Part shown: positions 1-57,107 of the stretch, in pieces
How the letters are laid out: every line of letters begins with the position of its first letter
Position numbering within the stretch: position 1 is the stretch's first letter
Virus record (IMG/VR): IMGVR_UViG_3300032046_000031
Coordinates: 1 to 57,107 of that record
Length of the DNA stretch: 57,107 bases
Source of the DNA: a virus
Taxonomy: Duplodnaviria > Caudoviricetes
Direction: 5' to 3' (one strand)
Notes under the pieces: generated by a model
Told to the model about the DNA's origin: nothing
Seen by the model: only the letters and a program-made list of their open reading frames with translations
The model's database searches: none
Translations under genes and position numbers: made by a program

Positions 1-127
1 AATGCTTCGGCTCCACAAAAAGGACAAGGCTTTAATTTTTTCTCCTCAATCTCTTTCATTTTCCCTCCAATGCTTTAATGGCGATGTTTTGCATCTCTGT
101 CGCTTTATTGCTATTCACCACACTTTC
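1..127. repeat. Terminal direct repeat (copy 1), identical to 56981-57107; circular genome / assembly overlap
   Basis: Exact 127-nt identity between the two ends; reading frames run continuously across the junction (the stop of ORF 56..256 overlaps the ATG of ORF 56380..57039). Confidence 0.95.
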
Positions 128-256
128 TAGGGCCTGCTTTAATTTCTCAATCTCCTTATCCTTAGTTTCGAGAGAGAAAAGAAGTATTTGAATATGCTCA
201 TCCGCCCAAAGCTCTCCCTTACCCAATCTCTTCTTAATCTCCTCAATCTCTTTCAT
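56..256 (-). CDS. Small hypothetical coiled-coil protein
   Basis: ORF track; ATGA overlaps with both neighbours; SD GAAGGAG. Confidence 0.6.
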   Translation of the reverse strand: MKEIEEIKKRLGKGELWADEHIQILLFSLETKDKEIEKLKQALESVVNSNKATEMQNIAIKALEGK

Positions 257-540
257 TTTAACTCCTTCTCTCTTCTCTCCAATTCTTCTAACAATCGGGA
301 TACCAAGACCCTTAGAAAAAATAATGCAGTTTTTCTTTGATAAAATAAATGTATCATTTCAATAAAACTATTCGCTAATTCAAATCCTGCTTGTCCTGCC
401 CTAATGGTCTTAGACTGCTTAGTCTCGCCCATCTCATCCTCCTTCGCTCCCCACTCAATTAACTCCTTAGTTGTCCCTTTGATGATCTTGGTCATTTTGC
501 CTCCTACTCTAAATGTAAACCATGCTTTTCTCCATACCAT
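253..540 (-). CDS. Hypothetical protein (true start possibly at 434 or 495)
   Basis: ORF track; internal SD-ATG pairs. Confidence 0.5.
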   Translation of the reverse strand: MVWRKAWFTFRVGGKMTKIIKGTTKELIEWGAKEDEMGETKQSKTIRAGQAGFELANSFIEMIHLFYQRKTALFFLRVLVSRLLEELERREKELK

Positions 541-731
541 CCTTCCTCATCTATCCATTTTTTAATCTCTGCCAATTCTTCCCTCAATCTCTTCATTTTT
601 TCCTGTTCCCTTCGACATCCAGCAACATAACCATTTAGAAATGGCCCCCAATAACAACTCTTTTCAGGAGTCTTGCGATCTGTTACAAAAACCTTTCTTG
701 CTTCTTTTTCCCATCTCTCTTGGTCTGTCAT
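504..731 (-). CDS. Hypothetical protein
   Basis: ORF with SD AAGGAGGA upstream. Confidence 0.6.
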   Translation of the reverse strand: MTDQERWEKEARKVFVTDRKTPEKSCYWGPFLNGYVAGCRREQEKMKRLREELAEIKKWIDEEGWYGEKHGLHLE

Positions 732-784
732 CTCAATCCTCCTTTTAGGCGATAGAGGGAAATCCGGTCGATGTCATCCCTCTA

Positions 785-958
785 TTATGGTTTGATATTT
801 TTCAAATTTAAAATTGTTATTCCTGAAATCCTGTCTGTTGCAGGATTATAACGGATCAAAACCGGAATATTCTTTTCATAGCAAATCGCAGGCTCCGCCT
901 TATCAAATGTTAAATAAAGCACATCAGCATGTTCATCATAATCACAAGTTACCCTCAT
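785..958 (-). CDS. DUF2283-like small protein
   Basis: Motif YDEHADVLYLTF...IRYNPATDRISGITIL is typical of DUF2283; start moved to MRVTCDY after SD GGAAGGA. Confidence 0.7.
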   Translation of the reverse strand: MRVTCDYDEHADVLYLTFDKAEPAICYEKNIPVLIRYNPATDRISGITILNLKNIKP

Positions 959-1457
959 ATTTAATCCTTCCCCCCGTACTTGTTTTTCCAATCAGCATAA
1001 TTTTACGAACTATATTGGGATACCTTTCAATATTGATTCCGACTTTTGCCATCGTTTCAAAGACATTGATCCCACAGGCTTCAGGGATCTCCAAAATTGT
1101 ATCTCCATGCTTATAAACAGCAAGAGCTTTTTTATTAAGTTTACTCCTTACTCCGTTCTGCCAATATAAAGGATTTCTGCATTGCCGATCTGTCCATAGT
1201 GGATGGAGTTGTTTCATCTTTTTTTTATGACCGACCAAATCAAATTCTTCGATTACTGCATACCAATGAGTCCACACTTTAGAGCTATCAAGAAAATCGA
1301 AATATGTTGCAGGGCAGGCCGGAAAGTTTGGACAACCCTTCGGATGACCAGGATATGGCAGTTTACACCACATTCCATCTCTCGCCCTTAAGTCGTAAAC
1401 CACTTTAGTAAGTTTAATCGCTTCTTCGACTTTATCGTGACCAAATAAATCTTTCAT
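942..1457 (-). CDS. DUF2284-like predicted metal-binding protein
   Basis: CKLPYPGHPKGCPNFPACP and PEACGINV motifs; start at MKDLFG (the longer track ORF runs into cassette A and is probably spurious). Confidence 0.65.
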   Translation of the reverse strand: MKDLFGHDKVEEAIKLTKVVYDLRARDGMWCKLPYPGHPKGCPNFPACPATYFDFLDSSKVWTHWYAVIEEFDLVGHKKKMKQLHPLWTDRQCRNPLYWQNGVRSKLNKKALAVYKHGDTILEIPEACGINVFETMAKVGINIERYPNIVRKIMLIGKTSTGGRIKYEGNL

Positions 1458-1485
1458 TTCACCGCCTGAATCCGTATATCTCTTG

Positions 1486-1677
1486 TTATATGGATTCATA
1501 TTCACTTCCATCGGCCCAGTATCCAAGTTCCATCGCCAGCAGTTCACAGATACAGACAAACGCTGGCTGTCCACATTCACAAATCGGATCGGGTTCGTCA
1601 TCTTGTTCCATTGCTCTGGTATTTTCATCAAACTGAGCTTTTAGTAATTCTTCTTTTGAGGGCCAGCGATTAAGCAT
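1486..1677 (-). CDS. Cassette A cargo: small Cys-rich protein (ICECGQPAFVCIC)
   Basis: SD GGAGG adjacent to the inverse core site; stop TAA lies in the GTTA core site at 1485. Confidence 0.7.
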   Translation of the reverse strand: MLNRWPSKEELLKAQFDENTRAMEQDDEPDPICECGQPAFVCICELLAMELGYWADGSEYESI

Positions 1678-1689
1678 AATAAAACCTCC

Positions 1690-1744
1690 ATATAACCAAT
1701 CAATCCAGCGGATCGCTATGCTCCCGCTGATTTCTACGTTATGC
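1690..1744 (+). repeat. attC site 1
   Basis: ATATAAC-CAATCAATCCAGCGGATCGCTATGCTCCCGCTGATTTCTAC-GTTATGC; imperfect palindrome of the classic attC type. Confidence 0.85.
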
Positions 1745-1879
1745 GAAAAGATATTCTTCCATCAATGCCCTTTCTTCGGCATTGTATCCACCTGGATATT
1801 CCCCTGTTTGTTCAAAATACTGGAGATCTCTTTGAAGCGTTGGTGAATCTATTTTTTCACACAATTCTTGATAATTCAT
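1739..1879 (-). CDS. Cassette B cargo: 46-aa acidic peptide MNYQELCEKIDSPTLQRDLQYFEQTGEYPGGYNAEERALMEEYLFA (not in ORF track)
   Basis: SD GGAGGTGA; stop TAA in the core site at 1738. Confidence 0.7.
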   Translation of the reverse strand: MNYQELCEKIDSPTLQRDLQYFEQTGEYPGGYNAEERALMEEYLFA

Positions 1880-1894
1880 GCTATCACCTCCTTC

Positions 1895-1978
1895 ACATAA
1901 CAAATTACTCAAGCCGACCGTGGATAGTCAGTTGCTATTCCATCCACAGTAGACAGCGGCTTAGTTCAGTCGTTATAT
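1895..1978 (+). repeat. attC site 2
   Basis: ACATAAC-AAATTACTCAAGCCGACC...GCGGCTTAGTTCAGTC-GTTATAT; closely resembles aadA-type attC (TAACAATTCATTCAAGCCGAC...GCGGCTTAATTCAAGCGTTA). Confidence 0.9.
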
Positions 1979-2203
1979 TTCCGCTTCCCAATTTGCTCTC
2001 TTTTTAATTTCCTCCTCGATTAATGGAAGAATCTTTTTGAGTTCTGCTATTCTTTGTTCAAAATGGGCAAGTAATCCATTGCCATCAATTAAAGCCTTTC
2101 TCCAGCCATCTAAGGTAAGATATCCATATTGATCTCTGGGCCAATGCCAACTATAATGCCACGATGAATCAATGATATTTGATAATTCATACTCTAAATC
2201 CAT
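1973..2203 (-). CDS. Cassette C cargo: 76-aa hypothetical protein (MDLEYELSNII...)
   Basis: SD GGAGGA; stop in the core site at 1972. Confidence 0.7.
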   Translation of the reverse strand: MDLEYELSNIIDSSWHYSWHWPRDQYGYLTLDGWRKALIDGNGLLAHFEQRIAELKKILPLIEEEIKKRANWEAEI

Positions 2204-2223
2204 TTCATCCTCCTGAAGTAGAA

Positions 2224-2306
2224 ATATAACCAATCACTCAAGATAAATCCCATCGCCTGAATATCCCCTTATCAGGGCAAAATGGTTTGTTAATCAATGG
2301 TTAGAC
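2224..2306 (+). repeat. attC site 3
   Basis: ATATAAC-CAATCACTCAAG...GCCTGA-loop-TCAGGGC...TTAATCAATG-GTTAGAC. Confidence 0.8.
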
Positions 2307-2426
2307 GGAATAACAAAAATCCCAACAAATTTCTTTGTGCCCAATAACTTCGCATTTATTTCTATGAAAAATATAGACACCTTCTGTTGAAGTTTGAGCT
2401 TGCCAAATAAAAGAGTAAAATAACAT
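2301..2426 (-). CDS. Cassette D cargo: 41-aa peptide (MLFYSFIWQAQ...)
   Basis: SD GGAGGA overlapping the inverse core site; stop in the core site at 2300. Confidence 0.6.
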   Translation of the reverse strand: MLFYSFIWQAQTSTEGVYIFHRNKCEVIGHKEICWDFCYSV

Positions 2427-2435
2427 AAATCCTCC

Positions 2436-2528
2436 GTCTAACAAATCACTCAAGAAAATCCTTTCAACTTCTTCGTCTCTGTTTAGCATATCAACTCCTT
2501 TCGCCGCTGCGTAGTTCAAGCGTTGTAA
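2436..2528 (+). repeat. attC site 4 (central stem degenerate)
   Basis: GTCTAAC-AAATCACTCAAG...GCGTAGTTCAAGC-GTTGTAA; the outer boxes are recognisable but central pairing is poor. Confidence 0.7.
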
Positions 2529-2739
2529 GGCTTACTTTTCCAGTCTCTGTTTTCGTGCTTCTAAGTCGGTGCCTGTCATTTTCTACCTCCATAAATTTGA
2601 TTAAAACTTTTCCCTTCCTCCTCACAGAGAGGGCAACTTGGAGCCCAATCTCTTCTCCCTGGCTGTCCCCTCCACATTTGGAGTTGCCAGATTAGACCAC
2701 AGCAAGACCATTCCATAAAGCAGAATCGATAGTAGGAGT

Positions 2740-2943
2740 TCATTCTTCTATCGCTTCCCCTGCAACACCTGTGATAGGTCGATTTCGATAGAAGTCTCGT
2801 TCTTCCCAAGTCTTAGAGAGACATTGAGCGTGCTGTTGTTTAAATTCATCAACTAAGACAACGACTTTGTCAGTTGATTCCGCAAATGGATCACCTTCAA
2901 CATTGAGAGTTGCTCCACAAACGCAATGATATGAAATTTTCAT
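2740..2943 (-). CDS. Small protein with CxCG motif
   Basis: SD AAGGAGGTGA; MKISYHCVCG...HAQC. Confidence 0.6.
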   Translation of the reverse strand: MKISYHCVCGATLNVEGDPFAESTDKVVVLVDEFKQQHAQCLSKTWEERDFYRNRPITGVAGEAIEE

Positions 2944-3001
2944 CTGGATTCACCTCCTTTCCTTTATTTAATCTGACCAAATATTTGATTGATCCTTGCC
3001 A

Positions 3002-4327
3002 TCATCCCCCCTCAAGTTTCTTCTTACTCTCCAACCACCATACATCATCAATCTCTACCCCAACTGCCAACCTGTCTAATTGTTTACAGGCAAGGGTGAA
3101 AGTCCCTCCCCCAAGAAAGGGATCAATCCCTCTCTCCTTCACTTGTGAGCAATTCTCAATCAGTTTCTTAATGATGGTAAGAGGCTTCTCTGTTGGATGA
3201 ACCTTTGTCTGCCCTGAAAGGATTGGATGCTCAAACGTTGAGAGTGCCTGAATGGTAGAAAGGGGACGAGGTGGATACCCCTTACTACAATAAAAGATTG
3301 GCTCATAATTGACAGGATAGGAGATGTGAGGTCTAAGGTTGAGAGCATTGTTCTTGATCCATAGGAGGGGAGTTGGGCATACCCAGAACCCAACTTCTTC
3401 TAACAATGCTCTCACCTCAGTATAACGAGCAATGGCAAAGAAAACATAGCAGTGTGATCCCTGTACCAACACCCTATACACCTCCCTCATAACTGGTTTG
3501 ATTACATTCTCCAATACCTTCTTCTCATCATTAAATTCCATCCCCTGCCTAACCTCCCCTCTGTTTGGGAAGGTCTCCTGCATATCATGAATCCCAATCC
3601 CATAAGGAGGGTCGGTGATGCAGAAGTTGAAACTCTCATCTGGAAACTTTGGCAGTTCAATGAGGGAGTCTCCTTTAATGATCTGAATAGGTTCCTCCCC
3701 ACTTTCCAACCTTGCCTCAGCAAATATCCCTGCAATGTCCCTCATAAACCCCAACTCAAACCCAACCTTCATTGCTCTTATTGCAGCTTCCTTCGTCTCT
3801 TTCTTTCCCAACTCTGGGTCGAGTCTGAGAGCCTTTGCAAGTTGGAGATGCTCTCTGATCGTCCCAAGCCCCTCACCAAGGAGTTCAGCAGTATCCTGTG
3901 TCCTCCATCCTCCAGACTTCTTCCCTGTCCATGTGATGTTACCAATTCGCTCTCTTGTCGTTCCGAATTTTTCTTGATAGAGTTCATGAAGTTGAAGCTC
4001 TCCTTCAACCTTTTCCTGCCAGGTTAAGTCTTCTCTGTGGATGTTCTCATAGATCTCAATAGCAAGTCTCTGCCAAAGATCAAGGTTTTCTTTGAGAATA
4101 TACTCTTTCTCAGTTAATTCTTCTTTACCAATCTCTTTGAGTGCTCGAAGTCGTCTTTCACCAACAAGAAGATATATTCCATCATCTCTCTTTTCAAGAA
4201 TTAATGGTTCAATGAGACCAACCTCTTTAATCGAATTAATCAACTCTTGATGTTTCTTCTCATCAAAGGTCTTTCGTCTGCGATCTGGGTCGATGATGAT
4301 GTCTGAGATCTTAATTTTGTCTGTCAC
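3002..4327 (-). CDS. ParB/Srx N-terminal domain fused to an N6A/N4C DNA methyltransferase (beta class)
   Basis: LINSIKEVGLIEPL...LVGERRLRA...ENIHREDL (ParB-N); TDPPYG, HPTEKP and DPFLGGGT MTase motifs; GTG start with GGAGG SD. Confidence 0.9.
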   Translation of the reverse strand: MTDKIKISDIIIDPDRRRKTFDEKKHQELINSIKEVGLIEPLILEKRDDGIYLLVGERRLRALKEIGKEELTEKEYILKENLDLWQRLAIEIYENIHREDLTWQEKVEGELQLHELYQEKFGTTRERIGNITWTGKKSGGWRTQDTAELLGEGLGTIREHLQLAKALRLDPELGKKETKEAAIRAMKVGFELGFMRDIAGIFAEARLESGEEPIQIIKGDSLIELPKFPDESFNFCITDPPYGIGIHDMQETFPNRGEVRQGMEFNDEKKVLENVIKPVMREVYRVLVQGSHCYVFFAIARYTEVRALLEEVGFWVCPTPLLWIKNNALNLRPHISYPVNYEPIFYCSKGYPPRPLSTIQALSTFEHPILSGQTKVHPTEKPLTIIKKLIENCSQVKERGIDPFLGGGTFTLACKQLDRLAVGVEIDDVWWLESKKKLEGG

Positions 4328-4649
4328 GCTTGGCCCCTCCTTTAGGTTCAACCTTTGCTGGAGGTGTTTGAGGAGGAGTGGTTTGCTTAAAGAGATCCCA
4401 CTTAGCAATCTCATTGATCATAGTTTGCTGGCAGGCATTAAAGAGGGTTTGTTTTCTTAACTCTTTCTCATTCTTTGGCATGATGAGATTGATGTGGGTG
4501 TCAATGGTTTCTGTAATCATCTGTTTCTGCTTTCCAATAGTAATGCCACCAACGAAGCCAGCAGAGACACCAGAAATAAAAATACAAATAATCCAGATAA
4601 GAAGATGATAACTTAATTCAGTTTTCTTTGGTGTTTGTTCTTCACTCAT
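4311..4649 (-). CDS. Hypothetical membrane-anchored protein
   Basis: One hydrophobic N-terminal segment; SD GGAGG. Confidence 0.6.
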   Translation of the reverse strand: MSEEQTPKKTELSYHLLIWIICIFISGVSAGFVGGITIGKQKQMITETIDTHINLIMPKNEKELRKQTLFNACQQTMINEIAKWDLFKQTTPPQTPPAKVEPKGGAKRDRQN

Positions 4650-4650
4650 C

Positions 4651-4977
4651 TTACCCTCCTATCCTACTAATAAATTTTAATGCCTCAATTGATGTTACAA
4701 TCTCGATTCCATTCTCCAAAGCAAATTTACACTCTGTGATTGCTCCCTCACTTTCACCAGCTAAGAGAAATAAAACATCACAACAGCTAAGCCATTTAAG
4801 ATCCATCTTCATCCAGAACTCTTTTGGATGATGATGAAAAAGATGCCAGAAATGAAAGAGATGTGGAACGAATGGAATATGCCCAAGGTTGGCGATTTTA
4901 TCTGCAACTTCAATCACCCTCTTGACATTACAGGCAACATCCCCTTTTGTGTAAGGACCAGTAATATAGACTTTCAT
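4651..4977 (-). CDS. DUF4406 / nucleoside 2-deoxyribosyltransferase-like protein
   Basis: KVYITGPYT...PFVPH...WLSCCD...GESEGAITE motif. Confidence 0.75.
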   Translation of the reverse strand: MKVYITGPYTKGDVACNVKRVIEVADKIANLGHIPFVPHLFHFWHLFHHHPKEFWMKMDLKWLSCCDVLFLLAGESEGAITECKFALENGIEIVTSIEALKFISRIGG

Positions 4978-5611
4978 GCTACTACCCCTCCTGGATTATT
5001 CCCACCTTTAATTGGTCTCACATTACTGAGATCCCTTGCAGGAACTATCCCTGTTGTAGCTTGGATGTAAAGGTTGATAAGACTTTCATCTTTTACATCA
5101 TACATTAGATGTCTTAAAGCAGGGTTGAGCTGCTCAATCTTATCAGGGGTTCCTACGAGAGCTTTAAGCCCCATCACTTCTCTCCCCTGAGAATCTTGAC
5201 CTGAAATTACAACTCTTGGTTTCTGTAAAATCTCATCTTCATACTGCCCAATAAGGATAAGACCACCGATGAAGATTATTTTAAGTTCCATTATAGGATT
5301 AACCTCCTTCCAATCTGCTATTGTTAGAGCAACTGCTTCATCCCAAATTTTTCTTCTTCTGGCATCACCCATCTTATCCTTCTTTCCGAATCCAAAAAGC
5401 TGGGTATAGAGTTTTACCATCTCCAATATAGTGTGTTACAAAATCAAGGGAAACATGCTGTCCTAAAAACCTTACAGATAACCATTGCATTACCCCAGTT
5501 TCCTCAATGGTCTCTGGATGGAGAATAACACAGCCAGGCGTAATGGAATCAATTTTCATCTCAACCTCCTTTATAATAAAATTGAGAGACCAACAGAGAG
5601 AGCTAAATTGT

Positions 5612-5920
5612 TTACAGAATGCCTTCTGGAATCTCTACACCAGCCTTCTTGAGAGTCTCTGCGAGTCTTGCTTGCAGTTCTGGCGTGAGCTTCCCAGTAG
5701 CCTTTGCAGCGATGATCATCTTTCCAATTGACAGAGCACCTGTAGCAGGTTTTCTCAACTTATTGATTGCATTTGTCTTCCACTGGGCATTGAAAACTGC
5801 AAGAGCCTCCTTCTCTCCCCCAGCGAGTTTCTGGCAATCTGCCCAGGTGTCTGCTTGCTTGCATGTTCCTTTCTGATCTGGTTGCCCCTTACTCTTGGCA
5901 ACGATCTGTTCGTCTTTCAT
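5612..5920 (-). CDS. Hypothetical protein (true start MKDEQIV)
   Basis: SD AAAGGAGGA; the upstream extension in the ORF track overlaps a structured RNA. Confidence 0.7.
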   Translation of the reverse strand: MKDEQIVAKSKGQPDQKGTCKQADTWADCQKLAGGEKEALAVFNAQWKTNAINKLRKPATGALSIGKMIIAAKATGKLTPELQARLAETLKKAGVEIPEGIL

Positions 5921-5999
5921 AGAGTTAGTTCCTCCTTTAAATGCTGAAGTTACGTTGAAAGTTAAAGTGGTCTCTCTGTTAATCTCTCTCAAGTTAAGG

Positions 6000-6107
6000 C
6001 TGTCTCGTTGAAGGATTCGAACCTTCTTTGCTATGGCAGTAGTCCTGATGCAGCTCTCCATAGTCTCGTTGCCTCAAGTGTTTTCACCAGAACACCACAC
6101 GAGACAG
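6000..6107 (-). ncRNA. tRNA-like RNA (acceptor-like stem, D-arm and T-arm; no canonical anticodon arm)
   Basis: CTGTCTCGT/ACGAGACAG closing stem; GTGTT-CTGGTGAA-AACAC D-like arm; GAAGG-TTCGAAT-CCTTC T-arm. Confidence 0.55.
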
Positions 6108-6116
6108 TAATTTATA

Positions 6117-6149
6117 CTGAGTATAGGTCGAACTTCGACCTTAGCTGAC
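6117..6149. promoter_or_regulatory. Dispersed palindrome copy 1 (CTGAGTAT-AGGTCG-aactt-CGACCT)
   Basis: One of six intergenic or gene-end copies. Confidence 0.75.
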
Positions 6150-6653
6150 CATTCCTCCTCCACCTCTCTTCTTTGTAATAATTCTGACACGATTGTCCTT
6201 GATGGGTTCAGGATCATTCTCTGTTCCCTTTCGGGTTACCTGATCAACCTTTACCACCAATGGTCTCCCCTGAAATACCTCCTTATCAGGAAGCTGTGTT
6301 CCTTGGATCTGCATCCCCGTTCCACTGATTATATTGACGATGGTGAATGTGGCTGTATAATCCCACTGTTTGGTATCAGGATCAATCCACGGTAGTTGTG
6401 CATATACGAACAGATTGCGATTCCCCTTTACTTCAAGGTCAGGTCTGTTTATGATCCTTAAGGTAAATTTCCACTGAGGTCTTCCTGACTGTTGGACAGG
6501 TGAATCATCAACCTTATCAATCACCGTTTCATAGGTTCCATCAGGAACCAACGGTGGCCTTGCTAACTTCTCCAAATCTTCAAACCCTATTCCGATGTCT
6601 ATTGGGCACATATTCTCTTTCCTCCTTTTCTCTTTCAGATTTTTCAAACTCAT
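6141..6653 (-). CDS. DUF669-like single-stranded DNA-binding (OB-fold) protein; probable start MCPIDIG
   Basis: PLVPDGTYETVIDKV...SGRPQWKFTLRI pattern; located near the Sak4-like ATPase. Confidence 0.65.
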   Translation of the reverse strand: MSLKNLKEKRRKENMCPIDIGIGFEDLEKLARPPLVPDGTYETVIDKVDDSPVQQSGRPQWKFTLRIINRPDLEVKGNRNLFVYAQLPWIDPDTKQWDYTATFTIVNIISGTGMQIQGTQLPDKEVFQGRPLVVKVDQVTRKGTENDPEPIKDNRVRIITKKRGGGGMVS

Positions 6654-6959
6654 CTTTCTCCTCAGCCCTCAACTGCCCTGATGATTTCCCATCCATTCTG
6701 ATGATGGGAGCACCACAGGGACATTTGTTTCTTACAATGGTTGAGGGTGCTGGGAAGTGTCCATTGCTGCACTCAAACTCACTCACAAGGTCACCTCCTT
6801 TCTCATCTCAGCTTCTCCATCTCCCCTTTGATGTGTCTCTCTTCCTTCCTTAAGCTCTCCAACTTCTTCTCCTCCTCCTCGATTGCATCCTGATAGCCTT
6901 CAAGGAGCTTCTGCCAATATTCTAAGGCTTCTGTTCTCTTCATCCTTCCTCACCTCCCT

Positions 6960-7811
6960 TCACTCACAGGACATTTGACCTCTGTAAATCTCTGCAAAGT
7001 TTGGTTTGATCTTGATTGGCAGGTCATCAAACGATCTCTGCCTGATGATCTTCAAGAACATCTGCGGAGAAGTCTCAAACCAATATTCCTTCTTCCCTGT
7101 CATCGTTGACACTGAAACATAGTAGATGTCATCGATCATACTTAATACGATCCCAGGAAGTTTCTTCCCATAGAGTAAGATGGTCTCCTGAATCTTCCCA
7201 ACAATCTCATCCTTCTCTGACTCAACATGGGTAGTAAGGATGAAATCAAAAGGGATGTGACAGCAGACATCTACAATCTCTCTGATCTTCTCAATAGCCA
7301 ACCCATAAGTATATTGGCTGGTTCCTTTCCCTGTATGTCCTGCAAGGTTGACCTCTCCGTGTAAAACATACCATTGTAACCCAGTAAGGGAATCCGCTGC
7401 AAAGTGGCACACCCCTCTCTCCTTATACGCTGCCACCTTACTTTCCATATCATTAATGTCCTGTGCAAAATCAAAGAAGATTTTAGAATCAAAAGAGGTA
7501 AGCATTCCAACGTTGAGAGGGGTTGCATATTCAGAGTAGTCAATAACCAAAATCTCATCCTTCTTCAAGATGTCATCCTTCTGTGCAAACCACTCTCTGG
7601 ATGTTTTGTAATGTTTAAGCTTCTTCGGTCTCCTTCCAACTTTCTGTGCTTTGAGTAAGGCATCTCCTTCCCTCTCTAAACATTTCCAACCCCCAGAGTC
7701 AAAATTGAAATCTATTAGACCTCCTGATAATGTCTCAAAACTTGTGGTTTTGCCACCTCCTGGCTCACCAATCAGAACTATATTTTTTTTACTCATCTTT
7801 TTACCTCCCAA
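6960..7811 (-). CDS. AAA_24 / Sak4-like recombination ATPase
   Basis: Walker A GEPGGGKTT, DFNFDSG, ADSLT and ILTTH motifs. Confidence 0.75.
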   Translation of the reverse strand: MGGKKMSKKNIVLIGEPGGGKTTSFETLSGGLIDFNFDSGGWKCLEREGDALLKAQKVGRRPKKLKHYKTSREWFAQKDDILKKDEILVIDYSEYATPLNVGMLTSFDSKIFFDFAQDINDMESKVAAYKERGVCHFAADSLTGLQWYVLHGEVNLAGHTGKGTSQYTYGLAIEKIREIVDVCCHIPFDFILTTHVESEKDEIVGKIQETILLYGKKLPGIVLSMIDDIYYVSVSTMTGKKEYWFETSPQMFLKIIRQRSFDDLPIKIKPNFAEIYRGQMSCE

Positions 7812-8007
7812 TGTCTTGATAGATCAGCAAGAACATGAGCTACCGCATCTGTGATTCTTTCAAGAGCAATTGTAGTAGCAGGGATGTACTGACTGATTAT
7901 TTTGTAAGCATCATTTACTGCTTTAAGTTTTACCATCTCTTGCTCTGCTATAAATGCTTGTGTTTTTAAATAAGCAATTTGATCCTCTAACTGTTTAATT
8001 GTCTTTT

Positions 8008-8223
8008 TCATTTCTCTCCTCCTTTCTTCTTATCTGATCGCCAATGTGCAGATCCCCAAGGTCTTTCCTTTGGTCTGTTTGAGTATGACATGAGGGGTAT
8101 CTTGGTTATGATCTTAAACGCACCCATCCTACAGTTTGGGCATTGGCATACTGTTTCTGTTGATGATGTAACTTCTTCAAATTGATGATGACAACTTTCA
8201 CATTCCCAATCATAGAGGGGCAT
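8008..8223 (-). CDS. FmdB-family zinc-ribbon protein
   Basis: MPLYDWECESCHHQFE...CPNC signature. Confidence 0.85.
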   Translation of the reverse strand: MPLYDWECESCHHQFEEVTSSTETVCQCPNCRMGAFKIITKIPLMSYSNRPKERPWGSAHWRSDKKKGGEK

Positions 8224-9337
8224 CTTCCAACTCCTCTCCTGGTATCTCTGATGGATCTGCTTTTAATGGTTCTAAGATCATTTCCATTTTTGTTAAGGCA
8301 TCTTTCCAGTTAGTTGTGGAGACCGAGATTCTTGGATCTATATAAATCCAACATTCAGTCTCTATTTTTCCAGATGAATATTCTACCAGTTCGTATCTGA
8401 TTGCATGATACTTTCCTTTTGCTAACTTCTTTAACTCATCCTTTGCCTCTTTAAATGTCATTTGCTTTCTCCTTTCTTCCTTCCCTCCTTATGGATCACC
8501 GTCAACTCATGGGAGTCTGTCCAATAAACTGATTTCTTTTTCCCTGTTGGTTCATGAGCAAGAAAGTCTTTAGTGAGAAATTCCTTGATCATTCTTGCAA
8601 GGGTCGTCTTAAAATCACCTTCAAACTTGATGATCGTTCTTAGGTATTTCATCTCTTTCTCCTTCCTAACTAAGAAAAGGCTTCTCTGAGTTGGGATCTT
8701 TGAATTCAAACCTTCCTTCCATCACCTTTCCCTCTTCCAATCCCAATGACCGTCTCAACTCCTCTGCAAACTCATCGAGGGTATTCTTTTGTTTTGGCTG
8801 CACTAACATCCATCCCTTCCTCACCCCCAGTGACCCAAAGATATGATGGTTGATCGCAACCAGATTCCACCAGAGATCCCAGAGCATTATTATCGATGGG
8901 CATGATGATGCCAACACCTTCGTACAATTCTTATCTGTTGGGATGAGTTGGTAGAGGAATCTCTCTTCCTCACTGAGGGTATCTCCCAGAATGACATCCC
9001 CAGTTTGCATCTCATGCCCTGGTTCAGATGGATGTGCCATGACATCCTTTATACATTCCTCCCCAATGAAGGTAGTAACGAGATCGATCCACATCTCTCT
9101 ACGTCTCTTGGTCATATCAGTCATCTTGTACCTCCACAATCTTTTGATCATCTGGGTGCTGAACAATCAGATTCCCCTTGGTCTGTTGTGCCCCCATTAA
9201 GAGAGCAGCCCCAAACAGTTGCCATTCTCCAACATCCATGATTAGAGTTCCTGTTAGTTTAAGATGATCTTCATCCTCACCTATAAAGACTCTTGTATGG
9301 ATGTGAGGACCTCTTCTTTCATCCCTTAATTTAATTA

Positions 9338-10279
9338 TCATTCATCCTCCTCCTTCTCCTCCCCCACTCCAACGTAGGGCACCCATGCCTTTACCTCATA
9401 AATCCCTGCTGCCAGGAGAGGTTGCAATATGCTCTCTGGATCTTGTGCAAGGCAAAGGTCGAGATACTGACATTTCCCCCTGTATGCTGTACAATAGTGA
9501 GGACTATGTTTCACCCATATGTTGCGAGAGGTAGAATCCTCAATCTGATGAATTGTCTGCAACACTTCCTTCTTCCACTGTTCCAATTCGATTGGTGACC
9601 GAGAGGTTGGCATCCTGACAAAAGTCTCTCTCTGTTTCTTTGCATACACCAGCTTTCCTGACTTTCCCATAACCTTTGGCACCGATTTATCAATCTCTTC
9701 ATCCGTAGCATACACCCCAATCCCATTGATCATATATCCCAGGATATTCTCATAGACTTGATTGAGATAGTAGATGTACCCAGTGATCTGATTGTTTGGT
9801 TTAACGAGTAGGCGGTGAAGGGAAGAGGTAGTCTTATGATCAAATCCATAAACCCCTTTTGGGTTTGCCCATTCAACAACTAAATCTAATCTAACAGTAT
9901 AAAGGTACTCTCCAATCTCACAGGCACCACCAACTTCTGGATCAATTACGTTAAAAGGCTCATGACGATATCTAAGAAAGTAGTTTGAAAGTATCTCCAA
10001 CCCTTTCCCAACCGTTCTCTTCTCATCCATATCATGTTTGTAGTTGTTGGTGAATATCTCAAGAGCTTCTACAATAGCTTGGTCGGTCATCCCTTCCTTA
10101 TAGTAATGTTCCAGTGATTGATGGATGCAAGAGCCAAAGTCAGCTGCGACCTTAATATCACCTGCTTTGATGATCTGTTTAGCTATTCGATAGTGGTAGT
10201 ATTCCTCGCAGTTACGGTAGCAGTCAAGAGCATAATTATCCCAGGTCTTTGATTCTAACCCAATAGCAACTTGATTCAT
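9338..10279 (-). CDS. PD-(D/E)XK (Cas4/RecB-like) exonuclease
   Basis: YRNCEEYY, FGSCIHQSLE, RLDLVV...FDHKT and C-terminal C..Y.GKCQYLDLC. Confidence 0.8.
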   Translation of the reverse strand: MNQVAIGLESKTWDNYALDCYRNCEEYYHYRIAKQIIKAGDIKVAADFGSCIHQSLEHYYKEGMTDQAIVEALEIFTNNYKHDMDEKRTVGKGLEILSNYFLRYRHEPFNVIDPEVGGACEIGEYLYTVRLDLVVEWANPKGVYGFDHKTTSSLHRLLVKPNNQITGYIYYLNQVYENILGYMINGIGVYATDEEIDKSVPKVMGKSGKLVYAKKQRETFVRMPTSRSPIELEQWKKEVLQTIHQIEDSTSRNIWVKHSPHYCTAYRGKCQYLDLCLAQDPESILQPLLAAGIYEVKAWVPYVGVGEEKEEDE

Positions 10280-12185
10280 TCTTCCTCCTTATAATTATTG
10301 ACAGCCTTAACAATAAATTCAGCATCTTCTTCTGAGAGGATAGCACCAGTCTCATCTGATCCAATAACAGTAATTGGGTTATCTTTACTTCCTGCACTTA
10401 CAAATTGATCACAGTATTCTCCATGAAACAGTTCGTAATCATACTGGCATTCTGGTGGTCCTGGATGATGCATCTCATGTGATTTGATATGACATCTACC
10501 TTCCCAACTTCCAATAAACCAAGGTAGTGGTGTATGTTTCATCTTTCCTCCTCTGCCAACCATCCCTCTTTCATCTTTCCATAAAGTTCTTCAATCTCTT
10601 TTTTAAACTCTGAAGTTGTTTCCTTATCAGCTTCACCCTCATGCCATTCAAATTCATGAGCACCACAAAGAGGGCAGTATTTAGAGTCATCCTCCATAGT
10701 TAATCTTCCTTTCCTTCTGCCAGACCTGCCTCCGATAATATATTAAACATCTCCTCCAGTGTCTCTTTACTGCGACCTTTCAGCAACGCATCAAGAGACT
10801 TCTTCTTTCTCTTTGGCTGTGCAAATACGATTTGTCTCTGTTCATTAACCACCTGAATAAGGAGGGATGGGAGAAGTTTCTCCTGTTCATCTGCGAGTTT
10901 GACACAGTCTGAAAGAGGAAGCTTCTCCCACTGTTTGGGAGGGGCATCTAACTTCTTTGCGATCACCTCTTTCTCACCCACCTCTTTCACAACATAGAGA
11001 AGGTCTGCGAGAGGGGTGATGAGAAAGATGAGACATCCTTTTTTAAGTTCCTGATTCACTAACCAATTCCCTTACATCTTTCTGTTTAATTGTAACCAAC
11101 GCACCACAATTTCCCCCAACCCACCTTTCATCCTCAACTTCAATCTCTCCTTCAAGATTGAGGCAGGAGCATGGTCTAATGAATTCCAACTGTGAATCTT
11201 TCAAGGTCATAAAGATTGTTGAACATTCTGAGCATCTAAAATTAACCAAAAAGTGATTGCTCATCTCTAAGATGACTTCCTGTAAGGTCATTTTGGAGTC
11301 TCCTCCAACCCAATCTCCCCCAGATTTTTGATCTCTCTTGCTACTGCTATTCGACCAAAGAAATCATCACCTGTAGCAACAACATCTTTAAATTGGACCT
11401 TTATACAAACAAGACTATATTTGGTAGATTCTTCTGAACTATTCATTTGAAGCCATCTAAGGATTGGTTCCTTATTTAAAGCACAGTGGAATCCTGTTGT
11501 ATATTTATCCCCCCTACCAATTGTTTCATTTGATTGATCTTTAATCCAACAGTCTTTTAGATATTCTACCATCCATTGTCTATGCGTGCAATCCCAGCAG
11601 AAATATCTTCTCTTCTCTCCTTCACCCTTTACTGCTACCAACTTATAACCAATGTCAGTATTAATAGATGGAGTTGGATCAACCTTATCTAAGCACATAA
11701 TAATCTCCTTTCCTTGAGATATTTATTTAGGATTCCCCTTCTGACTGGTGGTTGGTTTCCTCTGCAGAATGGTCTTCATCATTGTCCCTTTCATCTCTCC
11801 TGTTGTAATTACATAATAGAGAACAGCTTTCCCATCATACCTTATCCTTAACTTTTTAAGGGCAAGGTCATAATCACCTGGTTGAATTCTCACCTTCTTT
11901 GGTTTATCCATCTATCTCAGCCTCCTTAACTGCTTCAATTATCGCTTGATTTCCATCACTATCTGGATAAGCAATACCAAGATTGTATCCATGATCCTCT
12001 GATGCCCAGATCCAAACCCCTTTGCACCCAGAAGGAATGATCGTAATAACCACCCCTGCTGGTCCATCAGTCTGGGTGTATGCTGTGATCTTTTTCAGTT
12101 TCATTTCCCCTCCATCCTGTGACAAGTGTGTTACAACCATATGGAACCTTAGATTGGATTGCATACTCACCTGCAACCAATCTAT

Positions 12186-12210
12186 AGGTCGAAGTGTGAC
12201 CTTTACTCAG
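12186..12210. promoter_or_regulatory. Dispersed palindrome copy 2 (AGGTCG-aagtg-TGACCT-TTACTCAG)
   Basis: Matches the consensus of the other five copies. Confidence 0.75.
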
Positions 12211-12356
12211 CAAAACAGACCTGAGAGGAATGTGAAGAGTGACGCTGAGATTGATTACCACCGTACAATAATCATTCTCGTATGGTCTTTAATCTTGTCA
12301 TCCCTCTCAGATCAAAGTAGGATAATAAATGATAAAGTCCGCCATTTATAACTTTA

Positions 12357-12386
12357 ATATTAACATGGACTTATTCCTTTTGTCAA
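12357..12386 (-). promoter_or_regulatory. Sigma70-type promoter with an upstream T/A tract and an IHF-like box at 12415-12427
   Basis: TTGACA-N18-TAATAT with extended TG; intergenic. Confidence 0.65.
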
Positions 12387-12468
12387 GAAAAAAATGTGTA
12401 AGATTTCCCTTTAATTTCAATAAGTTAAAAGGTTTTTTAAGAATGATAACTTTAGCCATTTCCTTTTA

Positions 12469-12873
12469 TTAATGTTTTAAAAATTCAACAATCTTTGGCT
12501 CTAACAAAAGATGCCCTTTTTCTGCATTACATTGATGGCAACAAGAAATTAGATTCTCTTCTGTTGAAGTTCCTCCTTTGCTAAGAGGAATGATGTGATC
12601 AACAATAAGGGAAACATTTGGATCTGTATGTGGTGACTTTCCACAATAATGACATCGGAATCCATCGCTTGCAAAAATTAAAAAAGTAGGAATGAAACCA
12701 TCTCTAACTTTTTTAGTTGCCTTTTCTGCACATTTGGGTGAGCAATATTTACGAGATTTTGAATTAGATAAAAATTGTTTTTTACAAATTGGACAAATAG
12801 GTATAATATCCAATGGAATCATGGCTTCTTTTTCTATTTCAAATGTAACACTTGTATAATCTCTTTTTGACAT
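12469..12873 (-). CDS. HNH endonuclease with an N-terminal zinc finger
   Basis: CPICKK...YCSPKC; DGFRCHYCG...DHIIPLSKGG...NLISCCHQCN. Confidence 0.9.
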   Translation of the reverse strand: MSKRDYTSVTFEIEKEAMIPLDIIPICPICKKQFLSNSKSRKYCSPKCAEKATKKVRDGFIPTFLIFASDGFRCHYCGKSPHTDPNVSLIVDHIIPLSKGGTSTEENLISCCHQCNAEKGHLLLEPKIVEFLKH

Positions 12874-15385
12874 CTTTATATCTCCCTCTTATAATCACAT
12901 CCTAAGATCAACGTATCCTCATCTTCAATCTCTTCACAAGGATGATCTCTACAAGAAAGACAAAACTCTTGTTTTACTTCAGTTTTCATTTCCTTTTGTT
13001 TCCTTCCTTACCACCTTACTCACCCTCTTAAACCAGTTGAGTGAGTTAAATCTCCCTCCCTGAGTATAAGCAGAGAGAAACTTCTGACACCAGAAATGTG
13101 AGCTGTAATAGGTGTAATCAACCCCTCCAACCTTGACCTTAATCAGATTGGGATATTCATAACTTATCAAAGAGAGTTGTTTCATATTCACCTCCCAAGA
13201 ATCCAGATGAGGGCAAATGCAACTGTCAACCCAACACAAAACCAAGTCGTTCTCTCAACTACTTTAAACATTATGATTCACCTCCTCTCCTTTCTCAAAT
13301 GGGATCAGAAGAAAGCAAAGGATGCACAGCCATCCTCTGATTGAGACAATCATACTCTGTCTCCCTTTACACTTAGGATTGGGACAGTCTTTAAAGCGAT
13401 CCATCTTTGATCTCCTCTCCTTCCTCCAAGAATCTAAAATCTGAATTGCAAGTAGTATTTCTTGCAGAACAGATCGGGCAAAGCACACTTAACATTTGAA
13501 CAGCCTCAAATTTCGATATAACATTAAGGGATGCTTGTCGGTGAATAAAAAGATATAGTAAAGTAAATCTTTTTTCATAGGGTAAAAGCATTTTTCTGGT
13601 TGACATATTAACCTCCTTTCAATTTTAATCACAGTAAATACAACATTCTGCTATCCCTTCATCCCAAATTATGTATCTTGCTTCCACCCATTGATGACAT
13701 CTGGGACACCTGATTAAACCTGCAATCATATTTTTAACATCAGTGATGTGACCCATCTCTCCTCCTCCTCACCACCTTCTCACTCACCTTCTCCACAGGT
13801 CTCCAAGGTTTGAGAGGTTCGATGGTGACTTCTATTGTAACTCTCTCTTTCTTCTCTGTCAGTATCAATGACGCTGTATAAAGGTCTTCATGTTGGTACT
13901 TCCATCCGATGGTTTTGGGTTTCATCTTATCCTTTCTCTTCATCATTATTATATAAATCTATTACTGTTGCAATCGCTTCCATTATAAGGTCTGGATCAG
14001 GTGCAGCAGGATAAGTTGAATCTAAATAGTTCTGAGCAATATCTCGAATTCTTCTAAAATAATCATCGATTGACATTAATCTCACCCCCCAACCAATCTG
14101 CTTTTTCATCTTACCTCCTACTTAACAGAGACAACAACCCCATCCTTCATCTCAACCTGTGCGTACCATGTGTGAGGTGCTGGATAGTGTAGACCTTCCA
14201 CAAATTCTCTTCCATTTTCTTGTGGCTGTCCTAATCCTGGAGCATAAAGTCTAACTTTATCTCCTTTTTGGACAGCCTCTTTAAGAGCCTTCTTGGTCTT
14301 GAAATTGGTTTCTGTATACATGATTTCACCCCCCCTTCCATCCTATCCTTTTTGGTTTCATCTTAACTTCCTCAATCTGGAAGCCTTTCTGCTCTTCCAT
14401 TGGTGAATCTATAATTAACTGTCTCCTCTGATGGAAGCACCTTTGTCTCCTTCACTGCCATCCACCTTGAGGAGAGATCGTTCCCATAATCCTCTGCCTC
14501 TTTCTCTGTCTCAAAACAGAGTGCATTAGAGATAAATTCGGTGTCACCTGCTGTCTTAACTCCAAGTTTGAATCCCATCTTTCTCCCTCCTTTCTTATTT
14601 TCTGTAAAGGTTCAACCCTAAATGGATGTCTGAATGATCTGGGATTGAAACATTCCCTGCTGTGGTTGCGATGATTGCTGACTTCCCTGATTTTGAACGA
14701 TCAAATTCCTTTGTCAGATTGATAGTAATGATAAGATTCTCACTCCCATCATTCTCCTTAACTACAACCAGATTGATGTTCTGCATACTATCTCACCCCC
14801 CTTCCATCATCTGTTTTAATTCTTCTTGTAACTCTATTGGCAAACTCTCCCAAAACTTCTCTTTTTTTGTTTGTTTCTTTCCCTTACCCTTAGATTGTCT
14901 CCTTGTCGAAGGATCTGCCTTCCATCCTCTCACCCCTGCCCCTCTTGTATCTACAAGGATGTGTGCAAATGAGCATTTGGGATACGGCCAGTCCCATCTG
15001 CAGTATTCACATCCCTGTCTTGGATAGTAAGCACATTCATATAATAACTTCTTATCAACTTTGTGACCATGACGTTGAAACTCTTTGATGTAAGGTAAAC
15101 GGGTGGAGATGTGAGGGGGTGGGCCAGAGATGGTATGGTCTTTCATCTGTGTCTCCTAATTTGTAAGAGTTAATGTAACTTCAATTCCAAGCTCCTTTGC
15201 AAGTAAGGGAGCTAACTCTTCCCTATCTTTCTGCGTGAGATTTTTAAGTTCTGCGATAAATTGACCTAACTTTTGATCTGGAAGTAACTCAAAATACTTT
15301 TTATAAGCAACAGCAAAGGATATTTTGTCTGTCATCTTATTCACCACCTTTCCTAACTGGCTTATTTTTCCATCTTGACACCTTA

Positions 15386-15414
15386 AATATAGCATAAAGA
15401 AAAAGGAATGTCAA
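15386..15414 (-). promoter_or_regulatory. Sigma70-type promoter; IHF-like box at 15443-15455
   Basis: TTGACA-N17-TATATT with extended TG. Confidence 0.75.
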
Positions 15415-15500
15415 GAAAAAAATGCATTGAAAATGCCTATACTTTCAAAGACTTAGAAGATTTCCGAAAATAGTCAAAATTGTCTTAAAAAGGAAACAAT

Positions 15501-15959
15501 TTACTCCGATCCTTCATTTACAATCTCAAATGGATCTTTCTCTGGGATGTAGACTTTACTCTCAGCCTTCTCTTCTGCTCTAAGGAAATCTCCCCACTCT
15601 TCTTTCTTCTTTTCTGGTACGAGTTTTATTGGTGCTTCTTTTTGTGGGGACAAATACCATTGTTTTAAACTTGAATTTGTTGCTCTAAGAAAAGGATCAT
15701 CTTTATCAAAAGGTTTCTTAATAACCTTTTTATCTATCGGTGATTTCATCCATCCAATCTCTATTTCAAATCCTATCATTTGTAAGAGAAGAAAACTTTC
15801 TCTTTGTTGTTTAGATAATCTGCCATTTGCATACTTTGCTTCAATCAATTTAACTCTTCCACCTTTACAGGCAATAAAATCTGGCCAAGCTATCTTAAAC
15901 ACCTGCCATCCCTCTTTTTCATACTGACCTTTGATTAATCTCTCACTTGCTGTTAGCAT
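15501..15959 (-). CDS. VRR-NUC-like PD-(D/E)XK nuclease / resolvase-like protein
   Basis: WPDFIAC...LIEAK...GRLSKQQ motif. Confidence 0.7.
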   Translation of the reverse strand: MLTASERLIKGQYEKEGWQVFKIAWPDFIACKGGRVKLIEAKYANGRLSKQQRESFLLLQMIGFEIEIGWMKSPIDKKVIKKPFDKDDPFLRATNSSLKQWYLSPQKEAPIKLVPEKKKEEWGDFLRAEEKAESKVYIPEKDPFEIVNEGSE

Positions 15960-16020
15960 ATGATCCTCCTTCTTAACTTCTTTGACTTTTAAATTGTGTA
16001 ATATTATTAACTACTTATAC

Positions 16021-16049
16021 CTTATAGCACACTTTCTTATATTTGTCAA
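16021..16049 (-). promoter_or_regulatory. Sigma70-type promoter heading the leftward arm; IHF-like box at 16069-16081
   Basis: TTGACA-N17-TATAAG with extended TG. Confidence 0.75.
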
Positions 16050-16081
16050 GTGTTTTCTTTCTTAATAATTTCAATGACTTA

Positions 16082-16450
16082 TACGTCGCCTACTTCATAC
16101 TTATCATCTCCCGCCTTCTTCCCTTATCCCCTCCCTACCCTTTAGGTCACTTTTCGACCTATACTCACCCTCTCCTCCTCTGATCCTTCCTTTGATCTTT
16201 CTCTCTTCCTCTTCTTTCTCTTATATATATAAATAATATATATGATAGTAAGAGAGGTAAGAGAAGTAAGAAGAAGAAGGAAGGGAAGAGAAAGTAACTA
16301 AAAAGGGAGTGAATTGTAAGTCATTGATATCATTAAAGGAAGTAGATTTCCTTAATATTAAGAAAAAGATGGTAACTTATAACATATTGAAAGTATTAAG
16401 GAAAGTGAAAAGTAAAGAAGTTAACATAACTCATCCCTTCTCTCACCTGA
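16082..16450. other. Non-coding strand-switch region / candidate replication origin or packaging region
   Basis: Pyrimidine tract, AT-only centre (TATATATATAAATAATATATAT), then purine tract; lies between divergent promoters; IHF consensus matches at 16317-16329 and 16380-16392. Confidence 0.5.
16144..16167. promoter_or_regulatory. Dispersed palindrome copy 3 (AGGTCA-ctttt-CGACCT-ATACTCA)
   Basis: Matches consensus. Confidence 0.75.
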
Positions 16451-16563
16451 TTTCCCCTTGCAATCTTACCTGTTGGAAGAAGAGGGGATGAAAGCTGATA
16501 CAAGGTGACAAAAATTGGCTCAAGTTTGTGAAAAGAAAAACTTATCTCATCCCAAAAAAAGAC

Positions 16564-16592
16564 TTGACAAGCATTTTAGAATGTGATACATT
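16564..16592 (+). promoter_or_regulatory. Sigma70-type promoter
   Basis: A-tract, then TTGACA-N17-TACATT with extended TG. Confidence 0.75.
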
Positions 16593-16695
16593 GAAAGCAT
16601 AATTGAATAGCGCAGACATTGAAAATTTCTTGTATGAGAAATGAAACATTCAAAGTCTGGCCAAAACACAAATTCTAAAATGAAAGGAAAGGAAA

Positions 16696-17166
16696 ATGGA
16701 AAAAGCAAAAACCGGAGTTAAAATTGAATTGGAAGATGGTAAGGCTATTGACATCAGCCACCTAACCCTTGACTTTCTTGCTAAGGGACTTCCAAAATTC
16801 AAATTGGATGGAAAGGAAAAAGAAGGCAAGTTTACAAGTCTAAGTCTTAAACGAGGACTTATCAAAGACACTCCCACAGAGTACGTCGAGCGGAGAGTGT
16901 TTAAAAATGCGGACACAGATGTCGTAGTCTATGACTTGCCTCTTCCTTTAACTATTGCACAAGCAACAGCCATGTATGGCGAGTCTGACGTGCTTGATGC
17001 AATATGGACAGCCAAACGGATCAAGACCGACGCAAGCAAGGCAGGGAAAGGGCAAGCCGATCCCATAGTCTCCCTTGTCCGCAAGGCACAAAAGGGAGAG
17101 ACATTAACCGTACCAGAAAAGCAACTGCTTGCAAAGTGGTACGCTGGGATGACAAAAGTGAAGTAA
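16696..17166 (+). CDS. Monocistronic basic hypothetical protein
   Basis: Has its own promoter and intrinsic terminator; SD AAGGA. Confidence 0.75.
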   Translation: MEKAKTGVKIELEDGKAIDISHLTLDFLAKGLPKFKLDGKEKEGKFTSLSLKRGLIKDTPTEYVERRVFKNADTDVVVYDLPLPLTIAQATAMYGESDVLDAIWTAKRIKTDASKAGKGQADPIVSLVRKAQKGETLTVPEKQLLAKWYAGMTKVK

Positions 17167-17190
17167 ACAAGAAGTTTAATATATTAAACT

Positions 17191-17224
17191 GGGAAGCAAT
17201 TAACATTCTTGCTTCCCTTTTTTT
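17191..17224 (+). terminator. Rho-independent terminator
   Basis: GGGAAGCAA-loop-TTGCTTCCC followed by TTTTTTT. Confidence 0.85.
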
Positions 17225-17476
17225 ATTCCCATTCTCCTCTGTTGTATCTTTCAAACATCCTATCTGCTACTTGCACTCCCAAACATACCTCTATAGTACC
17301 AAGGTGGCAAGTTTAGGGGCGAAAAAACAGAAACAGACCTCATCCATAAATTTTTTGGCCTATGACCTGTGATGTAAGAATGGCTAACCTTAGCTATTTT
17401 GTGATAGAAAGTGATAAGGTTTACACTCTTTCTTCGCCTCCCCCCTTCCCTATCCCCTTCTTTCTAAAAATAACAC

Positions 17477-17504
17477 TTGACAAGTGCCTTTATTATGTTA
17501 TAGT
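17477..17504 (+). promoter_or_regulatory. Sigma70-type promoter for the packaging/structural operon
   Basis: TTGACA-N16-TATAGT with extended TG, upstream of terS. Confidence 0.7.
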
Positions 17505-17535
17505 GGGGGTAGAAAAGGGAGAGGTCTAAACATTC

Positions 17536-18177
17536 ATGCCTTCAAACGAACTGCAAAAGTTGACTCCGAGACATAGAGAGATGATGCTTAGGTTGCTGAG
17601 AGGAGAGAAGGATAAGACGATCTATGAGGATATGGGAATCTCTCAAAATCGCTTCTCTATCATCAAGCACTCCCCCCTCTTTCAGATTGAATTGAATAAG
17701 ATGATGGCAAAGAGAGAGGAGAAGCTTTACAGTATTCAAGATAACTTTCTCGATGCGGCTGAGTTAGGAGTGAAGTTTCAGAAGGAGGTGTTAGAGTCAC
17801 AGCCAGGGACTCATACAATTGAGCAGAAGCTGAAAGCTGCAACAACAATGACGGTGCTTGCATCTCGCCTCCTTCGACCAGGACAGCCATCAAATGGGAA
17901 TGGTGATTTAAATGAAAGTGGGCTGAGCTACGAAGAGAGATTGAAAAGAGTGACGATTGAGGAAAGTATTAGGACTGTGACTCACCCTCAACCTCAGGAG
18001 ATTGATCCTATTGAGATTGATACCTTACTCGCAGGAGACTATCCTCCTTCCTCTGAGTTAGAATTAGGGAATGAAGAAGATATCCTTTTTGGAGAGAGTG
18101 AAGTGGAAGATGACATCTTCAACCCACCTGTTAAAATTGAAGAAACTCTCGCTCGAGCAGGAGGAGAGAAAACTTGA
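17536..18177 (+). CDS. terS: Probable terminase small subunit (N-terminal HTH)
   Basis: LTPRHREMMLRLLRG...IYEDMGISQNRFS HTH; overlaps the start of terL. Confidence 0.65.
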   Translation: MPSNELQKLTPRHREMMLRLLRGEKDKTIYEDMGISQNRFSIIKHSPLFQIELNKMMAKREEKLYSIQDNFLDAAELGVKFQKEVLESQPGTHTIEQKLKAATTMTVLASRLLRPGQPSNGNGDLNESGLSYEERLKRVTIEESIRTVTHPQPQEIDPIEIDTLLAGDYPPSSELELGNEEDILFGESEVEDDIFNPPVKIEETLARAGGEKT

Positions 18178-19982
18178 TCGACATCACCAGATTGAAATAT
18201 TTTGATTATTATGCCCCCAACCTACTCAAGATCAAAACTGAGAGAAGGCAGGTCGTCCCTTTCATCTTCAACCCAATCCAACAAAAATTACATAAGGTCT
18301 GGGAGTGGCAACTCCGTACTACAGGGATGGTTAGGATTGACATCCTTAAAGCAAGACGAGAAGGGCTTTCAACTTATGTTGAGGGAAGACTTTTTCATCA
18401 AACAGTTACAATTCCCAATACAGGAGCTTTCATCATCACCCATGATAAACCTTCCCTCTCTAAAATTTTTGACATGAGTAAATTATTCTGGAAAGAACTT
18501 CCTCCTGCCTTTCGCCCGATGAAAAAATATTCAAATAAGACAGAATTAGTTTTCGAGAATCCAAATGAAAAAGCTGGTTTTATTAATCCAGGATTACGAT
18601 CAGCAATTGAAGTATTCTCAGCAAATACTGTTACAGCCTCTCGAAGTGGTGGTTATGCAATTGGACACAATTCTGAAGTTGCATTTTGGGAAAATGCTGA
18701 GATCCTTATTACTTCAACAGTCCCTTCCATTCAAGACCTCCCTGGCACCATTATTGTAAATGAAACGACAGGAAATGGTCGATCTGGTTACTTCTATGAA
18801 CACTGGCAGAAAGCAAAACTCTCCCTTAAATCTCAAAGAAAACTCTCTAAATTTTATCCCATCTTCTTTTCCTGGTTGGAATTTCCTGATTATTTAACTC
18901 CTTTCCAAAATGTTAATGATAGGCTAACCTTCATCGCTACGATGGATGAGGAAGAGAAATACATCCAACAAAAATTCAAAGCAACTCTTGAACAGTTAAA
19001 CTGGAGAAGAGGAAAGATCCTTGATTTTTGTTCAATTGTTGAAACAGATGCTACTGAGAAGTTTCACCAAGAGTACCCTTGTGATGATGAGGAAGCATTC
19101 ATCGCTAAGGGGACTCCTTATTTCTCGAAGAAGAAGCTTTTAGAGCTTAGAAATAGATGTAGTGAACCAAAGGAAAGAGGAGACATTTCTGGGGTAGGGT
19201 TTGTGGAGAATGAAGATGGTCCCCTTTCTATCTGGGAACGTCCAGTAAAGGAGTTTGAATATGTGATTCCAGCAGATGTTGGGGAAGGGTTAGAGGGAGG
19301 AGACCCTTCAACAATTCAAGTCCTTAAAGTCCCAAAAACCAACCCTCTTATTGAACAAGTTGCTGAATGGAAAGGGTGGATCGACCCTGTCCAATTTGGT
19401 GGTAAGTTGGTTGAAATGGCGAAATGGTATAATGATGCAATGATCGTCCCAGAAACAAACAATCATGGTTTTACCACCCTGAATGAGATCAAACAGATTT
19501 ATTGGAACATTTACAGATGGCAATATTTTGACAGATACAAACATTATGAGACTGAAAAGTTAGGATGGCAAACCAGCATTGCAACCAAGCCCCTTTTATG
19601 TAGTTATACAGCCTCATGTCTCAATGCAGACATCCTTATCATTCACTCTCAATCTCTCATCGATGAGATGCTTTCCTTTGTCAGAAACCTTACAAACAGT
19701 GGTGAAGCAGATTACAACTGTCATGATGACCTGGTGATGGCTTATATGATTGGGGTGTTTACACTGGCACACACCCATCAATCAGGAAGTCTCCTTCAGC
19801 AACTGGGAAAGTTTCAAGAGGAACAGATTCAAGAACTTTCCAGTCAGGAGAATATTGATAAGGTGATTGAGAGGATGAAAAGGAATGATCCAACTAAGAG
19901 GGATATGGATTTAATAAGTGGAAGGGTGTTTGATGATGATGGAATGGTCGAGAGTGGAGATAGAAGTTGGTTGAATTATTAA
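18174..19982 (+). CDS. terL: Terminase large subunit
   Basis: FNPIQ, ILKARREGLST (Walker A), HNSEVAFW (Walker B), ETTGNG, ADVGEG and HDDLVMA nuclease motifs. Confidence 0.95.
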   Translation: MIDITRLKYFDYYAPNLLKIKTERRQVVPFIFNPIQQKLHKVWEWQLRTTGMVRIDILKARREGLSTYVEGRLFHQTVTIPNTGAFIITHDKPSLSKIFDMSKLFWKELPPAFRPMKKYSNKTELVFENPNEKAGFINPGLRSAIEVFSANTVTASRSGGYAIGHNSEVAFWENAEILITSTVPSIQDLPGTIIVNETTGNGRSGYFYEHWQKAKLSLKSQRKLSKFYPIFFSWLEFPDYLTPFQNVNDRLTFIATMDEEEKYIQQKFKATLEQLNWRRGKILDFCSIVETDATEKFHQEYPCDDEEAFIAKGTPYFSKKKLLELRNRCSEPKERGDISGVGFVENEDGPLSIWERPVKEFEYVIPADVGEGLEGGDPSTIQVLKVPKTNPLIEQVAEWKGWIDPVQFGGKLVEMAKWYNDAMIVPETNNHGFTTLNEIKQIYWNIYRWQYFDRYKHYETEKLGWQTSIATKPLLCSYTASCLNADILIIHSQSLIDEMLSFVRNLTNSGEADYNCHDDLVMAYMIGVFTLAHTHQSGSLLQQLGKFQEEQIQELSSQENIDKVIERMKRNDPTKRDMDLISGRVFDDDGMVESGDRSWLNY

Positions 19983-19991
19983 AGTTGGAAT

Positions 19992-20016
19992 AGGTCGAAA
20001 AGCGACCTAAACTCAG
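19992..20016. promoter_or_regulatory. Dispersed palindrome copy 4 (AGGTCG-aaaag-CGACCT-AAACTCAG)
   Basis: Intergenic, immediately after terL. Confidence 0.75.
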
Positions 20017-20035
20017 AAAGGAAAGGAGATCGATT

Positions 20036-20587
20036 ATGAAACAGAAAGAAACTATTCTTCCCAGTGAGGTTATTGAAAGCTTAGAGGAGAGAATGCAGGA
20101 GTCATCAAGCTCACCCTCCTCGCAACCACAGACAGCTTCTGGCCCTGAACCCTTTAACCCAATCAATGACTCCTATTCAGGGTCTCTTGATGATGCTGCA
20201 TCTCTCCTCCTTCGTCAGCTTGTCCCATCTGTGAGGGATTATGCTTTTGAACTGGCAGACATCACCCTTAAAATTCCCAGATGGCAGTTGGTGTTGGGAT
20301 CTGTCCTCTCCCAATATAGCAGTGGCAACCTGCAAGCACCTGAGATTGATCCAAGCTGGAGACAGATCGAGGTGGTAAGTGGATCATCAATCTGTGGAAA
20401 AGGTACTCTTGATGGATGTAAAAGACCTTTCACACCTCAGAGATATGGAGAAATGTTTTGTTCTCCTGATTGTGGGAATAAGGCGAGGAAGAGACAGATT
20501 GATGAGATCAATCAGAAGAAGGCTGATGAGCTTAAGTTAAGAAGAAGGATTGAAGCAATAGAAAAAGGAGAGACTGTTACAGCATGA
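20036..20587 (+). CDS. Hypothetical protein with a C-terminal zinc finger (FCSPDCGN)
   Basis: ICG...GCKRPF...FCSPDCGNKARKR. Confidence 0.65.
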   Translation: MKQKETILPSEVIESLEERMQESSSSPSSQPQTASGPEPFNPINDSYSGSLDDAASLLLRQLVPSVRDYAFELADITLKIPRWQLVLGSVLSQYSSGNLQAPEIDPSWRQIEVVSGSSICGKGTLDGCKRPFTPQRYGEMFCSPDCGNKARKRQIDEINQKKADELKLRRRIEAIEKGETVTA

Positions 20588-20925
20588 TGACTTTTCTCTT
20601 ATTCCTTTCTCTTTATTCAGCTATCCTTTCCACCATCTTATTCATTCGATGGATGAGATTGCTGATTATAAGAGGAAAGATTAGGAAACAACTTAGAATT
20701 CCTGATCTTCTTCCTCAAAATCCAAATCTTACTCATAATACTCTTCTTACCCCATTTGGGCAAGCAATCAAGGATATTGAAGAGGAGTTAGATGGTGAGG
20801 TGGTGAGGGGATTTGAGATTGAGATGGAGAGAGAGGAAGGAGAAGGGATTGAAGAAACTGTTGAGGAAAGAGAATGGCAGGAAGAAGAAAAGATCCGACA
20901 GCAGAGGAAGGGAAGAGGTAAGTAA
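20584..20925 (+). CDS. Hypothetical membrane-anchored protein
   Basis: N-terminal hydrophobic helix; overlaps both neighbours. Confidence 0.6.
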   Translation: MMTFLLFLSLYSAILSTILFIRWMRLLIIRGKIRKQLRIPDLLPQNPNLTHNTLLTPFGQAIKDIEEELDGEVVRGFEIEMEREEGEGIEETVEEREWQEEEKIRQQRKGRGK

Positions 20926-23756
20926 TGGCTCTATCTGAACAAGAGACTAAACTCAGTCGCTACCTTGACTCTCTCTATGTAGAAGGAGCAGCAAGCAGAG
21001 CTGTTGCCAGTAAGAACTGGGAGAATGCAATCAAGGTGATCAAAGGAGAGACCTGGCCAAGTAAGAGACCAAAGTATAAGATCAGTGCTGTTATGAACTT
21101 CCTTGGACAGATTGTAGAAAGGAAAGCAGCTCTCCTTACAGATAGCAGACCAACCATCTCTGTCACTTCTCGTAAGGCTAAGGATGACCCCATCTGTGAC
21201 CTTCTTCAAAAGACGATTGGAGGTATCCTTGAGGAGAAGAACTTTGAGCAAAAGATCACCGAGTTTGTCATGCTTGAGGAATACTTTGGGTTCGCCCTTT
21301 TTAATACTTGCTTTGATCAGAACCTTGATTATGGAAAAGGGGATATTGATTTGGTGGTGATCGATCCTCGTTGCTTCATCTTCGATCCCTTTGTCACGAG
21401 AAGCTGGAACCTTCAGCACGGAGAATATTGTTGTTTAGAGACGGTAAGGCCGACAGAGCTTCTCTGTGAAACTTACAAAGAGAGAAGGGATGATATCAAA
21501 GCAGACATCTCAACAGGCACAACAAAACCCGACTCTCTTGTGCATAAGCTTAGACAACTCTTCCAATTTGATAAGGATTCTCCCAATCAGAAAACTTCTG
21601 TAATCCCACGCTCAATCGTAAGGGATTGGTGGGTGAGAGATCGTACTACAAAGAAGGGTGAAGGATTAGCCTTCCCAAATTGGAGACATATCCTCATCGC
21701 TGGCGGTGTTCCTGTTGCTGATGGAGTCAACCCTTATCTCGATGGCAACCTCCCCTTCGATGGAATGGAATGGGGATTTAATGTTGATTCAGCATATGGA
21801 ACAAATGAGATTGATCAGCTTGAAAATCCTCAGGTTATGTTCAACAAGGTGCTGGCTTCGATCCTTGAGAATGCCATCCTGATGAGTAATGGGATTTGGA
21901 TTGGAGATAGGGATGCTCTTACAGAAGAAGGTTGGAGGAAGCTGAGTAATGAACCTGGAAGTCATGTAAGGGTGAGACCAGGTAAGCAGTTGAGAAGAGA
22001 TGCTCCTCCTTCACTTCCTACTTACATCATGTCAGCTGCAGAGATGATGATCAATGGATTGGAGAAACTCTCAGGAATTACGGAGGTGACAGAGGGGAGA
22101 CGACCTGGGCAGGTTTGTGTTGATCCGCAGACGGAATGTCTGACAAAGAGAGGCTGGAAAAAGTATAATGAACTTTTAGAAAAAGATGAAATCTATTGCT
22201 TTGATCAAAGAACAGAAGTTGGAATGTGGTCTCCTTTGATTGGCCTGGCTATTTATGACTGGGATGATGAGATGTATTCTGTTAAAACGGACAGGATGGA
22301 TTGCCTTGTCACTCCTAATCATGGATGGTGTGTTGGAAATACTTCTGTTCCAGGGTATGTCCGTGTGGAGATGAAAGATATTCATACAGGTCATTTTATT
22401 CCAAATAAAGTAAGGTTAGTAGATGATGCTGTCCTTCCAAAACTCCATGATGCCTTTGTTGAGTTAGTTGGGTGGATTGTTACAGAAGGTTGTTTCAATA
22501 TTGGAATAAGAAAAGAAAATGGAAAGTTAAGATATCGAGTTATTATTTCACAATCGAGAAAGAGCAATGAGGATAATTGTAAACGTATTTATAGGTGTTT
22601 AAAACAGGCGCCATTTAATTTTTCTATGTATGAGGATAAGCGAGGGAGTGGTGTTATTGACTTTACTATCCACGGTGAACCTGCAAGGTTATTGATGGAA
22701 TGGCTTCCTGAAAAAAAATTAACTTATAATCTCATCAATCTCCTCTCAGTCTCTCAACTTGAACTTCTCTATGATACTATGTTGAGAGGTGATGGTTCTC
22801 GGTTTGATCCAACCAATGTAAAGTCTCAGGATATTTATTTTTCTTCGGATGTGGAATTAAGTAATCAGTTTCAGATGATAGCTACATTACTTGGTAAGGC
22901 TACAAATCAGAGAGAAGGAAAGGCTGATCTACGAGTGGAATCTCATAAGAAATCTTACTATGGCATTATTAATAAAGTAAGTTGTCGAAGAGAAGATCAA
23001 AATAAATGGCGGACTCTTTTAAAACACCGAGAGATACAACACTATCAAGGAAAGGTTTGGTGCCCTCAAACCTTAACTGGGACATGGATTGCAAGAAGAA
23101 ATGGTATCACCTACCTCACTGGAAATACCTCAGGTGTTGCCATTGAGAGCCTTGCGATCATGGCCCAGACCACTATTAGGTTGAAAGCAAGACAGATTGA
23201 ATCCCTCATTCAAAGGATTGGTCAGAAACTCATTCCTCGCATCTTTGCTTATTATACTGAAAATAGAATATTCAATCTGGTTGGGGAAAAGGGAGGATTT
23301 CAACAATATATTTTTGATAGAGAGGTAATTAGGCAGGCAGTTAAAGCTGATAGTCGAGGATTGGGAATATTTCAAGATTATCAGTTTAGGGTTGTCCCTG
23401 CCTCCTCCCTTGCAATGACCAAATGGCAGAAAGGGTTGATTGCAACTCAGCTATTCCAGATGGGAGCGATTGATCAAGAAGCCCTTCTCGAGGCAATTGA
23501 ATTTCAACAGAGAGAGGAGATTATGGAGAGGATGGAATCTAAGAGCCAGATGATCCCAATGGAGGCAATTGTAGCAGCCCTTCAGGGTGACCCAAACAGT
23601 CAAAATGTCATGCAGCGAATTGCTCAGGTGATGCAGAAGCTTCAAGGGAAGGGAAAGCAAGGTGGTGGTAAGGGAGCACCAGCAAAGCTTCCTTCAAACT
23701 TACTCAGAGGGGTTCACAGGGAAACTGGGCTCCAAGAACCTCAGATTGGGAAATAG
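20925..23756 (+). CDS. Portal protein containing an intein
   Basis: Position after terL; VIDPRCFIFDP, LSGITEVTEGRRP and TSGVAIESL...IRLKAR portal-like segments. Confidence 0.85.
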   Translation: MALSEQETKLSRYLDSLYVEGAASRAVASKNWENAIKVIKGETWPSKRPKYKISAVMNFLGQIVERKAALLTDSRPTISVTSRKAKDDPICDLLQKTIGGILEEKNFEQKITEFVMLEEYFGFALFNTCFDQNLDYGKGDIDLVVIDPRCFIFDPFVTRSWNLQHGEYCCLETVRPTELLCETYKERRDDIKADISTGTTKPDSLVHKLRQLFQFDKDSPNQKTSVIPRSIVRDWWVRDRTTKKGEGLAFPNWRHILIAGGVPVADGVNPYLDGNLPFDGMEWGFNVDSAYGTNEIDQLENPQVMFNKVLASILENAILMSNGIWIGDRDALTEEGWRKLSNEPGSHVRVRPGKQLRRDAPPSLPTYIMSAAEMMINGLEKLSGITEVTEGRRPGQVCVDPQTECLTKRGWKKYNELLEKDEIYCFDQRTEVGMWSPLIGLAIYDWDDEMYSVKTDRMDCLVTPNHGWCVGNTSVPGYVRVEMKDIHTGHFIPNKVRLVDDAVLPKLHDAFVELVGWIVTEGCFNIGIRKENGKLRYRVIISQSRKSNEDNCKRIYRCLKQAPFNFSMYEDKRGSGVIDFTIHGEPARLLMEWLPEKKLTYNLINLLSVSQLELLYDTMLRGDGSRFDPTNVKSQDIYFSSDVELSNQFQMIATLLGKATNQREGKADLRVESHKKSYYGIINKVSCRREDQNKWRTLLKHREIQHYQGKVWCPQTLTGTWIARRNGITYLTGNTSGVAIESLAIMAQTTIRLKARQIESLIQRIGQKLIPRIFAYYTENRIFNLVGEKGGFQQYIFDREVIRQAVKADSRGLGIFQDYQFRVVPASSLAMTKWQKGLIATQLFQMGAIDQEALLEAIEFQQREEIMERMESKSQMIPMEAIVAALQGDPNSQNVMQRIAQVMQKLQGKGKQGGGKGAPAKLPSNLLRGVHRETGLQEPQIGK
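22116..23126 (+). mobile_element. Intein (337 aa) with a LAGLIDADG endonuclease domain, in the portal
   Basis: Starts CVDPQTECLTKRGW; block B VTPNH; LVGWIVTEG and MLRGDG endonuclease helices; ends KVWCPQTLTGTWIARRNGITYLTGN followed by Thr(+1). Confidence 0.92.
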
Positions 23757-23761
23757 GAGAT

Positions 23762-24019
23762 GTGATGATGAGAAATGGATTTGAGATTAAAATTTCAGAA
23801 TCTGAATTTAAGGCAAAACCTCAAGGGGAACAAAATTGGATTCTTTTTCAAGGTGTGAGTTTGATTCGAGCTTGTGTAAACGACATTGATGAAAAAGGAT
23901 GTGAATATGCGAGGAAGCGGAAAAAAGCTGGCATGTTAAAATTGGCCTCAGCAATTAGTGGTGGTGCTGTATTTGCCCTTGGTGTAATTTATCTTGTGTA
24001 TCAATTAATTTATAAATAG
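23762..24019 (+). CDS. Small membrane protein
   Basis: C-terminal TM segment. Confidence 0.6.
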   Translation: MMMRNGFEIKISESEFKAKPQGEQNWILFQGVSLIRACVNDIDEKGCEYARKRKKAGMLKLASAISGGAVFALGVIYLVYQLIYK

Positions 24020-24043
24020 ATGAAAAGAAGGAGGTGATAAGAG

Positions 24044-24103
24044 ATGCCAAAGAAAGGTGGAAAGACAAGAAAGCCTGGTGGGAAGAAAGGGGTGATTGCC
24101 TAA
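24044..24103 (+). CDS. 19-aa basic peptide MPKKGGKTRKPGGKKGVIA
   Basis: Perfect SD AAGGAGGTGA; fills the intergenic gap. Confidence 0.55.
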   Translation: MPKKGGKTRKPGGKKGVIA

Positions 24104-24114
24104 CTTGATGAAAG

Positions 24115-24585
24115 GTGAAAGATGAAAGCAAAGGAGGTGTAAAAATGCCAAGAGATGAAAGGGGTGAAGGATTGCCTCCTCCTTTGAGAGGAGCAAGAAC
24201 CTCCCCTGATATGCGAGAGGATGCTGGTGGTAGAGGTGGTGGTGGGGCTTATGGTAAGTTAGGGCAACTCGCAGGGATGGGGATGGAATCAGATACTGGA
24301 GGAGAGGAACAAGCAGCTCAGTTGGTAATATCAGCGGCCCAGCAACTCATGCAAGCAGCTCAACTCCATCCACAAATTCGACCCATGATTGAAAGGGCGT
24401 TAGCGGTGTTGAAGAGTGGTGTGGATGAGATGAGCGGAGGTGCAGGAGCAGGTGTTGGGGGAGAGGAAGAGATGGGTGGCTTATCTGAAGAGCCAGAAAA
24501 GAAACCCAAAAAGCGAAAGAGGATGCGACCTCCAACAGCCGAGGCACTAGAAGATGAATCAATGGGAGCAGGAGTGGGTTATTAA
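24115..24585 (+). CDS. Gly-rich low-complexity head-associated protein
   Basis: ORF between portal and scaffold; likely start MPRDE after AAGGAGG. Confidence 0.6.
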   Translation: MKDESKGGVKMPRDERGEGLPPPLRGARTSPDMREDAGGRGGGGAYGKLGQLAGMGMESDTGGEEQAAQLVISAAQQLMQAAQLHPQIRPMIERALAVLKSGVDEMSGGAGAGVGGEEEMGGLSEEPEKKPKKRKRMRPPTAEALEDESMGAGVGY

Positions 24586-24670
24586 GATCACAACTAACCC
24601 TCCCTCTTCTCTAAACCCCAACCCTTACTTAGATACAGAGGGAAAGGCGAGAGGAACAAAGGAGACAACC

Positions 24671-25483
24671 ATGATAAAAGAAAATTTTAATTGGAACCCA
24701 TTTACACTTCTCGGTGAAACGCCATCTGGTCTACGTTTCAAAACCGAGTTTGGCGAGGGCGATCCAGACTTCGCAACCAAGGAAGATCTGGAAATCATCA
24801 ATGCAAACCCACAACTTCTCAAAGCATATAAAGCAGTCATCTCTGGAGCAAACAAAAAGTTCCAGGAACGTGCTGAGAATGAAAAGAAACTCTTGAAAAC
24901 AATCGAATCCCTCCAATCACAAGTTGGTGAATTGGATGGGGGATTGCAGGAGTGGGAGAACATGTACAGCCAGCATAAAGATGCTATTGATGCTGCAGTG
25001 ATCAGCCGAACCAACCCAGACCTAACTAAAGGGAAGGGAAAAGGTGGGGAAGGAGATGAAGGAATGTGGGAGAAAAAATTCAACCAACTTGTTCAAAATA
25101 TCAACCAAGTGGGGACTCAGATTGAGAAGAGACTTATTCATCAAGGAAGAATGCTTTCCCTTTCAATGCAACTGAATGACCTTTATAGGAAGAATCCTCA
25201 AATGGATGGTGAGAAGGTTTTGGACGCTGCTTTGAAGGGTGGAGAGACAGATCTCACTCGTGCTTATAATGATGTCTACCATGATGAGATCCTCAACAAA
25301 GAGGTGGAGACACGACTAACACCAAGATTGGAGGAAGAGCTTCAGAAACGTCAGACTCAAGTTGAAACTGGTTCTGGAGCAACTCCACTCAAATTTGAAA
25401 TCCCAAAAGAGACCCCAAAAACTTGGGTTGATGCTGGACAAGAGTTTCTTAAAGAGAGAGCTGCAGAGGCAGCCAAGCCTTAA
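24671..25483 (+). CDS. Probable capsid scaffolding protein
   Basis: Coiled-coil, charged protein directly upstream of the MCP; start MIKENF after AAGGAG. Confidence 0.7.
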   Translation: MIKENFNWNPFTLLGETPSGLRFKTEFGEGDPDFATKEDLEIINANPQLLKAYKAVISGANKKFQERAENEKKLLKTIESLQSQVGELDGGLQEWENMYSQHKDAIDAAVISRTNPDLTKGKGKGGEGDEGMWEKKFNQLVQNINQVGTQIEKRLIHQGRMLSLSMQLNDLYRKNPQMDGEKVLDAALKGGETDLTRAYNDVYHDEILNKEVETRLTPRLEEELQKRQTQVETGSGATPLKFEIPKETPKTWVDAGQEFLKERAAEAAKP

Positions 25484-25571
25484 CCTTTAACTTTGATGGT
25501 TAATAAAGCAGAGGCATAAACCTTGAAAGCAACCTTTTTAGAAACGAGAACTCTAAGAAGGAGGAAATAAA

Positions 25572-27891
25572 ATGGCTTTAACTTATGATGATTTGGATGC
25601 TGCTGTTAAGAAAAAGTATCTTCCAAAGGCTATTGAGCAGATCTTTATAGGTAATGCTATCTTGACAAAACTCTTAGCCAAGAGTCAAGTTGTCTTTGAT
25701 AGTGGATCAAAGATTGCTCAGCCTGTCATTTATGGAAAGCTGGCAAGCGGTTCTTACTCAGGAATGGATACTTTTGATATTGGTTACAAGAAGATTGCAA
25801 CCTTGGCTGAGTGGAATTGGAAGAACCATCAACTCTTAAATTAGAGGATAGTGGCATGATTGATCTTGACTATGCTTATATTGCTGGATTTTTTGATGGA
25901 GAAGGAAGTATCTTGATTGCTAAGAGTGATCGATCTAAATTCAGACCAAATCCATCTCCTCTGTGGAGTTTAAGGATCACCATTTCAAATCAGCATCTTC
26001 CTGTACTTCAGTTGATGCATCAAGAGTTTGGTGGTGGTATGTATTCACAGACATCTGGAAAGAGTGGTGTTTATAGATTGATCCTTCAGAACAATCAAGC
26101 TGAGAATTTTCTCCGAAAAATTCAGTCTTACGTTAAGGTTAAAAATGATCAAGTAGAGTTGGCTCTTGCTTTTCAGGATCTCCGAAAGGGACGATCCTCA
26201 CGAGTTCGATTAAGTGAAGATGAGAAGACTCTATATGATTCAATCATGTTTGTGATGAGAAACCTTAATCATAAACTCAGTCAAGACTTTCTTGAAAAAC
26301 TGGGTGAATTCAGGGAAGGTCCGACTCATACCGTAAGGATGAAGGATAACCCTGAGCCAAGCTCCTTGAATGGTAAATATGTAGAGGAGAAGGTGCAGAG
26401 ACTAACGCTTGAGGAACCTACCAATAACAGCGACACGAGTGCCCAGCCCGTAAGGGATGAGATAGTCCGACCTTCATAGTAATATGAAGATGCTTTGGAT
26501 AAAGAGCCAAAGCGGTAACAAAGTGTATGTCAATGTCACCATCGCTGGTGACGATCTTGCTAAAACAGAAGGTGATGAGAAGATCATTGGTCTCCTTCAG
26601 GTTAGGATGGAAAATGCTACCCTCACCGCACATGATGACTTCGTGACCATGTTTGTTGGTGATGGGACAGGGAACTCATCTAAGGACTTCGATGGTGCTC
26701 TTAATGGATCTGATGATGGTACCATCTACGATTCCTATGGTGGAATCTCCAGAGCGAGTAATGTCTGGTGGAAGGGTTATGTGAACTCAACAGGTGGAGC
26801 AGCCACCCTTGACCTTATCAACCAAACCATCGGATCGACTACGATTGCTCAGAAGAAATGTGATCTTGCTTTCACCACACAGTCAATCTATGATAAGCTC
26901 TGGGCAAGGGTCCAACCTCAACAGAGATTTCTTGATAGTAAGAGCAAGCTTGCTGAGGTTGGTTTTACAGGGATTAATTTTAATGGTCATATGGAGATCA
27001 TCGTTGATAACCATATCCCTTCAGGTTACATGCTCGGTTTCAATACTGATTACTGGAAGTTGGTTCTCAATAGGAAGAGAAATTTCTATTGGACTGCGGA
27101 GAAGAACCCTGTTGATGCTGATGCCTTAATGAATTAGGGCCATGATGAGGAAACTTATCAATGAATAACACTGCTATATGCGAGGAACTCCTTAAACCTT
27201 CAGATACCCAGAATGGTAAAAATTCTGAAGCTGGGACAATTCGCAGGGAAGATATCCAATTAGAGTTAGATCTTGCTTGGCTTGCAGGTTTAATTGATGG
27301 AGAAGGTTGCTTAACTACTCATTTTTGGAATGATAAGAAAGCTCCTACCAGACCTAAAACTCTTATTTGCTCTTTGGTTGTTTCAAACTCAAATAAATTG
27401 GCTTTGGAAAAAGCACAGCAAATTTACGAATCTATTGGTGTAAAAAGCCATCTTATTATGGGTAAGAGAGAGAACAGAAAGTTCTGGGTTGGTAGTTTAT
27501 CTATCCGAGGGAATTATAATTTATCAACAATTATTCCTCGGTTGCTTCCTTATTTGGTAATAAAGAAGGATCAAGCAATCTCTCTATTGGCGATTGTGTA
27601 TAGAAAAGTAACACTTGGAGAAAAGACGAATGGTAAAAGAGGCTTATCTCTTACCTATGATGAATTTATTCTAACACAAATAAAAAAGCTGCATGAACTA
27701 AAGCAAGAAGGAAGATATGATATCCCCTCAACGACTATACGCAGTGCCCTTTTAGATGTGGAAGGTGATGATATAGTCTGCTCTGCATAGTAATATGCAG
27801 TTAACAAAAGGATGTCAGACAGATGTTAACGATGGGAAATCTCATTTGCATCCAACCAAGAACCAGTTTTATCCTTTCAGGGTTAACATAA
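25572..27891 (+). CDS. Major capsid protein, spliced from 3 exons (25572-25829, 26526-27126, 27812-27891; 312 aa)
   Basis: Joined exons give an uninterrupted frame: ...AEWNWKNH|YVNVTIAGDDL...PVDADA-Y-VRQMLTMGNLICIQPRTSFILSGLT*. Confidence 0.9.
25830..26525 (+). mobile_element. Group I intron 1 in the MCP gene
   Basis: P1 ccaU.Gugg; core AATTCAGGGAA / AACCCTGAGCCAAG / GTGCAGAGACTA / GAGATAGTCC; terminal G. Confidence 0.9.
25856..26479 (+). CDS. Intron-encoded LAGLIDADG homing endonuclease 1
   Basis: YAYIAGFFDGEGSI; ATG 25856 with SD GAGGA. Confidence 0.9.
   Translation: MIDLDYAYIAGFFDGEGSILIAKSDRSKFRPNPSPLWSLRITISNQHLPVLQLMHQEFGGGMYSQTSGKSGVYRLILQNNQAENFLRKIQSYVKVKNDQVELALAFQDLRKGRSSRVRLSEDEKTLYDSIMFVMRNLNHKLSQDFLEKLGEFREGPTHTVRMKDNPEPSSLNGKYVEEKVQRLTLEEPTNNSDTSAQPVRDEIVRPS
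27127..27811 (+). mobile_element. Group I intron 2 in the MCP gene
   Basis: P1 gccU.Gggc; P3 CACTGC/GCAGTG; ATGCGAGGAA / AATTCGCAGGGAAG; TCAACGACTA / GATATAGTCTG; terminal G. Confidence 0.9.
27161..27790 (+). CDS. Intron-encoded LAGLIDADG homing endonuclease 2
   Basis: LAWLAGLIDGEGCL; LLPYLVIKKDQA. Confidence 0.9.
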   Translation: MNNTAICEELLKPSDTQNGKNSEAGTIRREDIQLELDLAWLAGLIDGEGCLTTHFWNDKKAPTRPKTLICSLVVSNSNKLALEKAQQIYESIGVKSHLIMGKRENRKFWVGSLSIRGNYNLSTIIPRLLPYLVIKKDQAISLLAIVYRKVTLGEKTNGKRGLSLTYDEFILTQIKKLHELKQEGRYDIPSTTIRSALLDVEGDDIVCSA

Positions 27892-28046
27892 AGTGGAGAA
27901 TGTCCCCAGGGCGCTTTTCCTTTCCTCCCTGGCCTCCACCAGTCAAGCACCCCTGACTGGTAAAAGAAGAGGGGTGCAACATTTCAACTCCGCCTTCTGA
28001 GACAACAGAGGGATGAGGTTGATCAAAACCAAAGGAGGTAAATCAA

Positions 28047-28796
28047 ATGGCAGGCGAACAAGTTAGGACGATGAGAAGTCGGTTTGTGATTCCTAAACAA
28101 TCAATCTATGAGGAATCATCGGTAGCACTTCACTCTCTCGGAGATTGTTGTGCACTCCCAGGTGGGAGAATCTTTGCTTACTGCAAAAATGGTGCAGTAG
28201 CTTTGACAGATGGATTGGTGGTTCAGGGAGCAGTTCCTATTCCTCTCCACCTTAACCAGACGGTTGCTGCTACAGCAGCAATTGGTGCGACGAGGGTATC
28301 TCTTACCCCTGGAGCAACAGGAGCCGCTGCAAACTATTACGCAGAAGGATATCTTCACTTTAACGAGGCAGCACCAGAAGGAACCTATTATAAGGTGAAA
28401 TCCCATCTTGCAATCACTGCGAGTACTGCTTTTTGGGTTAACCTTTATGATCCTCTTTGGAAGGCTGCAACAATCACGACAAGTTATTGGACTCTTACTA
28501 AAGAGCCTCATGACTGTGTGGTTGTCCTACCATCTACAGGTACACCAACATCAAAAATCATTGGAGTCCCCATCATTGATGTTACTGCCAGTTATTACTT
28601 CTGGGCTCAGATCGCTGGCCCCTGTGCGGTGTTAGGACAGGGAACATTAGTTGTAGGAAACAGTGTTGGTCCTGGTGGTACTGCTGCAGGTTCGGTTGGT
28701 CCAAAAACTGCTTACACAGCACCAACCATTGGTGAGGTGATTCAGGTTAACGCTTCGACAGAGTTTTCTCTCATCTTCTTAAAAATTTCAGCATAA
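28047..28796 (+). CDS. Probable capsid decoration / structural protein
   Basis: After the MCP; GRIFAYCKNG and YYFWAQIAGP pattern; Ala/Thr/Gly-rich. Confidence 0.6.
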   Translation: MAGEQVRTMRSRFVIPKQSIYEESSVALHSLGDCCALPGGRIFAYCKNGAVALTDGLVVQGAVPIPLHLNQTVAATAAIGATRVSLTPGATGAAANYYAEGYLHFNEAAPEGTYYKVKSHLAITASTAFWVNLYDPLWKAATITTSYWTLTKEPHDCVVVLPSTGTPTSKIIGVPIIDVTASYYFWAQIAGPCAVLGQGTLVVGNSVGPGGTAAGSVGPKTAYTAPTIGEVIQVNASTEFSLIFLKISA

Positions 28797-28809
28797 AGGA
28801 GGTGCAGAC

Positions 28810-29136
28810 ATGGCTGGTGCATATGCAGGAACATCAACGATTATTTTCAATACGGTGATGGGGAATAAGAAGGTAGCACTGTTGAAGGTGGATATTACCA
28901 ACTACTACTCAACAGGAATCCCTACAGTCAAAGCAAGTGCAGGGATAGGTGTGGCTGAGGCTGTAATTGTCTTCTTTACAGGATTGTCAGATGAGGCTGA
29001 AAACCCATCTGTAGGAACCTATATCCCTTCAACCGACATTGTGTATCTTTACAATAAAGCAGGGGGCTCTATTGCAAACGATACTGATCTCAACTCAGAC
29101 GCCATCCTGATCTATCTTCTGGTGATCGGGGTGTAA
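28810..29136 (+). CDS. Small virion structural protein
   Basis: Strong SD; composition and position. Confidence 0.55.
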   Translation: MAGAYAGTSTIIFNTVMGNKKVALLKVDITNYYSTGIPTVKASAGIGVAEAVIVFFTGLSDEAENPSVGTYIPSTDIVYLYNKAGGSIANDTDLNSDAILIYLLVIGV

Positions 29137-29164
29137 ACAGAATTGAAAAAAGGAGGATTAAAAA

Positions 29165-29908
29165 ATGGCATCTACAAATAGGGTAAGTCGAGAAAAACCA
29201 CAAGCACTCGCTGACGCTATTGAGGCCTCAAACCGTGGGAACAGATATGGTGAAAATTATGTTCAGATGTTTCATGGGAAGAAGCACAACCTGGCAGATG
29301 AGGGATCGTACTTTGTTGCAACGAACCCTACCCTAAACACTGCGATTGCTTTAACAACCAGCATCACAACCTGGGCAGATTCAGGAGCAACCTCTTCTTC
29401 AGCACTCTTCATGAAGAATAGTGAGTTGAGAACAAACGCTTCTGCAAAAAGAGTCTATTTTGATTATATCAAGATGACTTGCGTTGGTGCTCCAACTTCT
29501 GCAACAGAATGGCAGTATGCGATTCATACCGATGATGCTGCTGCAAGATACACATCTGGAGGAACAGCACTCGTTCCGATCAACCCTAATGCAGATAGCA
29601 GTGTTGTTTCCATTGTAACAGGATATTTTGGAGCAGTTGTAACTGCTGCAGCGACTAACAGAAGGTTGGTGTCAAGAGGGATGATTCGACCATCCATTCC
29701 TGTTGTTCGTGATGAATTTATCATTGTCAGTGGTCCGATTGAACTGGGTGGCAGCTATGGAGCAGCAGCTGGCGTCCTGTCAAGGATTGTAGTTCCGACA
29801 CCTCCAATCATCATTGGCCCACAGCAACAGATGGTTCTCAGTCTGTGGGGAGTGGCATGTGCTGCAGCTTCCACCTGGGAGTTTGAATTATGCTGGTGGG
29901 AGAGATAA
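29165..29908 (+). CDS. Virion structural protein
   Basis: Strong SD; Ala/Thr-rich; ends ELCWWER. Confidence 0.55.
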   Translation: MASTNRVSREKPQALADAIEASNRGNRYGENYVQMFHGKKHNLADEGSYFVATNPTLNTAIALTTSITTWADSGATSSSALFMKNSELRTNASAKRVYFDYIKMTCVGAPTSATEWQYAIHTDDAAARYTSGGTALVPINPNADSSVVSIVTGYFGAVVTAAATNRRLVSRGMIRPSIPVVRDEFIIVSGPIELGGSYGAAAGVLSRIVVPTPPIIIGPQQQMVLSLWGVACAAASTWEFELCWWER

Positions 29909-30049
29909 ACAACAAATCCCATCTCAAAGTTAACTGAGGTGAACCACCACCAACATGGGGATGGGCTTATAAGGATGGCAGGATGTGGCCTTCCACCAGT
30001 AATGGTGGAAAGTCCTGTCAATCCAATTTTATTTTGGTGAGTATGGGTA

Positions 30050-30658
30050 ATGGATAAACTAATCATGATTGGTCTTCCCTCAAGTGGCTCAATCAAAGAT
30101 GGAACCGTTGAAGGAATCTTTAATGCTCAGAGGGAGGGATTTCCCTGGCCAACTATCCTTAAAACGATGACTGGTCCTTACATTGATCACAATCAGATGA
30201 AGTTGGTTGAACTTGCGAGAGAACTTAAAGCAACTCATCTGATGCTTATTGAAACAGATAATGTTTTTCCTCCTTGGGGAATTGAACAATTGGTAGAATC
30301 TGATAAGATGGTAGTGGGAGCGAACTATAATTTCAAGACTTTAACACCTCCAGGTTGTAAGGAGGTGGGGGTTGCTCCCCTTATTAAACTTTGGGATGAG
30401 AATGGTGATCCGAGAAATATTACTATGGAGGAACTTCCAGATTTTTTGTCTCCTGTATATTCCATCCCATTAGGTTTTGCATTGATTGACATGAAGGTGT
30501 TTGATCGTATTGAGTTCCCATATTTTATTAACATTTGGAGAGGGAAGGTGTTTACTGAGGCAAGTGTTCATTTTTGTGAGAAAGTGAGAATGGGTGGGAT
30601 GGAGGTGTGGTGCGATCCCACCGTCAAAGTTGGACATATTGGATCATATGCCTATTAA
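30050..30658 (+). CDS. GT-A (family 2-like) glycosyltransferase
   Basis: ATHLMLIETDNVFP, VVGANY, GFALIDMKVF...PYF, FCEK and WCDPTVKVGHIG motifs. Confidence 0.75.
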   Translation: MDKLIMIGLPSSGSIKDGTVEGIFNAQREGFPWPTILKTMTGPYIDHNQMKLVELARELKATHLMLIETDNVFPPWGIEQLVESDKMVVGANYNFKTLTPPGCKEVGVAPLIKLWDENGDPRNITMEELPDFLSPVYSIPLGFALIDMKVFDRIEFPYFINIWRGKVFTEASVHFCEKVRMGGMEVWCDPTVKVGHIGSYAY

Positions 30659-31400
30659 AGTTCCATATTTAATTGTAACTCCTTTCTATCGTCATTACTC
30701 TGCAGGGATACGGATGTTGCATAGGCTTTGTCATTATCTAAGAGAAGAAGGATATGAGGCTTATGTAAACACCGATTGCATAAACTTGGATTGGAATGAG
30801 GAAACCTGTTATCCTGAAGATTACCCCCGTTTTGCTAATGAGGGAATTATTATCTGCCCAGAGGTGGTGAAGGGGAATCCCCTCAATGGAAAGATCATTG
30901 TTCGTTATATCTTAAATCATCTTGGGTGGTCAGGAGGGGATAAAGAATACCCCACTGAAGATATCCTTTTTACCTGTAATGCTGAGACATTAGGTAAATA
31001 TGTTCCTGATGGGCATATCCTTTGCATCCCTCTCATCGAAGACTTTTTCAAGGATGAAGGTCTGCCAAGAAAGGGAGGATGCTTCTTTGTAGGAAAGGGT
31101 ATCTCCGTACCAAGAATCCCTGAGACTGAGGAGATGAAAGAGATCATAGGGATGAATCGAGAGGAAGTTGCGCATACCCTTAAAACTTCTACGATCCTTA
31201 TCACCTATGATAATTTTTCGCTAATCATTGAAGAGGCAAAGAAATGTGGGTGCCAAGTTAGGATTGTTGGTGAGGAGATCTCAAGAGTTTCTTATGATGA
31301 GTATACAAAAGACTTTAATCAACAGTTGGATAATTTTATTCAAATCACCCAATCAGAGGCATTGAAAAGAATGGAGGAGAGAGATGGCAAATCATCCTGA
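30648..31400 (+). CDS. Glycosyltransferase-like protein
   Basis: SAGIRMLHRLCH, IICPEVVKGNPL, FVGKG and YDNFSLIIEEAKKCGC. Confidence 0.6.
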   Translation: MPIKVPYLIVTPFYRHYSAGIRMLHRLCHYLREEGYEAYVNTDCINLDWNEETCYPEDYPRFANEGIIICPEVVKGNPLNGKIIVRYILNHLGWSGGDKEYPTEDILFTCNAETLGKYVPDGHILCIPLIEDFFKDEGLPRKGGCFFVGKGISVPRIPETEEMKEIIGMNREEVAHTLKTSTILITYDNFSLIIEEAKKCGCQVRIVGEEISRVSYDEYTKDFNQQLDNFIQITQSEALKRMEERDGKSS

Positions 31401-31671
31401 AAGAGATCCAATGTTTATTGATACTGCAGGTGGCCCCTATTCAACAGGAAGGGCTACCAACATCTTTAAAACAGTTGAATGGGTTGGGCCAGAGGCAACT
31501 GAGGATCGAGCCTATGCTGTTGATAACCTTGGAGCAGTCATTTGTGATTTCAGATGTGATGTCCCAGGAAAGAATCAGTTTAAGCATTTTGGTGGGAAGG
31601 GGCAGGTGTTTGAAGGTCCCTTTACTGTCTCCATCTTGGATAGTGGTTACTTATTGGTTGCAAGAGTCTAA
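31384..31671 (+). CDS. Small structural protein
   Basis: ORF coupled in the operon. Confidence 0.5.
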   Translation: MANHPERDPMFIDTAGGPYSTGRATNIFKTVEWVGPEATEDRAYAVDNLGAVICDFRCDVPGKNQFKHFGGKGQVFEGPFTVSILDSGYLLVARV

Positions 31672-31685
31672 GGGAGGGATGAAAG

Positions 31686-32063
31686 ATGGCACAGAAGATA
31701 AAAGAACCTCAAGCAAGATTTGGCTATCGTAAAAATCCTGCTTCTGGAAATTGGGAACCCATTACACCAGATATTGGGAGTGTTGTTGGGGATGGTAGAA
31801 AGATTGTGACAACTGCAGGGACTCGTGAACAACTTTCATCTTCTTCCACTTCAACTCTCAATGTTGTAATCCAAGCCGAACTTGATAACACTGGGGTTGT
31901 TGTCGTAGGTGGGATTACAGTGGTAGCTGCTCTTGCAACCAGAAGAGGGATTGGGTTGGAGGCAGGAGATAGTATATCGTTAAATGTAAGTGATCTCTCC
32001 CTGATTTGGCTGGACAGTATGGTGAGTGGGGATGGTGTAACTTATTTCTGGACAAGACTGTAA
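31686..32063 (+). CDS. Small beta-rich structural protein
   Basis: VTTAGTREQL...QAELDNTGVVVVGG...LEAGDSISL pattern. Confidence 0.55.
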   Translation: MAQKIKEPQARFGYRKNPASGNWEPITPDIGSVVGDGRKIVTTAGTREQLSSSSTSTLNVVIQAELDNTGVVVVGGITVVAALATRRGIGLEAGDSISLNVSDLSLIWLDSMVSGDGVTYFWTRL

Positions 32064-32073
32064 GAGGTGAATC

Positions 32074-33171
32074 ATGCGTGATCATGGTGGGGGTTGGATA
32101 AGGGTAGGAATTCCTCCAAAGGGAAATCTGTATAAGACAGGACAACTTACTTGTTATACCATTGGAGATGATGGGGACAGACAGACTGGTATTGCTAAGA
32201 GGTATCAGATCAATACTACAGGGCAATATGCAGGCACTGTTAATGTTGATGAACCTGAATATGCCGCTGCGACCATTGCCTTTGCTGCTACAACCCCAGG
32301 GACGATTACTGACACAGCGAATCTCCTGGCGACATTTCTGACTGGAGATACAATAAGAATTCGTGGATCAGGCCTGAATGATGGTATCTATACCATCTCA
32401 ACAGGTGGTGTTGCTGGGACAATCAGGACAACTGAGGCGACTGTGGCTGAGGCTGCTGGTGCATACATCACAATCTGTAAGAGGGCAACCCATTCTAGTA
32501 ATACCGTAATTGATCTCAATTCCAGAAAGAGATTGGAATGGGCCAGATACGTCCAGACTGGCAAGGTCGGGCTTGCCTCAGATGGGAAATTAAATTGGTA
32601 TGATGCAACAAAATGCTATACGTTGCATCCTGCCGCTGCTGATTTGGCGATGGTTGCAGGGAATATACTGAGGATAGAGGGCAGTGATGAATCCTCTCGA
32701 TACTTTGCAGGACAGGTTTTGGTCAATAGTGGATTTGCAAGTGCAGTCAACAATTTACCTGGATTAATGGTCAAATCGGTTAGTTTCACGGGTGGCAACA
32801 CTGACATTGTAGTCGATCCAGGCAAACAGACGCTAATTGCTGAGGTGGCAGGTGGATCGAGAACTATCAAGATCGTCTGCCAATCCATTTGGTCTTATTT
32901 GTCGGGAATAAATGTTGCACTGTTAGGGGGATATGGAGATTGGGGGATTCCCAATGATCTGCAACTTGTAAATCTAAGAGATATGGAGCAACCCACCGCA
33001 GCGCCCGATGCGATAGCATTTCCAGGTTGGCCGACCAGTGATTATTTCTGGTCGTCTACTACGCAGCCCAATTACCTTGTTGGCGCCATGATGGTGAATT
33101 TCGAGAGGGGCAGCTTGGTCAACGACGCTAAGACTCTTAACCATTTCGTGCCTTTGGTCAGAGGGGGTTGA
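32074..33171 (+). CDS. Putative receptor-binding protein with a C-terminal DUF1566 (Lcl / C-type lectin-like) domain
   Basis: KTGQ...GDDG, VIDLN..LEW, GYGDWGIPN..L, YFWSSTT and terminal LVRGG. Confidence 0.8.
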   Translation: MRDHGGGWIRVGIPPKGNLYKTGQLTCYTIGDDGDRQTGIAKRYQINTTGQYAGTVNVDEPEYAAATIAFAATTPGTITDTANLLATFLTGDTIRIRGSGLNDGIYTISTGGVAGTIRTTEATVAEAAGAYITICKRATHSSNTVIDLNSRKRLEWARYVQTGKVGLASDGKLNWYDATKCYTLHPAAADLAMVAGNILRIEGSDESSRYFAGQVLVNSGFASAVNNLPGLMVKSVSFTGGNTDIVVDPGKQTLIAEVAGGSRTIKIVCQSIWSYLSGINVALLGGYGDWGIPNDLQLVNLRDMEQPTAAPDAIAFPGWPTSDYFWSSTTQPNYLVGAMMVNFERGSLVNDAKTLNHFVPLVRGG

Positions 33172-33174
33172 GAA

Positions 33175-33588
33175 ATGGGACTTCTTGATTTAACTCAAAA
33201 TCAGTTAGTGAAGGCAACCAAAGTCCAAATCCTGACCAAAATTAATGACAAACTCTCTGCTATGACCGAGAGAAGGCTAAAGGAGTTTGTCTGGCACATC
33301 CGAGACCTGATCGTTGAGGATTTGAACTATCAGGAAGAGGTTCAGGTTGAGAGTAAGGATTGTAAGAATGGGCAGATATTAAGGGTGAGAGAAATAAGGG
33401 ATTTGATGGGGAATAAGGTTGGTTCTGAGAGGATAGAGTGGGAATACTACCCTAAAGAAATCTTTCCTGATGAAAGAATAAGGTTTATAAGAACTCGTCA
33501 TTTTGATAAGAATGACATTGAAGTTATTGGACAGGGAAGAGAAATTGAACATCTTTCAGATGGAAAAATAACTTCAAAACTAATTTAA
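33175..33588 (+). CDS. Hypothetical protein (possible fibre chaperone)
   Basis: Directly follows the RBP gene. Confidence 0.5.
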   Translation: MGLLDLTQNQLVKATKVQILTKINDKLSAMTERRLKEFVWHIRDLIVEDLNYQEEVQVESKDCKNGQILRVREIRDLMGNKVGSERIEWEYYPKEIFPDERIRFIRTRHFDKNDIEVIGQGREIEHLSDGKITSKLI

Positions 33589-33601
33589 CTATGGAGCCAA
33601 T

Positions 33602-33787
33602 ATGATTGAAACTATTCTAACAGCAATTGCAAGAAAAATCGTATTTATGATTATCCTTTTTGCAGGATGGAGATTTATAGATTATTTCTACTTCAAAGCT
33701 TTTGACACAGATGAGGTAATCAAAAATGACCCAGTCGCGGTTGCGATTATTCTTGCTGGCTTTATTCTTGCTCTTGCTTTTGCTTAA
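33602..33787 (+). CDS. Putative holin (DUF350-like, 2 TM)
   Basis: Two hydrophobic segments, IKNDPVAVAIILAG; overlaps the endolysin gene. Confidence 0.6.
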   Translation: MIETILTAIARKIVFMIILFAGWRFIDYFYFKAFDTDEVIKNDPVAVAIILAGFILALAFA

Positions 33788-34268
33788 TTTTGCCAGCGAG
33801 AGTGCAGCATACACCATAAAATATGACCTCTCCTTCAAACGATGGGGAGAGTTTTATTTTCCTTTTGATGATTGGAAGTGGTTCAAGTCACAAGGGACTG
33901 CAGAGAGTAATCTTGACGCTAATGCAATCTCATGGTGTGGTGCGGTAGGTTTGATGCAGATCATGCCAGCCACTGCAACAGGGTTAGGAGTGAAGAATAG
34001 ATGGGATGCAGAGGAATCCATTCAGGGCGGAGTTAAGTATGACAAACAGGTGGATGGAATCTTTAAGATGATTAGTCAGCCTGAGAGAAGAAAATTCATG
34101 TTTGCTGGTTACAATGCTGGACCAGGGAATATCATCAAAGCAAAAAAGATTGCAAATTCACCATTCTGGGATAAAGTAGCTTTGTGTTTAGAGAAGGTTA
34201 CAGGCAAACATTCAACTGAAACCATTGGGTATGTTAAGAGAATTTATCATATAAAGGAAATTCTTTAA
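33726..34268 (+). CDS. Lytic transglycosylase (SLT) endolysin with an N-terminal signal/anchor
   Basis: AESNL (catalytic Glu), GAVGLMQIMPATA, AGYNAGPGN and ETIGYV. Confidence 0.92.
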   Translation: MTQSRLRLFLLALFLLLLLLNFASESAAYTIKYDLSFKRWGEFYFPFDDWKWFKSQGTAESNLDANAISWCGAVGLMQIMPATATGLGVKNRWDAEESIQGGVKYDKQVDGIFKMISQPERRKFMFAGYNAGPGNIIKAKKIANSPFWDKVALCLEKVTGKHSTETIGYVKRIYHIKEIL

Positions 34269-34440
34269 AATGGATGAGTTCTCTCCTCTAATTGTACTTA
34301 TTCTTTTATTTATAGCAGAAATTATTGTCTTATTAATGTAAAAGAAGAGGTGGCCTAAATGGCTTGGTATCTTATTATTGCTGGGGTTAGCTTGGTGGCT
34401 GGAGCAGTCTTGATGGCAAGATTGCTTACTAAAAAATGGT

Positions 34441-34821
34441 TTGTGTTTAAGATGTGAGGATCAGATGTGGAAGAAATGGTGGATTTGGGTTGCAGCAGCA
34501 ATTATAATCATCTTAGTTTGGCAGACCATCTCTGGGTGGTCCTTATCAGGGAAACTCTGTAATATGCTGGTTAATCAAATCCAAACCGATCAATCTAACA
34601 TCATTAAGGAGAAAGATAAATGGATTTCAGATTGTGAGAAAGAAATCTCCAATCTTCAAACCAAGTTAGTTTCTGTTGTTGCTGAGAATCAGAGGTTGAA
34701 GGGGAAGGTGAATGAGATTCAGAGTAGGCGTGAGAATATTGTTGTCCCTAATGATCCTGCTGGCATCATCAGTGACCTTCACAAGATGGGCTTTTCCTCA
34801 GAACATTACAGAAAAAACTGA
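34441..34821 (+). CDS. Spanin-like inner-membrane coiled-coil protein (likely start MWKKWW)
   Basis: N-terminal TM plus coiled coil, in the lysis cassette. Confidence 0.55.
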   Translation: MCLRCEDQMWKKWWIWVAAAIIIILVWQTISGWSLSGKLCNMLVNQIQTDQSNIIKEKDKWISDCEKEISNLQTKLVSVVAENQRLKGKVNEIQSRRENIVVPNDPAGIISDLHKMGFSSEHYRKN

Positions 34822-35140
34822 GCCAGGATACATCTGTAGAAGTGTTCTTGATGCCCGTGAACAAGATCGAAGATTGCAGGATTATGAATTACTCAAGCAA
34901 CAGTTGGCATTAAAGGAGCAACAAATTGCTAACCTCGAACAACAGATTGAAATTCAAAATAAACTTGCTGAACTGTATAAGAAGGAAGTTGAGATTTACA
35001 AGACAGCCTTTGACAGAGAGAAAGAACTTACTGACAGGGCAATTAAATTGGCTGAGATCAGTAAACCAAAGAGTAACTGGGAGATGTTGGGATTGATTGG
35101 GATGGCTTTGTTTCTGGTAGGATTTATAGCAGGGAGGTGA
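34712..35140 (+). CDS. Second spanin-like coiled-coil membrane protein
   Basis: Overlaps the previous ORF; N- and C-terminal hydrophobic segments. Confidence 0.5.
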   Translation: MRFRVGVRILLSLMILLASSVTFTRWAFPQNITEKTEPGYICRSVLDAREQDRRLQDYELLKQQLALKEQQIANLEQQIEIQNKLAELYKKEVEIYKTAFDREKELTDRAIKLAEISKPKSNWEMLGLIGMALFLVGFIAGR

Positions 35141-35143
35141 GAG

Positions 35144-35470
35144 ATGGCTGACTTTCTAAAATGGAACCGCCCAGATGAACCTGGCTTGCAAGATCCAAAC
35201 ATCCTTCTCGACCCTCTCACCTATGTTGGAGGGGGAGTTGGTGGCTTGCTTAATAAACTTGCAGCAAGAACAGCAGCAAAAACTGGTGGAAGGATTCTTC
35301 AACATGGAGCAATCCTTAAAGGTGGTAAACCTATTTCTCAAACAATGGAAGGAAGGATTGAGAATCTGAGAAAGATTGGAAGAAACATCCAATCCACCTA
35401 CAATGAGCAACCAATGCAAGCAACCTGGCAGAGAGTACAGGATGCTCTAAAAAGGATGGGGTGGGAATAA
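35144..35470 (+). CDS. Hypothetical virion protein
   Basis: DPLTYVGGG motif seen in internal virion proteins. Confidence 0.45.
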   Translation: MADFLKWNRPDEPGLQDPNILLDPLTYVGGGVGGLLNKLAARTAAKTGGRILQHGAILKGGKPISQTMEGRIENLRKIGRNIQSTYNEQPMQATWQRVQDALKRMGWE

Positions 35471-36582
35471 TGACTCTTGCAACTATGTCAAATAATATTT
35501 TAAGATTTGCCCCAGGATTGAATCTTGATCTCATTAAATCCTCCATCCAGGATAGCTATCGTCTGCTCTTCCTCAGAGATTGGAATCGTCTCAAACTCAC
35601 TCGTCAAATCTACACTGTTATTCCATATTCAACAGGGACGGTCTCGATCACCCCAGCTGGTGTCGTAACAGGATATGGGACAACCTTTACCTCTGCAATG
35701 GCTGGTCGTCATATGAAAGTTTACTATGATGACAGCTTCTTTGAGATTGAAAGCTATACAAGTGCAACCTCAATCACTCTCAAAGATTGGACAGGAGAGG
35801 CAATTCCTGCTGGGACAGATTGTACAGCAGAAGCAGATGATGAGACCTTTACTTCTGTTGCTCATGGATTGGTAAATACAGATCGAGTTTATATTTTAGC
35901 GACTACTCTCCCAACAGGGTTGAGTTCTTCAATCTTATATTATGTTATTTCAGCAACGACTGATACTTTCCAAGTCTCCCTAACATCTGGTGGGGCCGCA
36001 GTCACCTTCACCACAGATGGAACAGCAGTAAGATGGATTCAGACCTTAGAGACCTACTCTATCTTTAAGATTATCTACACCCTTGACTCCACCTTTAAAC
36101 AGATCTGGGATGTTGTCTATCAAATCCCTCTAAAGAAGAAGTCTCAGGATTACTTCAATAAGCTTGATCCTGGTCGCACCTCTACCGCCTCCTCCCCAAT
36201 TGCTTGGGCTTTAGCTCCAATGTCCTCAACTGGTGTGACTCAGATTGAAATTTATCCCATCCCAACTCAGGTTGTTCCATTAAGGGTGTATGGGAAACTT
36301 GGATTTGTTACCCTTGGTGATAGTGACGCTGCAAAGTTACCAGAGGATCTTATTGAAGCGCATACCCTTCTTACCTGTTATAGATTGAAAGAACTTAAAG
36401 AACCCAAACAGGGATGGGAAGAGAAGCTTGGAATACAAGCTGAATTTTATAAAGGGATGTTAGCTGATTATGAGGATGACGACTATCAACTGGGGGAGCA
36501 TCCTGATCGAGTTAAGGATAGTATGGGAGAATCAGCTTTCCCAGGTGATGATAATTTTGCATTGAGCCATGACATTGAGTAA
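35461..36582 (+). CDS. Head-tail adaptor-like protein with inserted beta domains
   Basis: N-terminal helical adaptor pattern, IEIYPIP and SDAAKLPEDLI; central insertions. Confidence 0.6.
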   Translation: MGIMTLATMSNNILRFAPGLNLDLIKSSIQDSYRLLFLRDWNRLKLTRQIYTVIPYSTGTVSITPAGVVTGYGTTFTSAMAGRHMKVYYDDSFFEIESYTSATSITLKDWTGEAIPAGTDCTAEADDETFTSVAHGLVNTDRVYILATTLPTGLSSSILYYVISATTDTFQVSLTSGGAAVTFTTDGTAVRWIQTLETYSIFKIIYTLDSTFKQIWDVVYQIPLKKKSQDYFNKLDPGRTSTASSPIAWALAPMSSTGVTQIEIYPIPTQVVPLRVYGKLGFVTLGDSDAAKLPEDLIEAHTLLTCYRLKELKEPKQGWEEKLGIQAEFYKGMLADYEDDDYQLGEHPDRVKDSMGESAFPGDDNFALSHDIE

Positions 36583-36599
36583 AGGTCACCTTTCGACCT
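36576..36599. promoter_or_regulatory. Dispersed palindrome copy 5 (TGAGTAA-AGGTCA-ccttt-CGACCT)
   Basis: Intergenic; matches consensus. Confidence 0.75.
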
Positions 36600-36610
36600 A
36601 AAGGATACCG

Positions 36611-37444
36611 ATGAACCTTTTAGAGATCAGAACTGAAATCAGACGAATCCTTGCAGAGACTACCGCTGCCTCATCTTATTTCTCTGACGCTGACATTAAT
36701 AGATTTATCAACGATGGCATCAAGCATATGTGCATTGAGGCAGGGGTTTATGAGAAGACTCTTTCCATCACGGTTGCAACCACCATTGCTACCTATACCC
36801 TTCCTCTTGAATTTCTCTCAATGAAAACTATCCTCAATCTTAATGGAATCCCACTTGATCCCATTGAAACTTTTCAGGTTGGAGGAACTTATAAGATTAC
36901 AGGTTTACCTCTAAATTATTATATGACTCAAGCAGCAGCCACCCTGCCAATCTGGGTTAAAGCAACTGCCTATGTTATATTCCCTGCAACTTGCAGTATT
37001 GCCAAAACGTACTGTGTCCCTATCACCGCTAATGGGTATTCTTATGAATGTGTAACTGCAGGGACATCTCATGCCTCAACCGAACCAGTCTGGACAACTG
37101 TTGTAGGGAGTACCCAACCAGTAGATGGTACAGTGTATTGGAAATGCCGAGAGTTATTCTCTACCCTTTTCACCCTCAATCTCTATGACACTCCAACCAC
37201 TGCAGGTGGAGGAGCTGGGACCTACACCCTAATCTATTCAGCCTTAGATGAAGGTCTCTACGTTGACACCGACACCCCAAATTTCCCTTGGAATAAACAT
37301 CAGTATCTTGTTTCTTATGGATGTTTTAAGTGTGGGATGAAAGCAAAAGATCAAGCCTTAGCAATGGCTTTTCTTACAGAGTACAGTTCGGGATTGGGAT
37401 TAAAGATGGGTGGTGCAGGAGGTGAAGGTGGCCCCCAAAGTTGA
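36611..37444 (+). CDS. Second adaptor-like (DUF6682-like) protein with an inserted carbohydrate-binding-like module
   Basis: MNLLEIRTEIRRIL...FSDADINRFINDG; YECVTAGTS...EPVW...DGTVYW insert. Confidence 0.6.
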   Translation: MNLLEIRTEIRRILAETTAASSYFSDADINRFINDGIKHMCIEAGVYEKTLSITVATTIATYTLPLEFLSMKTILNLNGIPLDPIETFQVGGTYKITGLPLNYYMTQAAATLPIWVKATAYVIFPATCSIAKTYCVPITANGYSYECVTAGTSHASTEPVWTTVVGSTQPVDGTVYWKCRELFSTLFTLNLYDTPTTAGGGAGTYTLIYSALDEGLYVDTDTPNFPWNKHQYLVSYGCFKCGMKAKDQALAMAFLTEYSSGLGLKMGGAGGEGGPQS

Positions 37445-39935
37445 ACCTCGCAAGACTAAACAGATCCTTGGCATGAACTCCTATGACGATTCTACTCTTC
37501 TCCCTGATGGGGTTGTCAAGCTCATCCAAAATATGCTCCCAGAGAAGACCTCTCTTGAGACCCGTACAGGGTGGGCTCATTATCGAACGGGAATCTCTTG
37601 CACCGCTGATCACACCACCGATGTCTTTACCTCAGCCTCTCATGGATTGAATGATGGGGATAGAATCTACCTTGCAGCAACAACCCTTCCTGCTGGGATA
37701 GCCTCAACTACCCTCTATTATATAATTTCTTCAGCAACTAATACTTTTCAGGTTTCTCTCACCCTCGGAGGTGGTGCTGTCACCTTTACCTCAAATGGAT
37801 CAGGTATAACCTGGATAAGAATGTTGACTGACTCAGCTGGCATCTTTGGGATGGGTTATTATGCTCCAACTACAACAATCGACCTTGATCTCGTTGTCTC
37901 CTATGGGAAACTTTACTCTGGAAATGGTGGAACCCTCACCGAGCGATACAGTGGACTCTCCGCTAATACGCTCTGCTCCATTGCTCAATTTGATGACAAA
38001 GCTTTAATCATAGATCAAGTTAATAAGATGAGAGTATATAAGTATGGAGAGACAACCTACGCTGCTGGAATCGATTCTCCAAAAGAATATAAACTGATTG
38101 AAGATTTTGAGTTAGTCTCAGATTGGGCTCTTGTAAATGGTACTGCTACTGCTAACGCAGTCAACTTTGTTTATGGGACTCAATGCATCACCTTCCTAAC
38201 AACTGCTGGTTTGGTAATGACAGCAGTGAAAACATTTGCATCAAAGAATCTTACTACCTTTGATGATGGTTCAACCTCTGGCACCAATGATTATATCAGT
38301 CTCTTTCTAATCCGAGGTGTTTATGCTAACTTTGATTCCTGTACCTTAGAGATTGGTGATGGTGGAAGTACCACCTGCTATCGAATTGTTCTCTCAAGTT
38401 TGACTGAATGGACCGCAACCTCTGCTCCTGATGTTGCATTTGAGTTTAAGATTAGAAAAAGTGCTTTTACAACAGTTGGTGCTCCAAACTGGAATGCAAT
38501 TACAGGTGTGAAAATTTCCATTGATGCTGCTGCAGCAGTTCAAGCTCAAATCATTGTTGACTATCTTAGGTTGGAGAAAGCTGGCCCTACCACAGCAGAT
38601 TCAACAGTGGCTGGACTTCCATCTGGAACATACTACTACCGAGTTACCTTTGTTACAAATGATGGATGGGAGAGTGATCCTTCTGTGATCTCTGATGCTG
38701 TTGTTGTGGTTTTAGAGAAAGTTACTCTGACAAATATCCCTGTCCCTGGTTCTGCTCGGATTGCAAGCAAGAAGATTTACAGGTTGGGAGGGACATCTGC
38801 TGAGTGGAGACTACTTACCACCCTCTACGATCGAACTACCACTACCTACACCGATAACACCGCAGATGCCAATCTTGGAGATCTCCAAGACATCATCGAG
38901 GGACAACCTTACATCCCAAAATGTCTTACCATCCATGATAAGACCGTAATAATTGCAAATCTTACCTCTCCTGATGGAACTGCCTATCCCTGTGGGGTGA
39001 TGATCTCAGAAGAATTAAGTGTTGATATCTTTGATCACGATAACTTCTTTGAGATTGAAGCAAACTTTGGAGGAAAGATTAATTGGATCCTCGATGCTAT
39101 GGACTTTACCTACGTTGGGAAATCAAACTCAATTTGGAAGTTTGATCCAAATGATCTTACCATCCCTCCTCGAAACCTCTCTCGTATCTATGGAGGAGTT
39201 GGACCTCTTGCTGTTACTGTAGGAGAGAATGAATTTTACTTTCTGGATGGTGCAAAGAGGGTGATTAGCTTCAATGGATCATTCTTTGAGAACATTGGAG
39301 AGGTTTCTCCCAATCGTCTCTCATCTGTGCAAAACTATCTCGATCTTATCCCTGATGCCTGCATCCAAACCTGTTGGATGCTATGCCATGATAATTTTCT
39401 TTTGGTTGGTATTCCACAGACAGGGGATACGTCTCCAACTCTCATCCTTGCCTACTACATCCCAAAGCAGATTTGGATTGTCATCTCTGGGTGGCCAGCG
39501 AGATGTGGGTACTCAGCAAAACTTGCAGGAATTAACACCTTACATCTTGGTCATGCAACCACTGGATTTGTTTATAATTGTTTCTCAGGGGATGATGATG
39601 CTGGAGCAGCCATCACCAATGGGATTCAAACTTCAGATTGGGACTTTGGATCGCCAGAGATTAGAAAAGATTATGCAAAATTCTTTCTCTTTGCAAAGAA
39701 ATTAACTTCGACAAGTGTAACTCTTACTGTTGAACCTTATCTTGATACAGTAGATTCAACAAAAGATATGACTCTTACCATTGATTCTACTGAACATAAG
39801 AGGTTTGGAGATGATATTTCTGTTCCAGAATTAGGATATGCAGGAACATTTCTTGGTTTGCGGATATTTGCAACAACAAGATGGGCATTCAGGTCGCTGT
39901 TTGAATATGCAAGGACGATCGGTATACCTCTATGA
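37410..39935 (+). CDS. Tail nozzle / tubular protein (P22 gp10- or T7 gp12-like) with inserted domains
   Basis: Size, position, C-terminal QTSDWDFGSPEIRKDY motif and YYYRVTFV...ESDPS insert. Confidence 0.6.
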   Translation: MVQEVKVAPKVEPRKTKQILGMNSYDDSTLLPDGVVKLIQNMLPEKTSLETRTGWAHYRTGISCTADHTTDVFTSASHGLNDGDRIYLAATTLPAGIASTTLYYIISSATNTFQVSLTLGGGAVTFTSNGSGITWIRMLTDSAGIFGMGYYAPTTTIDLDLVVSYGKLYSGNGGTLTERYSGLSANTLCSIAQFDDKALIIDQVNKMRVYKYGETTYAAGIDSPKEYKLIEDFELVSDWALVNGTATANAVNFVYGTQCITFLTTAGLVMTAVKTFASKNLTTFDDGSTSGTNDYISLFLIRGVYANFDSCTLEIGDGGSTTCYRIVLSSLTEWTATSAPDVAFEFKIRKSAFTTVGAPNWNAITGVKISIDAAAAVQAQIIVDYLRLEKAGPTTADSTVAGLPSGTYYYRVTFVTNDGWESDPSVISDAVVVVLEKVTLTNIPVPGSARIASKKIYRLGGTSAEWRLLTTLYDRTTTTYTDNTADANLGDLQDIIEGQPYIPKCLTIHDKTVIIANLTSPDGTAYPCGVMISEELSVDIFDHDNFFEIEANFGGKINWILDAMDFTYVGKSNSIWKFDPNDLTIPPRNLSRIYGGVGPLAVTVGENEFYFLDGAKRVISFNGSFFENIGEVSPNRLSSVQNYLDLIPDACIQTCWMLCHDNFLLVGIPQTGDTSPTLILAYYIPKQIWIVISGWPARCGYSAKLAGINTLHLGHATTGFVYNCFSGDDDAGAAITNGIQTSDWDFGSPEIRKDYAKFFLFAKKLTSTSVTLTVEPYLDTVDSTKDMTLTIDSTEHKRFGDDISVPELGYAGTFLGLRIFATTRWAFRSLFEYARTIGIPL

Positions 39936-40489
39936 AACCCGTCCTTAAAGTCATAATCCCTGATAAACCTGCTGAAGCAACCGTCAATGCTCTCTTTGAG
40001 GATATCTATAACAAGATTGGAAGTCTCCAAAAATGGGTGAGTGAAGGGACAGCTTTAGATCGCCCTCACATCGATTCTTCTTCAATAGGGGCTGAGCTTA
40101 ACTATGCTTTCATCTACCTTCATTGCCTTCTTGTTAGTGAGGCTCTCCTTTATGTCTGGAGGTATCGAAAGCGAGGTACCTATAAATGGTCAACCTGGTT
40201 TAGTGTTGAGAATGAGACTAAGATTCCCAATCTCTATTTTGCAACAGAATATGAGTTAGGGGTGTTAGCGATTGGGCCTTCGCTGGTAAAATCAGAATGG
40301 TCTTACACCATCATAGTGACAAGTGCTGCTGCTCCAGTCCCTTCACAGGTTACTGGAGTAGTCTTGACCAATCTTACAATGTTCGTTGATCCTATAACTG
40401 GTGAGCAGATGGCAAGAGTCCAAGTTGATTGGACTGATAATGCAACGAGTGAGTTGGTTGATCTTTATGAGGTGATCTGGACAGAGTAA
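39932..40489 (+). CDS. Fibronectin type III-containing tail protein (ends in half a domain)
   Basis: IPNLYFATEYELGVLA...SEWS; PSQVTGV...VQVDWTD...YEVIW. Confidence 0.6.
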   Translation: MKPVLKVIIPDKPAEATVNALFEDIYNKIGSLQKWVSEGTALDRPHIDSSSIGAELNYAFIYLHCLLVSEALLYVWRYRKRGTYKWSTWFSVENETKIPNLYFATEYELGVLAIGPSLVKSEWSYTIIVTSAAAPVPSQVTGVVLTNLTMFVDPITGEQMARVQVDWTDNATSELVDLYEVIWTE

Positions 40490-40492
40490 TCT

Positions 40493-41263
40493 ATGCCATA
40501 TAAAAGTTTTGCTTGCAATTCTGGTGGGACAGGAGCAATGATAAAATCAACCTATAAGGGGATTCTTTGCTATCCTTTTACCGATCCAATGATCTATCGT
40601 GGGATGATTGGATGGTATAAGGTTGATGAGGGAAGTGGAACAATCCTTTATAACTCTGCACCAGCAAGTGCGAGTAAGCTCCCAGACCTTAATATTGTTA
40701 CTCCAGGTTCAAATTTCTGGGGACTCTATTCTGGATTTGGATATTGGGATGGGGTTGCAACGAGGACCTATAAAATATTTTCCTTTGATCCCTTGGGAAC
40801 TGGACCAAGAACCGTAATGATCTTTGGAAGGGAGAAGCATGGGCTTCAAGATACAAAAATTGCTACTCAGTATTATCTTGCTCCTACTGATCCAGAGGTC
40901 TTTGATTATTACAGTGCACTTGGTGGGATAGTGGTTGTTAAACAACCCAACTGGGCAGGCATGAGTATCAGTCTTACTCCAGGATCAGATTATTATGATA
41001 GACCTTTTGTCAGTGTTTATACCCTTACTGATGTATTTCTGAGCACTTTGCAGATTAAATATACAGGAGGAACTTGGAAGTCTACTACTCCAAGCACTTA
41101 TAATCCAGGTCCAGGACTGACAGACATTTATATTGGAGGTCGATCAAGCCCACCTTATATATGGAAAGGTATCCTTGGTGATTTCATGATCTTTAATGTC
41201 TTACTAACAACAGCTGAAATAGATCAGATTGTAAGTTCTCGTCATTCTCGATGGAACATATAA
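40493..41263 (+). CDS. LamG/concanavalin-like domain tail protein
   Basis: GWYKVDEGSGTILYN and IGG...WKGILGDFMIFNVLLTTAEI. Confidence 0.65.
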   Translation: MPYKSFACNSGGTGAMIKSTYKGILCYPFTDPMIYRGMIGWYKVDEGSGTILYNSAPASASKLPDLNIVTPGSNFWGLYSGFGYWDGVATRTYKIFSFDPLGTGPRTVMIFGREKHGLQDTKIATQYYLAPTDPEVFDYYSALGGIVVVKQPNWAGMSISLTPGSDYYDRPFVSVYTLTDVFLSTLQIKYTGGTWKSTTPSTYNPGPGLTDIYIGGRSSPPYIWKGILGDFMIFNVLLTTAEIDQIVSSRHSRWNI

Positions 41264-41264
41264 G

Positions 41265-42107
41265 ATGGGAACTCGAATTATTGAAGCTTTAAAAGCAAGC
41301 ACCCTTTATACCATTCAGGTAAGAGCAAAAAATGTCTTTGGAAAGTGGGGGGAGTTTAGTGCAGCAGAAACTACCACCACCGCTAAGGATACCACCGTTC
41401 CTGCCACCCCAGCTGGCCAAACCATCCTTGTCGCCACCCCAAACTTCTTCATCATAGGATGGACAGCGTCAGCATCAGGGCTTGGAGTTGAGGGATATAA
41501 TATCTATGTCTTTACATCAAACACCCCTGCCTCTGCCAAGATTATCAAGAGAGCAGGTTACAACACAACGAGGATCATCGTTAATCAGGGAGAGGCCTCT
41601 GAGGATGCTTCCATCACCATTGCTGCTGGAACAGCTTACTGGTTTTGGATTACCTCTGTTGATCAAAGTGGAAACGAGTCAGCTAAGTCAACCTTAGTAA
41701 CTGGTACATTAGGGACTGCAGGGACAGGAACTGATCATGGAGCTCTTACAGGATTACTTGATGATGATCACACCCAATATCGCCTTGAGAGTGCAGACCA
41801 TACTCATCAGACTACAGGAGCCGAGGCAGGAAAGATTGATCATGGATTGGCCTTAGATGGCTTATTGGATGATGACCATACTCAGTATCAAAAGGAATCA
41901 GAGAAGGATGCAGTAAGTGGATATGCTGGTCTTAATGCTTCAAGTCGAACAACAAAGGGAGTTGATACTACTGATGATCTCATCATTGACCTTGCAGCAA
42001 AAGGATTAGTATTAAAGGATACCCAAGGAACCCCACACTATTGGAGAGTAACAATAGATGATATAGGGTCTTTAGTTACAACAGATTTAGGAACGGTGAA
42101 ACCATAA
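41265..42107 (+). CDS. Fn3-containing tail fibre protein with two DHG-x-L-x-GLLDDDHTQY repeats
   Basis: LKASTLYTIQVRAKN, DTTVPATP and YWFWITSVDQSGNES. Confidence 0.65.
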   Translation: MGTRIIEALKASTLYTIQVRAKNVFGKWGEFSAAETTTTAKDTTVPATPAGQTILVATPNFFIIGWTASASGLGVEGYNIYVFTSNTPASAKIIKRAGYNTTRIIVNQGEASEDASITIAAGTAYWFWITSVDQSGNESAKSTLVTGTLGTAGTGTDHGALTGLLDDDHTQYRLESADHTHQTTGAEAGKIDHGLALDGLLDDDHTQYQKESEKDAVSGYAGLNASSRTTKGVDTTDDLIIDLAAKGLVLKDTQGTPHYWRVTIDDIGSLVTTDLGTVKP

Positions 42108-42205
42108 TGCCAAAACATGCAACTTTAGATGAAACTGGAAAGGTTCCAGCTGTACAACTTCCTCCTATGAAGCTGGTCGAACTGGCGCAATGACAGCATA
42201 ATAAG

Positions 42206-42628
42206 ATGCAAGAGATCACCTATTTAGAATCCGATCAGGACTTCGAACATCTCATCCCCCTTATAAGGGTATTCTCAGAGAGAGCCAAAGTCCCTTACTG
42301 GCAACAGTTGAATGAGGTTACAGCCTCCTTCACCAATCCAAATATCTTCGTGATTATTGGGAAGGATGAAGGAAGAATCGTTGGCTATATTTGTGGGAGT
42401 TTATTAAACCAGAGAGAATTTTACATCTCTCAGCTTTTCTCTCCTTTACAAGCTGTTACTCCATTGCTCCTTGATTTTCTTGAAAAGGAGATGAGAGAGA
42501 GAAATGTTAAGAAACTCTTTGGTCTTAGCAGACCCGACCCTCGTGTCTTTGAGAAATATGGATTTAAGACTGAGAGAGTCCTTATGTCTAAACAGTTGGA
42601 GAAGGAGAAAAAGGAGGAATCAAAATGA
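42206..42628 (+). CDS. GNAT-fold acetyltransferase-like protein
   Basis: RIVGYICG...FYISQLF...FEKYGFK; occupies the usual position before ejection proteins. Confidence 0.6.
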   Translation: MQEITYLESDQDFEHLIPLIRVFSERAKVPYWQQLNEVTASFTNPNIFVIIGKDEGRIVGYICGSLLNQREFYISQLFSPLQAVTPLLLDFLEKEMRERNVKKLFGLSRPDPRVFEKYGFKTERVLMSKQLEKEKKEESK

Positions 42629-43338
42629 GCTTCGGCCATACCAAGAAAACAAAGAGTACCCCAGTCTTTCGTGAAACCTGGCTCCCAGGGCAGCAGGAGG
42701 CTGCTGGGAAATTTCTCTCTTCAATTCAGGATATCTATTCTGGCAACCTTAACTCCCCTATTGCAAGGATGCTTCAACAGACAACAGGTGAAGCTGCGAT
42801 GAGAGAGACTGCCCAGCAGAGACAAGCTATCTCAGGAACAAAAGGGATGACAGCCCCAGCTAAAGCGAAAGCGATCTCAGGGTTGGGTGGGACAGCAGCT
42901 GGTGCGATGGCAAAGATCCCCCAAGCAATCTGGCAACAAGCGGCGGAGGCACTTCAAGCTTACACCACAGCAGCCCCTACTGTTGCAAGTGGAACAAAGA
43001 CAAGTGGAGGTGGGGGGACTTCGGTTGGATGCTGTTTCATCTTCATTGCAGGAGAGGGAGAGCTTACTCGAATTGTCAGACGATATCGAGATGAGCATTA
43101 TCTTGGGACACTGGTTGATCCAGGTTATAGATGGATGGCAAGGTTACTTGTACCTCTAATGCAGAAGTCTATCCTTATCAAAGGGGTGGTTAGAAAGCTA
43201 ATGACTCAACCCCTAACTGAATACGCAAAATGGTGGTATGGGGAGAGATCATTCACCATTGGGGGGTGGGTTGCAAAACAGTTTTGGCCAACCTTATGGA
43301 AGGTGATGGGGAGGATTAAACATGCCCAGACGAAGTAG
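42625..43338 (+). CDS. DNA ejection/pilot protein with a C-terminal CFI-box-like domain
   Basis: Ala/Gln-rich N-terminus; GGGGTSVG-CCFIF...VRRYRD...GY. Confidence 0.55.
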   Translation: MSFGHTKKTKSTPVFRETWLPGQQEAAGKFLSSIQDIYSGNLNSPIARMLQQTTGEAAMRETAQQRQAISGTKGMTAPAKAKAISGLGGTAAGAMAKIPQAIWQQAAEALQAYTTAAPTVASGTKTSGGGGTSVGCCFIFIAGEGELTRIVRRYRDEHYLGTLVDPGYRWMARLLVPLMQKSILIKGVVRKLMTQPLTEYAKWWYGERSFTIGGWVAKQFWPTLWKVMGRIKHAQTK

Positions 43339-44464
43339 CGGTTCAACCTTTCAAATTGATACAGGTCTTGATATTGGTCCCTTTCTTACTAAGTCCCTGA
43401 TTGAAGCTATCGAACCAAAAGGGACAAGGAAGCAGAGACAGGAGCAAGAGGCTCTGGCTAAACTTGCTGAACTTCAACCAATGGTCTCGAAACTTCCTGA
43501 GACTGAGAAGAAAGATTTCTACAATCGATTCTTCCAGGCTTATGGTGTTTATAAAGCTCCTTGGATTAGGGGAATGTTTGGTGCTGGCGAGGAGCCTGTC
43601 CTTCCTCTTCCAACAGGTGCTCAAGAGATCACCAGACCAATGACAGGGATGTTTGGGAGGAAGGATGTGAAAGGTGTCTATGTCCCTCAGGTTGGACCTT
43701 TCAAGTTCACTGAAGCACCACTTCTTTCTGAACAAAAGAAATCAGAACTCTTACAATTTGCTAAGGCTCAAGGTTACGATGAAGAAGAAACAAATGCTCT
43801 TATTGAAGCAGCTACAACAGGAGTGCCCAAATCTGCAGCTGCCATCCAAGCCAACCTTCTTAAGCGAGCTGATAGATTAATTGGGGATGCAATGGCTGGA
43901 GGGAAGACAAGAGAACAAGCAATTGAGACTCTCCCACCAACCTTGAAAAGACACATTCAAGAGCATGAGCAAGAGTTTCAAACAAAGGAGTCTCTAAGGA
44001 AATATCAAGCAGAAGCTGCATTAAGTTTAGCAAGAGAAAGGGAGGAACGCCCAAAGATTGCAAGAGAAAGAGAAGCAAGATTTGCTCAACAATTTAAAGC
44101 AACAATGGATTTAGCAGGAAGGAAACAAGCTGTTGTTGAGCAGCAAGCTCAGAGAATGTTGAATCTTAAAACTATTGATATGCAGACCAGAAATTATATC
44201 AACATTATGAAGGAGAAAACTCAAGCTCAACTTCGATTATTGCTCCAACACAATCAACAACAAATGAAGTTTCGTGAGACAGATCCAAACTTTGTCCCTG
44301 ATTTTAGAGATGATTCCCAAATTGCTGGGAATTGGGATGATCTTTATGCAAGAGTGATGTCGATGCAAGGTGTTTCAGGAGCAGCACCAGAGGTTGCTCC
44401 TCCACTCTCAGAGCAAGATGCAGCTTTTGATCGTTTAATGAAAAGGATCAAAGGAGGAAAATAA
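43322..44464 (+). CDS. Internal virion (ejection) protein
   Basis: Helical, Gln/Glu/Ala-rich; position. Confidence 0.55.
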   Translation: MPRRSSGSTFQIDTGLDIGPFLTKSLIEAIEPKGTRKQRQEQEALAKLAELQPMVSKLPETEKKDFYNRFFQAYGVYKAPWIRGMFGAGEEPVLPLPTGAQEITRPMTGMFGRKDVKGVYVPQVGPFKFTEAPLLSEQKKSELLQFAKAQGYDEEETNALIEAATTGVPKSAAAIQANLLKRADRLIGDAMAGGKTREQAIETLPPTLKRHIQEHEQEFQTKESLRKYQAEAALSLAREREERPKIAREREARFAQQFKATMDLAGRKQAVVEQQAQRMLNLKTIDMQTRNYINIMKEKTQAQLRLLLQHNQQQMKFRETDPNFVPDFRDDSQIAGNWDDLYARVMSMQGVSGAAPEVAPPLSEQDAAFDRLMKRIKGGK

Positions 44465-45594
44465 TGGAAGAACGAGTCAATTTGTTTGAGACACTTCGTA
44501 AAGATCCCGATTTCGATAAATTATCAAAAGAGCAGCAAACTAAGATCCGTGAGGCTTGGGTACAACAGCAGATGATGTCCTCTGGAGATCCAAGGAATCA
44601 AAAGAATTTTGAACAGTTGGTTAAAGAGGCATATTACGATCTTCCCCAAGCACCAACAGAGGGTGCCTTTTTCCCAGCTTGGCCTGAGTTTAAAGAAAGG
44701 ATGGGGACATCTTGGGAGAGAGGATGGGGAGTCCCAAAGGAGATTCTCTGGGGAGGGATAAAAGAGGTTGGAACTGGTGAAGGGACAATCCCACAGAGAC
44801 TCTCAAGGATGCCAGCACAGATCCGTGACTATTTTATTGGAAGGAGAAAAGCAACAGAACTCCCAGAAGAGATTGAAAAGGTTCCAGGATCATCTCTTTG
44901 GTCCGACCCTTTTCTCTGGGGATTAGGGAAGGTTGGATATAAACTTGGAGAGAAAACAGTAAAAGGAATTGGAAAGATAGGAGAAAGAATCAGACCTCCA
45001 GGAATTGCAAAGGCTAGTGAGGAGACTGCTGAAGCTTTCAATGCAAGAGTAATGGGTGAGGAAGCAGCAAAGAGAGAGGCTCTTAAAGGAAGGATAAGAG
45101 AACTACGAGGAGGAAGAGAACCTATTTCAGCTCCTATGCCTAAAACTCCAACCCCAACTCCACGAGGGCCTTACAACAAAGCAATGACTCGTCTCACCCC
45201 AAACTATGCAAAAGAGGAAGCAAAGGTTGTTTCTGAGTTTGTTGCAAGACATCCAGATGATATTCTCTCAAAAGCAATCCTTACAGAGAAGCCTCCTCTT
45301 TCTCCCTCAACCCTCTCTGAGATTGAGAGACGAATCTTCAATCGAGTTCCTCAACCTCCTGTAACTCCTCCACCAGTTGGTTATAGGATTCAACCTCCTG
45401 GTGCTGCTGCAGAATCCCTCGGTGTGACTGGAGAGGCAGTTAATCTCAACGAGCCAAGGAATCTTGCTGATTGGATGGCAAAGCAAGGTGAAGAAAGAAT
45501 AATTACCCCATCAGCAAAGGAAATTGCAGAAGCCGCTACCAGAAATGTAGTATTGAAGAAATCGTATAAGTTACCAAAACTTAGAGGACAGTAA
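44464..45594 (+). CDS. Internal virion protein
   Basis: DPDFDKLSKEQQ N-terminal motif; position. Confidence 0.55.
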   Translation: MEERVNLFETLRKDPDFDKLSKEQQTKIREAWVQQQMMSSGDPRNQKNFEQLVKEAYYDLPQAPTEGAFFPAWPEFKERMGTSWERGWGVPKEILWGGIKEVGTGEGTIPQRLSRMPAQIRDYFIGRRKATELPEEIEKVPGSSLWSDPFLWGLGKVGYKLGEKTVKGIGKIGERIRPPGIAKASEETAEAFNARVMGEEAAKREALKGRIRELRGGREPISAPMPKTPTPTPRGPYNKAMTRLTPNYAKEEAKVVSEFVARHPDDILSKAILTEKPPLSPSTLSEIERRIFNRVPQPPVTPPPVGYRIQPPGAAAESLGVTGEAVNLNEPRNLADWMAKQGEERIITPSAKEIAEAATRNVVLKKSYKLPKLRGQ

Positions 45595-45595
45595 G

Positions 45596-47800
45596 ATGTC
45601 ACCTTTATCTTGGCTCAAAGCTCCATTTAGCCTTGCAGGTAGGGTAGGGAAAGCAGTGGAGATGGCTCCAGGGGTGATTAGTATGATTCACCCTGAGCAG
45701 ATCCTTGCTAAGTCTCCAATCACGAAGAAACTCTTTGCTCTTACTGTTGATGAGGAACGAGCAGCCAATCTTCTCAGACGAAAGTTTACTGGGGAAGTTG
45801 ATCGTATTGTTAAAAAATATGGGATCAATACTGAGGAAAGAGCAAATCAATTTCTTAACACTCTTGAGTTTCATAACTATAAAGGTCGTCTCCCTGATGC
45901 TCAAGAGATGTCTCAGATGCCTAAATGGACTTTTAATGCAGCAGCTGAGCATTTAAGAAGCATTGAAGATCCAATCTGGCTGGAGTATAATAAGCTGAAA
46001 GATCCCAAGACCTATGAAGGGATTCTTAAAAAGTATGATCTCATTGCTGATCCTACTACTATGGTCAAACCTGAGATTGGCTATGTCTCAGGTCACTTCA
46101 CTCACTTCCCTGTGAAATCTTACACCAACTTCCTAACTGATGAGATCAACCGCACAGAGTCAATGCTCAAAGGTATCCCTGTTGAAGATCCAAACTTCTT
46201 CAACTATAAAGCACATGTAGCAGAAATGAAAAAGAGTTTAGATAAATATTCCAACATCGATACCTCCCTCAATGCTGTTCGTTTCAAACAACTCCCAAAA
46301 GGAGGAGTCTTTGGCCCTTTTGATGAAGCACGTCAGACTCAAAAGATGTGGGGCTATCGCAAAGACTACCAAGATGTCATGCACGAATACGTTGATAAGG
46401 CAGTTAGGAAGATCATGCTTGATCGTTACATGCCAGTTGCTAATGAGTTGGTCAAAGCTGAACCAAATGCTGCTCTCCGCCAGTATGCCTTTGATTACGT
46501 CACTGCTCAGAGAGGTGCCCTTACATCTAAGAGTAGAATCTTCTTCAATGAGTCCCTCGCTCAACTCTTCCCCGATCCTGAATCTGGCTACCGTAACATC
46601 GCTAAGGGAGTTGACTTTGCTACCCGTTTTCAATACCTCTCAAAGATTGGTCTAAGTTGGTTCCGCTTTCCATTTGTGAATGCAACTCAGCCCATTCTTA
46701 CCCTCTACCCAATGGTGGGAGCAAAGAATCTTCTCCTTGCTTACGGGAAAGATATTACCAACCCTAAACTTTGGCAGGAAGCAAAGGATGTGGGTGTTAT
46801 CTTTGAGATGCAACTAAGAAAGGGATTGGCTGAAGCTCTTGGGAGAGCCCCAAGAGAGAGTTGGTTGTGGAAAACTGAGAAGGTTATAAGTTGGCCAGCT
46901 TCCATCTCTGAGGAATTAAACAGAGTTGTAACCTACGCTGCTGGAAAGAGACAAGCAGCAGAGATGGGATTGCAAGGGCAAGAAGTGGTGGATCATGCAA
47001 TCAAACTTGTCAACCGTACCCAATTCCTTTACAGTAAGGCTGGGATGCCTTTGATCATGAGTAAGTCTCCAGCTGGAAGGTTGCTCTTTCAATTCCGTAC
47101 CTTCACCTCAAACTACATCAACTTTCTCACCCAACTTTGGAGAGAAGGGAATTACGCTGGTTTCGCCAGAGCCTTAGGATCACTTGGAGCACTCTCTGGA
47201 ACCGCTGCCATCCCATTTGGACTCTGGGAGGGGACACGGAAAGGCTTACTCAGAAATGCTGGGATCGATATTGGAGAGTTTAATCCTGTTGAGACCCTTA
47301 CTGAAAGAGCAGGGTTCTCCCCTCCACTCGATCTTGGCCAATCCCTTGAACCCTTTAATATCCCAGGTGACGTCACTCAGATGTTTGGCCCTTCCATTGG
47401 CCCTGTTGCAAAACTTCTCTTTGATTGGATGAGAAAGCCTGAGGAAGGGAAAGAGCATCTCAGACGATTTGGTGAATCTTATGCTGGACCTCCTATTGTT
47501 AGAGCAGTTAAGGGGTTGGGATTTCCAACTGTGACCACAGAACCAACCAAGACTATGCCTAAAGGAAGGGTGATTGGACAGAGATCTCTTGCTGAAGCAA
47601 TGTTCATGCGAGGACCTCTTGAATCAACCAGACGAAAGTATATGACATTGATGGCAAATGCAATGGCAGGGGGGAGGGAGGATCTTTCTCGTCAATATAT
47701 GCAAAGGATGAGACAGATGGGAGTTCAATTTAGTGAACAGGATTTTGGGCAGGTGAGACAGATGGCAAGTAAGTTGAAAGGGGTACCAGCTGTACAATGA
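45596..47800 (+). CDS. Large internal virion / ejection protein
   Basis: AIKLVNRTQFLYSK...LLFQFRTF motif typical of large ejection/polyvalent proteins. Confidence 0.65.
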   Translation: MSPLSWLKAPFSLAGRVGKAVEMAPGVISMIHPEQILAKSPITKKLFALTVDEERAANLLRRKFTGEVDRIVKKYGINTEERANQFLNTLEFHNYKGRLPDAQEMSQMPKWTFNAAAEHLRSIEDPIWLEYNKLKDPKTYEGILKKYDLIADPTTMVKPEIGYVSGHFTHFPVKSYTNFLTDEINRTESMLKGIPVEDPNFFNYKAHVAEMKKSLDKYSNIDTSLNAVRFKQLPKGGVFGPFDEARQTQKMWGYRKDYQDVMHEYVDKAVRKIMLDRYMPVANELVKAEPNAALRQYAFDYVTAQRGALTSKSRIFFNESLAQLFPDPESGYRNIAKGVDFATRFQYLSKIGLSWFRFPFVNATQPILTLYPMVGAKNLLLAYGKDITNPKLWQEAKDVGVIFEMQLRKGLAEALGRAPRESWLWKTEKVISWPASISEELNRVVTYAAGKRQAAEMGLQGQEVVDHAIKLVNRTQFLYSKAGMPLIMSKSPAGRLLFQFRTFTSNYINFLTQLWREGNYAGFARALGSLGALSGTAAIPFGLWEGTRKGLLRNAGIDIGEFNPVETLTERAGFSPPLDLGQSLEPFNIPGDVTQMFGPSIGPVAKLLFDWMRKPEEGKEHLRRFGESYAGPPIVRAVKGLGFPTVTTEPTKTMPKGRVIGQRSLAEAMFMRGPLESTRRKYMTLMANAMAGGREDLSRQYMQRMRQMGVQFSEQDFGQVRQMASKLKGVPAVQ

Positions 47801-48690
47801 TCTACCCTGCTGACTCCCATCTTGAACTCCTTCTCTGTCCTCCAACCTTTCTCTCAACGGAGATCATCAACAACCGTTGGATGAAGAAGATGTCTCCAGA
47901 GGAGAGGCAGGTCAACCGTGATAAAGCTGTCTCTCAATTTCACCTTATGTATAGCTTATTCAGTCAGGATGCTATGGTTTATCTCCTCCCACCAAAGAAT
48001 GGTTTGCAAGACCAAGTTTACATCACAAATGCAGGGATGTGTCTCCCGCATCTTGAAAAGACTGTCATCCTTGCAAATTTCAAAGCTGAAGGACGACCTG
48101 GGGAGGAAGATGAGTTAGCTTGGTTTATCTCAAAGATGGGATATGCAACCTTCAAGCCTCCTTTCTTCTTTGAAGGAGAGGCAGAGTTAAAGTGGGTGAG
48201 GGACAACATCTACATTGGAGGGTATGGGATTAGGACACATCTCAAAGCTTTAGAATGGATCGAAGCTAACTTTGGTGCAAGAATTATCAAGATTGAAGAG
48301 ACCGACCCCCTCACCTACCATCTTGACTGTAACATCTTCCCCCTTTCTAATACAAAGATCATCTTTAATGAAAATCTGGTGAAAGATCCACAGTTAAGGG
48401 AGATGGAACAGATTGCTGAGCTTATCCCTGTGACTAAGAAGCAGGCTCAATTCTCCATTACAAATAATCTGAGAGTTGGCTCCATTGTGTATTCAGCTAC
48501 AGGGATCAAAGAGATGAAACTATCTGATGAGGAATACCCATTTGAGAAGGATAAGGATGAGAAATTAGAACAGATTTGTAGAGCTGCTGGGTTGGAGTTG
48601 ATCTTTATCAACCTATCAGAGATGTATAAATCTGGTGCAGCTTTAAGCTGTTGTATATTTCACCTTAACTATACGAACTTTTTTGATTGA
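47797..48690 (+). CDS. Amidinotransferase / arginine deiminase-dihydrolase (pentein) family enzyme
   Basis: LQDQVYITNAG, FEGEAE, YHLDC and YKSGAALSCC (catalytic Cys). Confidence 0.85.
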   Translation: MIYPADSHLELLLCPPTFLSTEIINNRWMKKMSPEERQVNRDKAVSQFHLMYSLFSQDAMVYLLPPKNGLQDQVYITNAGMCLPHLEKTVILANFKAEGRPGEEDELAWFISKMGYATFKPPFFFEGEAELKWVRDNIYIGGYGIRTHLKALEWIEANFGARIIKIEETDPLTYHLDCNIFPLSNTKIIFNENLVKDPQLREMEQIAELIPVTKKQAQFSITNNLRVGSIVYSATGIKEMKLSDEEYPFEKDKDEKLEQICRAAGLELIFINLSEMYKSGAALSCCIFHLNYTNFFD

Positions 48691-49414
48691 TATGCTACCT
48701 TTACAAGACTTTCTCCAACAATCTGAAACACAGCAAATTAAGAGAGAGCTCCCTCTCAAACTCTACGAGGTTGATTTCAATCGTGATCCCAACCGATCAA
48801 TCTACCATGACCAGTCTACCTTCCTCTCCCCTGCAGATGGTGTAATCGTCTATGCTAAGGTTGTTCACCCTAAAGAGAACATGATCGAAGTTAAAGGGAT
48901 GAATTATACTATTGAAACCCTCATGCAAGAGACCATGAAGTACCCATGTTTGATCATTGGCATCTTCATGACCGCTCTTGACGTTCACATCAATCGCATC
49001 CCTACTAATGGCTTCATCAAACACACAAAACTCCCTCCTTTAAAGGTAGCTAACCTCTCAATGAGGGAGGTTGAAAAGGATATCCTAAAGAGGCTCAATC
49101 TTGATTATTCGCACATGGAGTATATGCTCTTCAATGAGAGAGTTAAGAATCGTATCTATGCCCCCAATCTCAAACAACCTTATTACATCTTACAAATCGC
49201 TGACTTCGAGGTGGATGTCATCGCTCACTTTGGAGACTCTGATGATTATTACACACAGGGAGAAAGGTTTAGTGTGGTCAGGATGGGAAGTCAGGTTGAC
49301 CTTATTATCCCCTTTATCAACCCTAAACTGCAATTTGAATCTCTCCTTAATAACTGCCTTCTCTATCATGTTGAAGCAGGAAAGGATAGGTTGGTAAGAA
49401 TAAATGGAATTTGA
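48683..49414 (+). CDS. psd: Phosphatidylserine decarboxylase-family pyruvoyl proenzyme
   Basis: FNRDPNR, SPADG, IGIFMTALDVHINRIP and RMGSQVD (G-S autocleavage site). Confidence 0.85.
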   Translation: MIDMLPLQDFLQQSETQQIKRELPLKLYEVDFNRDPNRSIYHDQSTFLSPADGVIVYAKVVHPKENMIEVKGMNYTIETLMQETMKYPCLIIGIFMTALDVHINRIPTNGFIKHTKLPPLKVANLSMREVEKDILKRLNLDYSHMEYMLFNERVKNRIYAPNLKQPYYILQIADFEVDVIAHFGDSDDYYTQGERFSVVRMGSQVDLIIPFINPKLQFESLLNNCLLYHVEAGKDRLVRINGI

Positions 49415-50291
49415 CGATAGGTTAACCACCATCGTTTATTTTGCTGAGACCCTCCCCTCTCGCTATCCAGAGGTGTTTCTCCCAGCAAAGACTAACCTTG
49501 AATCAAATGGGATTAAGGTTAAACTGATCAAAGGAATAGAAAACATTTGGTGTCGAGATTATCTGCCAATTCAGGTGGGTGACCACTTTGTGAAATTCAT
49601 CTATGCCGATTCCAACTTTGAACATCGAAAGCCCCCAAAGATATCTTGTTGGGATGGATTTGCTGTTCCCTCTATTATCTCACCAATTATCTTAGATGGT
49701 GGTAACGTTGTAAGAGGATTTGGAAAGACCTTCATCACAGAGAAAGTGCTTAGAGACAACGTAAGGGTGAAACCTCGTGCAATTATTCACAAACTTTCAT
49801 CCCTTCTTGACTCAGAGATAATCCTCCTCCCAATCGAACCTGGAGACAATCTTGGTCACTCAGATGGGATTGTTAAGTTTATGGATGAGAAGACCATCCT
49901 CATCAATGACTATTCAAGCATCTTTGAAAAGGACAAGAAGTTCATTGAGTATGATGAGAAACTTAGAAAGCTTCTCTCTAAGAAGGGGTTTGAAATTGAG
50001 ACTCTTCCCTTTGCCTATGGTGACTGGGATTGGAATATGTCAGAGAAAGAGTTTCGTAAGCAATATCCTTTCGCTGACGATTTCAACCCAGGATTTGGGT
50101 ATTATATCAATTTCTTATTGGTAAGAGGGGTAATCCTTCTTCCTACGATGGGAATCAAAAAAGACTTTGATGTAGTGAGGAAGATGAAATTTCTCTATCC
50201 ACATTACAATATTGTTGCAATTGATTGCTCCCATCTTTCATTTGAGGGTGGGCTGATGAATTGCATCTCATGGAATATAATGGAGGTGTAA
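49404..50291 (+). CDS. aguA: Agmatine deiminase / Porphyromonas-type peptidylarginine deiminase family
   Basis: IWCRDY, LDGGN, GHSDG, YINFL and GGLMNCIS. Confidence 0.88.
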   Translation: MEFDDRLTTIVYFAETLPSRYPEVFLPAKTNLESNGIKVKLIKGIENIWCRDYLPIQVGDHFVKFIYADSNFEHRKPPKISCWDGFAVPSIISPIILDGGNVVRGFGKTFITEKVLRDNVRVKPRAIIHKLSSLLDSEIILLPIEPGDNLGHSDGIVKFMDEKTILINDYSSIFEKDKKFIEYDEKLRKLLSKKGFEIETLPFAYGDWDWNMSEKEFRKQYPFADDFNPGFGYYINFLLVRGVILLPTMGIKKDFDVVRKMKFLYPHYNIVAIDCSHLSFEGGLMNCISWNIMEV

Positions 50292-50292
50292 A

Positions 50293-50661
50293 ATGTTACC
50301 ATTTTTTCAAGCTGTCTTAACAGGGTTACAAGGTCTTGGTGGAGGGATCGCAAAAGGGATTGGATCAAGTTTAGGGTTGGATCTTGCAAAGAATATCCCA
50401 AACGTTGCAACCATAAAAAGCCCTGTCTCTGGGAAGCTCTTACAGGTAGCAACTCTCCCAGTCACTTCTACCTGGGAGAAACTTGGAACGATGTTAGGGA
50501 CACAGGCGATGGGCAGTCAAGCACCCTCTCTCCCCTCCGCTCCTTCTTTAGACACATCAACCAGAGTCCAAGCACCGTCTCAAAGAGCTCTAACAGGTGG
50601 GTTTCAGAGAGGGAAGAAGTCTCAGTTGGAGACACTTATCGAACAACTGGCAAGGAGGTAG
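50293..50661 (+). CDS. Gly/Ser-rich hypothetical (pilot-like) protein
   Basis: SD GGAGGT; composition. Confidence 0.55.
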   Translation: MLPFFQAVLTGLQGLGGGIAKGIGSSLGLDLAKNIPNVATIKSPVSGKLLQVATLPVTSTWEKLGTMLGTQAMGSQAPSLPSAPSLDTSTRVQAPSQRALTGGFQRGKKSQLETLIEQLARR

Positions 50662-50665
50662 AAAG

Positions 50666-50842
50666 ATGCCTTATAAGATGACCAAAGTTGATGGCTACCG
50701 TGTAACCTCCCCTCATGGAGTTAAAGCAAAACATACCACAAAGGGGAGAGGTGCAGCACAGATGCGTTTGCTGAGAGGGGTTGAACATGGGATGGTCCCT
50801 CGGAGAAAGGTAGGATCGAAAAGGAGAAGTAGGTCTCGTTAG
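50666..50842 (+). CDS. Small Arg/Lys-rich basic protein (MPYKMTK...RRSRSR)
   Basis: SD AAGGAGG; last gene of the plus arm; its stop overlaps the convergent stop. Confidence 0.65.
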   Translation: MPYKMTKVDGYRVTSPHGVKAKHTTKGRGAAQMRLLRGVEHGMVPRRKVGSKRRSRSR

Positions 50843-51549
50843 TGACACTCAGGCTTATCTACCTTCTTCCCTGTCAACTTCACCCAATCAAACAGCGACC
50901 AGACAATCTGATTTGAGAGGTCTCTTGCCTCATTTGGTGTCAAGATTCCATCTACCTTTGACAGAGGTAACCAATCTAATTTAATCCCTTTTTCAACTGC
51001 GGTGACTTTGATCTCCATTCCCCCTCCTTTTCCAACTCTGATACAAAGCCACTCCCATCCCCCAAAAGATGAGAGCAGCAACCAAAGCTCCAATAATATT
51101 GATAGCAAGATTAAAAAGCTCTTTCACTTCTTATCTCCAATCCAATTAGGTTTAGAGAGTTGCGCTATCACTTTTGGGATATAAATTTTTCTTAAAATCA
51201 TATCAAAATATTCCACCTGTAAAAATAGAAACAAATCCTCCATTGTTTGTATCTTTTTTCTTTTTATCTTCCATTTCATCTTTCCTCCCATACGCCAAGT
51301 TTTCTTTAAAATCTCATCAGATTGTTCAATTGTTAAGCTCATCTTCCCTCCTTTATAGTATAGAGAGTTTATATAAAATTTCAAATGTTTGTATTAAACC
51401 ACCCATCCACATTTTATCAAACATTGGATACTTCTCTCTTGCCTTTTCAAAACTACCTTCTTTATAAGTAATTACCAAAAAATCTCCATAATCAATAAGA
51501 ATCTGAGCAAGTTCATTTCTCACTTTTAATAATCTCTCATCCCTTTTTA

Positions 51550-52857
51550 TCATTTCCCATTTCCTCCTTTCTTCTTCTCCTTAATCTGCTCAAACCATTC
51601 TTGATGTGATTGCCAACAGACTGAAAATTTCTTCTTCGTTACATCTTCCCCCTCCTTCTTACACTGTTCCCTTATATAACCCTCTGTAACATAGATCACC
51701 TTCGTCCTTCCCTGTGTTGCAATCCTGTCATACCCAATCTTTTCCTCATCCACCAGCGTATGGATGATCGCTTTAAGGTCGTCCCCTGTCATACAGTAAT
51801 GAAAGGCTGAGAGCAGATGAGCATGTTGGATCATCCCAACCTCATTAATCTTCCCTAATACCTTATCCTGAAACTTAGCCTTCTCCCCCCATGCTACCCC
51901 CTGATAAGCGTAAGGCATTGTCAGCTCGATCTTTCCCAACAGTGCTAAAGCGGACTCAATATGCTCTTCTGTAATCACCATATCATCATTAATGCTTGCT
52001 GAGATTGCCATTGCTACCTTATGCACCATCGTATGCTTCTTAGAATAATACCCTTTCAGTCGTTGATCTGGATTCTTATACTTATCTCTCACCAAATACC
52101 ATTTATCAAAGAACTCTATTGCCTCTTGAGTCTCAAAGAACGGTCCAGTAAGCTGACTGATTCGATTTAAATCTGCTATCAATTTTTTTTCTATATCATC
52201 ACTTAAAGAAATCTTTTTTGGATGCCCAACTTGTTTCTCATCTGTAAGAATAGCAACAGGAATGATTCGAGATGAGAATCCTCCTCCAATGAAGTCAGCT
52301 GCTGATCCTGTTGTCAGCCATTCTGGAGTGGAAGCTGCAAGAATATTCACACAGGGTTTCTCTATGACATAGATACCTTGATTTTTTGTTCGATATTCAA
52401 ATGCTCCACAATCATAAAGATCAGTTAAATCTTCAATAAGACCAGAATCAGAGTATGCACCTTTAGCGAAAACTTTGAACTCTGAACAGTGAACACTTAC
52501 CTCTGCTAACTTATCTGGATTTTTAGCTTGAGCCTGAGCCATCCAATCCACCAGATATCCCATTGTAAGTTTTCCACGCATAATCACTAAATCAGGGACT
52601 GCTTGAGAGAGAAAAGCATTTGTTCCAATCTTAATTGCTGTGGATTTCATCCCAACACCAGACTCTGAGACAAGAATTGTATAGAGGTTAGGATAGAGGA
52701 TGTAAAAACCACCTCGCTCTAACCAGCATCTTCTTCTCATCGCAGAGGCAATTGTGCTGATCCCTGTCCAAGTATGAAATATTGTAGGACTTTGCTGAGG
52801 CTTAGTATACTCGAGGTAAGTCCTGATCCAACCATCTCGGCATTCACGTTGAGGCAT
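51550..52857 (-). CDS. DUF3987-like P-loop ATPase (probable replicative helicase)
   Basis: LYPNLYTILVSESGVGMKST, SEF, LTDLYD, ILAASTP and GGGFSSR motifs. Confidence 0.75.
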   Translation of the reverse strand: MPQRECRDGWIRTYLEYTKPQQSPTIFHTWTGISTIASAMRRRCWLERGGFYILYPNLYTILVSESGVGMKSTAIKIGTNAFLSQAVPDLVIMRGKLTMGYLVDWMAQAQAKNPDKLAEVSVHCSEFKVFAKGAYSDSGLIEDLTDLYDCGAFEYRTKNQGIYVIEKPCVNILAASTPEWLTTGSAADFIGGGFSSRIIPVAILTDEKQVGHPKKISLSDDIEKKLIADLNRISQLTGPFFETQEAIEFFDKWYLVRDKYKNPDQRLKGYYSKKHTMVHKVAMAISASINDDMVITEEHIESALALLGKIELTMPYAYQGVAWGEKAKFQDKVLGKINEVGMIQHAHLLSAFHYCMTGDDLKAIIHTLVDEEKIGYDRIATQGRTKVIYVTEGYIREQCKKEGEDVTKKKFSVCWQSHQEWFEQIKEKKKGGNGK

Positions 52858-53177
52858 GATCTACCTCTTCATCACTCTTAACTGCATCCCAGAGACCTTA
52901 GAGTAGAACTGCCAATTTTCGTGCCTCTTCTTCTGTTCCTCTTTCACCATCAACTCATACTCAAAATCATCTGACCTCCCACACTTTATGCAGACACCAT
53001 CAACGATAGGGCTCTGGCAGAAGATGCAGATGTGGTGAGAGGTCTCCCAGAAATCAATCAGTCTAAGCAGGGCATAGTGAGAGTCAAACCCTCGACACCT
53101 GCAAAAATCCTCAAACCTACGATTGGACTCGGTGAGATAGTCTCCATTTCTCATTTTTCCCTCCTCTTTAACAAAAG

Positions 53178-53202
53178 CTCAGTATAGGTCGGTTTTCGAC
53201 CT
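53178..53202. promoter_or_regulatory. Dispersed palindrome copy 6 (CTCAGTAT-AGGTCG-gtttt-CGACCT)
   Basis: At the 3' end of ORF 53179..53385. Confidence 0.75.
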
Positions 53203-53511
53203 AAATGCAGCTTTCTTCAATTCTTGGTATTGTCTCCTTCTCCCAGTACAAATAACCTGCCCCTTTTCATCTACTTCATAGATGCGTTCTCTTTGGGAGA
53301 AATCCTTTCCATAGACCTTTTTTCTAAGACTCTTAACCTTACGTTGATTCACTTCTTCCACCTCCTTCCTCTTTAATATAGACATCTTTTGGATGGAGAT
53401 AGATCTTCTTTATCCGCCCAAAAATATAACGGAACGGATTAAACCATCTCCTATAAATTCTCATTTGAAAAGATGCTCCATATATGAGTTGGTCAAAATA
53501 ACATTTATAAT

Positions 53512-55881
53512 CTACTTTTTCCATCTTTTTCCACAACCTGCCTCCTTTACTGGGATCTTAAACCTCTCTCCCTTCCATATCAATTCTTTGTCAAAAGCTA
53601 ATTTTACCAAAGGTTCAATCTCTTTAAGTGATTCTTCTTTTACCTCTATGATCATTGAATCAAATCCTTCCTGAATAATCTCACATCCTTTAGGAAGAAG
53701 GTATTCTAATTTGATAATTGCCAAATGATTGTATGTTGCAATTGTCCTTTGGGGAAGATGTGCAAATGCTTTCTTTGGTGTCTCAGTATCTTTCATCCCT
53801 CTATAAGATCGAAACAATCTCTTTCCTCCAAAAGGATCGATAAGGATTCGAGTTCTTTGCAGCTCCTCAACAATCTGTTGATGCCACATCTCCATCTCTG
53901 GGGCAAACATATCATATCTTCTAAGTAACTCTTCTGCCTCTTTGATTGACTTTTTGGTCATTACAGCAAGCATTGCTGGCTGCAATCCATTAGTCTTAGC
54001 ATGAGTTACTCTTTTACCTGTATAATATTCTCCTCCAGGTTTGTTATTATTATCAATCTCAGATTCTGATTTATTAAATATCCAACTTGCAACCATCTTG
54101 TGAACTTTTTCACCTTTTCTCAGCTTATCCAATAAAGCTGTACAGTTAGAGAGTACAGCCGCAACATAAATCTCAGCCTGCCATAAATCTAAAACGAGTA
54201 AAACCTTTCCTTCCCCTGCAAGAAACATCTCTCGAAGGTCTTCTGGGATATTTTGAAGATCAAGTCCTGTGTTATCATAAGTTTTGCTGGCTGAACTCCT
54301 ATCTGTATCTGTTCCACAGACATTATATCTACTTCTGATCCTCCCATCAGGATCTGCCTTTGGTAGTGTATATTCACCATCAGAATCTTTTGAAGCGAGA
54401 TAGGTTCCCATGCGTTTAACCTTACCCCTGATATCTAAGGCTAAATATAATTCTGGTCGAGGGTATCTTGCAATGAGTTTGTTCAGTGTCTCTTCATCTG
54501 CGGTTGGTTTTTTGGTCTTTCTATTGTGATAAACAGGAAGTTTTAAATCTTGATAAAGAAATTTGATCATTTGCTTGTTGGAGAGTGGATTTAGATCATA
54601 GCCAACATAGGATTTAAGTTGTGCTTTTAAGGTTTTAACCTCCCCTACTTCCCTTACCAATAACTCTACTCTCTTCTCATCATCTACAAGAATCCCTCTT
54701 TGCTGTACCCTCCACATCACCCTCATCTTTGGCATGTCAAACCCATAAAAGCGAGAGAGCATTCCCATCTCTTTTAACTCTTTCGTTAGGATTGGTTCAA
54801 GGATGAGAGGAATTTCTACATCCTTGCCATTATATTCCCAGAGTCGCTCACTTGATGTGGTGTACTTCCAACTTTTCTCTTCGTCTTTGGGATCATCCTT
54901 ATAGTAATTGACATCTGTATAGATCGAGGTCATAAAAGCAAGGGTGTGAGGGAGTTCAGGCTCTAACAGGTGGTAGGCAACCATGAGATCATACCATGGT
55001 GGAGATGGTTCTCCAATAAAAGGGAGAAGTTTGGTGAAATCGTAGTTTAGGTTTTGGCCGATCTTAAGTTGGTCACCTCTAAGAAGTTGTCGGAGGAGTT
55101 CCCAGATGTAGAACTCTTCTTGCTCTGACCAATAATTGTTGTATCCAAATTTGAAAGGGATGCAGATAGACCATCTCTCATCCACATCAGAGCCAACCGA
55201 ACCAACTCCAACACAAGCAATCTGTCCACTTCCAACCACCTCGATGTCGAGGGAGATCATATTACATCGTGATAGGATTTGGATCTTTTCCTCAACCTCT
55301 TGTAAAGTTGGTCTAATAATAGTATTGAACCTGACATCCTTCCTTCCTCCTTTCCCAACCCTTATCGCCTTCTTAATATCTTCCACGACTACCCCTCTCA
55401 TCTTCCAATTCTCAATCACAAACCTGGGATGAAAGGTTGGGACAACCAGTTTGCGTGGATCGAGAATGCAGGGATAGATGGAGCCTCTGTGTTTAGACAC
55501 TCCTGAGATCTCTCCCTTCTTACTTACCTCTCCCATCCCTGTCAGATACCACATCGCGACATCACCATAAGCAACGATGACTGGGCAATCAATCTCTTGA
55601 AGGGTACGAGAGAGGTTGGGGATAAACATCTCAACTGTTGCTCCCAGCTCAGACAATCTCTCCAACTTATTGAAAGGAGGTCTGATTGGGATAACATTAT
55701 CGAGAAAACAATTCTGTCTTAGTAAACCTGCTGAAGAGAGAATTCCATCTTGGATGTGACCTGAGGGACCAACAAATGGGATGCCTTGATTCGCCTCTTC
55801 CTCTCCAGGTGCTTCCCCAATAAGGATTAACTTAGGTCGCTGTGGCCCGCATCCTTTTACAACTCTTATATTGTCTATCAT
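53512..55881 (-). CDS. polA: Family A DNA polymerase with N-terminal uracil-DNA glycosylase and 3'-5' exonuclease domains
   Basis: UDG motifs GEAPGEEE...PFVGPSG and TFHP; Exo motifs LDIE, QNLNYD and YNGKD; Pol motifs LQNIP, DLWQAE, K..THA..NG and GFDS. Confidence 0.9.
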   Translation of the reverse strand: MIDNIRVVKGCGPQRPKLILIGEAPGEEEANQGIPFVGPSGHIQDGILSSAGLLRQNCFLDNVIPIRPPFNKLERLSELGATVEMFIPNLSRTLQEIDCPVIVAYGDVAMWYLTGMGEVSKKGEISGVSKHRGSIYPCILDPRKLVVPTFHPRFVIENWKMRGVVVEDIKKAIRVGKGGRKDVRFNTIIRPTLQEVEEKIQILSRCNMISLDIEVVGSGQIACVGVGSVGSDVDERWSICIPFKFGYNNYWSEQEEFYIWELLRQLLRGDQLKIGQNLNYDFTKLLPFIGEPSPPWYDLMVAYHLLEPELPHTLAFMTSIYTDVNYYKDDPKDEEKSWKYTTSSERLWEYNGKDVEIPLILEPILTKELKEMGMLSRFYGFDMPKMRVMWRVQQRGILVDDEKRVELLVREVGEVKTLKAQLKSYVGYDLNPLSNKQMIKFLYQDLKLPVYHNRKTKKPTADEETLNKLIARYPRPELYLALDIRGKVKRMGTYLASKDSDGEYTLPKADPDGRIRSRYNVCGTDTDRSSASKTYDNTGLDLQNIPEDLREMFLAGEGKVLLVLDLWQAEIYVAAVLSNCTALLDKLRKGEKVHKMVASWIFNKSESEIDNNNKPGGEYYTGKRVTHAKTNGLQPAMLAVMTKKSIKEAEELLRRYDMFAPEMEMWHQQIVEELQRTRILIDPFGGKRLFRSYRGMKDTETPKKAFAHLPQRTIATYNHLAIIKLEYLLPKGCEIIQEGFDSMIIEVKEESLKEIEPLVKLAFDKELIWKGERFKIPVKEAGCGKRWKK

Positions 55882-55991
55882 AGTTTGCTTTGCACCTTAT
55901 ATGAAAGTAACTACCTGATACAGGAGTTGGGTGCTTTGATCGTAAGCGTTTAACGATTATTATTGTTATCTTTTTTATATTTCCTTGATCA

Positions 55992-56222
55992 TCAAGAGTT
56001 TCTTTTACTCGTAGATCTCTGTCTCTTTGACTTCTCGTGGTTTAGTTCCTTGTTTGTTGATTCTTTTATCAACTCTTTCTCTTTTCCCTCTTTGATGAAA
56101 TTCCTTACTGCACATCGTAGGATGTGGGAGATTTGCCCAAAGGGATAGTTTCCAACTAGTAAATATTTATCAAGTTCTTCTCTTTCACTTTTTGTAAGCT
56201 CAACTCTAAGAACGAGATTCAT
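55992..56222 (-). CDS. Ribbon-helix-helix-like DNA-binding protein
   Basis: LVLRVELT...ELDKY...ISHILRCAVRNFI pattern. Confidence 0.5.
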   Translation of the reverse strand: MNLVLRVELTKSEREELDKYLLVGNYPFGQISHILRCAVRNFIKEGKEKELIKESTNKELNHEKSKRQRSTSKRNS

Positions 56223-56379
56223 CTTTCCTCCTTTCCTCTCTCCCGTCTTGCAATTAGGATTGAAAGGTTATTATATTATCTTTTTATCCCCTATTGTTTC
56301 TATCTTAAAACATTTTAATTCCATATGTTGTCCACAATGAGGACATCTTAAAAATAATTGAACAAATGGTTGAAGTTGG

Positions 56380-57039
56380 TTAGGTTGATCTGAAATATAT
56401 ATATTGGGTGAATGTTCGGTTGGAAGGATCGGTCTTGATTTCATCGAGTTTTTTCACTAATTTTATGATAAGATCATTCTGTATGGTTATGATTTCATTC
56501 AACCCTTTCACCCTCTCCTCAGTCTTATCAGCTCTCTCCTTCTCATTTTCTAATTTGAGAAGAGTTTGGAAATGCTGATTCTCTACCTTATTCGCTCGGT
56601 CTAATTCAAGATTATAAACTCTATTCAGTCTATCATTCTCAACCTTCAGCTCCTCAAATTCCTCATCCCGAATCGTCCTTAATTGATCTGCCAGTTTCAA
56701 TTCTGACTGAGTGGTTTCGAGCTGTTGATATAAGGCTTCAGCTATCCCATTTTTAATTTCTGGATTTTCTCTGATATGATCAGGAATAGAATATCCCAAG
56801 GCTCCCCGTAGTTGTTCAATATAAATTTGAGTCCCTTGGAGAGAAGAGAGAAGTATTTGATTATTCCAATGTTTCATTGCTTCATCTTCTGAAGAGAACC
56901 CCATATCAAAACGTGGAGGCATCGTAACACAATCCTTTGAACATGATACTTTCCACATGTTTTCCATTATAATCCAAAAGAATGCTTCGGCTCCACAAAA
57001 AGGACAAGGCTTTAATTTTTTCTCCTCAATCTCTTTCAT
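56380..57039 (-). CDS. Lar-family (restriction alleviation-like) zinc-finger protein with a coiled-coil tail
   Basis: LKPCPFCG...VSCSKDC...EAMKHWN signature. Confidence 0.75.
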   Translation of the reverse strand: MKEIEEKKLKPCPFCGAEAFFWIIMENMWKVSCSKDCVTMPPRFDMGFSSEDEAMKHWNNQILLSSLQGTQIYIEQLRGALGYSIPDHIRENPEIKNGIAEALYQQLETTQSELKLADQLRTIRDEEFEELKVENDRLNRVYNLELDRANKVENQHFQTLLKLENEKERADKTEERVKGLNEIITIQNDLIIKLVKKLDEIKTDPSNRTFTQYIYFRST

Positions 57040-57107
57040 TTTCCCTCCAATGCTTTAATGGCGATGTTTTGCATCTCTGTCGCTTTATTGCTATTCACCA
57101 CACTTTC
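56981..57107. repeat. Terminal direct repeat (copy 2)
   Basis: Identical to 1-127. Confidence 0.95.

Follow-up and report, generated by a model that had tools for sequence, protein, structure and literature searches.

A probable integrase-less array of four integron-type cassettes in the early gene block of a podovirus-like phage

Results

Layout of the array

Positions 1485-2528 of the window, by which we mean the whole 57,107-nt stretch of viral DNA analysed here (record IMGVR_UViG_3300032046_000031), very probably hold a true integrase-less array of four integron-type cassettes (CALIN) that is shuffled in a common phage pool, presumably by the integron integrase (IntI) of the host. The array lies in the minus-strand replication and early gene block of a 57-kb podovirus-like phage of lytic type (Table 1). 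The first-pass annotation had called this genome apparently complete, and the collection indeed classes the record as complete, with direct terminal repeats. With four sites within 1.05 kb of a complete record free of PF00589 matches, the locus corresponds to a CALIN (at least two clustered attCs, no integron integrase nearby) and not to a complete integron (intI, attI and Pc adjoining the array), as intI is absent and promoter-like sites are at chance level.

All four cassettes consist of one attC and a single small ORF of 41-76 aa, and the first bases of each complement its own R''. The cut and join points are placed at G|TT after 1485, 1738, 1972, 2300 and 2522. In the direction of transcription the attC comes first and the ORF second; the Shine-Dalgarno sequence (SD) directly follows R'', and the R' core (TAA|C) provides the stop codon TAA. 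Each of the four ORFs runs antisense to the attC top strand, so that the usual cassette layout, with the ORF on the top strand and the attC downstream, is not found here. The antisense orientation had been missed in the first-pass annotation. A full hairpin is absent from both the left and the right end of the array; at the left end, a short degenerate partner precedes the core (1467-1478 is 92% complementary to 1487-1498).

Table 1. Coordinates of the array, its cassettes, ORFs and attC sites in the window
Feature	Positions	Strand	Description
Four-cassette integron-type array	1485-2528	+ = attC top strand, ORFs on -	No integrase (CALIN)
Array left end	1467-1491	+	Recombination core G|TTATAT, G at 1485
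Cassette A	1486-1738	+	253 nt; ends (1485-1494/1687-1696) 10/10 complementary
ORF A	1486-1677	-	63 aa; GGAGG 7 nt before ATG; stop TAA in core TAA|C
attC 1	1690-1744	+	55 nt; ATATAAC - CAATC - AATC[C]AGCGG ... CCGCT-GATT - TCTAC - G|TTATGC
Cassette B	1739-1972	+	234 nt; ends (1738-1747/1892-1901) 9/10 complementary
ORF B	1739-1879	-	46 aa; GGAGG precedes ATG 1879-1877; stop TAA in core
attC 2	1895-1978	+	84 nt; ACATAAC - AAATT - ACT[C]AAGCCG ... CGGCTT-AGT - TCAGTC - G|TTATAT
Cassette C	1973-2300	+	328 nt; ends (1972-1987/2215-2230) complementary in the first 10 of 10, 16 nt at 88%
ORF C	1973-2203	-	76 aa; stop TAA in core
attC 3, degenerate	2224-2306	+	R''-spacer-L'' motif ATATAAC CAATC ACTCAAG; R' G|TTAGAC; L boxes pair poorly
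Cassette D	2301-2522	+	222 nt; ends (2300-2309/2433-2442) 10/10 complementary
ORF D	2301-2489	-	62 aa from ATG 2489-2487 inside attC 4; stop TAA in core
attC 4, degenerate, right array end	2436-2528	+	GTCTAAC - AAATC - ACTCAAG ... CGTAGT - TCAAGC - G|TTGTAA

The cargo ORFs had no family match in Pfam or PHROG, and a protein atlas returned nothing usable on their function. ORF A has ten metagenomic homologues (65-92% identity). ORF C encodes an orphan protein whose sole database match is itself, and a search of viral contigs with this protein and the 185-aa downstream protein found nothing. An alternative start of ORF D (ATG 2426-2424, preceded by GGAGG) would give 41 aa.

Structure of the attC sites

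Textbook attC sites have an inverse core R'' of the form RYYYAAC and a core R' of the form G|TTRRRY. R''/R' cores of the form xxxTAAC ... GTTxxxx are present in all four window sites, and cassette D carries the textbook pair GTCTAAC/GTTAGAC. The other cores (ATATAAC, ACATAAC; GTTATAT, GTTATGC) deviate at one Y/R position; authentic attCs next to IntI genes have these cores too. Taken by sequence, the non-textbook core of three cassettes (ATATAAC, ACATAAC) departs from the attC pattern and to that extent counts against attC identity. The L''/L' layout of sites 1 and 2 has 5-6 nt spacers and an extra base placed as in the attCs of Vibrio maritimus, and sites 3 and 4 fit this layout partly. The G|TT of attC 3 at 2300 is one end of cassette D, which is shared with a second phage array (L202, in G006; see below). 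The 3' arm of attC 4 is 77% like that of attC 2, and the copy of attC 4 in L202 has a better L'. The motif AACMAATYAMTCMAG, a pattern derived from the same four sites whose weight lies in its clustering and not in its count, matches exactly four times in 57 kb, always on the + strand (1694, 1899, 2228 and 2440); the sole other match in the 57 kb needs two mismatches.

To the 11 phage sites a common structure applies in which 86.9% of the cells pair, compared with 26-45% when partners are slid, the structure having been derived from these same sequences. The bottom strand of site 2 folds with -12.5 kcal/mol (z -3.05) and that of site 1 with -7.6 kcal/mol (z -1.36), while sites 3 and 4 fold no better than shuffled sequences (z -0.08 and +0.20). 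The L202 sites gave z values of -2.77, -2.89, +0.41, -0.83, -3.18 and -1.50. A z of -2.7 or below was thus reached by 4 of 10 phage sites versus 5 of 5 authentic sites, the latter ranging from -2.73 to -4.64. An Rfam search, where there is no attC family, returned a group I intron as its sole match.

Two covariance models were used. R1, our own model and not that of IntegronFinder, was built from 15 attCs of Vibrio and Alteromonas adjoining IntI genes (IntI above the TIGR02249 cut-off) and was run with filters off on both strands of the window plus L202, a search space of 66 kb. Its top three matches were window 1895-1978 (+, 30.3 bits, E 3.8e-5), window 1690-1744 (+, 19.8 bits, E 0.017) and L202 3465-3519 (-, 19.7 bits). 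Authentic attCs outside the training set scored 36-44 bits. Phage TJE1 attCs, among them two shown to recombine with IntI1 (PMC9892861), scored 29.3-35.0 bits, as compared with the 30.3 bits of window site 2 under the same model.

R2 was built only from the 11 phage sites. It gave 69.2 bits on site 1, but site 1 is a training member; site 2, which is not, scored 27.8 bits and went unreported with filters off. In four of the five bacterial genomes checked (G106, G300, G249 and G151), R2 matched sites beside IntI genes in canonical orientation, and these bacterial sites, of the form xxxTAAC-5 nt-AyTCCAGCGGA...CCGCTGA...GTTA, resemble attC 1. R2 had no match at E <= 0.1 among the long VCR-type attCs of L208-L211 and matched none of the TJE1 sites. 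An R2 profile search of the G006 genome yielded nothing at E <= 1, though cmsearch on the same DNA matches. Neither R1 nor R2 matched sites 3 and 4.

By sequence, structure and two reciprocal covariance models, the window sites are of the attC kind. Of the four attC-like sites that the first-pass annotation had proposed, expecting a CALIN of 3-4 sites, 1690-1744 and 1895-1978 were returned exactly and on the + strand by R1. The motif and a usable G|TT are also present in 2224-2306 and 2436-2528, which neither model matched and which do not outdo shuffled sequences in folding. Of the refuting outcomes listed in that annotation, none of those examined was observed.

Complementarity of the cassette ends

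The leading core of each cassette had been described as complementary to its own trailing inverse core, and we found all four pairs as described (Table 1). By eye, the lone mismatch of pair B would form a G-U pair on the minus strand. Beyond the common GTTA/TAAC, own partners agree at 23 of 24 variable positions, compared with a mean of 2.6 of 6 for non-partners. When the window cassettes were pooled with the six cassettes of L202, 52 of 60 positions matched, a value reached by none of 200,000 re-pairings. Complementarity of a cassette's own ends is also visible in an authentic array beside IntI. The claim that this pattern is the footprint of circular cassettes is supported on two sides: own ends complement each other better than non-partners do, and natural variants break at the predicted G|TT.

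Recombinases and host

The genome had been described as free of a tyrosine recombinase, and the complete record is indeed without a PF00589 match. Profile searches of the window gave no match to PF00239 (serine recombinase) or PF01797 (Y1 transposase) either, and none of the 38 window ORFs of at least 150 aa has a recombinase domain. An IS200/IS605-type or REP-type element would have a Y1 HUH transposase; PF01797 is absent, and the anatomy of the sites fits attC.

These searches bear on the possibility that the hairpins are attC-like and yet served by an enzyme other than IntI, either an unrecognised phage protein or a hairpin or tyrosine recombinase of the host such as Xer. No IntI is tied to the phage or its host, many phage ORFs are without a family, a tyrosine recombinase is encoded in 0 of 7 viral records with such arrays (the window being the only complete one), and the inverted ORF layout separates phage from bacterial cassettes. 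We nevertheless consider this explanation unlikely. The sites show the specific marks of an IntI substrate, namely R boxes, spacers of 5 nt, L boxes carrying the extra base on the same arm, and crossover at G|TT. Sites of the same family adjoin IntI genes in bacteria, and Y1 transposase and serine recombinase are not encoded.

R2 matches were found in 30 of 52 genomes of the family of G012, in 40 of 121 Desulfobacterota (the phylum of G012) and in 36 of 121 Gammaproteobacteria (the class of G013), the last tally including the unpublished genome G226, which was used nowhere else. Matches are about equally common in the Desulfobacterota and Gammaproteobacteria samples, and these tallies name no host. 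Homologues of the agmatine deiminase were mostly metagenome proteins and named no host, and no tRNA genes were found in the phage.

Natural cassette variants

Natural variants were taken from assembled Logan contigs, not reads, of other sediment runs. An X2 contig of 1106 nt is exactly without cassette A (1485-1737); its joint 1484->1738 leaves out 253 nt, the shorter flank has 165 letters, and 5 letters are shared. Cassette A alone is carried by an X2 contig of 309 nt, both ends of which lie outside the alignment. Joints 1484->1738 and 1484->1972 were present in X3, with only 25 letters each on the shorter side. Both natural deletions use the left-end core, and the deletion joints have 5-7 shared letters. 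An X5 contig of 476 nt carries 1738-1975 at contig positions 213-450, and an X4 contig of 18,315 nt carries 2294-2518. Loose ends with other sequence begin right after the cores, at 1740/1741, 2309 and 2518. Strand exchange at the R' G|TT is indicated by the two deletion joints and by the ends of cassette D homology at 2294 and 2524, as seen in assembled contigs only. No excised circle was seen, and back-joining joints were absent from those listed, although contigs would not reveal them. Window parts left uncovered in X4 and X5 were kept out of the evidence.

L202 2969-3199 matches cassette D at 95.7% identity over 231 nt amid different neighbours, and the ORF D protein has 97% identity in L202. 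Apart from this, the window and G006 have only six HSPs in common (832 nt in total). Further arrays with this attC family are present in 4-5 other viral contigs, L217 alone having at least seven sites. Only attCs and cassette D are common to the viral arrays, and six viral records have different cargo between homologous attCs. In nature, then, cassettes are missing, occur in other contexts or recur in an unrelated phage, and the breakpoints coincide with the predicted G|TT. The reshuffling foreseen in the first-pass annotation is met with in cassette A, missing from the X2 contig, and in cassette D, present with the same ends in another phage.

An array fossilised after a single capture, with cassettes now immobile and variants generated by slippage or microhomology deletion between short GTTAT repeats, is a slightly less likely alternative still than a foreign enzyme. 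It agrees with the degeneracy of sites 3 and 4 and with the short stretches shared at the deletion joints. However, R' cores are the only short repeats used in the two different deletions, at the ends of cassette D in another phage and in the contigs with a lone A or B. In other runs, one and the same attC is followed by different cassettes (the loose ends), and cargo differs between homologous attCs across the six viral records.

Other routes to relatives of the array were less productive. Via the methylase neighbour, 5 viral and 18 metagenome loci were found (30-84% identity), none of them with cassettes A-D, the motif or a model match; all four of those checked for gene content share the upstream replication genes. 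Because these relatives carry no array, they say nothing on the cassette boundaries and define no empty site. A blastn search of window positions 1-8000 returned nothing from phage records, and site 2 had only three chance-level matches (E = 9) in plasmids. The 16-mer CTTGAGTRATTKGTTA was rejected as an array finder: it gave single matches only, with at least 120 loci among genome contigs and 58 among viral ones, which is about chance level. Among its matches listed, L179 is the G006 array and L081 led to genome G012; R2 found no site on L081. An 18-mer of attC 1 was likewise rejected, as six of its 12 viral loci are an unrelated conserved gene and not attCs.

Less probable than either alternative above is that the hairpins are phage regulatory elements, such as terminators, RNase III sites or promoter-stem-loop modules, and that the genes are shuffled by homologous recombination between them. 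Within one operon, the hairpins follow a stop codon and precede the next SD, RNA would fold likewise, and the pair B mismatch would be G-U on the mRNA strand. But promoter-like sites (8 found, 10.4 expected) and terminator-like sites (4 versus 3.6) are not enriched, and homologous exchange would not make the ends of each gene complementary. Moreover, the hairpin foot is where the breakpoints fall, with no more than 7 letters in common, and models of authentic attCs match the sites. Chance similarity without biological meaning is already refuted, since only the low complexity of the AT-rich cores speaks for it, whereas 0 of 200,000 re-pairings reach the complementarity, both covariance models match and natural variants exist.

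Discussion

Under the favoured reading, that of an integron-type array shuffled by a host IntI, attC bottom strands would fold out of single-stranded phage DNA in a host cell making integron integrase; the folding strand would here be the sense, non-template strand. IntI would excise cassettes as circles via attC x attC recombination, and a circle could re-enter at an attC in its phage of origin, in a co-infecting phage or in a host integron. As the outcome, unrelated phages would share a supply of very small accessory genes.

Integrons are bacterial gene-capture devices, and the locus adds signs of cassettes coming and going in wild phage populations and passing between phages with almost no other common DNA. 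Very small cassettes and the inverted ORF distinguish the phage pool from the bacterial arrays analysed here. We advance only tentatively the wider proposal that lytic phages of anoxic sediments might keep an integron-cassette pool of their own, with cassettes of ~260 nt and an ORF antisense to the attC. If so, expression of a cassette would be confined to phage operons, and a cassette lodged in a bacterial integron would be silent, antisense to Pc. The bottom strand, the recombinogenic one, would be the sense strand, which transcription displaces and which is the lagging-strand template when genes point along the replication fork. On this proposal, unrelated phages would have host integron integrases as their common shuffling enzyme, and host integrons might be silent stores of phage genes. 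Small phage early genes frequently serve anti-defence or host takeover. Should the design be functional, it would bear on the phage trade in such genes and on the origin of cassettes, and both questions are testable with a handful of defined sites.

T4-type phages have promoter-stem-loop 'mobile regulatory cassettes'. These resemble the window array in their small accessory ORFs, their plastic early region and the repeated stem-loops in between. In contrast, the window has no promoter signal above chance, its sites match attC models, and exchange is fixed to the foot of the hairpin, with the gene ends left complementary.

Chromosomal integrons (V. maritimus L209; G106, G249, G151 and G300) share with the window the R''/R' cores, the 5-nt spacers, an L box with one additional base on its top-strand 5' arm, a variable centre, complementary own ends, and attCs that are conserved while their cargo is unrelated. 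The authentic attCs of V. maritimus read TAAC-AAATT-GyT[C]AAG...CTT-Ary-5 nt-GTTA, with the extra C in the same place, and ATATAAC/GTTATAT cores occur there too. The window differs in having no intI and apparently no attI or Pc. The median cassette size is 260 nt in phages versus 1092 nt between detected bacterial attCs, some of these intervals possibly comprising several cassettes. Of 21 phage cassettes, 19 have their longest ORF antisense, compared with none of 15 bacterial intervals, all 15 of which have it on the same strand, as does TJE1.

Cassettes inserted outside att sites, at attG sites, were described as single cassettes in bacterial genomes (Loot et al., 10.1101/2022.09.11.507474). 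Such an insertion may have been the entry route of the first cassette into an att-less phage backbone. The attG work, in the parts drawn on here, deals with single cassettes, whereas the window has four cassettes in tandem and rearrangements of the attC x attC type.

Phage CALINs are among the closest known systems. That attC arrays occur in virulent phages was demonstrated only in 2023, by sequence and IntI1 assays in E. coli, in a screen of 10,705 NCBI phage genomes (Qi, Rajabal, Ghaly, Tetu and Gillings 2023, PMC9892861), and the idea of phage CALINs is therefore not new. The CALIN of TJE1, as described there, is like that of the window an integrase-less attC array with cargo genes of small size, in a phage that itself encodes no integrase. 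In TJE1 the ORFs run along the attC top strand and terminate within the attC, which is the canonical arrangement, while those of the window are all antisense. The sections of that report used here contain no account of natural gain or loss of cassettes or of one cassette common to two phages. Measured against those sections, what is new is the coming and going of cassettes in nature, together with the ~260-nt design with an antisense ORF.

Organization of the phage genome

The phage record comprises 57,107 bases, carries direct terminal repeats, and has a completeness rating of 100%. Genes on the minus strand, from position 1 to ~16,000 and from ~50,300 to the end, form the replication/early block, and a plus-strand block contains portal, adaptor, and lysozyme genes (see table). 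The small ORFs A–D are situated downstream of the methylase gene (4414→3002). Each of them is preceded by GGAGG or AAGGAG (4/4), and in all four the stop codon is the TAA within the word TAAC. Domain searches of the window showed no recombinase encoded by the phage itself.

Features of the phage genome with their positions and strands
Feature	Position	Strand	Block or remark
Family A DNA polymerase fused to N-terminal UDG-superfamily domain	53512–55881	−	replication/early block
ParB-N domain fused to N6/N4 (N6_N4) DNA methylase	3002–4414	−	replication/early block
DUF3987 primase/helicase-like protein		−	replication/early block
PD-(D/E)XK nuclease, AAA_24 ATPase, DUF669 protein		−	replication/early block
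Lar-like protein		−	replication/early block
P22/SU10-type portal, SU10 adaptor, SLT lysozyme		+	plus-strand block
ORF A	1677→1486	−	63 aa; cassette A, 1486–1738
ORF B	1879→1739	−	46 aa; cassette B, 1739–1972
ORF C	2203→1973	−	76 aa; cassette C, 1973–2300
ORF D	2489→2301	−	62 aa, alternatively 41 aa from 2426; cassette D, 2301–2522
attC site 1	1690–1744	+
attC site 2	1895–1978	+
attC site 3	2224–2306	+
attC site 4	2436–2528	+

Outside the array, a group I intron at 26227–26489 (+; Rfam RF00028, 83.5 bits) probably interrupts a late gene. Two LAGLIDADG endonuclease ORFs were found at 25811–26479 and 27161–27790, one overlapping the intron and the second lying ~700 nt downstream. Three adjoining genes at 47797–50291 (+) with DDAH-like amidinotransferase, phosphatidylserine-decarboxylase-like, and agmatine deiminase (PAD_porph) domains could represent a polyamine or base-modification module; for the agmatine deiminase, 470 homologues were retrieved at E ≤ 1e-10.

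The sites resemble authentic attCs

The sites of the array are of the attC kind. Authentic attCs were drawn from genomes with an integron integrase above the NCBIfam cut-off, and 15 sites adjoining IntI genes were used to train the covariance model R1. The window and L202, a locus in the phage record G006, were then searched with filters off. In this search space, the best match was site 2 (30.3 bits, E 3.8e-5), followed by site 1 (19.8 bits, E 0.017), L202 3465–3519 on the minus strand (19.7 bits), and three further L202 sites at E 0.7–2.2. Authentic sites outside the training set reached 36–44 bits with R1, and the three attCs of the Tetrasphaera phage TJE1 reached 29.3–35.0 bits; two of these are described in PMC9892861 as recombining with IntI1.

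The first-pass annotation had proposed four attC-like sites. R1 returned sites 1 and 2 with the coordinates and strand proposed there. Sites 3 and 4 were missed by R1 as well as by R2, a model of phage sites, and fold no better than shuffles; we read them as degenerate attCs whose recombination point G|TT was nevertheless used. The array adjoining IntI in Vibrio maritimus contains 12 sites of the form xxxTAAC-AAATT-GyT[C]AAGC ... GC-TTArC-AAGGC-GTTAxxx, its cores include ATATAAC/GTTATAT, and its own-end complementarity is like that of the window cassettes. Window sites 2–4 read TAAC-AAATT/AAATC/CAATC-ACT[C]AAG, with the extra C placed as in the V. maritimus attCs.

In the reverse test, R2 was trained on 11 phage sites only. 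It gave no match at E ≤ 0.1 on long VCR-type sites and none on the TJE1 sites. Matches were obtained in 40/121 Desulfobacterota and 36/121 Gammaproteobacteria genomes, the latter tally including the unpublished genome G226. In four of the five genomes checked, they adjoin an IntI gene, with side and strand as expected. The bacterial sites matched resemble window site 1. An uncultured Desulfobacteraceae genome (G012, containing locus L081) has 10 R2 matches at E ≤ 1 and encodes two integron integrases that pass the cut-off (C304:1002–1943 and C337:858–1787); one of the two genes carries an in-frame TAA.

Cassette ends and natural breakpoints

The cassettes bear the signature of circular permutation. 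The four inverted end pairs noted earlier are real, with 10/10 matches for A, C, and D and 9/10 for B, whose single mismatch would form a G-U pair if read on the minus strand; in pair C, complementarity extends to 16 nt at 88%. Beyond the common GTTA/TAAC, 23/24 positions match between own-partner ends, compared with a mean of 2.6/6 for non-partners. By eye, only 5–7/10 positions match between the two feet of a single hairpin, which are the end of one gene and the beginning of the following one. A simple intergenic stem-loop does not fit the end-pair pattern, which is the trace of a circular element that is always opened at one position, at the hairpin foot.

Breakpoints in nature fall at G|TT. 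The stretch is present in seven sediment runs, one of which may be its source; contigs of four of the others (X2–X5) were compared with window 1–6000. A 1106-nt X2 contig proceeds from 614–1484 directly to 1738–1902, so that cassette A is exactly absent. The shorter side of this joint has 165 letters, and an assembler artefact at k = 31 would need more than the five letters common to both sides (GTTAT). X3 contains the joint 1484→1738 again and also 1484→1972, lacking A and B, both weak with a shorter side of only 25 letters. Cassette A occurs by itself in a 309-nt X2 contig, 1738–1975 with cassette B in a 476-nt X5 contig, and cassette D (2294–2518) in an 18,315-nt X4 contig. Loose ends carrying other sequence start immediately past the cores.

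Read at its longest, the gene downstream of the array (942–1499, minus strand) begins at ATG 1499, within cassette A. Since the natural variant lacking cassette A does not have this start, the true start is more likely ATG 1457–1455, giving 171 aa.

Arrays in other viral records

Cassette D recurs in L202 of G006 (66,439 nt, completeness rating 85%) with 95.7% identity over 231 nt. Homology ends at the cassette ends, and the neighbours differ; besides cassette D, the window and G006 share six HSPs totalling 832 nt. The G006 array has six cassettes, with own-end complementarity at 5–6/6 variable positions in five and 3/6 in one. The attC following cassette D there (L202 3187–3245, +) has TAAT in place of TAAC, is ~9 nt short in the arm that normally precedes GTTA, and looks like a damaged site.

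Exact matches to an 18-mer of attC 1 pointed to additional arrays in L217 (at least seven sites), L219, L220, and L221/L224. The likeness between the viral arrays is confined to attCs and cassette D. No tyrosine recombinase was found in G006–G011, all six of which are fragments. The 18-mer also occurs in the viral contigs L216, L218, L222, L223, L225, and L226, within a conserved, apparently coding stretch; lacking a hairpin partner, its presence there is either coincidental or a relic.

Inverted orientation of the cassette ORFs

The strand of the R1 matches, the arm with the extra base, and the hairpin side of the natural joints identify the plus strand of the window as the attC top strand; ORFs A–D are on the minus strand. 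Of 21 phage cassettes from six records, 19 had their longest ORF antisense to the attC, whereas in bacterial arrays adjoining IntI it was on the same strand in 15/15 intervals (Fisher p = 2.4e-8). Same-strand ORFs were also seen in the V. maritimus and Paraglaciecola arrays and in three larger intervals of Desulfobacteraceae contigs. The phage cassettes are very small (median 260 nt). One may speculate that the inverted layout keeps the genes silent in a host integron, or that transcription and lagging-strand synthesis expose the bottom strand.

ORF D begins within its own attC (2433–2500, minus strand), where translation of the conserved arm CTTGAGTGATTTGTTA yields LSDLL. Another ORF, at L202 4130–4200 (+), starts with a similar module (AAAGGAGTTGATATGC, followed by ...LNDLL). 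Thus, in some phage cassettes the attC seems to double as coding sequence.

Proposed mechanism and comparison with known systems

The enzyme would be a host integron integrase working in trans, its substrate the folded bottom strands of phage DNA during replication, and attC × attC exchange would excise and re-insert cassettes. A non-att site may have received the first cassette, by analogy with entry at such sites described for bacteria (10.1101/2022.09.11.507474).

In the literature covered, we found no account of wild phages gaining, losing, and sharing cassettes and none of a phage pool of inverted mini-cassettes; a search on inverted or antisense cassette orientation listed no description of such a pool. 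Phage CALINs, i.e. attC clusters without an integrase, are of a kind already known (PMC9892861). In the CALIN of TJE1, however, the ORFs lie on the attC top strand, whereas those of the window are antisense.

Follow-up and report, generated by a model that had tools for sequence, protein, structure and literature searches.

Four integron-type cassettes with genes opposite to their attC sites in a complete tailed-phage genome

Results

Organization of the array

The window, meaning the whole stretch of 57,107 bases analysed here, is a complete tailed-phage genome in which terminase, portal, DNA polymerase and primase were all found. Its region 1485-2528 contains four attC sites of integron type, all on the + strand, together with four - strand ORFs, each preceded by a Shine-Dalgarno (SD) sequence (Table 1). 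The array is located in the leftward replication/accessory block of the genome, where all ORFs of at least 120 aa (intervals 942-15959 and 51550-57039) are encoded on the - strand except 3587..4027, which sits inside the methylase gene, and 14662..15027. The initial annotation had read attC sites on the + strand and ORFs of 63, 46, 76 and 41 aa on the - strand, an arrangement borne out by the sequence and by covariance model R1, described below; it had placed the end at 2442, and the array in fact reaches 2522 (last crossover G) or 2528 (end of site 4).

Table 1. Coordinates of the array and of its neighbours in the window
Feature	Positions	Strand	Description
Left junction	1485..1493	+	core-type site G/TTATATGG (stroke, crossover point), no attC to its left; cassette 1 inserted/lost here
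Cassette 1	1486..1738		253 nt; inverted ORF1 + attC site 1
Cassette 2	1739..1972		234 nt; inverted ORF2 + attC site 2
Cassette 3	1973..2300		328 nt; inverted ORF3 + attC site 3; 10/10 inverted repeat GTTATATTTC / GAAATATAAC flanks the ORF
Cassette 4	2301..2522		222 nt; inverted ORF4 + degenerate attC site 4
ORF1	1486..1677	-	63 aa; four invariant Cys (C-x-C...C-x-C)
ORF2	1739..1879	-	46 aa
ORF3	1973..2203	-	76 aa; uncharacterised small-protein family, WHYSWHW motif
ORF4	2301..2426	-	41 aa from ATG at 2426 (strong SD)
attC site 1	1690..1744	+	55 nt; R1 29.0 bits, E 1.1e-4
attC site 2	1895..1978	+	84 nt; R1 52.2 bits, E 2.4e-10; best site; aadA/Xanthomonadales-like L box
attC site 3	2224..2306	+	83 nt; weak, R1 15.8 bits, E 0.19
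attC site 4	2436..2528	+	93 nt; R1 26.0 bits, E 6.2e-4; degenerate
Backbone gene left of array	942..1457	-	171 aa, unrelated phage protein; weak DUF2284-like match
Backbone right of array	2532..2743	-	conserved 55-aa gene 2576..2743 + overlapping 15-aa ORF 2532..2579

The crossover G's stand at 1485, 1738, 1972, 2300 and, for the last, 2522. A GGAGG motif lies 5-8 nt before the ATG of each ORF and is separated from the inverse core (..TAAC) by 0-12 nt, and the TAA stop of each ORF is the reverse complement of TTA, the first three bases of its cassette (GTTA core), so that each cassette begins with the stop codon of its own ORF. Both features had been described beforehand and are present in all four ORFs. 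Scored against the phage's own codon usage, the four - strand ORFs gave positive coding potentials, the best of six frames (0.13-0.29; coding windows, 0.285 +/- 0.105), while the + strand ORFs 1490..1636 and 1741..2007 scored -0.24 and -0.19. ORF4 may instead start within site 4, with the ATG of position 2489, which would give a product of 62 aa (2301..2489). The inverted repeats flanking each ORF are symmetric (GTTATATGG/CCATATAAC, GTTATGCG/CACATAAC, GTTATATTTC/GAAATATAAC and GTTAGACGGA/TCCGTCTAAC).

Regarding the surroundings, the protein encoded to the left of the array has a 52% identical homologue in a viral contig devoid of attC (L001), and the backbone to the right shows 69% identity to contig L005. 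The search for a closely related phage with an empty site was negative. Contigs L002-L005 (55-79% identical in the neighbouring protein, no attC) are syntenic but too distant to serve as an empty-site comparison, and they differ throughout the interval from ParB-methylase to DNA polymerase. The idea that the array truncates a vWA-like gene was dropped, the stop of the 15-aa ORF lying 10 nt before the junction. Neither promoter-like (sigma-70-like, the single promoter type scanned) nor terminator-like sites are enriched around the array (6 against 6.1 expected in 700-3100, and 2 against 1.6 expected, respectively).

Identification of the attC sites

Model R1, our own and distinct from that of IntegronFinder, was built from 14 attC sites of exclusively cellular (bacterial/archaeal) origin: 11 from Vibrio maritimus and the others from Nitrosomonas eutropha, a Thermoplasmatota MAG and a Calditrichaceae MAG. 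Scanning of the 57,107 bases on both strands returned exactly four matches, all on the + strand, at the predicted places and within 840 nt; no - strand match was obtained in the window at E<=10. Applied as a control to 5.5 kb of plasmid R100, the model gave one match, the aadA1 attC (13475-13534, on the strand of aadA1, 47.2 bits). The early description of site 2 as aadA-like holds, with 52.2 bits against these 47.2 and L-box letters common to both sites. R1 misses some attC types in contigs L180 and L177.

The lengths of the four sites fall within the attC range of about 55-140 nt and each is bounded by TAAC ... GTT. None of them satisfies the strict RYYYAAC/GTTRRRY consensus, their cores being ATATAAC / GTTATGC and similar; a strict RYYYAAC...GTTRRRY regex missed the four sites because the cores read ATATAAC/GTTATxx. 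In sites 1 and 2 the - strand forms an R box, then an unpaired 5x5 spacer, then an L stem whose 3' arm carries a bulged G. The fold of site 2 reaches -12.5 kcal/mol (z -3.79; 0/200 shuffles equally good), and both unpaired top-strand bases, C and A, are present in its alignment to R1. Site 3 forms an R box and an inner stem only and folds no better than shuffles, its 3' half being 88.7% identical to a site in L180. Site 4, attC-like at both ends, has an interior that pairs poorly and may be coding, and none of its folds is better than shuffles. Of the four attC sites, 3 and 4 are weak.

A 16-nt R''-L'' motif, derived from the sites themselves, occurs four times where 0.78 occurrences are expected, a count reached by 0/100 shuffles. 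Its single matches in public collections were mostly due to chance and were kept only when accompanied by a matching 3' half. An Rfam search of positions 1-6000 returned nothing relevant, and site 2 had no blastn match among plasmids.

The complete 57-kb record contains 0 TIGR02249 and 0 PF00589 matches. No intI gene, attI site or Pc promoter adjoins the array, which is thus not a complete integron. With at least two close attC sites and no integron integrase nearby in a phage without integrase, the array is a CALIN (attC cluster lacking integrase) of inverted cassettes.

Strand assignment of the attC sites

The identification of the + strand as the attC top strand, and of the - strand as both bottom and coding strand, is supported by four lines of sequence evidence: the position of the bulge, the strand matched by R1 together with its positive control, the points at which shared cassettes break off, and the joint left by the natural deletion. 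The opposite assignment, with the - strand as true top strand, had been named in advance as the result that would overturn the reading; the extrahelical base was found where canonical bottom strands have it, on the - strand's 3' arm. All four ORFs are encoded by the bottom strand, with their starts next to R'', whereas a canonical cassette carries its gene on the top strand, ending near R''. Since the bottom strand is the coding strand, the cassettes are "inverted", each ORF starting beside the R'' of its own attC.

Natural turnover of the cassettes

Cassette 1 is 253/253 identical in contig L187, in an unrelated array with unrelated flanks, where it is accompanied by cassettes of the same attC type. 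The identity covers window positions 1485-1740, beginning with G1485, and the flanks diverge between the G and TT of the core (G/TT) on both sides. Cassette 4 was found at 95.7% identity over 231 nt in the phage contig L180, where the similarity starts at TTAGACGGA, at the TT that follows the G; its right border is not sharp, because L180 departs from the window in the final 15 nt of site 4. The same cassette is also present in an 18.3-kb contig of run X4.

In contigs of runs X2, X3 and X5, cassette 1 is exactly missing, from G/TT to G/TT, from the same phage backbone. The joint 1484->1738 skips 253 nt with 5 shared letters: in run X3 one 1106-nt contig reads 614-1484 and then 1738-1902, in run X5 one contig reads 1338-1484 and then 1738-1975, and in run X2 the joint has only 25 letters on one side. 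A joint 1484->1972, skipping cassettes 1 and 2, appears in one X2 contig only, again with a side of 25, and is weak. These joints were taken from assembled contigs, not raw reads, and parts of the window without contig cover were left out as evidence. Over the four runs, one and the same phage lineage thus either has or lacks cassette 1, with borders exact to the cassette.

All these breakpoints (the borders in L187, the left border of cassette 4 in L180 and the joint 1484->1738) fall in GTT with 3-9 ambiguous letters, as strand exchange between the G and TT of the core requires. Contigs L188 and L189 share window positions 1485-1702 at 95.4% and continue into a site-2-like attC; their break lies at R'' rather than R', which fits top-strand or homologous exchange and not the simple model. 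As judged from these contigs, the comparisons show the cassettes to be mobile units, with natural presence and absence of cassette 1.

Cassette orientation in cellular and viral arrays

Analysis of the ORFs adjoining cellular R1 matches (n=43, after two truncated matches were dropped) revealed 38 in forward and 4 in inverted orientation, one further match lying at a contig edge; many of these ORFs stop within the TAAC of R''. At the five loci with both ORF1 homologues and R1 matches, 20/20 matches are opposite to ORF1; the HigBA, ParE/antitoxin, acetoacetate decarboxylase (ADC) and methyltransferase cassettes of the arrays with ORF1 homologues are forward. The inversion hence travels with the cassette. 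Every cassette read in L177, L164 and L180 was likewise inverted. The possibility raised at the outset that homologues would occur mostly as ordinary forward cassettes was not realized, ORF1 homologues being inverted amid forward ones. Because the arrays are otherwise forward, these homologues would lie antisense to a Pc there, as had been proposed for a host integron; they are opposite to the HigBA, ParE and acetoacetate decarboxylase cassettes.

The tally of ORF orientation at viral attC sites called for by the initial annotation was made with an independent strand-specific attC pattern (TCAAGCCGAC..GCGGCTTA) covering one attC type, with viral labels as given by IMG/VR and ORFs called heuristically. 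Among the matches listed, 48 viral clusters were inverted and 25 forward, against 3 and 97 for cellular clusters (Fisher p 1.6e-20). Counted by loci under symmetric rules with an SD required, again among the matches listed, 54 of 63 classifiable viral loci were inverted and 9 forward, compared with 6 and 45 of 51 cellular loci; without the SD rule the inverted/forward counts among the matches listed became 58/20 and 20/54, respectively. An earlier, smaller viral sample (n=20) had given 11 inverted and 9 forward. The viral matches listed for the L-box pattern are mostly single sites, and the inverted share in cellular arrays is about 5-10% (samples 4/42 and 3/100). On these calls the tally shows an orientation bias across viral contigs, phage-borne attC sites being mostly opposite to the bacterial rule, and the inversion is not peculiar to this phage.

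Cargo of the cassettes

No Pfam or PHROG family was found for ORF1-ORF4. ORF1 has ten homologues at 65-92% identity and a predicted structure of pLDDT 82.6, which gave no fold match in PDB or BFVD (best E 1.9). Two homologues of ORF2 were found (75% and 70% identity), and the ORF3 family comprises 67 representatives at E<=1e-3. A search of viral contigs with a 7-row ORF3 alignment revealed a homologue in contig L435, which has no attC; the same search of genome contigs gave no match, and an Atlas search with ORF3 no usable one. The cargo families also exist as ordinary phage genes without attC, and the cassettes are predicted to encode small phage-type accessory proteins. Together with the viral and cellular tally, this occurrence lends support to the earlier suggestion of a phage-adapted class of cassettes. 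A role in host takeover or anti-defence, also suggested earlier, may be hinted at by the neighbourhood; the family, fold and Atlas searches gave it no backing. No RNA run containing the stretch was found on record.

Discussion

Our data are best explained by an integrase-less CALIN of four inverted cassettes in a complete phage, served by a host integrase in trans and read from the leftward phage transcript, an explanation that we consider likely. A host-encoded integron integrase, the enzyme of this inferred step, would act in trans during infection, inserting and excising single cassettes at their G/TT cores. The left junction at G1485 would be the entry for new cassettes, taking the role of an attI or of a secondary (attG-type, GWT) site. 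The ORFs, without promoters of their own, would be read from a leftward polycistronic phage transcript, each using its own SD sequence, a mode of expression suggested by their co-orientation with the block. In a bacterial integron the same cassettes would be antisense to the array. The reason for the inversion is likewise one that we infer.

Could the strands simply have been misread? If the - strand were the true top strand, the cassettes would be ordinary forward ones with an attC left of each ORF, and a near-palindrome would have been mis-called. The symmetric repeats around the ORFs fit either reading, forward cassettes, too, typically have a stop codon within a ..TAAC core, and the L188/L189 breakpoint does lie at R''. 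This reading is nevertheless extremely improbable, given that R1, which picks the coding strand for aadA1, has no - strand match here, and that the - strand has its bulged base on the 3' arm. Moreover, the shared units consist of ORF1 with site 1 and of ORF4 with site 4, and in no case is an ORF shared together with the site on its left. Read on the + strand, the natural deletion extends from one core G to another, and the large bacterial cassettes of mixed arrays are forward on the model's top strand.

A doubt of another kind concerns the nature of the sites, which could be the phage's own intergenic hairpins (stabilising elements, terminators or repeats for homologous shuffling) that merely look like attC, with no integron integrase involved. 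Phage T4, for instance, has promoter-stem-loop modules in which an early promoter is joined to a stem-loop between small ORFs. The placement between small early-region genes, in a region so variable that relatives differ from ParB-methylase to DNA polymerase, would agree with such hairpins, as would the poor quality of sites 3 and 4 and the mostly single viral sites listed for the L-box pattern. Against them stand the score of site 2 (52 bits) under a model of cellular attCs, and the identical cassette in an array of the same attC type, with related arrays holding toxin-antitoxin and metabolic cassettes. The 3-9 letters shared at the G/TT breakpoints are too few for homologous recombination, and the lack of enrichment in terminator-like sites and in promoter-like sites of the one type scanned sets the array apart from T4-type modules; we regard look-alike hairpins as very unlikely. 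Somewhat less improbable, but still unlikely, is a passive relic, a piece of bacterial array acquired once by illegitimate or homologous recombination, with no ongoing traffic and inverted by chance. The phage indeed has no integrase, two of its sites are degenerate, and this route is raised in section 3.4 of PMC9892861, as far as its available text goes. A relic does not account for the presence and absence of cassette 1 with exact borders in one lineage across four runs, nor for its 100% identity elsewhere. Chance inversion is difficult to reconcile with 4/4 inverted cassettes here and all those read in L177, L164 and L180, when cellular arrays show about 5-10%, and the cargo families have phage homologues lacking attC.

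Phage CALINs are already published (PMC9892861; 2023, Front Microbiol). The available text of that study reports 17 CALINs in 10,705 genomes and phage attCs usable by IntI1, calls the cassettes of TJE1 and PH101 "oriented in the same direction", and proposes illegitimate or homologous recombination as the origin of phage CALINs. These share with the present array several attCs, small cassettes, the lack of an integron integrase and methyltransferase/anti-restriction genes nearby. In that same text, by contrast, nothing is said of ORFs antisense to attC, of natural cassette gain or loss in a phage population, or of identical cassettes in phage and cellular-type arrays. Our R1 scan of TJE1 found no sites, the model missing all those of this phage. 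We found neither the orientation rule nor natural turnover in print.

The aadA1 cassette of In2 (R100, NC_002134) resembles those of the phage in its G/TT crossover and in the pairing of R'' with the opening bases of the cassette to which it belongs, but its gene occupies the top strand of the attC and stops just before R'', with intI1, attI and Pc adjacent, whereas the phage genes are on the bottom strand with no intI, attI or Pc. In our samples a minority of cellular cassettes (4/42 and 3/100) likewise have ORFs opposite to the array. The inverted or self-promoted cassettes of sedentary chromosomal integrons, such as toxin-antitoxin cassettes with a promoter of their own (available text of Richard et al. 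2024, PMC13108822), are exceptions in forward arrays and need their own promoters, whereas the phage array is inverted throughout, shows no conspicuous promoter signal and carries small phage-type proteins rather than toxin-antitoxin pairs. The bare G/TT start of the array is what an attC x attG reaction leaves, as in the attG (GWT) insertions of Loot et al. (bioRxiv 10.1101/2022.09.11.507474). That work, in its available text, concerns the E. coli and V. cholerae chromosomes and found no orientation bias relative to transcription or replication, and therefore does not explain the bias of the viral contigs.

Integrons are usually seen as bacterial stores of defence and resistance genes, and phage attC sites as stray pieces of integrons. 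Here, a virulent-type phage appears to carry a working array that naturally gains and loses cassettes, and the same cassette is found in phage and in bacterial-type arrays. We tentatively propose, as a possibility that we hold to be rather less than even, that phages keep their own pool of mirror-configuration cassettes, derived from ordinary phage genes and silent in bacterial integrons, with host integrons as hubs. If so, the coding strand would, in this mirror configuration, also be the recombinogenic bottom strand of the attC, and an antisense attC by a gene together with a GTTA arising from a TAA-C stop would suffice for the integrase to cut a new circle. Mirror cassettes would be expressed only in the phage and, antisense to Pc, would be silent in a bacterial integron; host integrons would serve as hubs where accessory genes of phages, perhaps including anti-defence genes, are exchanged and stored. 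Integron biology has yet to settle how cassettes arise, and this would offer a case that can be observed in nature. If the orientation bias holds, it would point to a separate phage-side cassette pool, and would make testable both the birth of cassettes and the use of the host integrase by phages to swap accessory genes during infection.

attC sites and orientation of the cassette genes

The four - strand ORFs, their GGAGG motifs, the core sites and the TAA stops described in the initial annotation were all borne out by the sequence and the ORF list. Successive ORFs are separated by a near-palindromic site that begins with TAAC and ends with GTT, the Gs of the five core sites being located at 1485, 1738, 1972, 2300 and 2522. 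The TTA following each of the first four Gs forms, on the complementary strand, the TAA stop of the ORF to its right, and each ORF therefore occupies its cassette from base 1. Extended inverted repeats around ORF1 to ORF4 (9/9, 7/8, 10/10 and 10/10 letters) constitute the R''/R' pairing, between inverse-core-side and core-side boxes, expected for a circularised cassette. Based on the phage's own codon usage, the best of the six frames in each interval was the - strand frame, while the long + strand frames 1490..1636 and 1741..2007 obtained non-coding scores. ORF1, ORF2 and ORF3 are real genes, since homologues exist elsewhere. A 12-nt inverted repeat (92% complementary) was also observed between the backbone (1467-1478) and the start of cassette 1 (1487-1498); impossible in a variant without this cassette, it may have arisen by chance or be what is left of the R'' of a former attC.

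Features of the array and its neighbour
Feature	Position	Strand	Remark
ORF1	1486..1677	-	GGAGG upstream
ORF2	1739..1879	-	GGAGG upstream
ORF3	1973..2203	-	GGAGG upstream
ORF4	2301..2426	-	GGAGG upstream
attC site 1	1690-1744	+	R1 29.0 bits
attC site 2	1895-1978	+	R1 52.2 bits
attC site 3	2224-2306	+	R1 15.8 bits, E 0.19
attC site 4	2436-2528	+	R1 26.0 bits
ParB-N6/N4 DNA methyltransferase fusion	3002..4414		array neighbour

Because an attC is nearly palindromic and the repeats around each ORF are compatible with either strand, tests independent of the choice of strand were sought. A scan with the common 16-nt motif recovered unmistakable attC arrays from Vibrio maritimus (L053), V. cholerae (L023), Nitrosomonas eutropha (L125) and an archaeal MAG (L030). 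The covariance model R1, built solely from 14 cellular attC sites, gave exactly four matches on the two strands of the window, all on the + strand. In the class 1 integron region of plasmid R100, used as a positive control, its one match was the aadA1 attC, located on the same strand as aadA1 and directly after the stop of this gene, whereas the window ORFs lie on the strand opposite to their attC. Once two truncated matches were excluded, 43 cellular R1 matches remained; 38 of the adjoining ORFs were forward (co-oriented with attC), 4 were inverted, and one could not be classified.

The single-stranded - strand of sites 1 and 2 folds into the textbook shape of an attC bottom strand, with an R box, a 5x5 unpaired spacer and an L stem whose 3' arm bears a bulged G. 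The extrahelical base, named in the initial annotation as the feature that could reverse its reading, thus does not make the - strand the top strand at these sites. Folding of sites 3 and 4 was no better than that of shuffled sequences.

Cassettes as mobile units

Sequence comparison with copies found elsewhere argues decisively for the cassette as the mobile unit. Cassette 1 is present, identical from G1485 to T1740, in the metagenome contig L187, with unrelated flanks on both sides. A 231-nt match to cassette 4 at 95.7% identity is found in L180, which is the beginning of a viral contig of 66 kb; identity begins exactly at the TT following the G, and the final 15 nt of attC differ. In both cases the travelling unit comprises the ORF and the attC on its start side, not the attC past its stop, which agrees with the prediction of the inverted reading. 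In contrast, loci L188 and L189 match window 1485-1702 (ORF1 and R'') at 95.4% and continue with a site-2-like attC, a break that implies exchange at R'' or by homology.

Seven public sequencing runs (X1-X7) contain part of 700-3300, and the contigs of four, assembled and not raw reads, were aligned to 1-4500. Position 1484 is joined straight to 1738 in contigs from X2, X3 and X5, with 253 nt absent and five ambiguous letters (GTTAT). A single 1106-nt contig of X3 runs from 614-1484 to 1738-1902 and one of X5 from 1338-1484 to 1738-1975, while other X2 contigs cover the remaining array and the backbone up to 4500. In assembled contigs, the same phage thus occurs with and without cassette 1, the difference being cassette-exact at the + strand core sites. 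A joint from 1484 to 1972, lacking cassettes 1 and 2, was weakly supported by one X2 contig, of which one side has 25 letters. X3 also contains cassette 1 alone in different flanks, and X4 an 18.3-kb L180-like contig bearing cassette 4. At site 2 (1801-1975), contig depth in runs X2-X5 exceeded that of the backbone several-fold, and loose ends were numerous at 1890-1907 and 1966; many other cassettes in these metagenomes therefore carry site-2-type attCs.

Inverted cassettes in other viral sequences

The same layout, CAT followed by the SD complement and then R'', was found in L180, L177 and L164. L180 also harbors (2480-4200) a second attC type with CAGC/CATC GGGTGGAG stems, missed by R1, in which the additional base again sits on the 5' arm of the strand that does not carry the ORFs. 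In a first small sample, 11 of 20 viral R1 matches were inverted. The tally of ORF orientation proposed in the initial annotation was then obtained with an independent, strand-specific pattern of the aadA-type L box, covering at least about 120 stretches in each of the viral and cellular collections. Among the matches listed, 130 viral sites comprised 55 inverted, 27 forward and 48 unclassifiable, and 178 cellular sites 5, 106 and 67, respectively, for one attC type, with heuristic gene calling and viral status as labelled by IMG/VR. Clustering of the listed matches at 80% identity gave inverted/forward counts of 48/25 (viral) and 3/97 (cellular; Fisher p 1.6e-20). Counted by loci among these matches, with symmetric rules throughout, the values were 54/9 and 6/45 when an SD was required on both sides, and 58/20 and 20/54 without the SD rule. 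Viral sites are thus mostly inverted and cellular ones mostly forward among the matches listed, and spot checks again displayed the CAT-SD-R'' layout.

Genomic context and probable mechanism

The window, a complete viral record 57,107 bases long, carries genes for a terminase, a portal protein, a family-A DNA polymerase, a primase, an exonuclease and a Sak4-like protein; a 127-nt repeat at its ends is apparently due to assembly overlap. The TIGR02249 and PF00589 profiles, applied to the complete window, revealed no tyrosine recombinase. Since almost all long ORFs of 942 to 15959 and 51550 to 57039 are on the - strand, the array sits in a single leftward block spanning the record ends. Anti-restriction-type genes occur around it: the ParB-N6/N4 methylase fusion, a nucleoside 2-deoxyribosyltransferase-like protein and a Lar-like restriction alleviation protein (3002-4414, 4651-4977, 56380-57039). 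A 15-aa ORF (2532-2579) overlaps the stop of a conserved 55-aa gene via ATGA, and its sequence is similar to the N-terminal part of a vWA-like ORF of the relative L005 (8619..9263); it may be the leftover of a gene lost by this phage. Right before the SD of ORF 504..731, the 5' leader contains a hairpin, ATAGAGGGA / TCCCTCTAT (738-790), with 94% identity over 33 nt to a stretch within the L180 array (4098-4130); it is a second non-coding element common to the window and L180.

A host integron integrase, induced during infection, probably acts on the folded - strand of the phage attCs, either inserting incoming cassettes at the left junction, which is a bare, attG-type G|TT, or excising cassettes. 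Insertion at the left end fits the outermost cassette being both polymorphic and 100% identical elsewhere. Cassette ORFs would be read from the leftward transcript of the phage; no promoter or terminator signal stood out around the array in a prediction over 700-3100 with one promoter type (sigma-70-like). Because attC insertion at secondary sites in E. coli is described as having no orientation bias (Loot et al., bioRxiv 10.1101/2022.09.11.507474), selection or the mode of cassette formation must cause the inversion. Array orientation may have been fixed at founding, only inverted cassettes being expressed. Cassettes could also arise in phages from genes adjoining an antisense attC, the GTTA opposite the TAA-C stop serving as second site.

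Phage CALINs, attC clusters lacking an integrase, and their use by IntI1 are already established (PMC9892861, the sole paper found in a literature search on attC sites in phages). They share with the present array the location of attC sites in a phage, but the text consulted reports no ORFs antisense to attC, natural cassette turnover in phage, or identical cassettes common with cellular-type arrays, which are the new elements here relative to that text.

Cargo families

ORF1 is a member of a small protein family in which four cysteines are invariant. Ten loci contain its relatives, five of them with R1 matches, all 20 of which are opposite in strand to ORF1. In the mixed arrays L187, L189 and L191/L192, ORF1 and other small ORFs are inverted, and larger forward cassettes encode an acetoacetate decarboxylase family protein, HigB/HigA, ParE with its antitoxin, a methyltransferase and a hydrolase. 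The family of ORF3 is uncharacterised and comprises 67 representatives. Family comparisons of the four ORFs, a fold comparison of the ORF1 model and an atlas comparison of ORF3 gave no function. The phage contigs L177 (~1665-1690) and L180 (~4170-4192) contain putatively Lar-like zinc-ribbon ORFs (LSDLLCCPFCG) whose 5' coding portion includes the R''-L'' motif of attC. In its 62-aa version, ORF4 reads FLSDLL through R''4 (within 2436-2489) and has the start context GGAGTTGATATG in common with the L180 zinc-ribbon ORF.

A cassette ORF of L164 is a member of the phage family phrog_419, and a gene that is not part of a cassette in L002, which is related to this phage, matches it at 57% identity. 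Relatives of ORF1 in L190 (1211-1390) and L193 (1364-1549), and of ORF3 in the viral contig L435 (2501-2719), have no adjoining attC. Judging from these relatives, the cargo seems to consist of ordinary small genes of phages, which also circulate in cassette form. Together with their cassette relatives, the attC-free genes of L190, L193 and L435 form pairs suited to studying the conversion of genes into cassettes.

Follow-up and report, generated by a model that had tools for sequence, protein, structure and literature searches.

What would a phage make with three adjacent genes whose products resemble an arginine dihydrolase, a phosphatidylserine decarboxylase (PSD) and an agmatine deiminase? 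The window, meaning the whole 57,107-nt stretch of DNA that was analyzed (IMGVR_UViG_3300032046_000031), is a complete phage genome of 57.1 kb. Polyamines neutralize packaged DNA and support translation, and virus-encoded polyamine enzymes have been charted recently, with other protein folds. Our reading, to which we assign a probability of roughly 0.55, is that the cassette encodes a soluble arginine-to-putrescine module that would be expressed late and whose product would be putrescine itself or a diamine or ureido-amine that closely resembles it. An arginine-to-putrescine route had been put forward in the original prediction, and it remains the best reading of the locus.

The three ORFs were confirmed at the positions given in Table 1. 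The ATGA overlap described between the stop of the preceding 734-aa ORF and the start of P0001 is present. The three genes had also been said to overlap one another, which holds for P0002 and P0003 (11 nt) but not for P0001 and P0002, which abut if P0002 starts at its ATG. This ATG, 1 base past the P0001 stop, is probably the true start rather than the upstream TTG, because the homologues and the ESM Atlas record begin there. The genes follow one another closely, and no convincing terminator was found within the cassette. Catalytic motifs of all three proteins are intact, as originally described, with the residues conserved in family alignments, and none of the proteins contains a hydrophobic segment at the transmembrane level (maximum Kyte-Doolittle 19-residue mean 1.0-1.5).

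Table 1. Positions of the cassette genes and of the ORF that precedes them, counted from the first letter of the window.
Feature	Position (nt)	Strand	Length	Assignment
Upstream ORF	45596-47800	+	734 aa	PLxRFG-type domain; context only
P0001	47797-48690	+	297 aa	ArgZ/AgrE-like pentein, stand-alone
P0002	48692-49414	+	240 aa from ATG; 243 aa if TTG 48683	PSD-family proenzyme
P0003	49404-50291	+	295 aa	Short agmatine-deiminase-like pentein, PAD_porph family

The 734-aa ORF had been labeled a large ejection protein, a name we have dropped, as its match to the PLxRFG 'tail-700' domain is sub-threshold (55.8 bits against a cut-off of 100). It also matches giant PHROGs of unknown function, lies at the end of the structural module and is probably a virion protein. 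None of the trio loci examined in other phages contains a relative of it; in seven other loci the cassette is preceded by giant ORFs (1285-1640 aa). The cassette would be co-transcribed with the late structural genes and would act as an auxiliary metabolic module.

P0001 was matched by the Pfam model PF19420 DDAH_eukar (48.5 bits, cut-off 23; E 9.6e-13), and scored below the NCBIfam cut-off for DDAH-Mtb (NF045659, 104.6 bits against 300) and the curated Arg_dihydro cut-offs (NF052232, 87.8 bits against 450; NF052231, 87.0 against 1025). Among PDB sequences it matched AgrE (E 1.4e-18) and ArgZ (E 3e-17), and Foldseek searches with its structure model (pLDDT 89.9) placed ArgZ/AgrE at the top (TMq 0.81-0.82, E 2e-22) and returned DDAH at 0.70 (8e-15). 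P0001 is thus nearest, by sequence and by fold, to the cyanobacterial ArgZ (Sll1336) and AgrE (Alr4995), with which it has catalytic and substrate-type residues in common. This kinship had been proposed from a likeness of its DQVYITNAG motif to one in ArgZ/AgrE, and the motif does align with PDLVFTANAG of AgrE. In a 25-sequence alignment D72, N78, R100, R146, H175, D177 and C285 are invariant, and they map by alignment to Asp65, Asn71, Arg90, Arg139, His168, Asp170 and Cys264 of AgrE. In contrast to ArgZ/AgrE, P0001 is ~300 aa long without a fused ornithine cyclodeaminase-like domain, and is constantly partnered by a decarboxylase instead of a cyclodeaminase. N71S is, by the title of PDB entry 6juz, an ArgZ mutant that traps an intermediate; from this, the equivalent Asn78 may take part in the second hydrolysis. 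In the related ADI and DDAH the carboxylate of the substrate is held by two Arg residues (PMC11659421), and R100 and R146 appear to be of this carboxylate-binding kind. P0001 is accordingly placed, as a prediction from sequence and model, among guanidino-group dihydrolases (Cys285/His175/Asp177 with Asp72 and Asn78); as a cysteine hydrolase it would remove the guanidino group and yield two NH3 and CO2.

P0002 belongs to the family of PF02666 PS_Dcarbxylase (Pfam; 83.9 bits, cut-off 22; E 1.5e-23) and has the PADG, D-x-H and G-S cleavage motifs in common with bacterial and archaeal PSD/ASD enzymes (PRK05305, TIGR00164). It differs from these in scoring under the cut-offs of all 15 NCBIfam PSD/ASD models (cut-offs 183-377; best score 77.3 bits against 183), in having no membrane segment and in being tied to arginine-type hydrolases. 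D52, D100, H102, G202 and S203 (243-aa numbering) are invariant in 26 sequences, and the protein is predicted to cleave itself at Gly202-Ser203 to form a pyruvoyl decarboxylase. The original description of a protein without an obvious membrane anchor agrees with the hydropathy profile, whose maximum (KD19 1.37) falls within a core strand. Foldseek searches with the structure model (pLDDT 84.9) returned E. coli PSD (7e-7), PsiD (3e-4) and Ao-ADC1 (2e-2).

That P0002 might be a repurposed, soluble amino-acid decarboxylase had been suggested, and the suggestion has gained ground: P0002 scores far under the PSD equivalog cut-offs, is tied to arginine-type penteins in ~150 loci, and structures of PSD-fold enzymes acting on arginine (Ao-ADC1) and tryptophan (PsiD) have been solved. 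Ao-ADC1 (Aspergillus oryzae, PDB 9JER/9JF5) and PsiD have the PF02666 fold, the Gly-Ser self-cleavage motif and solubility in common with P0002 and act on a free amino acid, as is predicted for P0002; the substrate of Ao-ADC1 is free arginine (PMC12904898). Both are distant relatives by these Foldseek values and by identity (11-17%), and much longer (~380-480 aa, with extra N-terminal regions), whereas P0002 is derived from the short bacterial/archaeal PSD type. As the match to Ao-ADC1 is weak, nothing links P0002 specifically to arginine or ornithine; with its pyruvoyl cofactor it would decarboxylate a free basic alpha-amino acid.

P0003 was matched by PF04371 PAD_porph (71.4 bits, cut-off 25; E 1e-19) over profile positions 71-319 of 321, and reached 31.7 bits against the TIGR03380 aguA cut-off of 381.8. 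Every one of its PDB sequence matches is an AguA/AIH-type chain. Its D148, H152, D154 and C287 align with D220, H224, D226 and C366 of MtAIH; across 25 sequences H152, D154 and C287 never vary and D148 is kept in ≥90%, and Asp52, a further intact residue of the catalytic set, is conserved in the family alignment. Asp220 of MtAIH binds the terminal amine of agmatine, as described in PMC6447857, and from the alignment P0003 retains this amine-holding Asp at D148. With AguA/AIH enzymes (for example Medicago AIH, PDB 6NIB) it thus has the family, the catalytic Cys/His/Asp and the amine-binding Asp in common, while its N-terminus is ~50-70 residues shorter.

Such a combination had been unfamiliar from phages, and a failure of its genes to co-occur in other genomes had been named among the findings that would tell against the prediction. 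They clearly do co-occur, and the combination is not rare among phages: a homologue and neighborhood search found the pair of P0001-like pentein and PSD-like gene in at least 233 IMG/VR stretches and the trio in at least 16 records. In IMG/VR, 76 of 80 loci have the pentein immediately upstream of the PSD-like gene, and the other four are cut at a contig end. Most viral carriers are uncultured T4-like phages from aquatic metagenomes and have gp23 and phoH on either side of the pair. The pair also occurs in 39-40 Campylobacter phage records, where the two genes are ~40 kb apart, and in six Bacteroides phage records. The trio was sampled in 19 IMG/VR loci that hold a P0003-like gene at ≥37% identity: the three genes are adjacent in 14 (eight in the order P1-P2-P3 and six P1-P3-P2), and two more carry the pair at another place in the record, which gives 16/19. 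Two of the remaining three loci are cut at a contig end, and the third, a fragment 30% complete, has no PSD-like gene. Searches of five pair-carrying T4-like phage records, all of them near-complete, gave no match to PF04371, PF00795 or PF02675.

The conserved core would be, on our proposal, a two-enzyme unit of P0001 and P0002. The data establish the families, folds and intact catalytic residues of the proteins, their solubility as judged from hydropathy and the linkage of the genes; the substrates, order of steps, late expression and purpose of the module are what we infer beyond this. The order that we prefer, tentatively and at well under even odds, has P0001 convert arginine to ornithine, P0002 convert ornithine to putrescine and P0003 convert agmatine to N-carbamoylputrescine, the agmatine being made by the host or arising from arginine as a side product of P0002. 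A second order, which we hold to be only slightly less probable, would make P0002 an arginine decarboxylase, with P0003 deiminating agmatine and P0001 carrying out the last step on agmatine or N-carbamoylputrescine. Neither order accounts for every observation: with P0001 as the ornithine producer, it is strange that the agmatine-deiminase-like P0003 should be obligately linked to the pair, and with P0002 as the agmatine producer, it is strange that P0001 should have R100 and R146, which are invariant and of the carboxylate type. Neither an N-carbamoylputrescine amidohydrolase (PF00795) nor a spermidine synthase (PF01564) was found in this genome. The purpose that we propose is a supply of polyamines with which the phage would package and replicate its DNA; the nitrogen freed from arginine would be a by-product.

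The concept, arginine or ornithine to putrescine-type amines, is that of known viral polyamine pathways (PBCV-1 ADC/AIH/NCPAH/HSS; phage pyruvoyl ADC and ODC), as described in PMC9992855 and PMC10407285. The pyruvoyl ADC/ODC enzymes carried by phages are, according to the same papers, derived from AdoMetDC; in contrast to those pathways, the cassette has a PSD fold in place of the AdoMetDC fold, and a pentein dihydrolase in place of a nitrilase-type NCPAH. The words 'phosphatidylserine', 'pentein' and 'amidinotransferase' are absent from the main text of PMC9992855, and a search for published work on the pentein and PSD-like pair found none.

The pair was found in 476 stretches of GTDB species genomes as well. 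Both genes lie on the same strand and ≤294 nt apart in 73/80 GTDB loci, mostly in the reverse of the phage order, and are usually followed by an exporter. With one representative scanned per cluster, 29 loci have a MATE pump and 22 an ABC exporter, and exporters directly adjoin the pair in roughly 50/80; other neighbors are a canonical AguA (315 bits; four loci), a PLP-dependent Orn/Arg decarboxylase (three) and a PotD-type binding protein (six). These neighbors fit arginine/polyamine chemistry of a small exported cation. Putrescine biosynthesis is not usually accompanied by dedicated exporters, and their presence counts against putrescine as the product. The pair may instead make some other small cationic metabolite (a signal, an envelope-modifying amine or an anti-defense compound) that bacteria export via MATE or ABC transporters and phages produce late, a reading for which the substrate of P0002 leaves room and with which three Streptomyces loci, where a PSD-like gene without a pentein is followed by an NRPS, would agree. 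We consider it unlikely, as the conserved residues of P0001 and P0003 are those of arginine and agmatine enzymes and canonical AguA, Orn/Arg decarboxylase or PotD-like proteins lie nearby in 13 loci.

A slightly less probable account places the benefit in arginine catabolism, each arginine giving two ammonia for phage nucleotide synthesis while the decarboxylase and deiminase dispose of or pull the products. Its chemistry is that of the putrescine reading, and the selective benefit alone differs. P0001 is nearest to ArgZ/AgrE, which serve nitrogen mobilization in cyanobacteria, and the viral carriers are mostly aquatic; what the account leaves unexplained is the locking of decarboxylase to hydrolase in ~150 loci and the exporter beside the bacterial pair.

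Base hypermodification, for which the module would provide an amine to be attached covalently to the phage DNA as happens in putrescinyl-thymine phages, had also been suggested and is now disfavored as improbable. The genes are phage-borne and likely late, and both are carried by Campylobacter Fletchervirus phages, which are known for modified DNA. In hypermodification pathways, however, a thymidylate-synthase-family enzyme supplies the hydroxymethyl pyrimidine, and a six-frame search of the complete genome gave no match to PF00303 (the control was positive in 10/14 genomes), nor was a hypermodification kinase or transferase found among the ~60 ORFs scanned. The pair is, moreover, equally common in bacteria, where it lies beside exporters.

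Remodeling of host lipids by P0002 as a true phosphatidylserine decarboxylase, with the penteins as unrelated neighbors, ranks slightly lower again and drew no positive support, although P0002 finds its best matches, by family and by fold, among genuine lipid enzymes (PSD and archaetidylserine decarboxylase models, E. coli PSD) and marine virus surveys place viral 'psd' in lipid metabolism (PMC11360552). Against it stand the lack of a hydrophobic or transmembrane segment, the scores far under the PSD cut-offs and the near-universal tie, in two gene orders, to an arginine-type pentein, which has no lipid rationale. Citrullination of host or virion proteins by the penteins, possibly after virion delivery, is very improbable and likewise without positive support, for although P0003 falls in the PAD_porph family and the ORF ahead of the cassette here probably encodes a large virion protein, with giant ORFs in that position in seven other loci, the solved structures nearest to P0003 are those of agmatine deiminases, whose amine-binding Asp it keeps, P0001 resembles free-arginine enzymes, and the decarboxylase partner would have no role.

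The pentein and PSD-like pair is tightly linked and ancient, and is present in phages (IMG/VR, cultured Campylobacter and Bacteroides phages) and in GTDB bacteria. In databases the two genes carry the names 'phosphatidylserine decarboxylase' and either 'amidinotransferase' or 'dimethylargininase', and PHROGs list both as of unknown function; such labels encourage mistaken interpretations of viral auxiliary genes in terms of lipid metabolism or creatine-type chemistry. Knowledge of the pair's product would correct these annotations and could add a new diamine route or a new exported metabolite. We regard it as possible, if somewhat short of an even chance, that the pair is an unrecognized, self-contained two-enzyme pathway of hundreds of phages and bacterial species, with putrescine or a new exported cationic metabolite as its product. 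If so, it would be either a route to putrescine that makes use of none of the known ADC/ODC, agmatinase and NCPAH enzymes or the source of a new cationic metabolite, at least one of its activities would be unprecedented (for example a PSD-fold ornithine decarboxylase, or a pentein acting on agmatine or N-carbamoylputrescine), and phages would use this two-enzyme pathway late in infection.

The window record (57,107 bp) is a complete virus genome with direct terminal repeats. The three-ORF cassette described in the original prediction was confirmed in it, with all three ORFs present: a pentein resembling ArgZ/AgrE (P0001), a phosphatidylserine decarboxylase (PSD)-family protein (P0002) and a pentein resembling agmatine deiminase (P0003). 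Tightly packed on the + strand, these ORFs close a long structural-gene block. Upstream, a 734-aa ORF (P0005) ends in a TGA that shares an ATGA with the P0001 ATG, the P0002 and P0003 ORFs overlap by 11 nt, and a pattern scan of the cassette revealed no convincing internal terminator. For the PSD-like gene the likeliest start is one base past the P0001 stop, where both its homologues and the Atlas record begin. The upstream ORF, earlier called an ejection protein, is still a plausible candidate for that role, its sole domain being a sub-threshold PLxRFG match.

Features of the window genome, with positions, strand where recorded, and supporting matches
Feature	Position	Strand	Match or remark
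ParB/methyltransferase fusion	3002-4414	-	470 aa; ParB-like nuclease/partition domain and DNA methyltransferase domain
Terminase	18174		structural block
Portal	20925		structural block
LAGLIDADG endonuclease ORF	25811-26479		within region 24554-28796
Partial major head protein	26484-27137		PHROG positions 92-304 of 329 only (2.1e-27)
LAGLIDADG endonuclease ORF	27161-27790		within region 24554-28796
Head-protein-like ORF	32074-33171
SU10-type adaptor domain	36611-37444		4.2e-15
841-aa ORF	37410-39935		internal virion protein, esterase/lipase and amidase PHROGs
Tail-fibre-like proteins	39932-42107		structural block
Putative GNAT-like acetyltransferase	42206-42628		140 aa; PHROG acetyltransferase 6.7e-6; Acetyltransf_1 21.0 bits (cut-off 20.7)
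P0001	47797-48690	+	PF19420 9.6e-13; PHROG 12759, function unknown
P0002	48683-49414 (probable start ATG 48692)	+	PF02666 1.5e-23; PHROG 12670, function unknown
P0003	49404-50291	+	PF04371 1e-19; no PHROG match
Basic protein	50293-50661		122 aa; pI 10.7; Gly/Ser/Ala/Pro-rich

The phage has no close cultured relative (best terminase match 30% identical), and the head-protein-like ORF, the sole capsid-module query, gave no match. It is probably a podovirus with SU10-like tail architecture; the 841-aa ORF follows the adaptor. Two endonuclease-bearing insertions, whether introns or free-standing homing genes, apparently interrupt the major capsid gene, since LAGLIDADG ORFs lie on either side of the partial head-protein match. 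The putative GNAT-like acetyltransferase lies in the tail module, and a tie to polyamine acetylation is conceivable. Directly 3' of the cassette, the very basic protein matched no family in Pfam, PHROGs or NCBIfam. The ParB/methyltransferase fusion suggests that methylation is the DNA modification of this phage.

The closest solved sequences to P0001 are AgrE/Alr4995 (1.4e-18) and ArgZ/Sll1336 (3e-17). Its structural model (pLDDT 89.9) likewise has the ArgZ/AgrE dihydrolase domain as top fold match (TMq 0.81-0.82, E 2e-22), followed by DDAH (0.70, 8e-15) and then by amidinotransferases and arginine deiminases. Counted along the printed pairwise alignment, P0001 residues D72, N78, R100, R146, H175 and D177 correspond to AgrE D65, N71, R90, R139, H168 and D170, and all six, together with C285, are invariant across 25 phage and bacterial family members. 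Residue roles were drawn from PDB titles and the NnhA paper: going by the title of PDB 6juz, an intermediate is trapped in crystals of ArgZ N71S, and the related ADI and DDAH are described as holding the substrate carboxylate with two arginines (PMC11659421). By analogy, R100 and R146 of P0001 would hold the substrate carboxylate. In the databases, P0001 is most closely related to protein clusters P0245 and P0246. These are recorded at 260 aa and do not include the N-terminal strand and NNxWM motif that are both invariant across the family; the apparent cause is a late start picked by gene callers, probably because the upstream gene overlaps.

In P0002, D52, D100, H102 and the G202-S203 pair are kept in all 26 sequences compared. 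The best structural match of its model (pLDDT 84.9) is E. coli PSD (7e-7), and the model also matches the tryptophan decarboxylase PsiD (3e-4) and the arginine decarboxylase Ao-ADC1 (2e-2), the two solved PSD-fold enzymes that work on free amino acids. Ao-ADC1 undergoes Gly-Ser self-cleavage and forms a pyruvoyl-agmatine Schiff base, according to a review (PMC12904898). Every PDB match to P0003 is an AguA/AIH-type chain. Its C287, H152, D154 and D148, conserved in 25 family members, align to C366, H224, D226 and D220 of Medicago AIH, whose D220 holds agmatine by its terminal amine (PMC6447857). P0003 lacks approximately the first 70 positions of the PF04371 profile.

Scanning IMG/VR with P0002 as a single protein recovered no relatives, whereas an alignment as query yielded 233 from 292 candidate IMG/VR stretches and 476 from 522 in GTDB contigs, the latter set holding one genome per species. 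Linkage was counted in the best 80 of each. In 76 of the 80 viral loci, tblastn placed a pentein immediately 5' of the PSD-like gene, and in the four misses the PSD-like gene lies within 220 nt of a contig end. Of the 80 bacterial loci, 73 have the two genes on a single strand and separated by at most 294 nt, with the PSD-like gene first in 70 and the pentein first in 3; the seven misses comprise two cut contigs, three Streptomyces loci with non-ribosomal peptide synthetase (NRPS) genes after the PSD-like gene and two loci with no pentein within 8 kb. Long two-gene ORFs in eight high-GC bacterial loci were considered as PSD-pentein fusions and rejected as over-extended: by BLASTP P0001 aligns to their C-terminal parts alone, and none matches P0002.

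A single uncultured T4-like group accounts for most of the viral loci. There the pair is bordered by a gp23-type capsid gene (64 loci) on one side and by phoH (72 loci) on the other, and the closest capsid from a cultured phage, at 55% identity, comes from Flavobacterium phage immuto. Cultured carriers include Campylobacter Fletchervirus-type phages (39-40 records), whose two genes are separated by approximately 40 kb and carry the annotations PSD and amidinotransferase, and Bacteroides DAC/SJC phages (6 records). In the Bacteroides thetaiotaomicron phage DAC19, which supplied the sole DAC/SJC region examined, DAC19_243 and DAC19_244 stand side by side as the pair, each annotated as a hypothetical protein. 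A PSD-like tree was built from 44 sequences (16 from trio loci, 10 from the 76 viral loci with the pair only, and 18 from the 80 bacterial loci) with a midpoint root only. Bacterial sequences form one group (93/93), as do the T4-like phages, and the phages carrying all three genes fall into two deep, well-supported clades; phage PSD-like genes are therefore old and diverse rather than recent captures.

The two-gene core is a widespread, unstudied module. A full-text literature search returned no paper treating the pair; supplements, which lie outside its reach, might list the genes. The main text of a survey of virus polyamine enzymes contains none of the words phosphatidylserine, pentein, amidinotransferase, Campylobacter and Bacteroides (PMC9992855). 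An ocean AMG catalogue files viral psd as a lipid gene (PMC11360552), and the CP220 genome paper mentions no more than a putative glycine amidinotransferase (PMC2853527).

The full trio had been thought unfamiliar from phages, and it proved not to be unique to the window phage. An IMG/VR scan with the P0003 alignment gave 25 loci, of which 19 hold a P0003-like gene of at least 37% identity (two locus pairs are nearly identical, and three loci share their contigs with L004, L006 and L007). All three genes are adjacent in 14 of the 19, eight in the window order and six with the P0003-like gene in the middle. In two more the pair lies elsewhere in the same record, two end at a contig edge, and one, a 30%-complete fragment, has the P0001- and P0003-like genes with the PSD-like gene absent. 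Within their loci, the six remoter P0003-like genes (26-32% identity) stand alone. Because the trio stays together despite rearrangement, there is good evidence that the three enzymes act on connected substrates. Immediately upstream of the trio in seven loci (L170, L173, L176-L179 and L181) is a giant ORF of 1285-1640 aa, in a position resembling that of the 734-aa ORF in the window. These were considered as PLxRFG relatives of the window ORF and rejected, the domain being found in none of the five scanned, and tblastn with P0005 found no relatives at other loci.

Neighbouring ORFs in bacteria were grouped by BLAST, and one representative per cluster was scanned against Pfam. Beside the pair were found a MATE pump (29 loci), a fused ABC exporter (22 loci, directly downstream in approximately 19), a PotD-type solute-binding protein (6 Verrucomicrobiales loci), a canonical full-length AguA (4 loci; 315 bits), N-acetylglutamate synthase (4 loci) and a PLP-dependent ornithine/arginine decarboxylase (3 loci), with NRPS genes near in 5 loci. 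Carriers in which an exporter accompanies the pair include Xenorhabdus and Saccharothrix strains. These neighbours fit an arginine/polyamine chemistry of a small cation leaving the cell. In Streptomyces loci L112, L114 and L122 (approximately 8001-16700), where the PSD-like gene has no pentein, the large NRPS genes directly after it carry condensation, AMP-binding and PP-binding domains, which suggests use of the decarboxylase in natural-product synthesis.

The best reading, at a probability of roughly 0.55, is an arginine-to-polyamine route with a repurposed soluble decarboxylase, as the original prediction proposed. A cysteine-hydrolase pentein would remove the guanidino group of arginine, a self-made pyruvoyl enzyme would decarboxylate a basic amino acid, and the end product would be putrescine or a close relative. 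The commitment is at the level of the pathway, because the window genome has neither a nitrilase-type NCPAH nor a spermidine synthase, and two orders of steps each agree with part of the data. One, slightly preferred but held tentatively, has P0001 converting arginine to ornithine and P0002 ornithine to putrescine; it is favoured by the ArgZ-like character and carboxylate-type arginines of P0001, and by five near-complete T4-like records in which the pair alone suffices, with no AguA, NCPAH or AdoMetDC family gene present. The other, in which P0002 makes agmatine from arginine, P0003 turns agmatine into N-carbamoylputrescine and P0001 finishes, is also held tentatively, with slightly less weight. 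It is favoured by the obligate linkage of the agmatine-deiminase-like enzyme, the Ao-ADC1 precedent and the published rule of thumb by which clustering with AguA marks a decarboxylase as an arginine decarboxylase (PMC10407285). It requires a pentein activity without precedent; 'agmatine dihydrolase' occurred once in the full-text literature search, in a genome announcement.

As an alternative to a polyamine, a different exported metabolite may be the product, with the neighbouring exporters and the NRPS-linked Streptomyces variants in its favour. Nitrogen salvage would use identical chemistry for a different benefit. Protein citrullination, also raised originally, found no positive support. 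Base hypermodification, raised with it, is disfavoured: the complete window genome has no thymidylate-synthase-family gene, and known pathway enzymes are absent from the approximately 60 ORFs scanned. A true lipid PSD is disfavoured by the solubility of P0002 in hydropathy analysis (no hydrophobic segment), its sub-threshold scores against NCBIfam PSD/ASD equivalogs (at most 77 bits; cut-offs 183-377) and its link to a pentein.

For the arginine-to-polyamine route, the position of the genes bears on timing. The cassette ends the late genes of the window and the pair adjoins gp23 in the T4-like group, which suggests late expression; such timing would suit DNA packaging.
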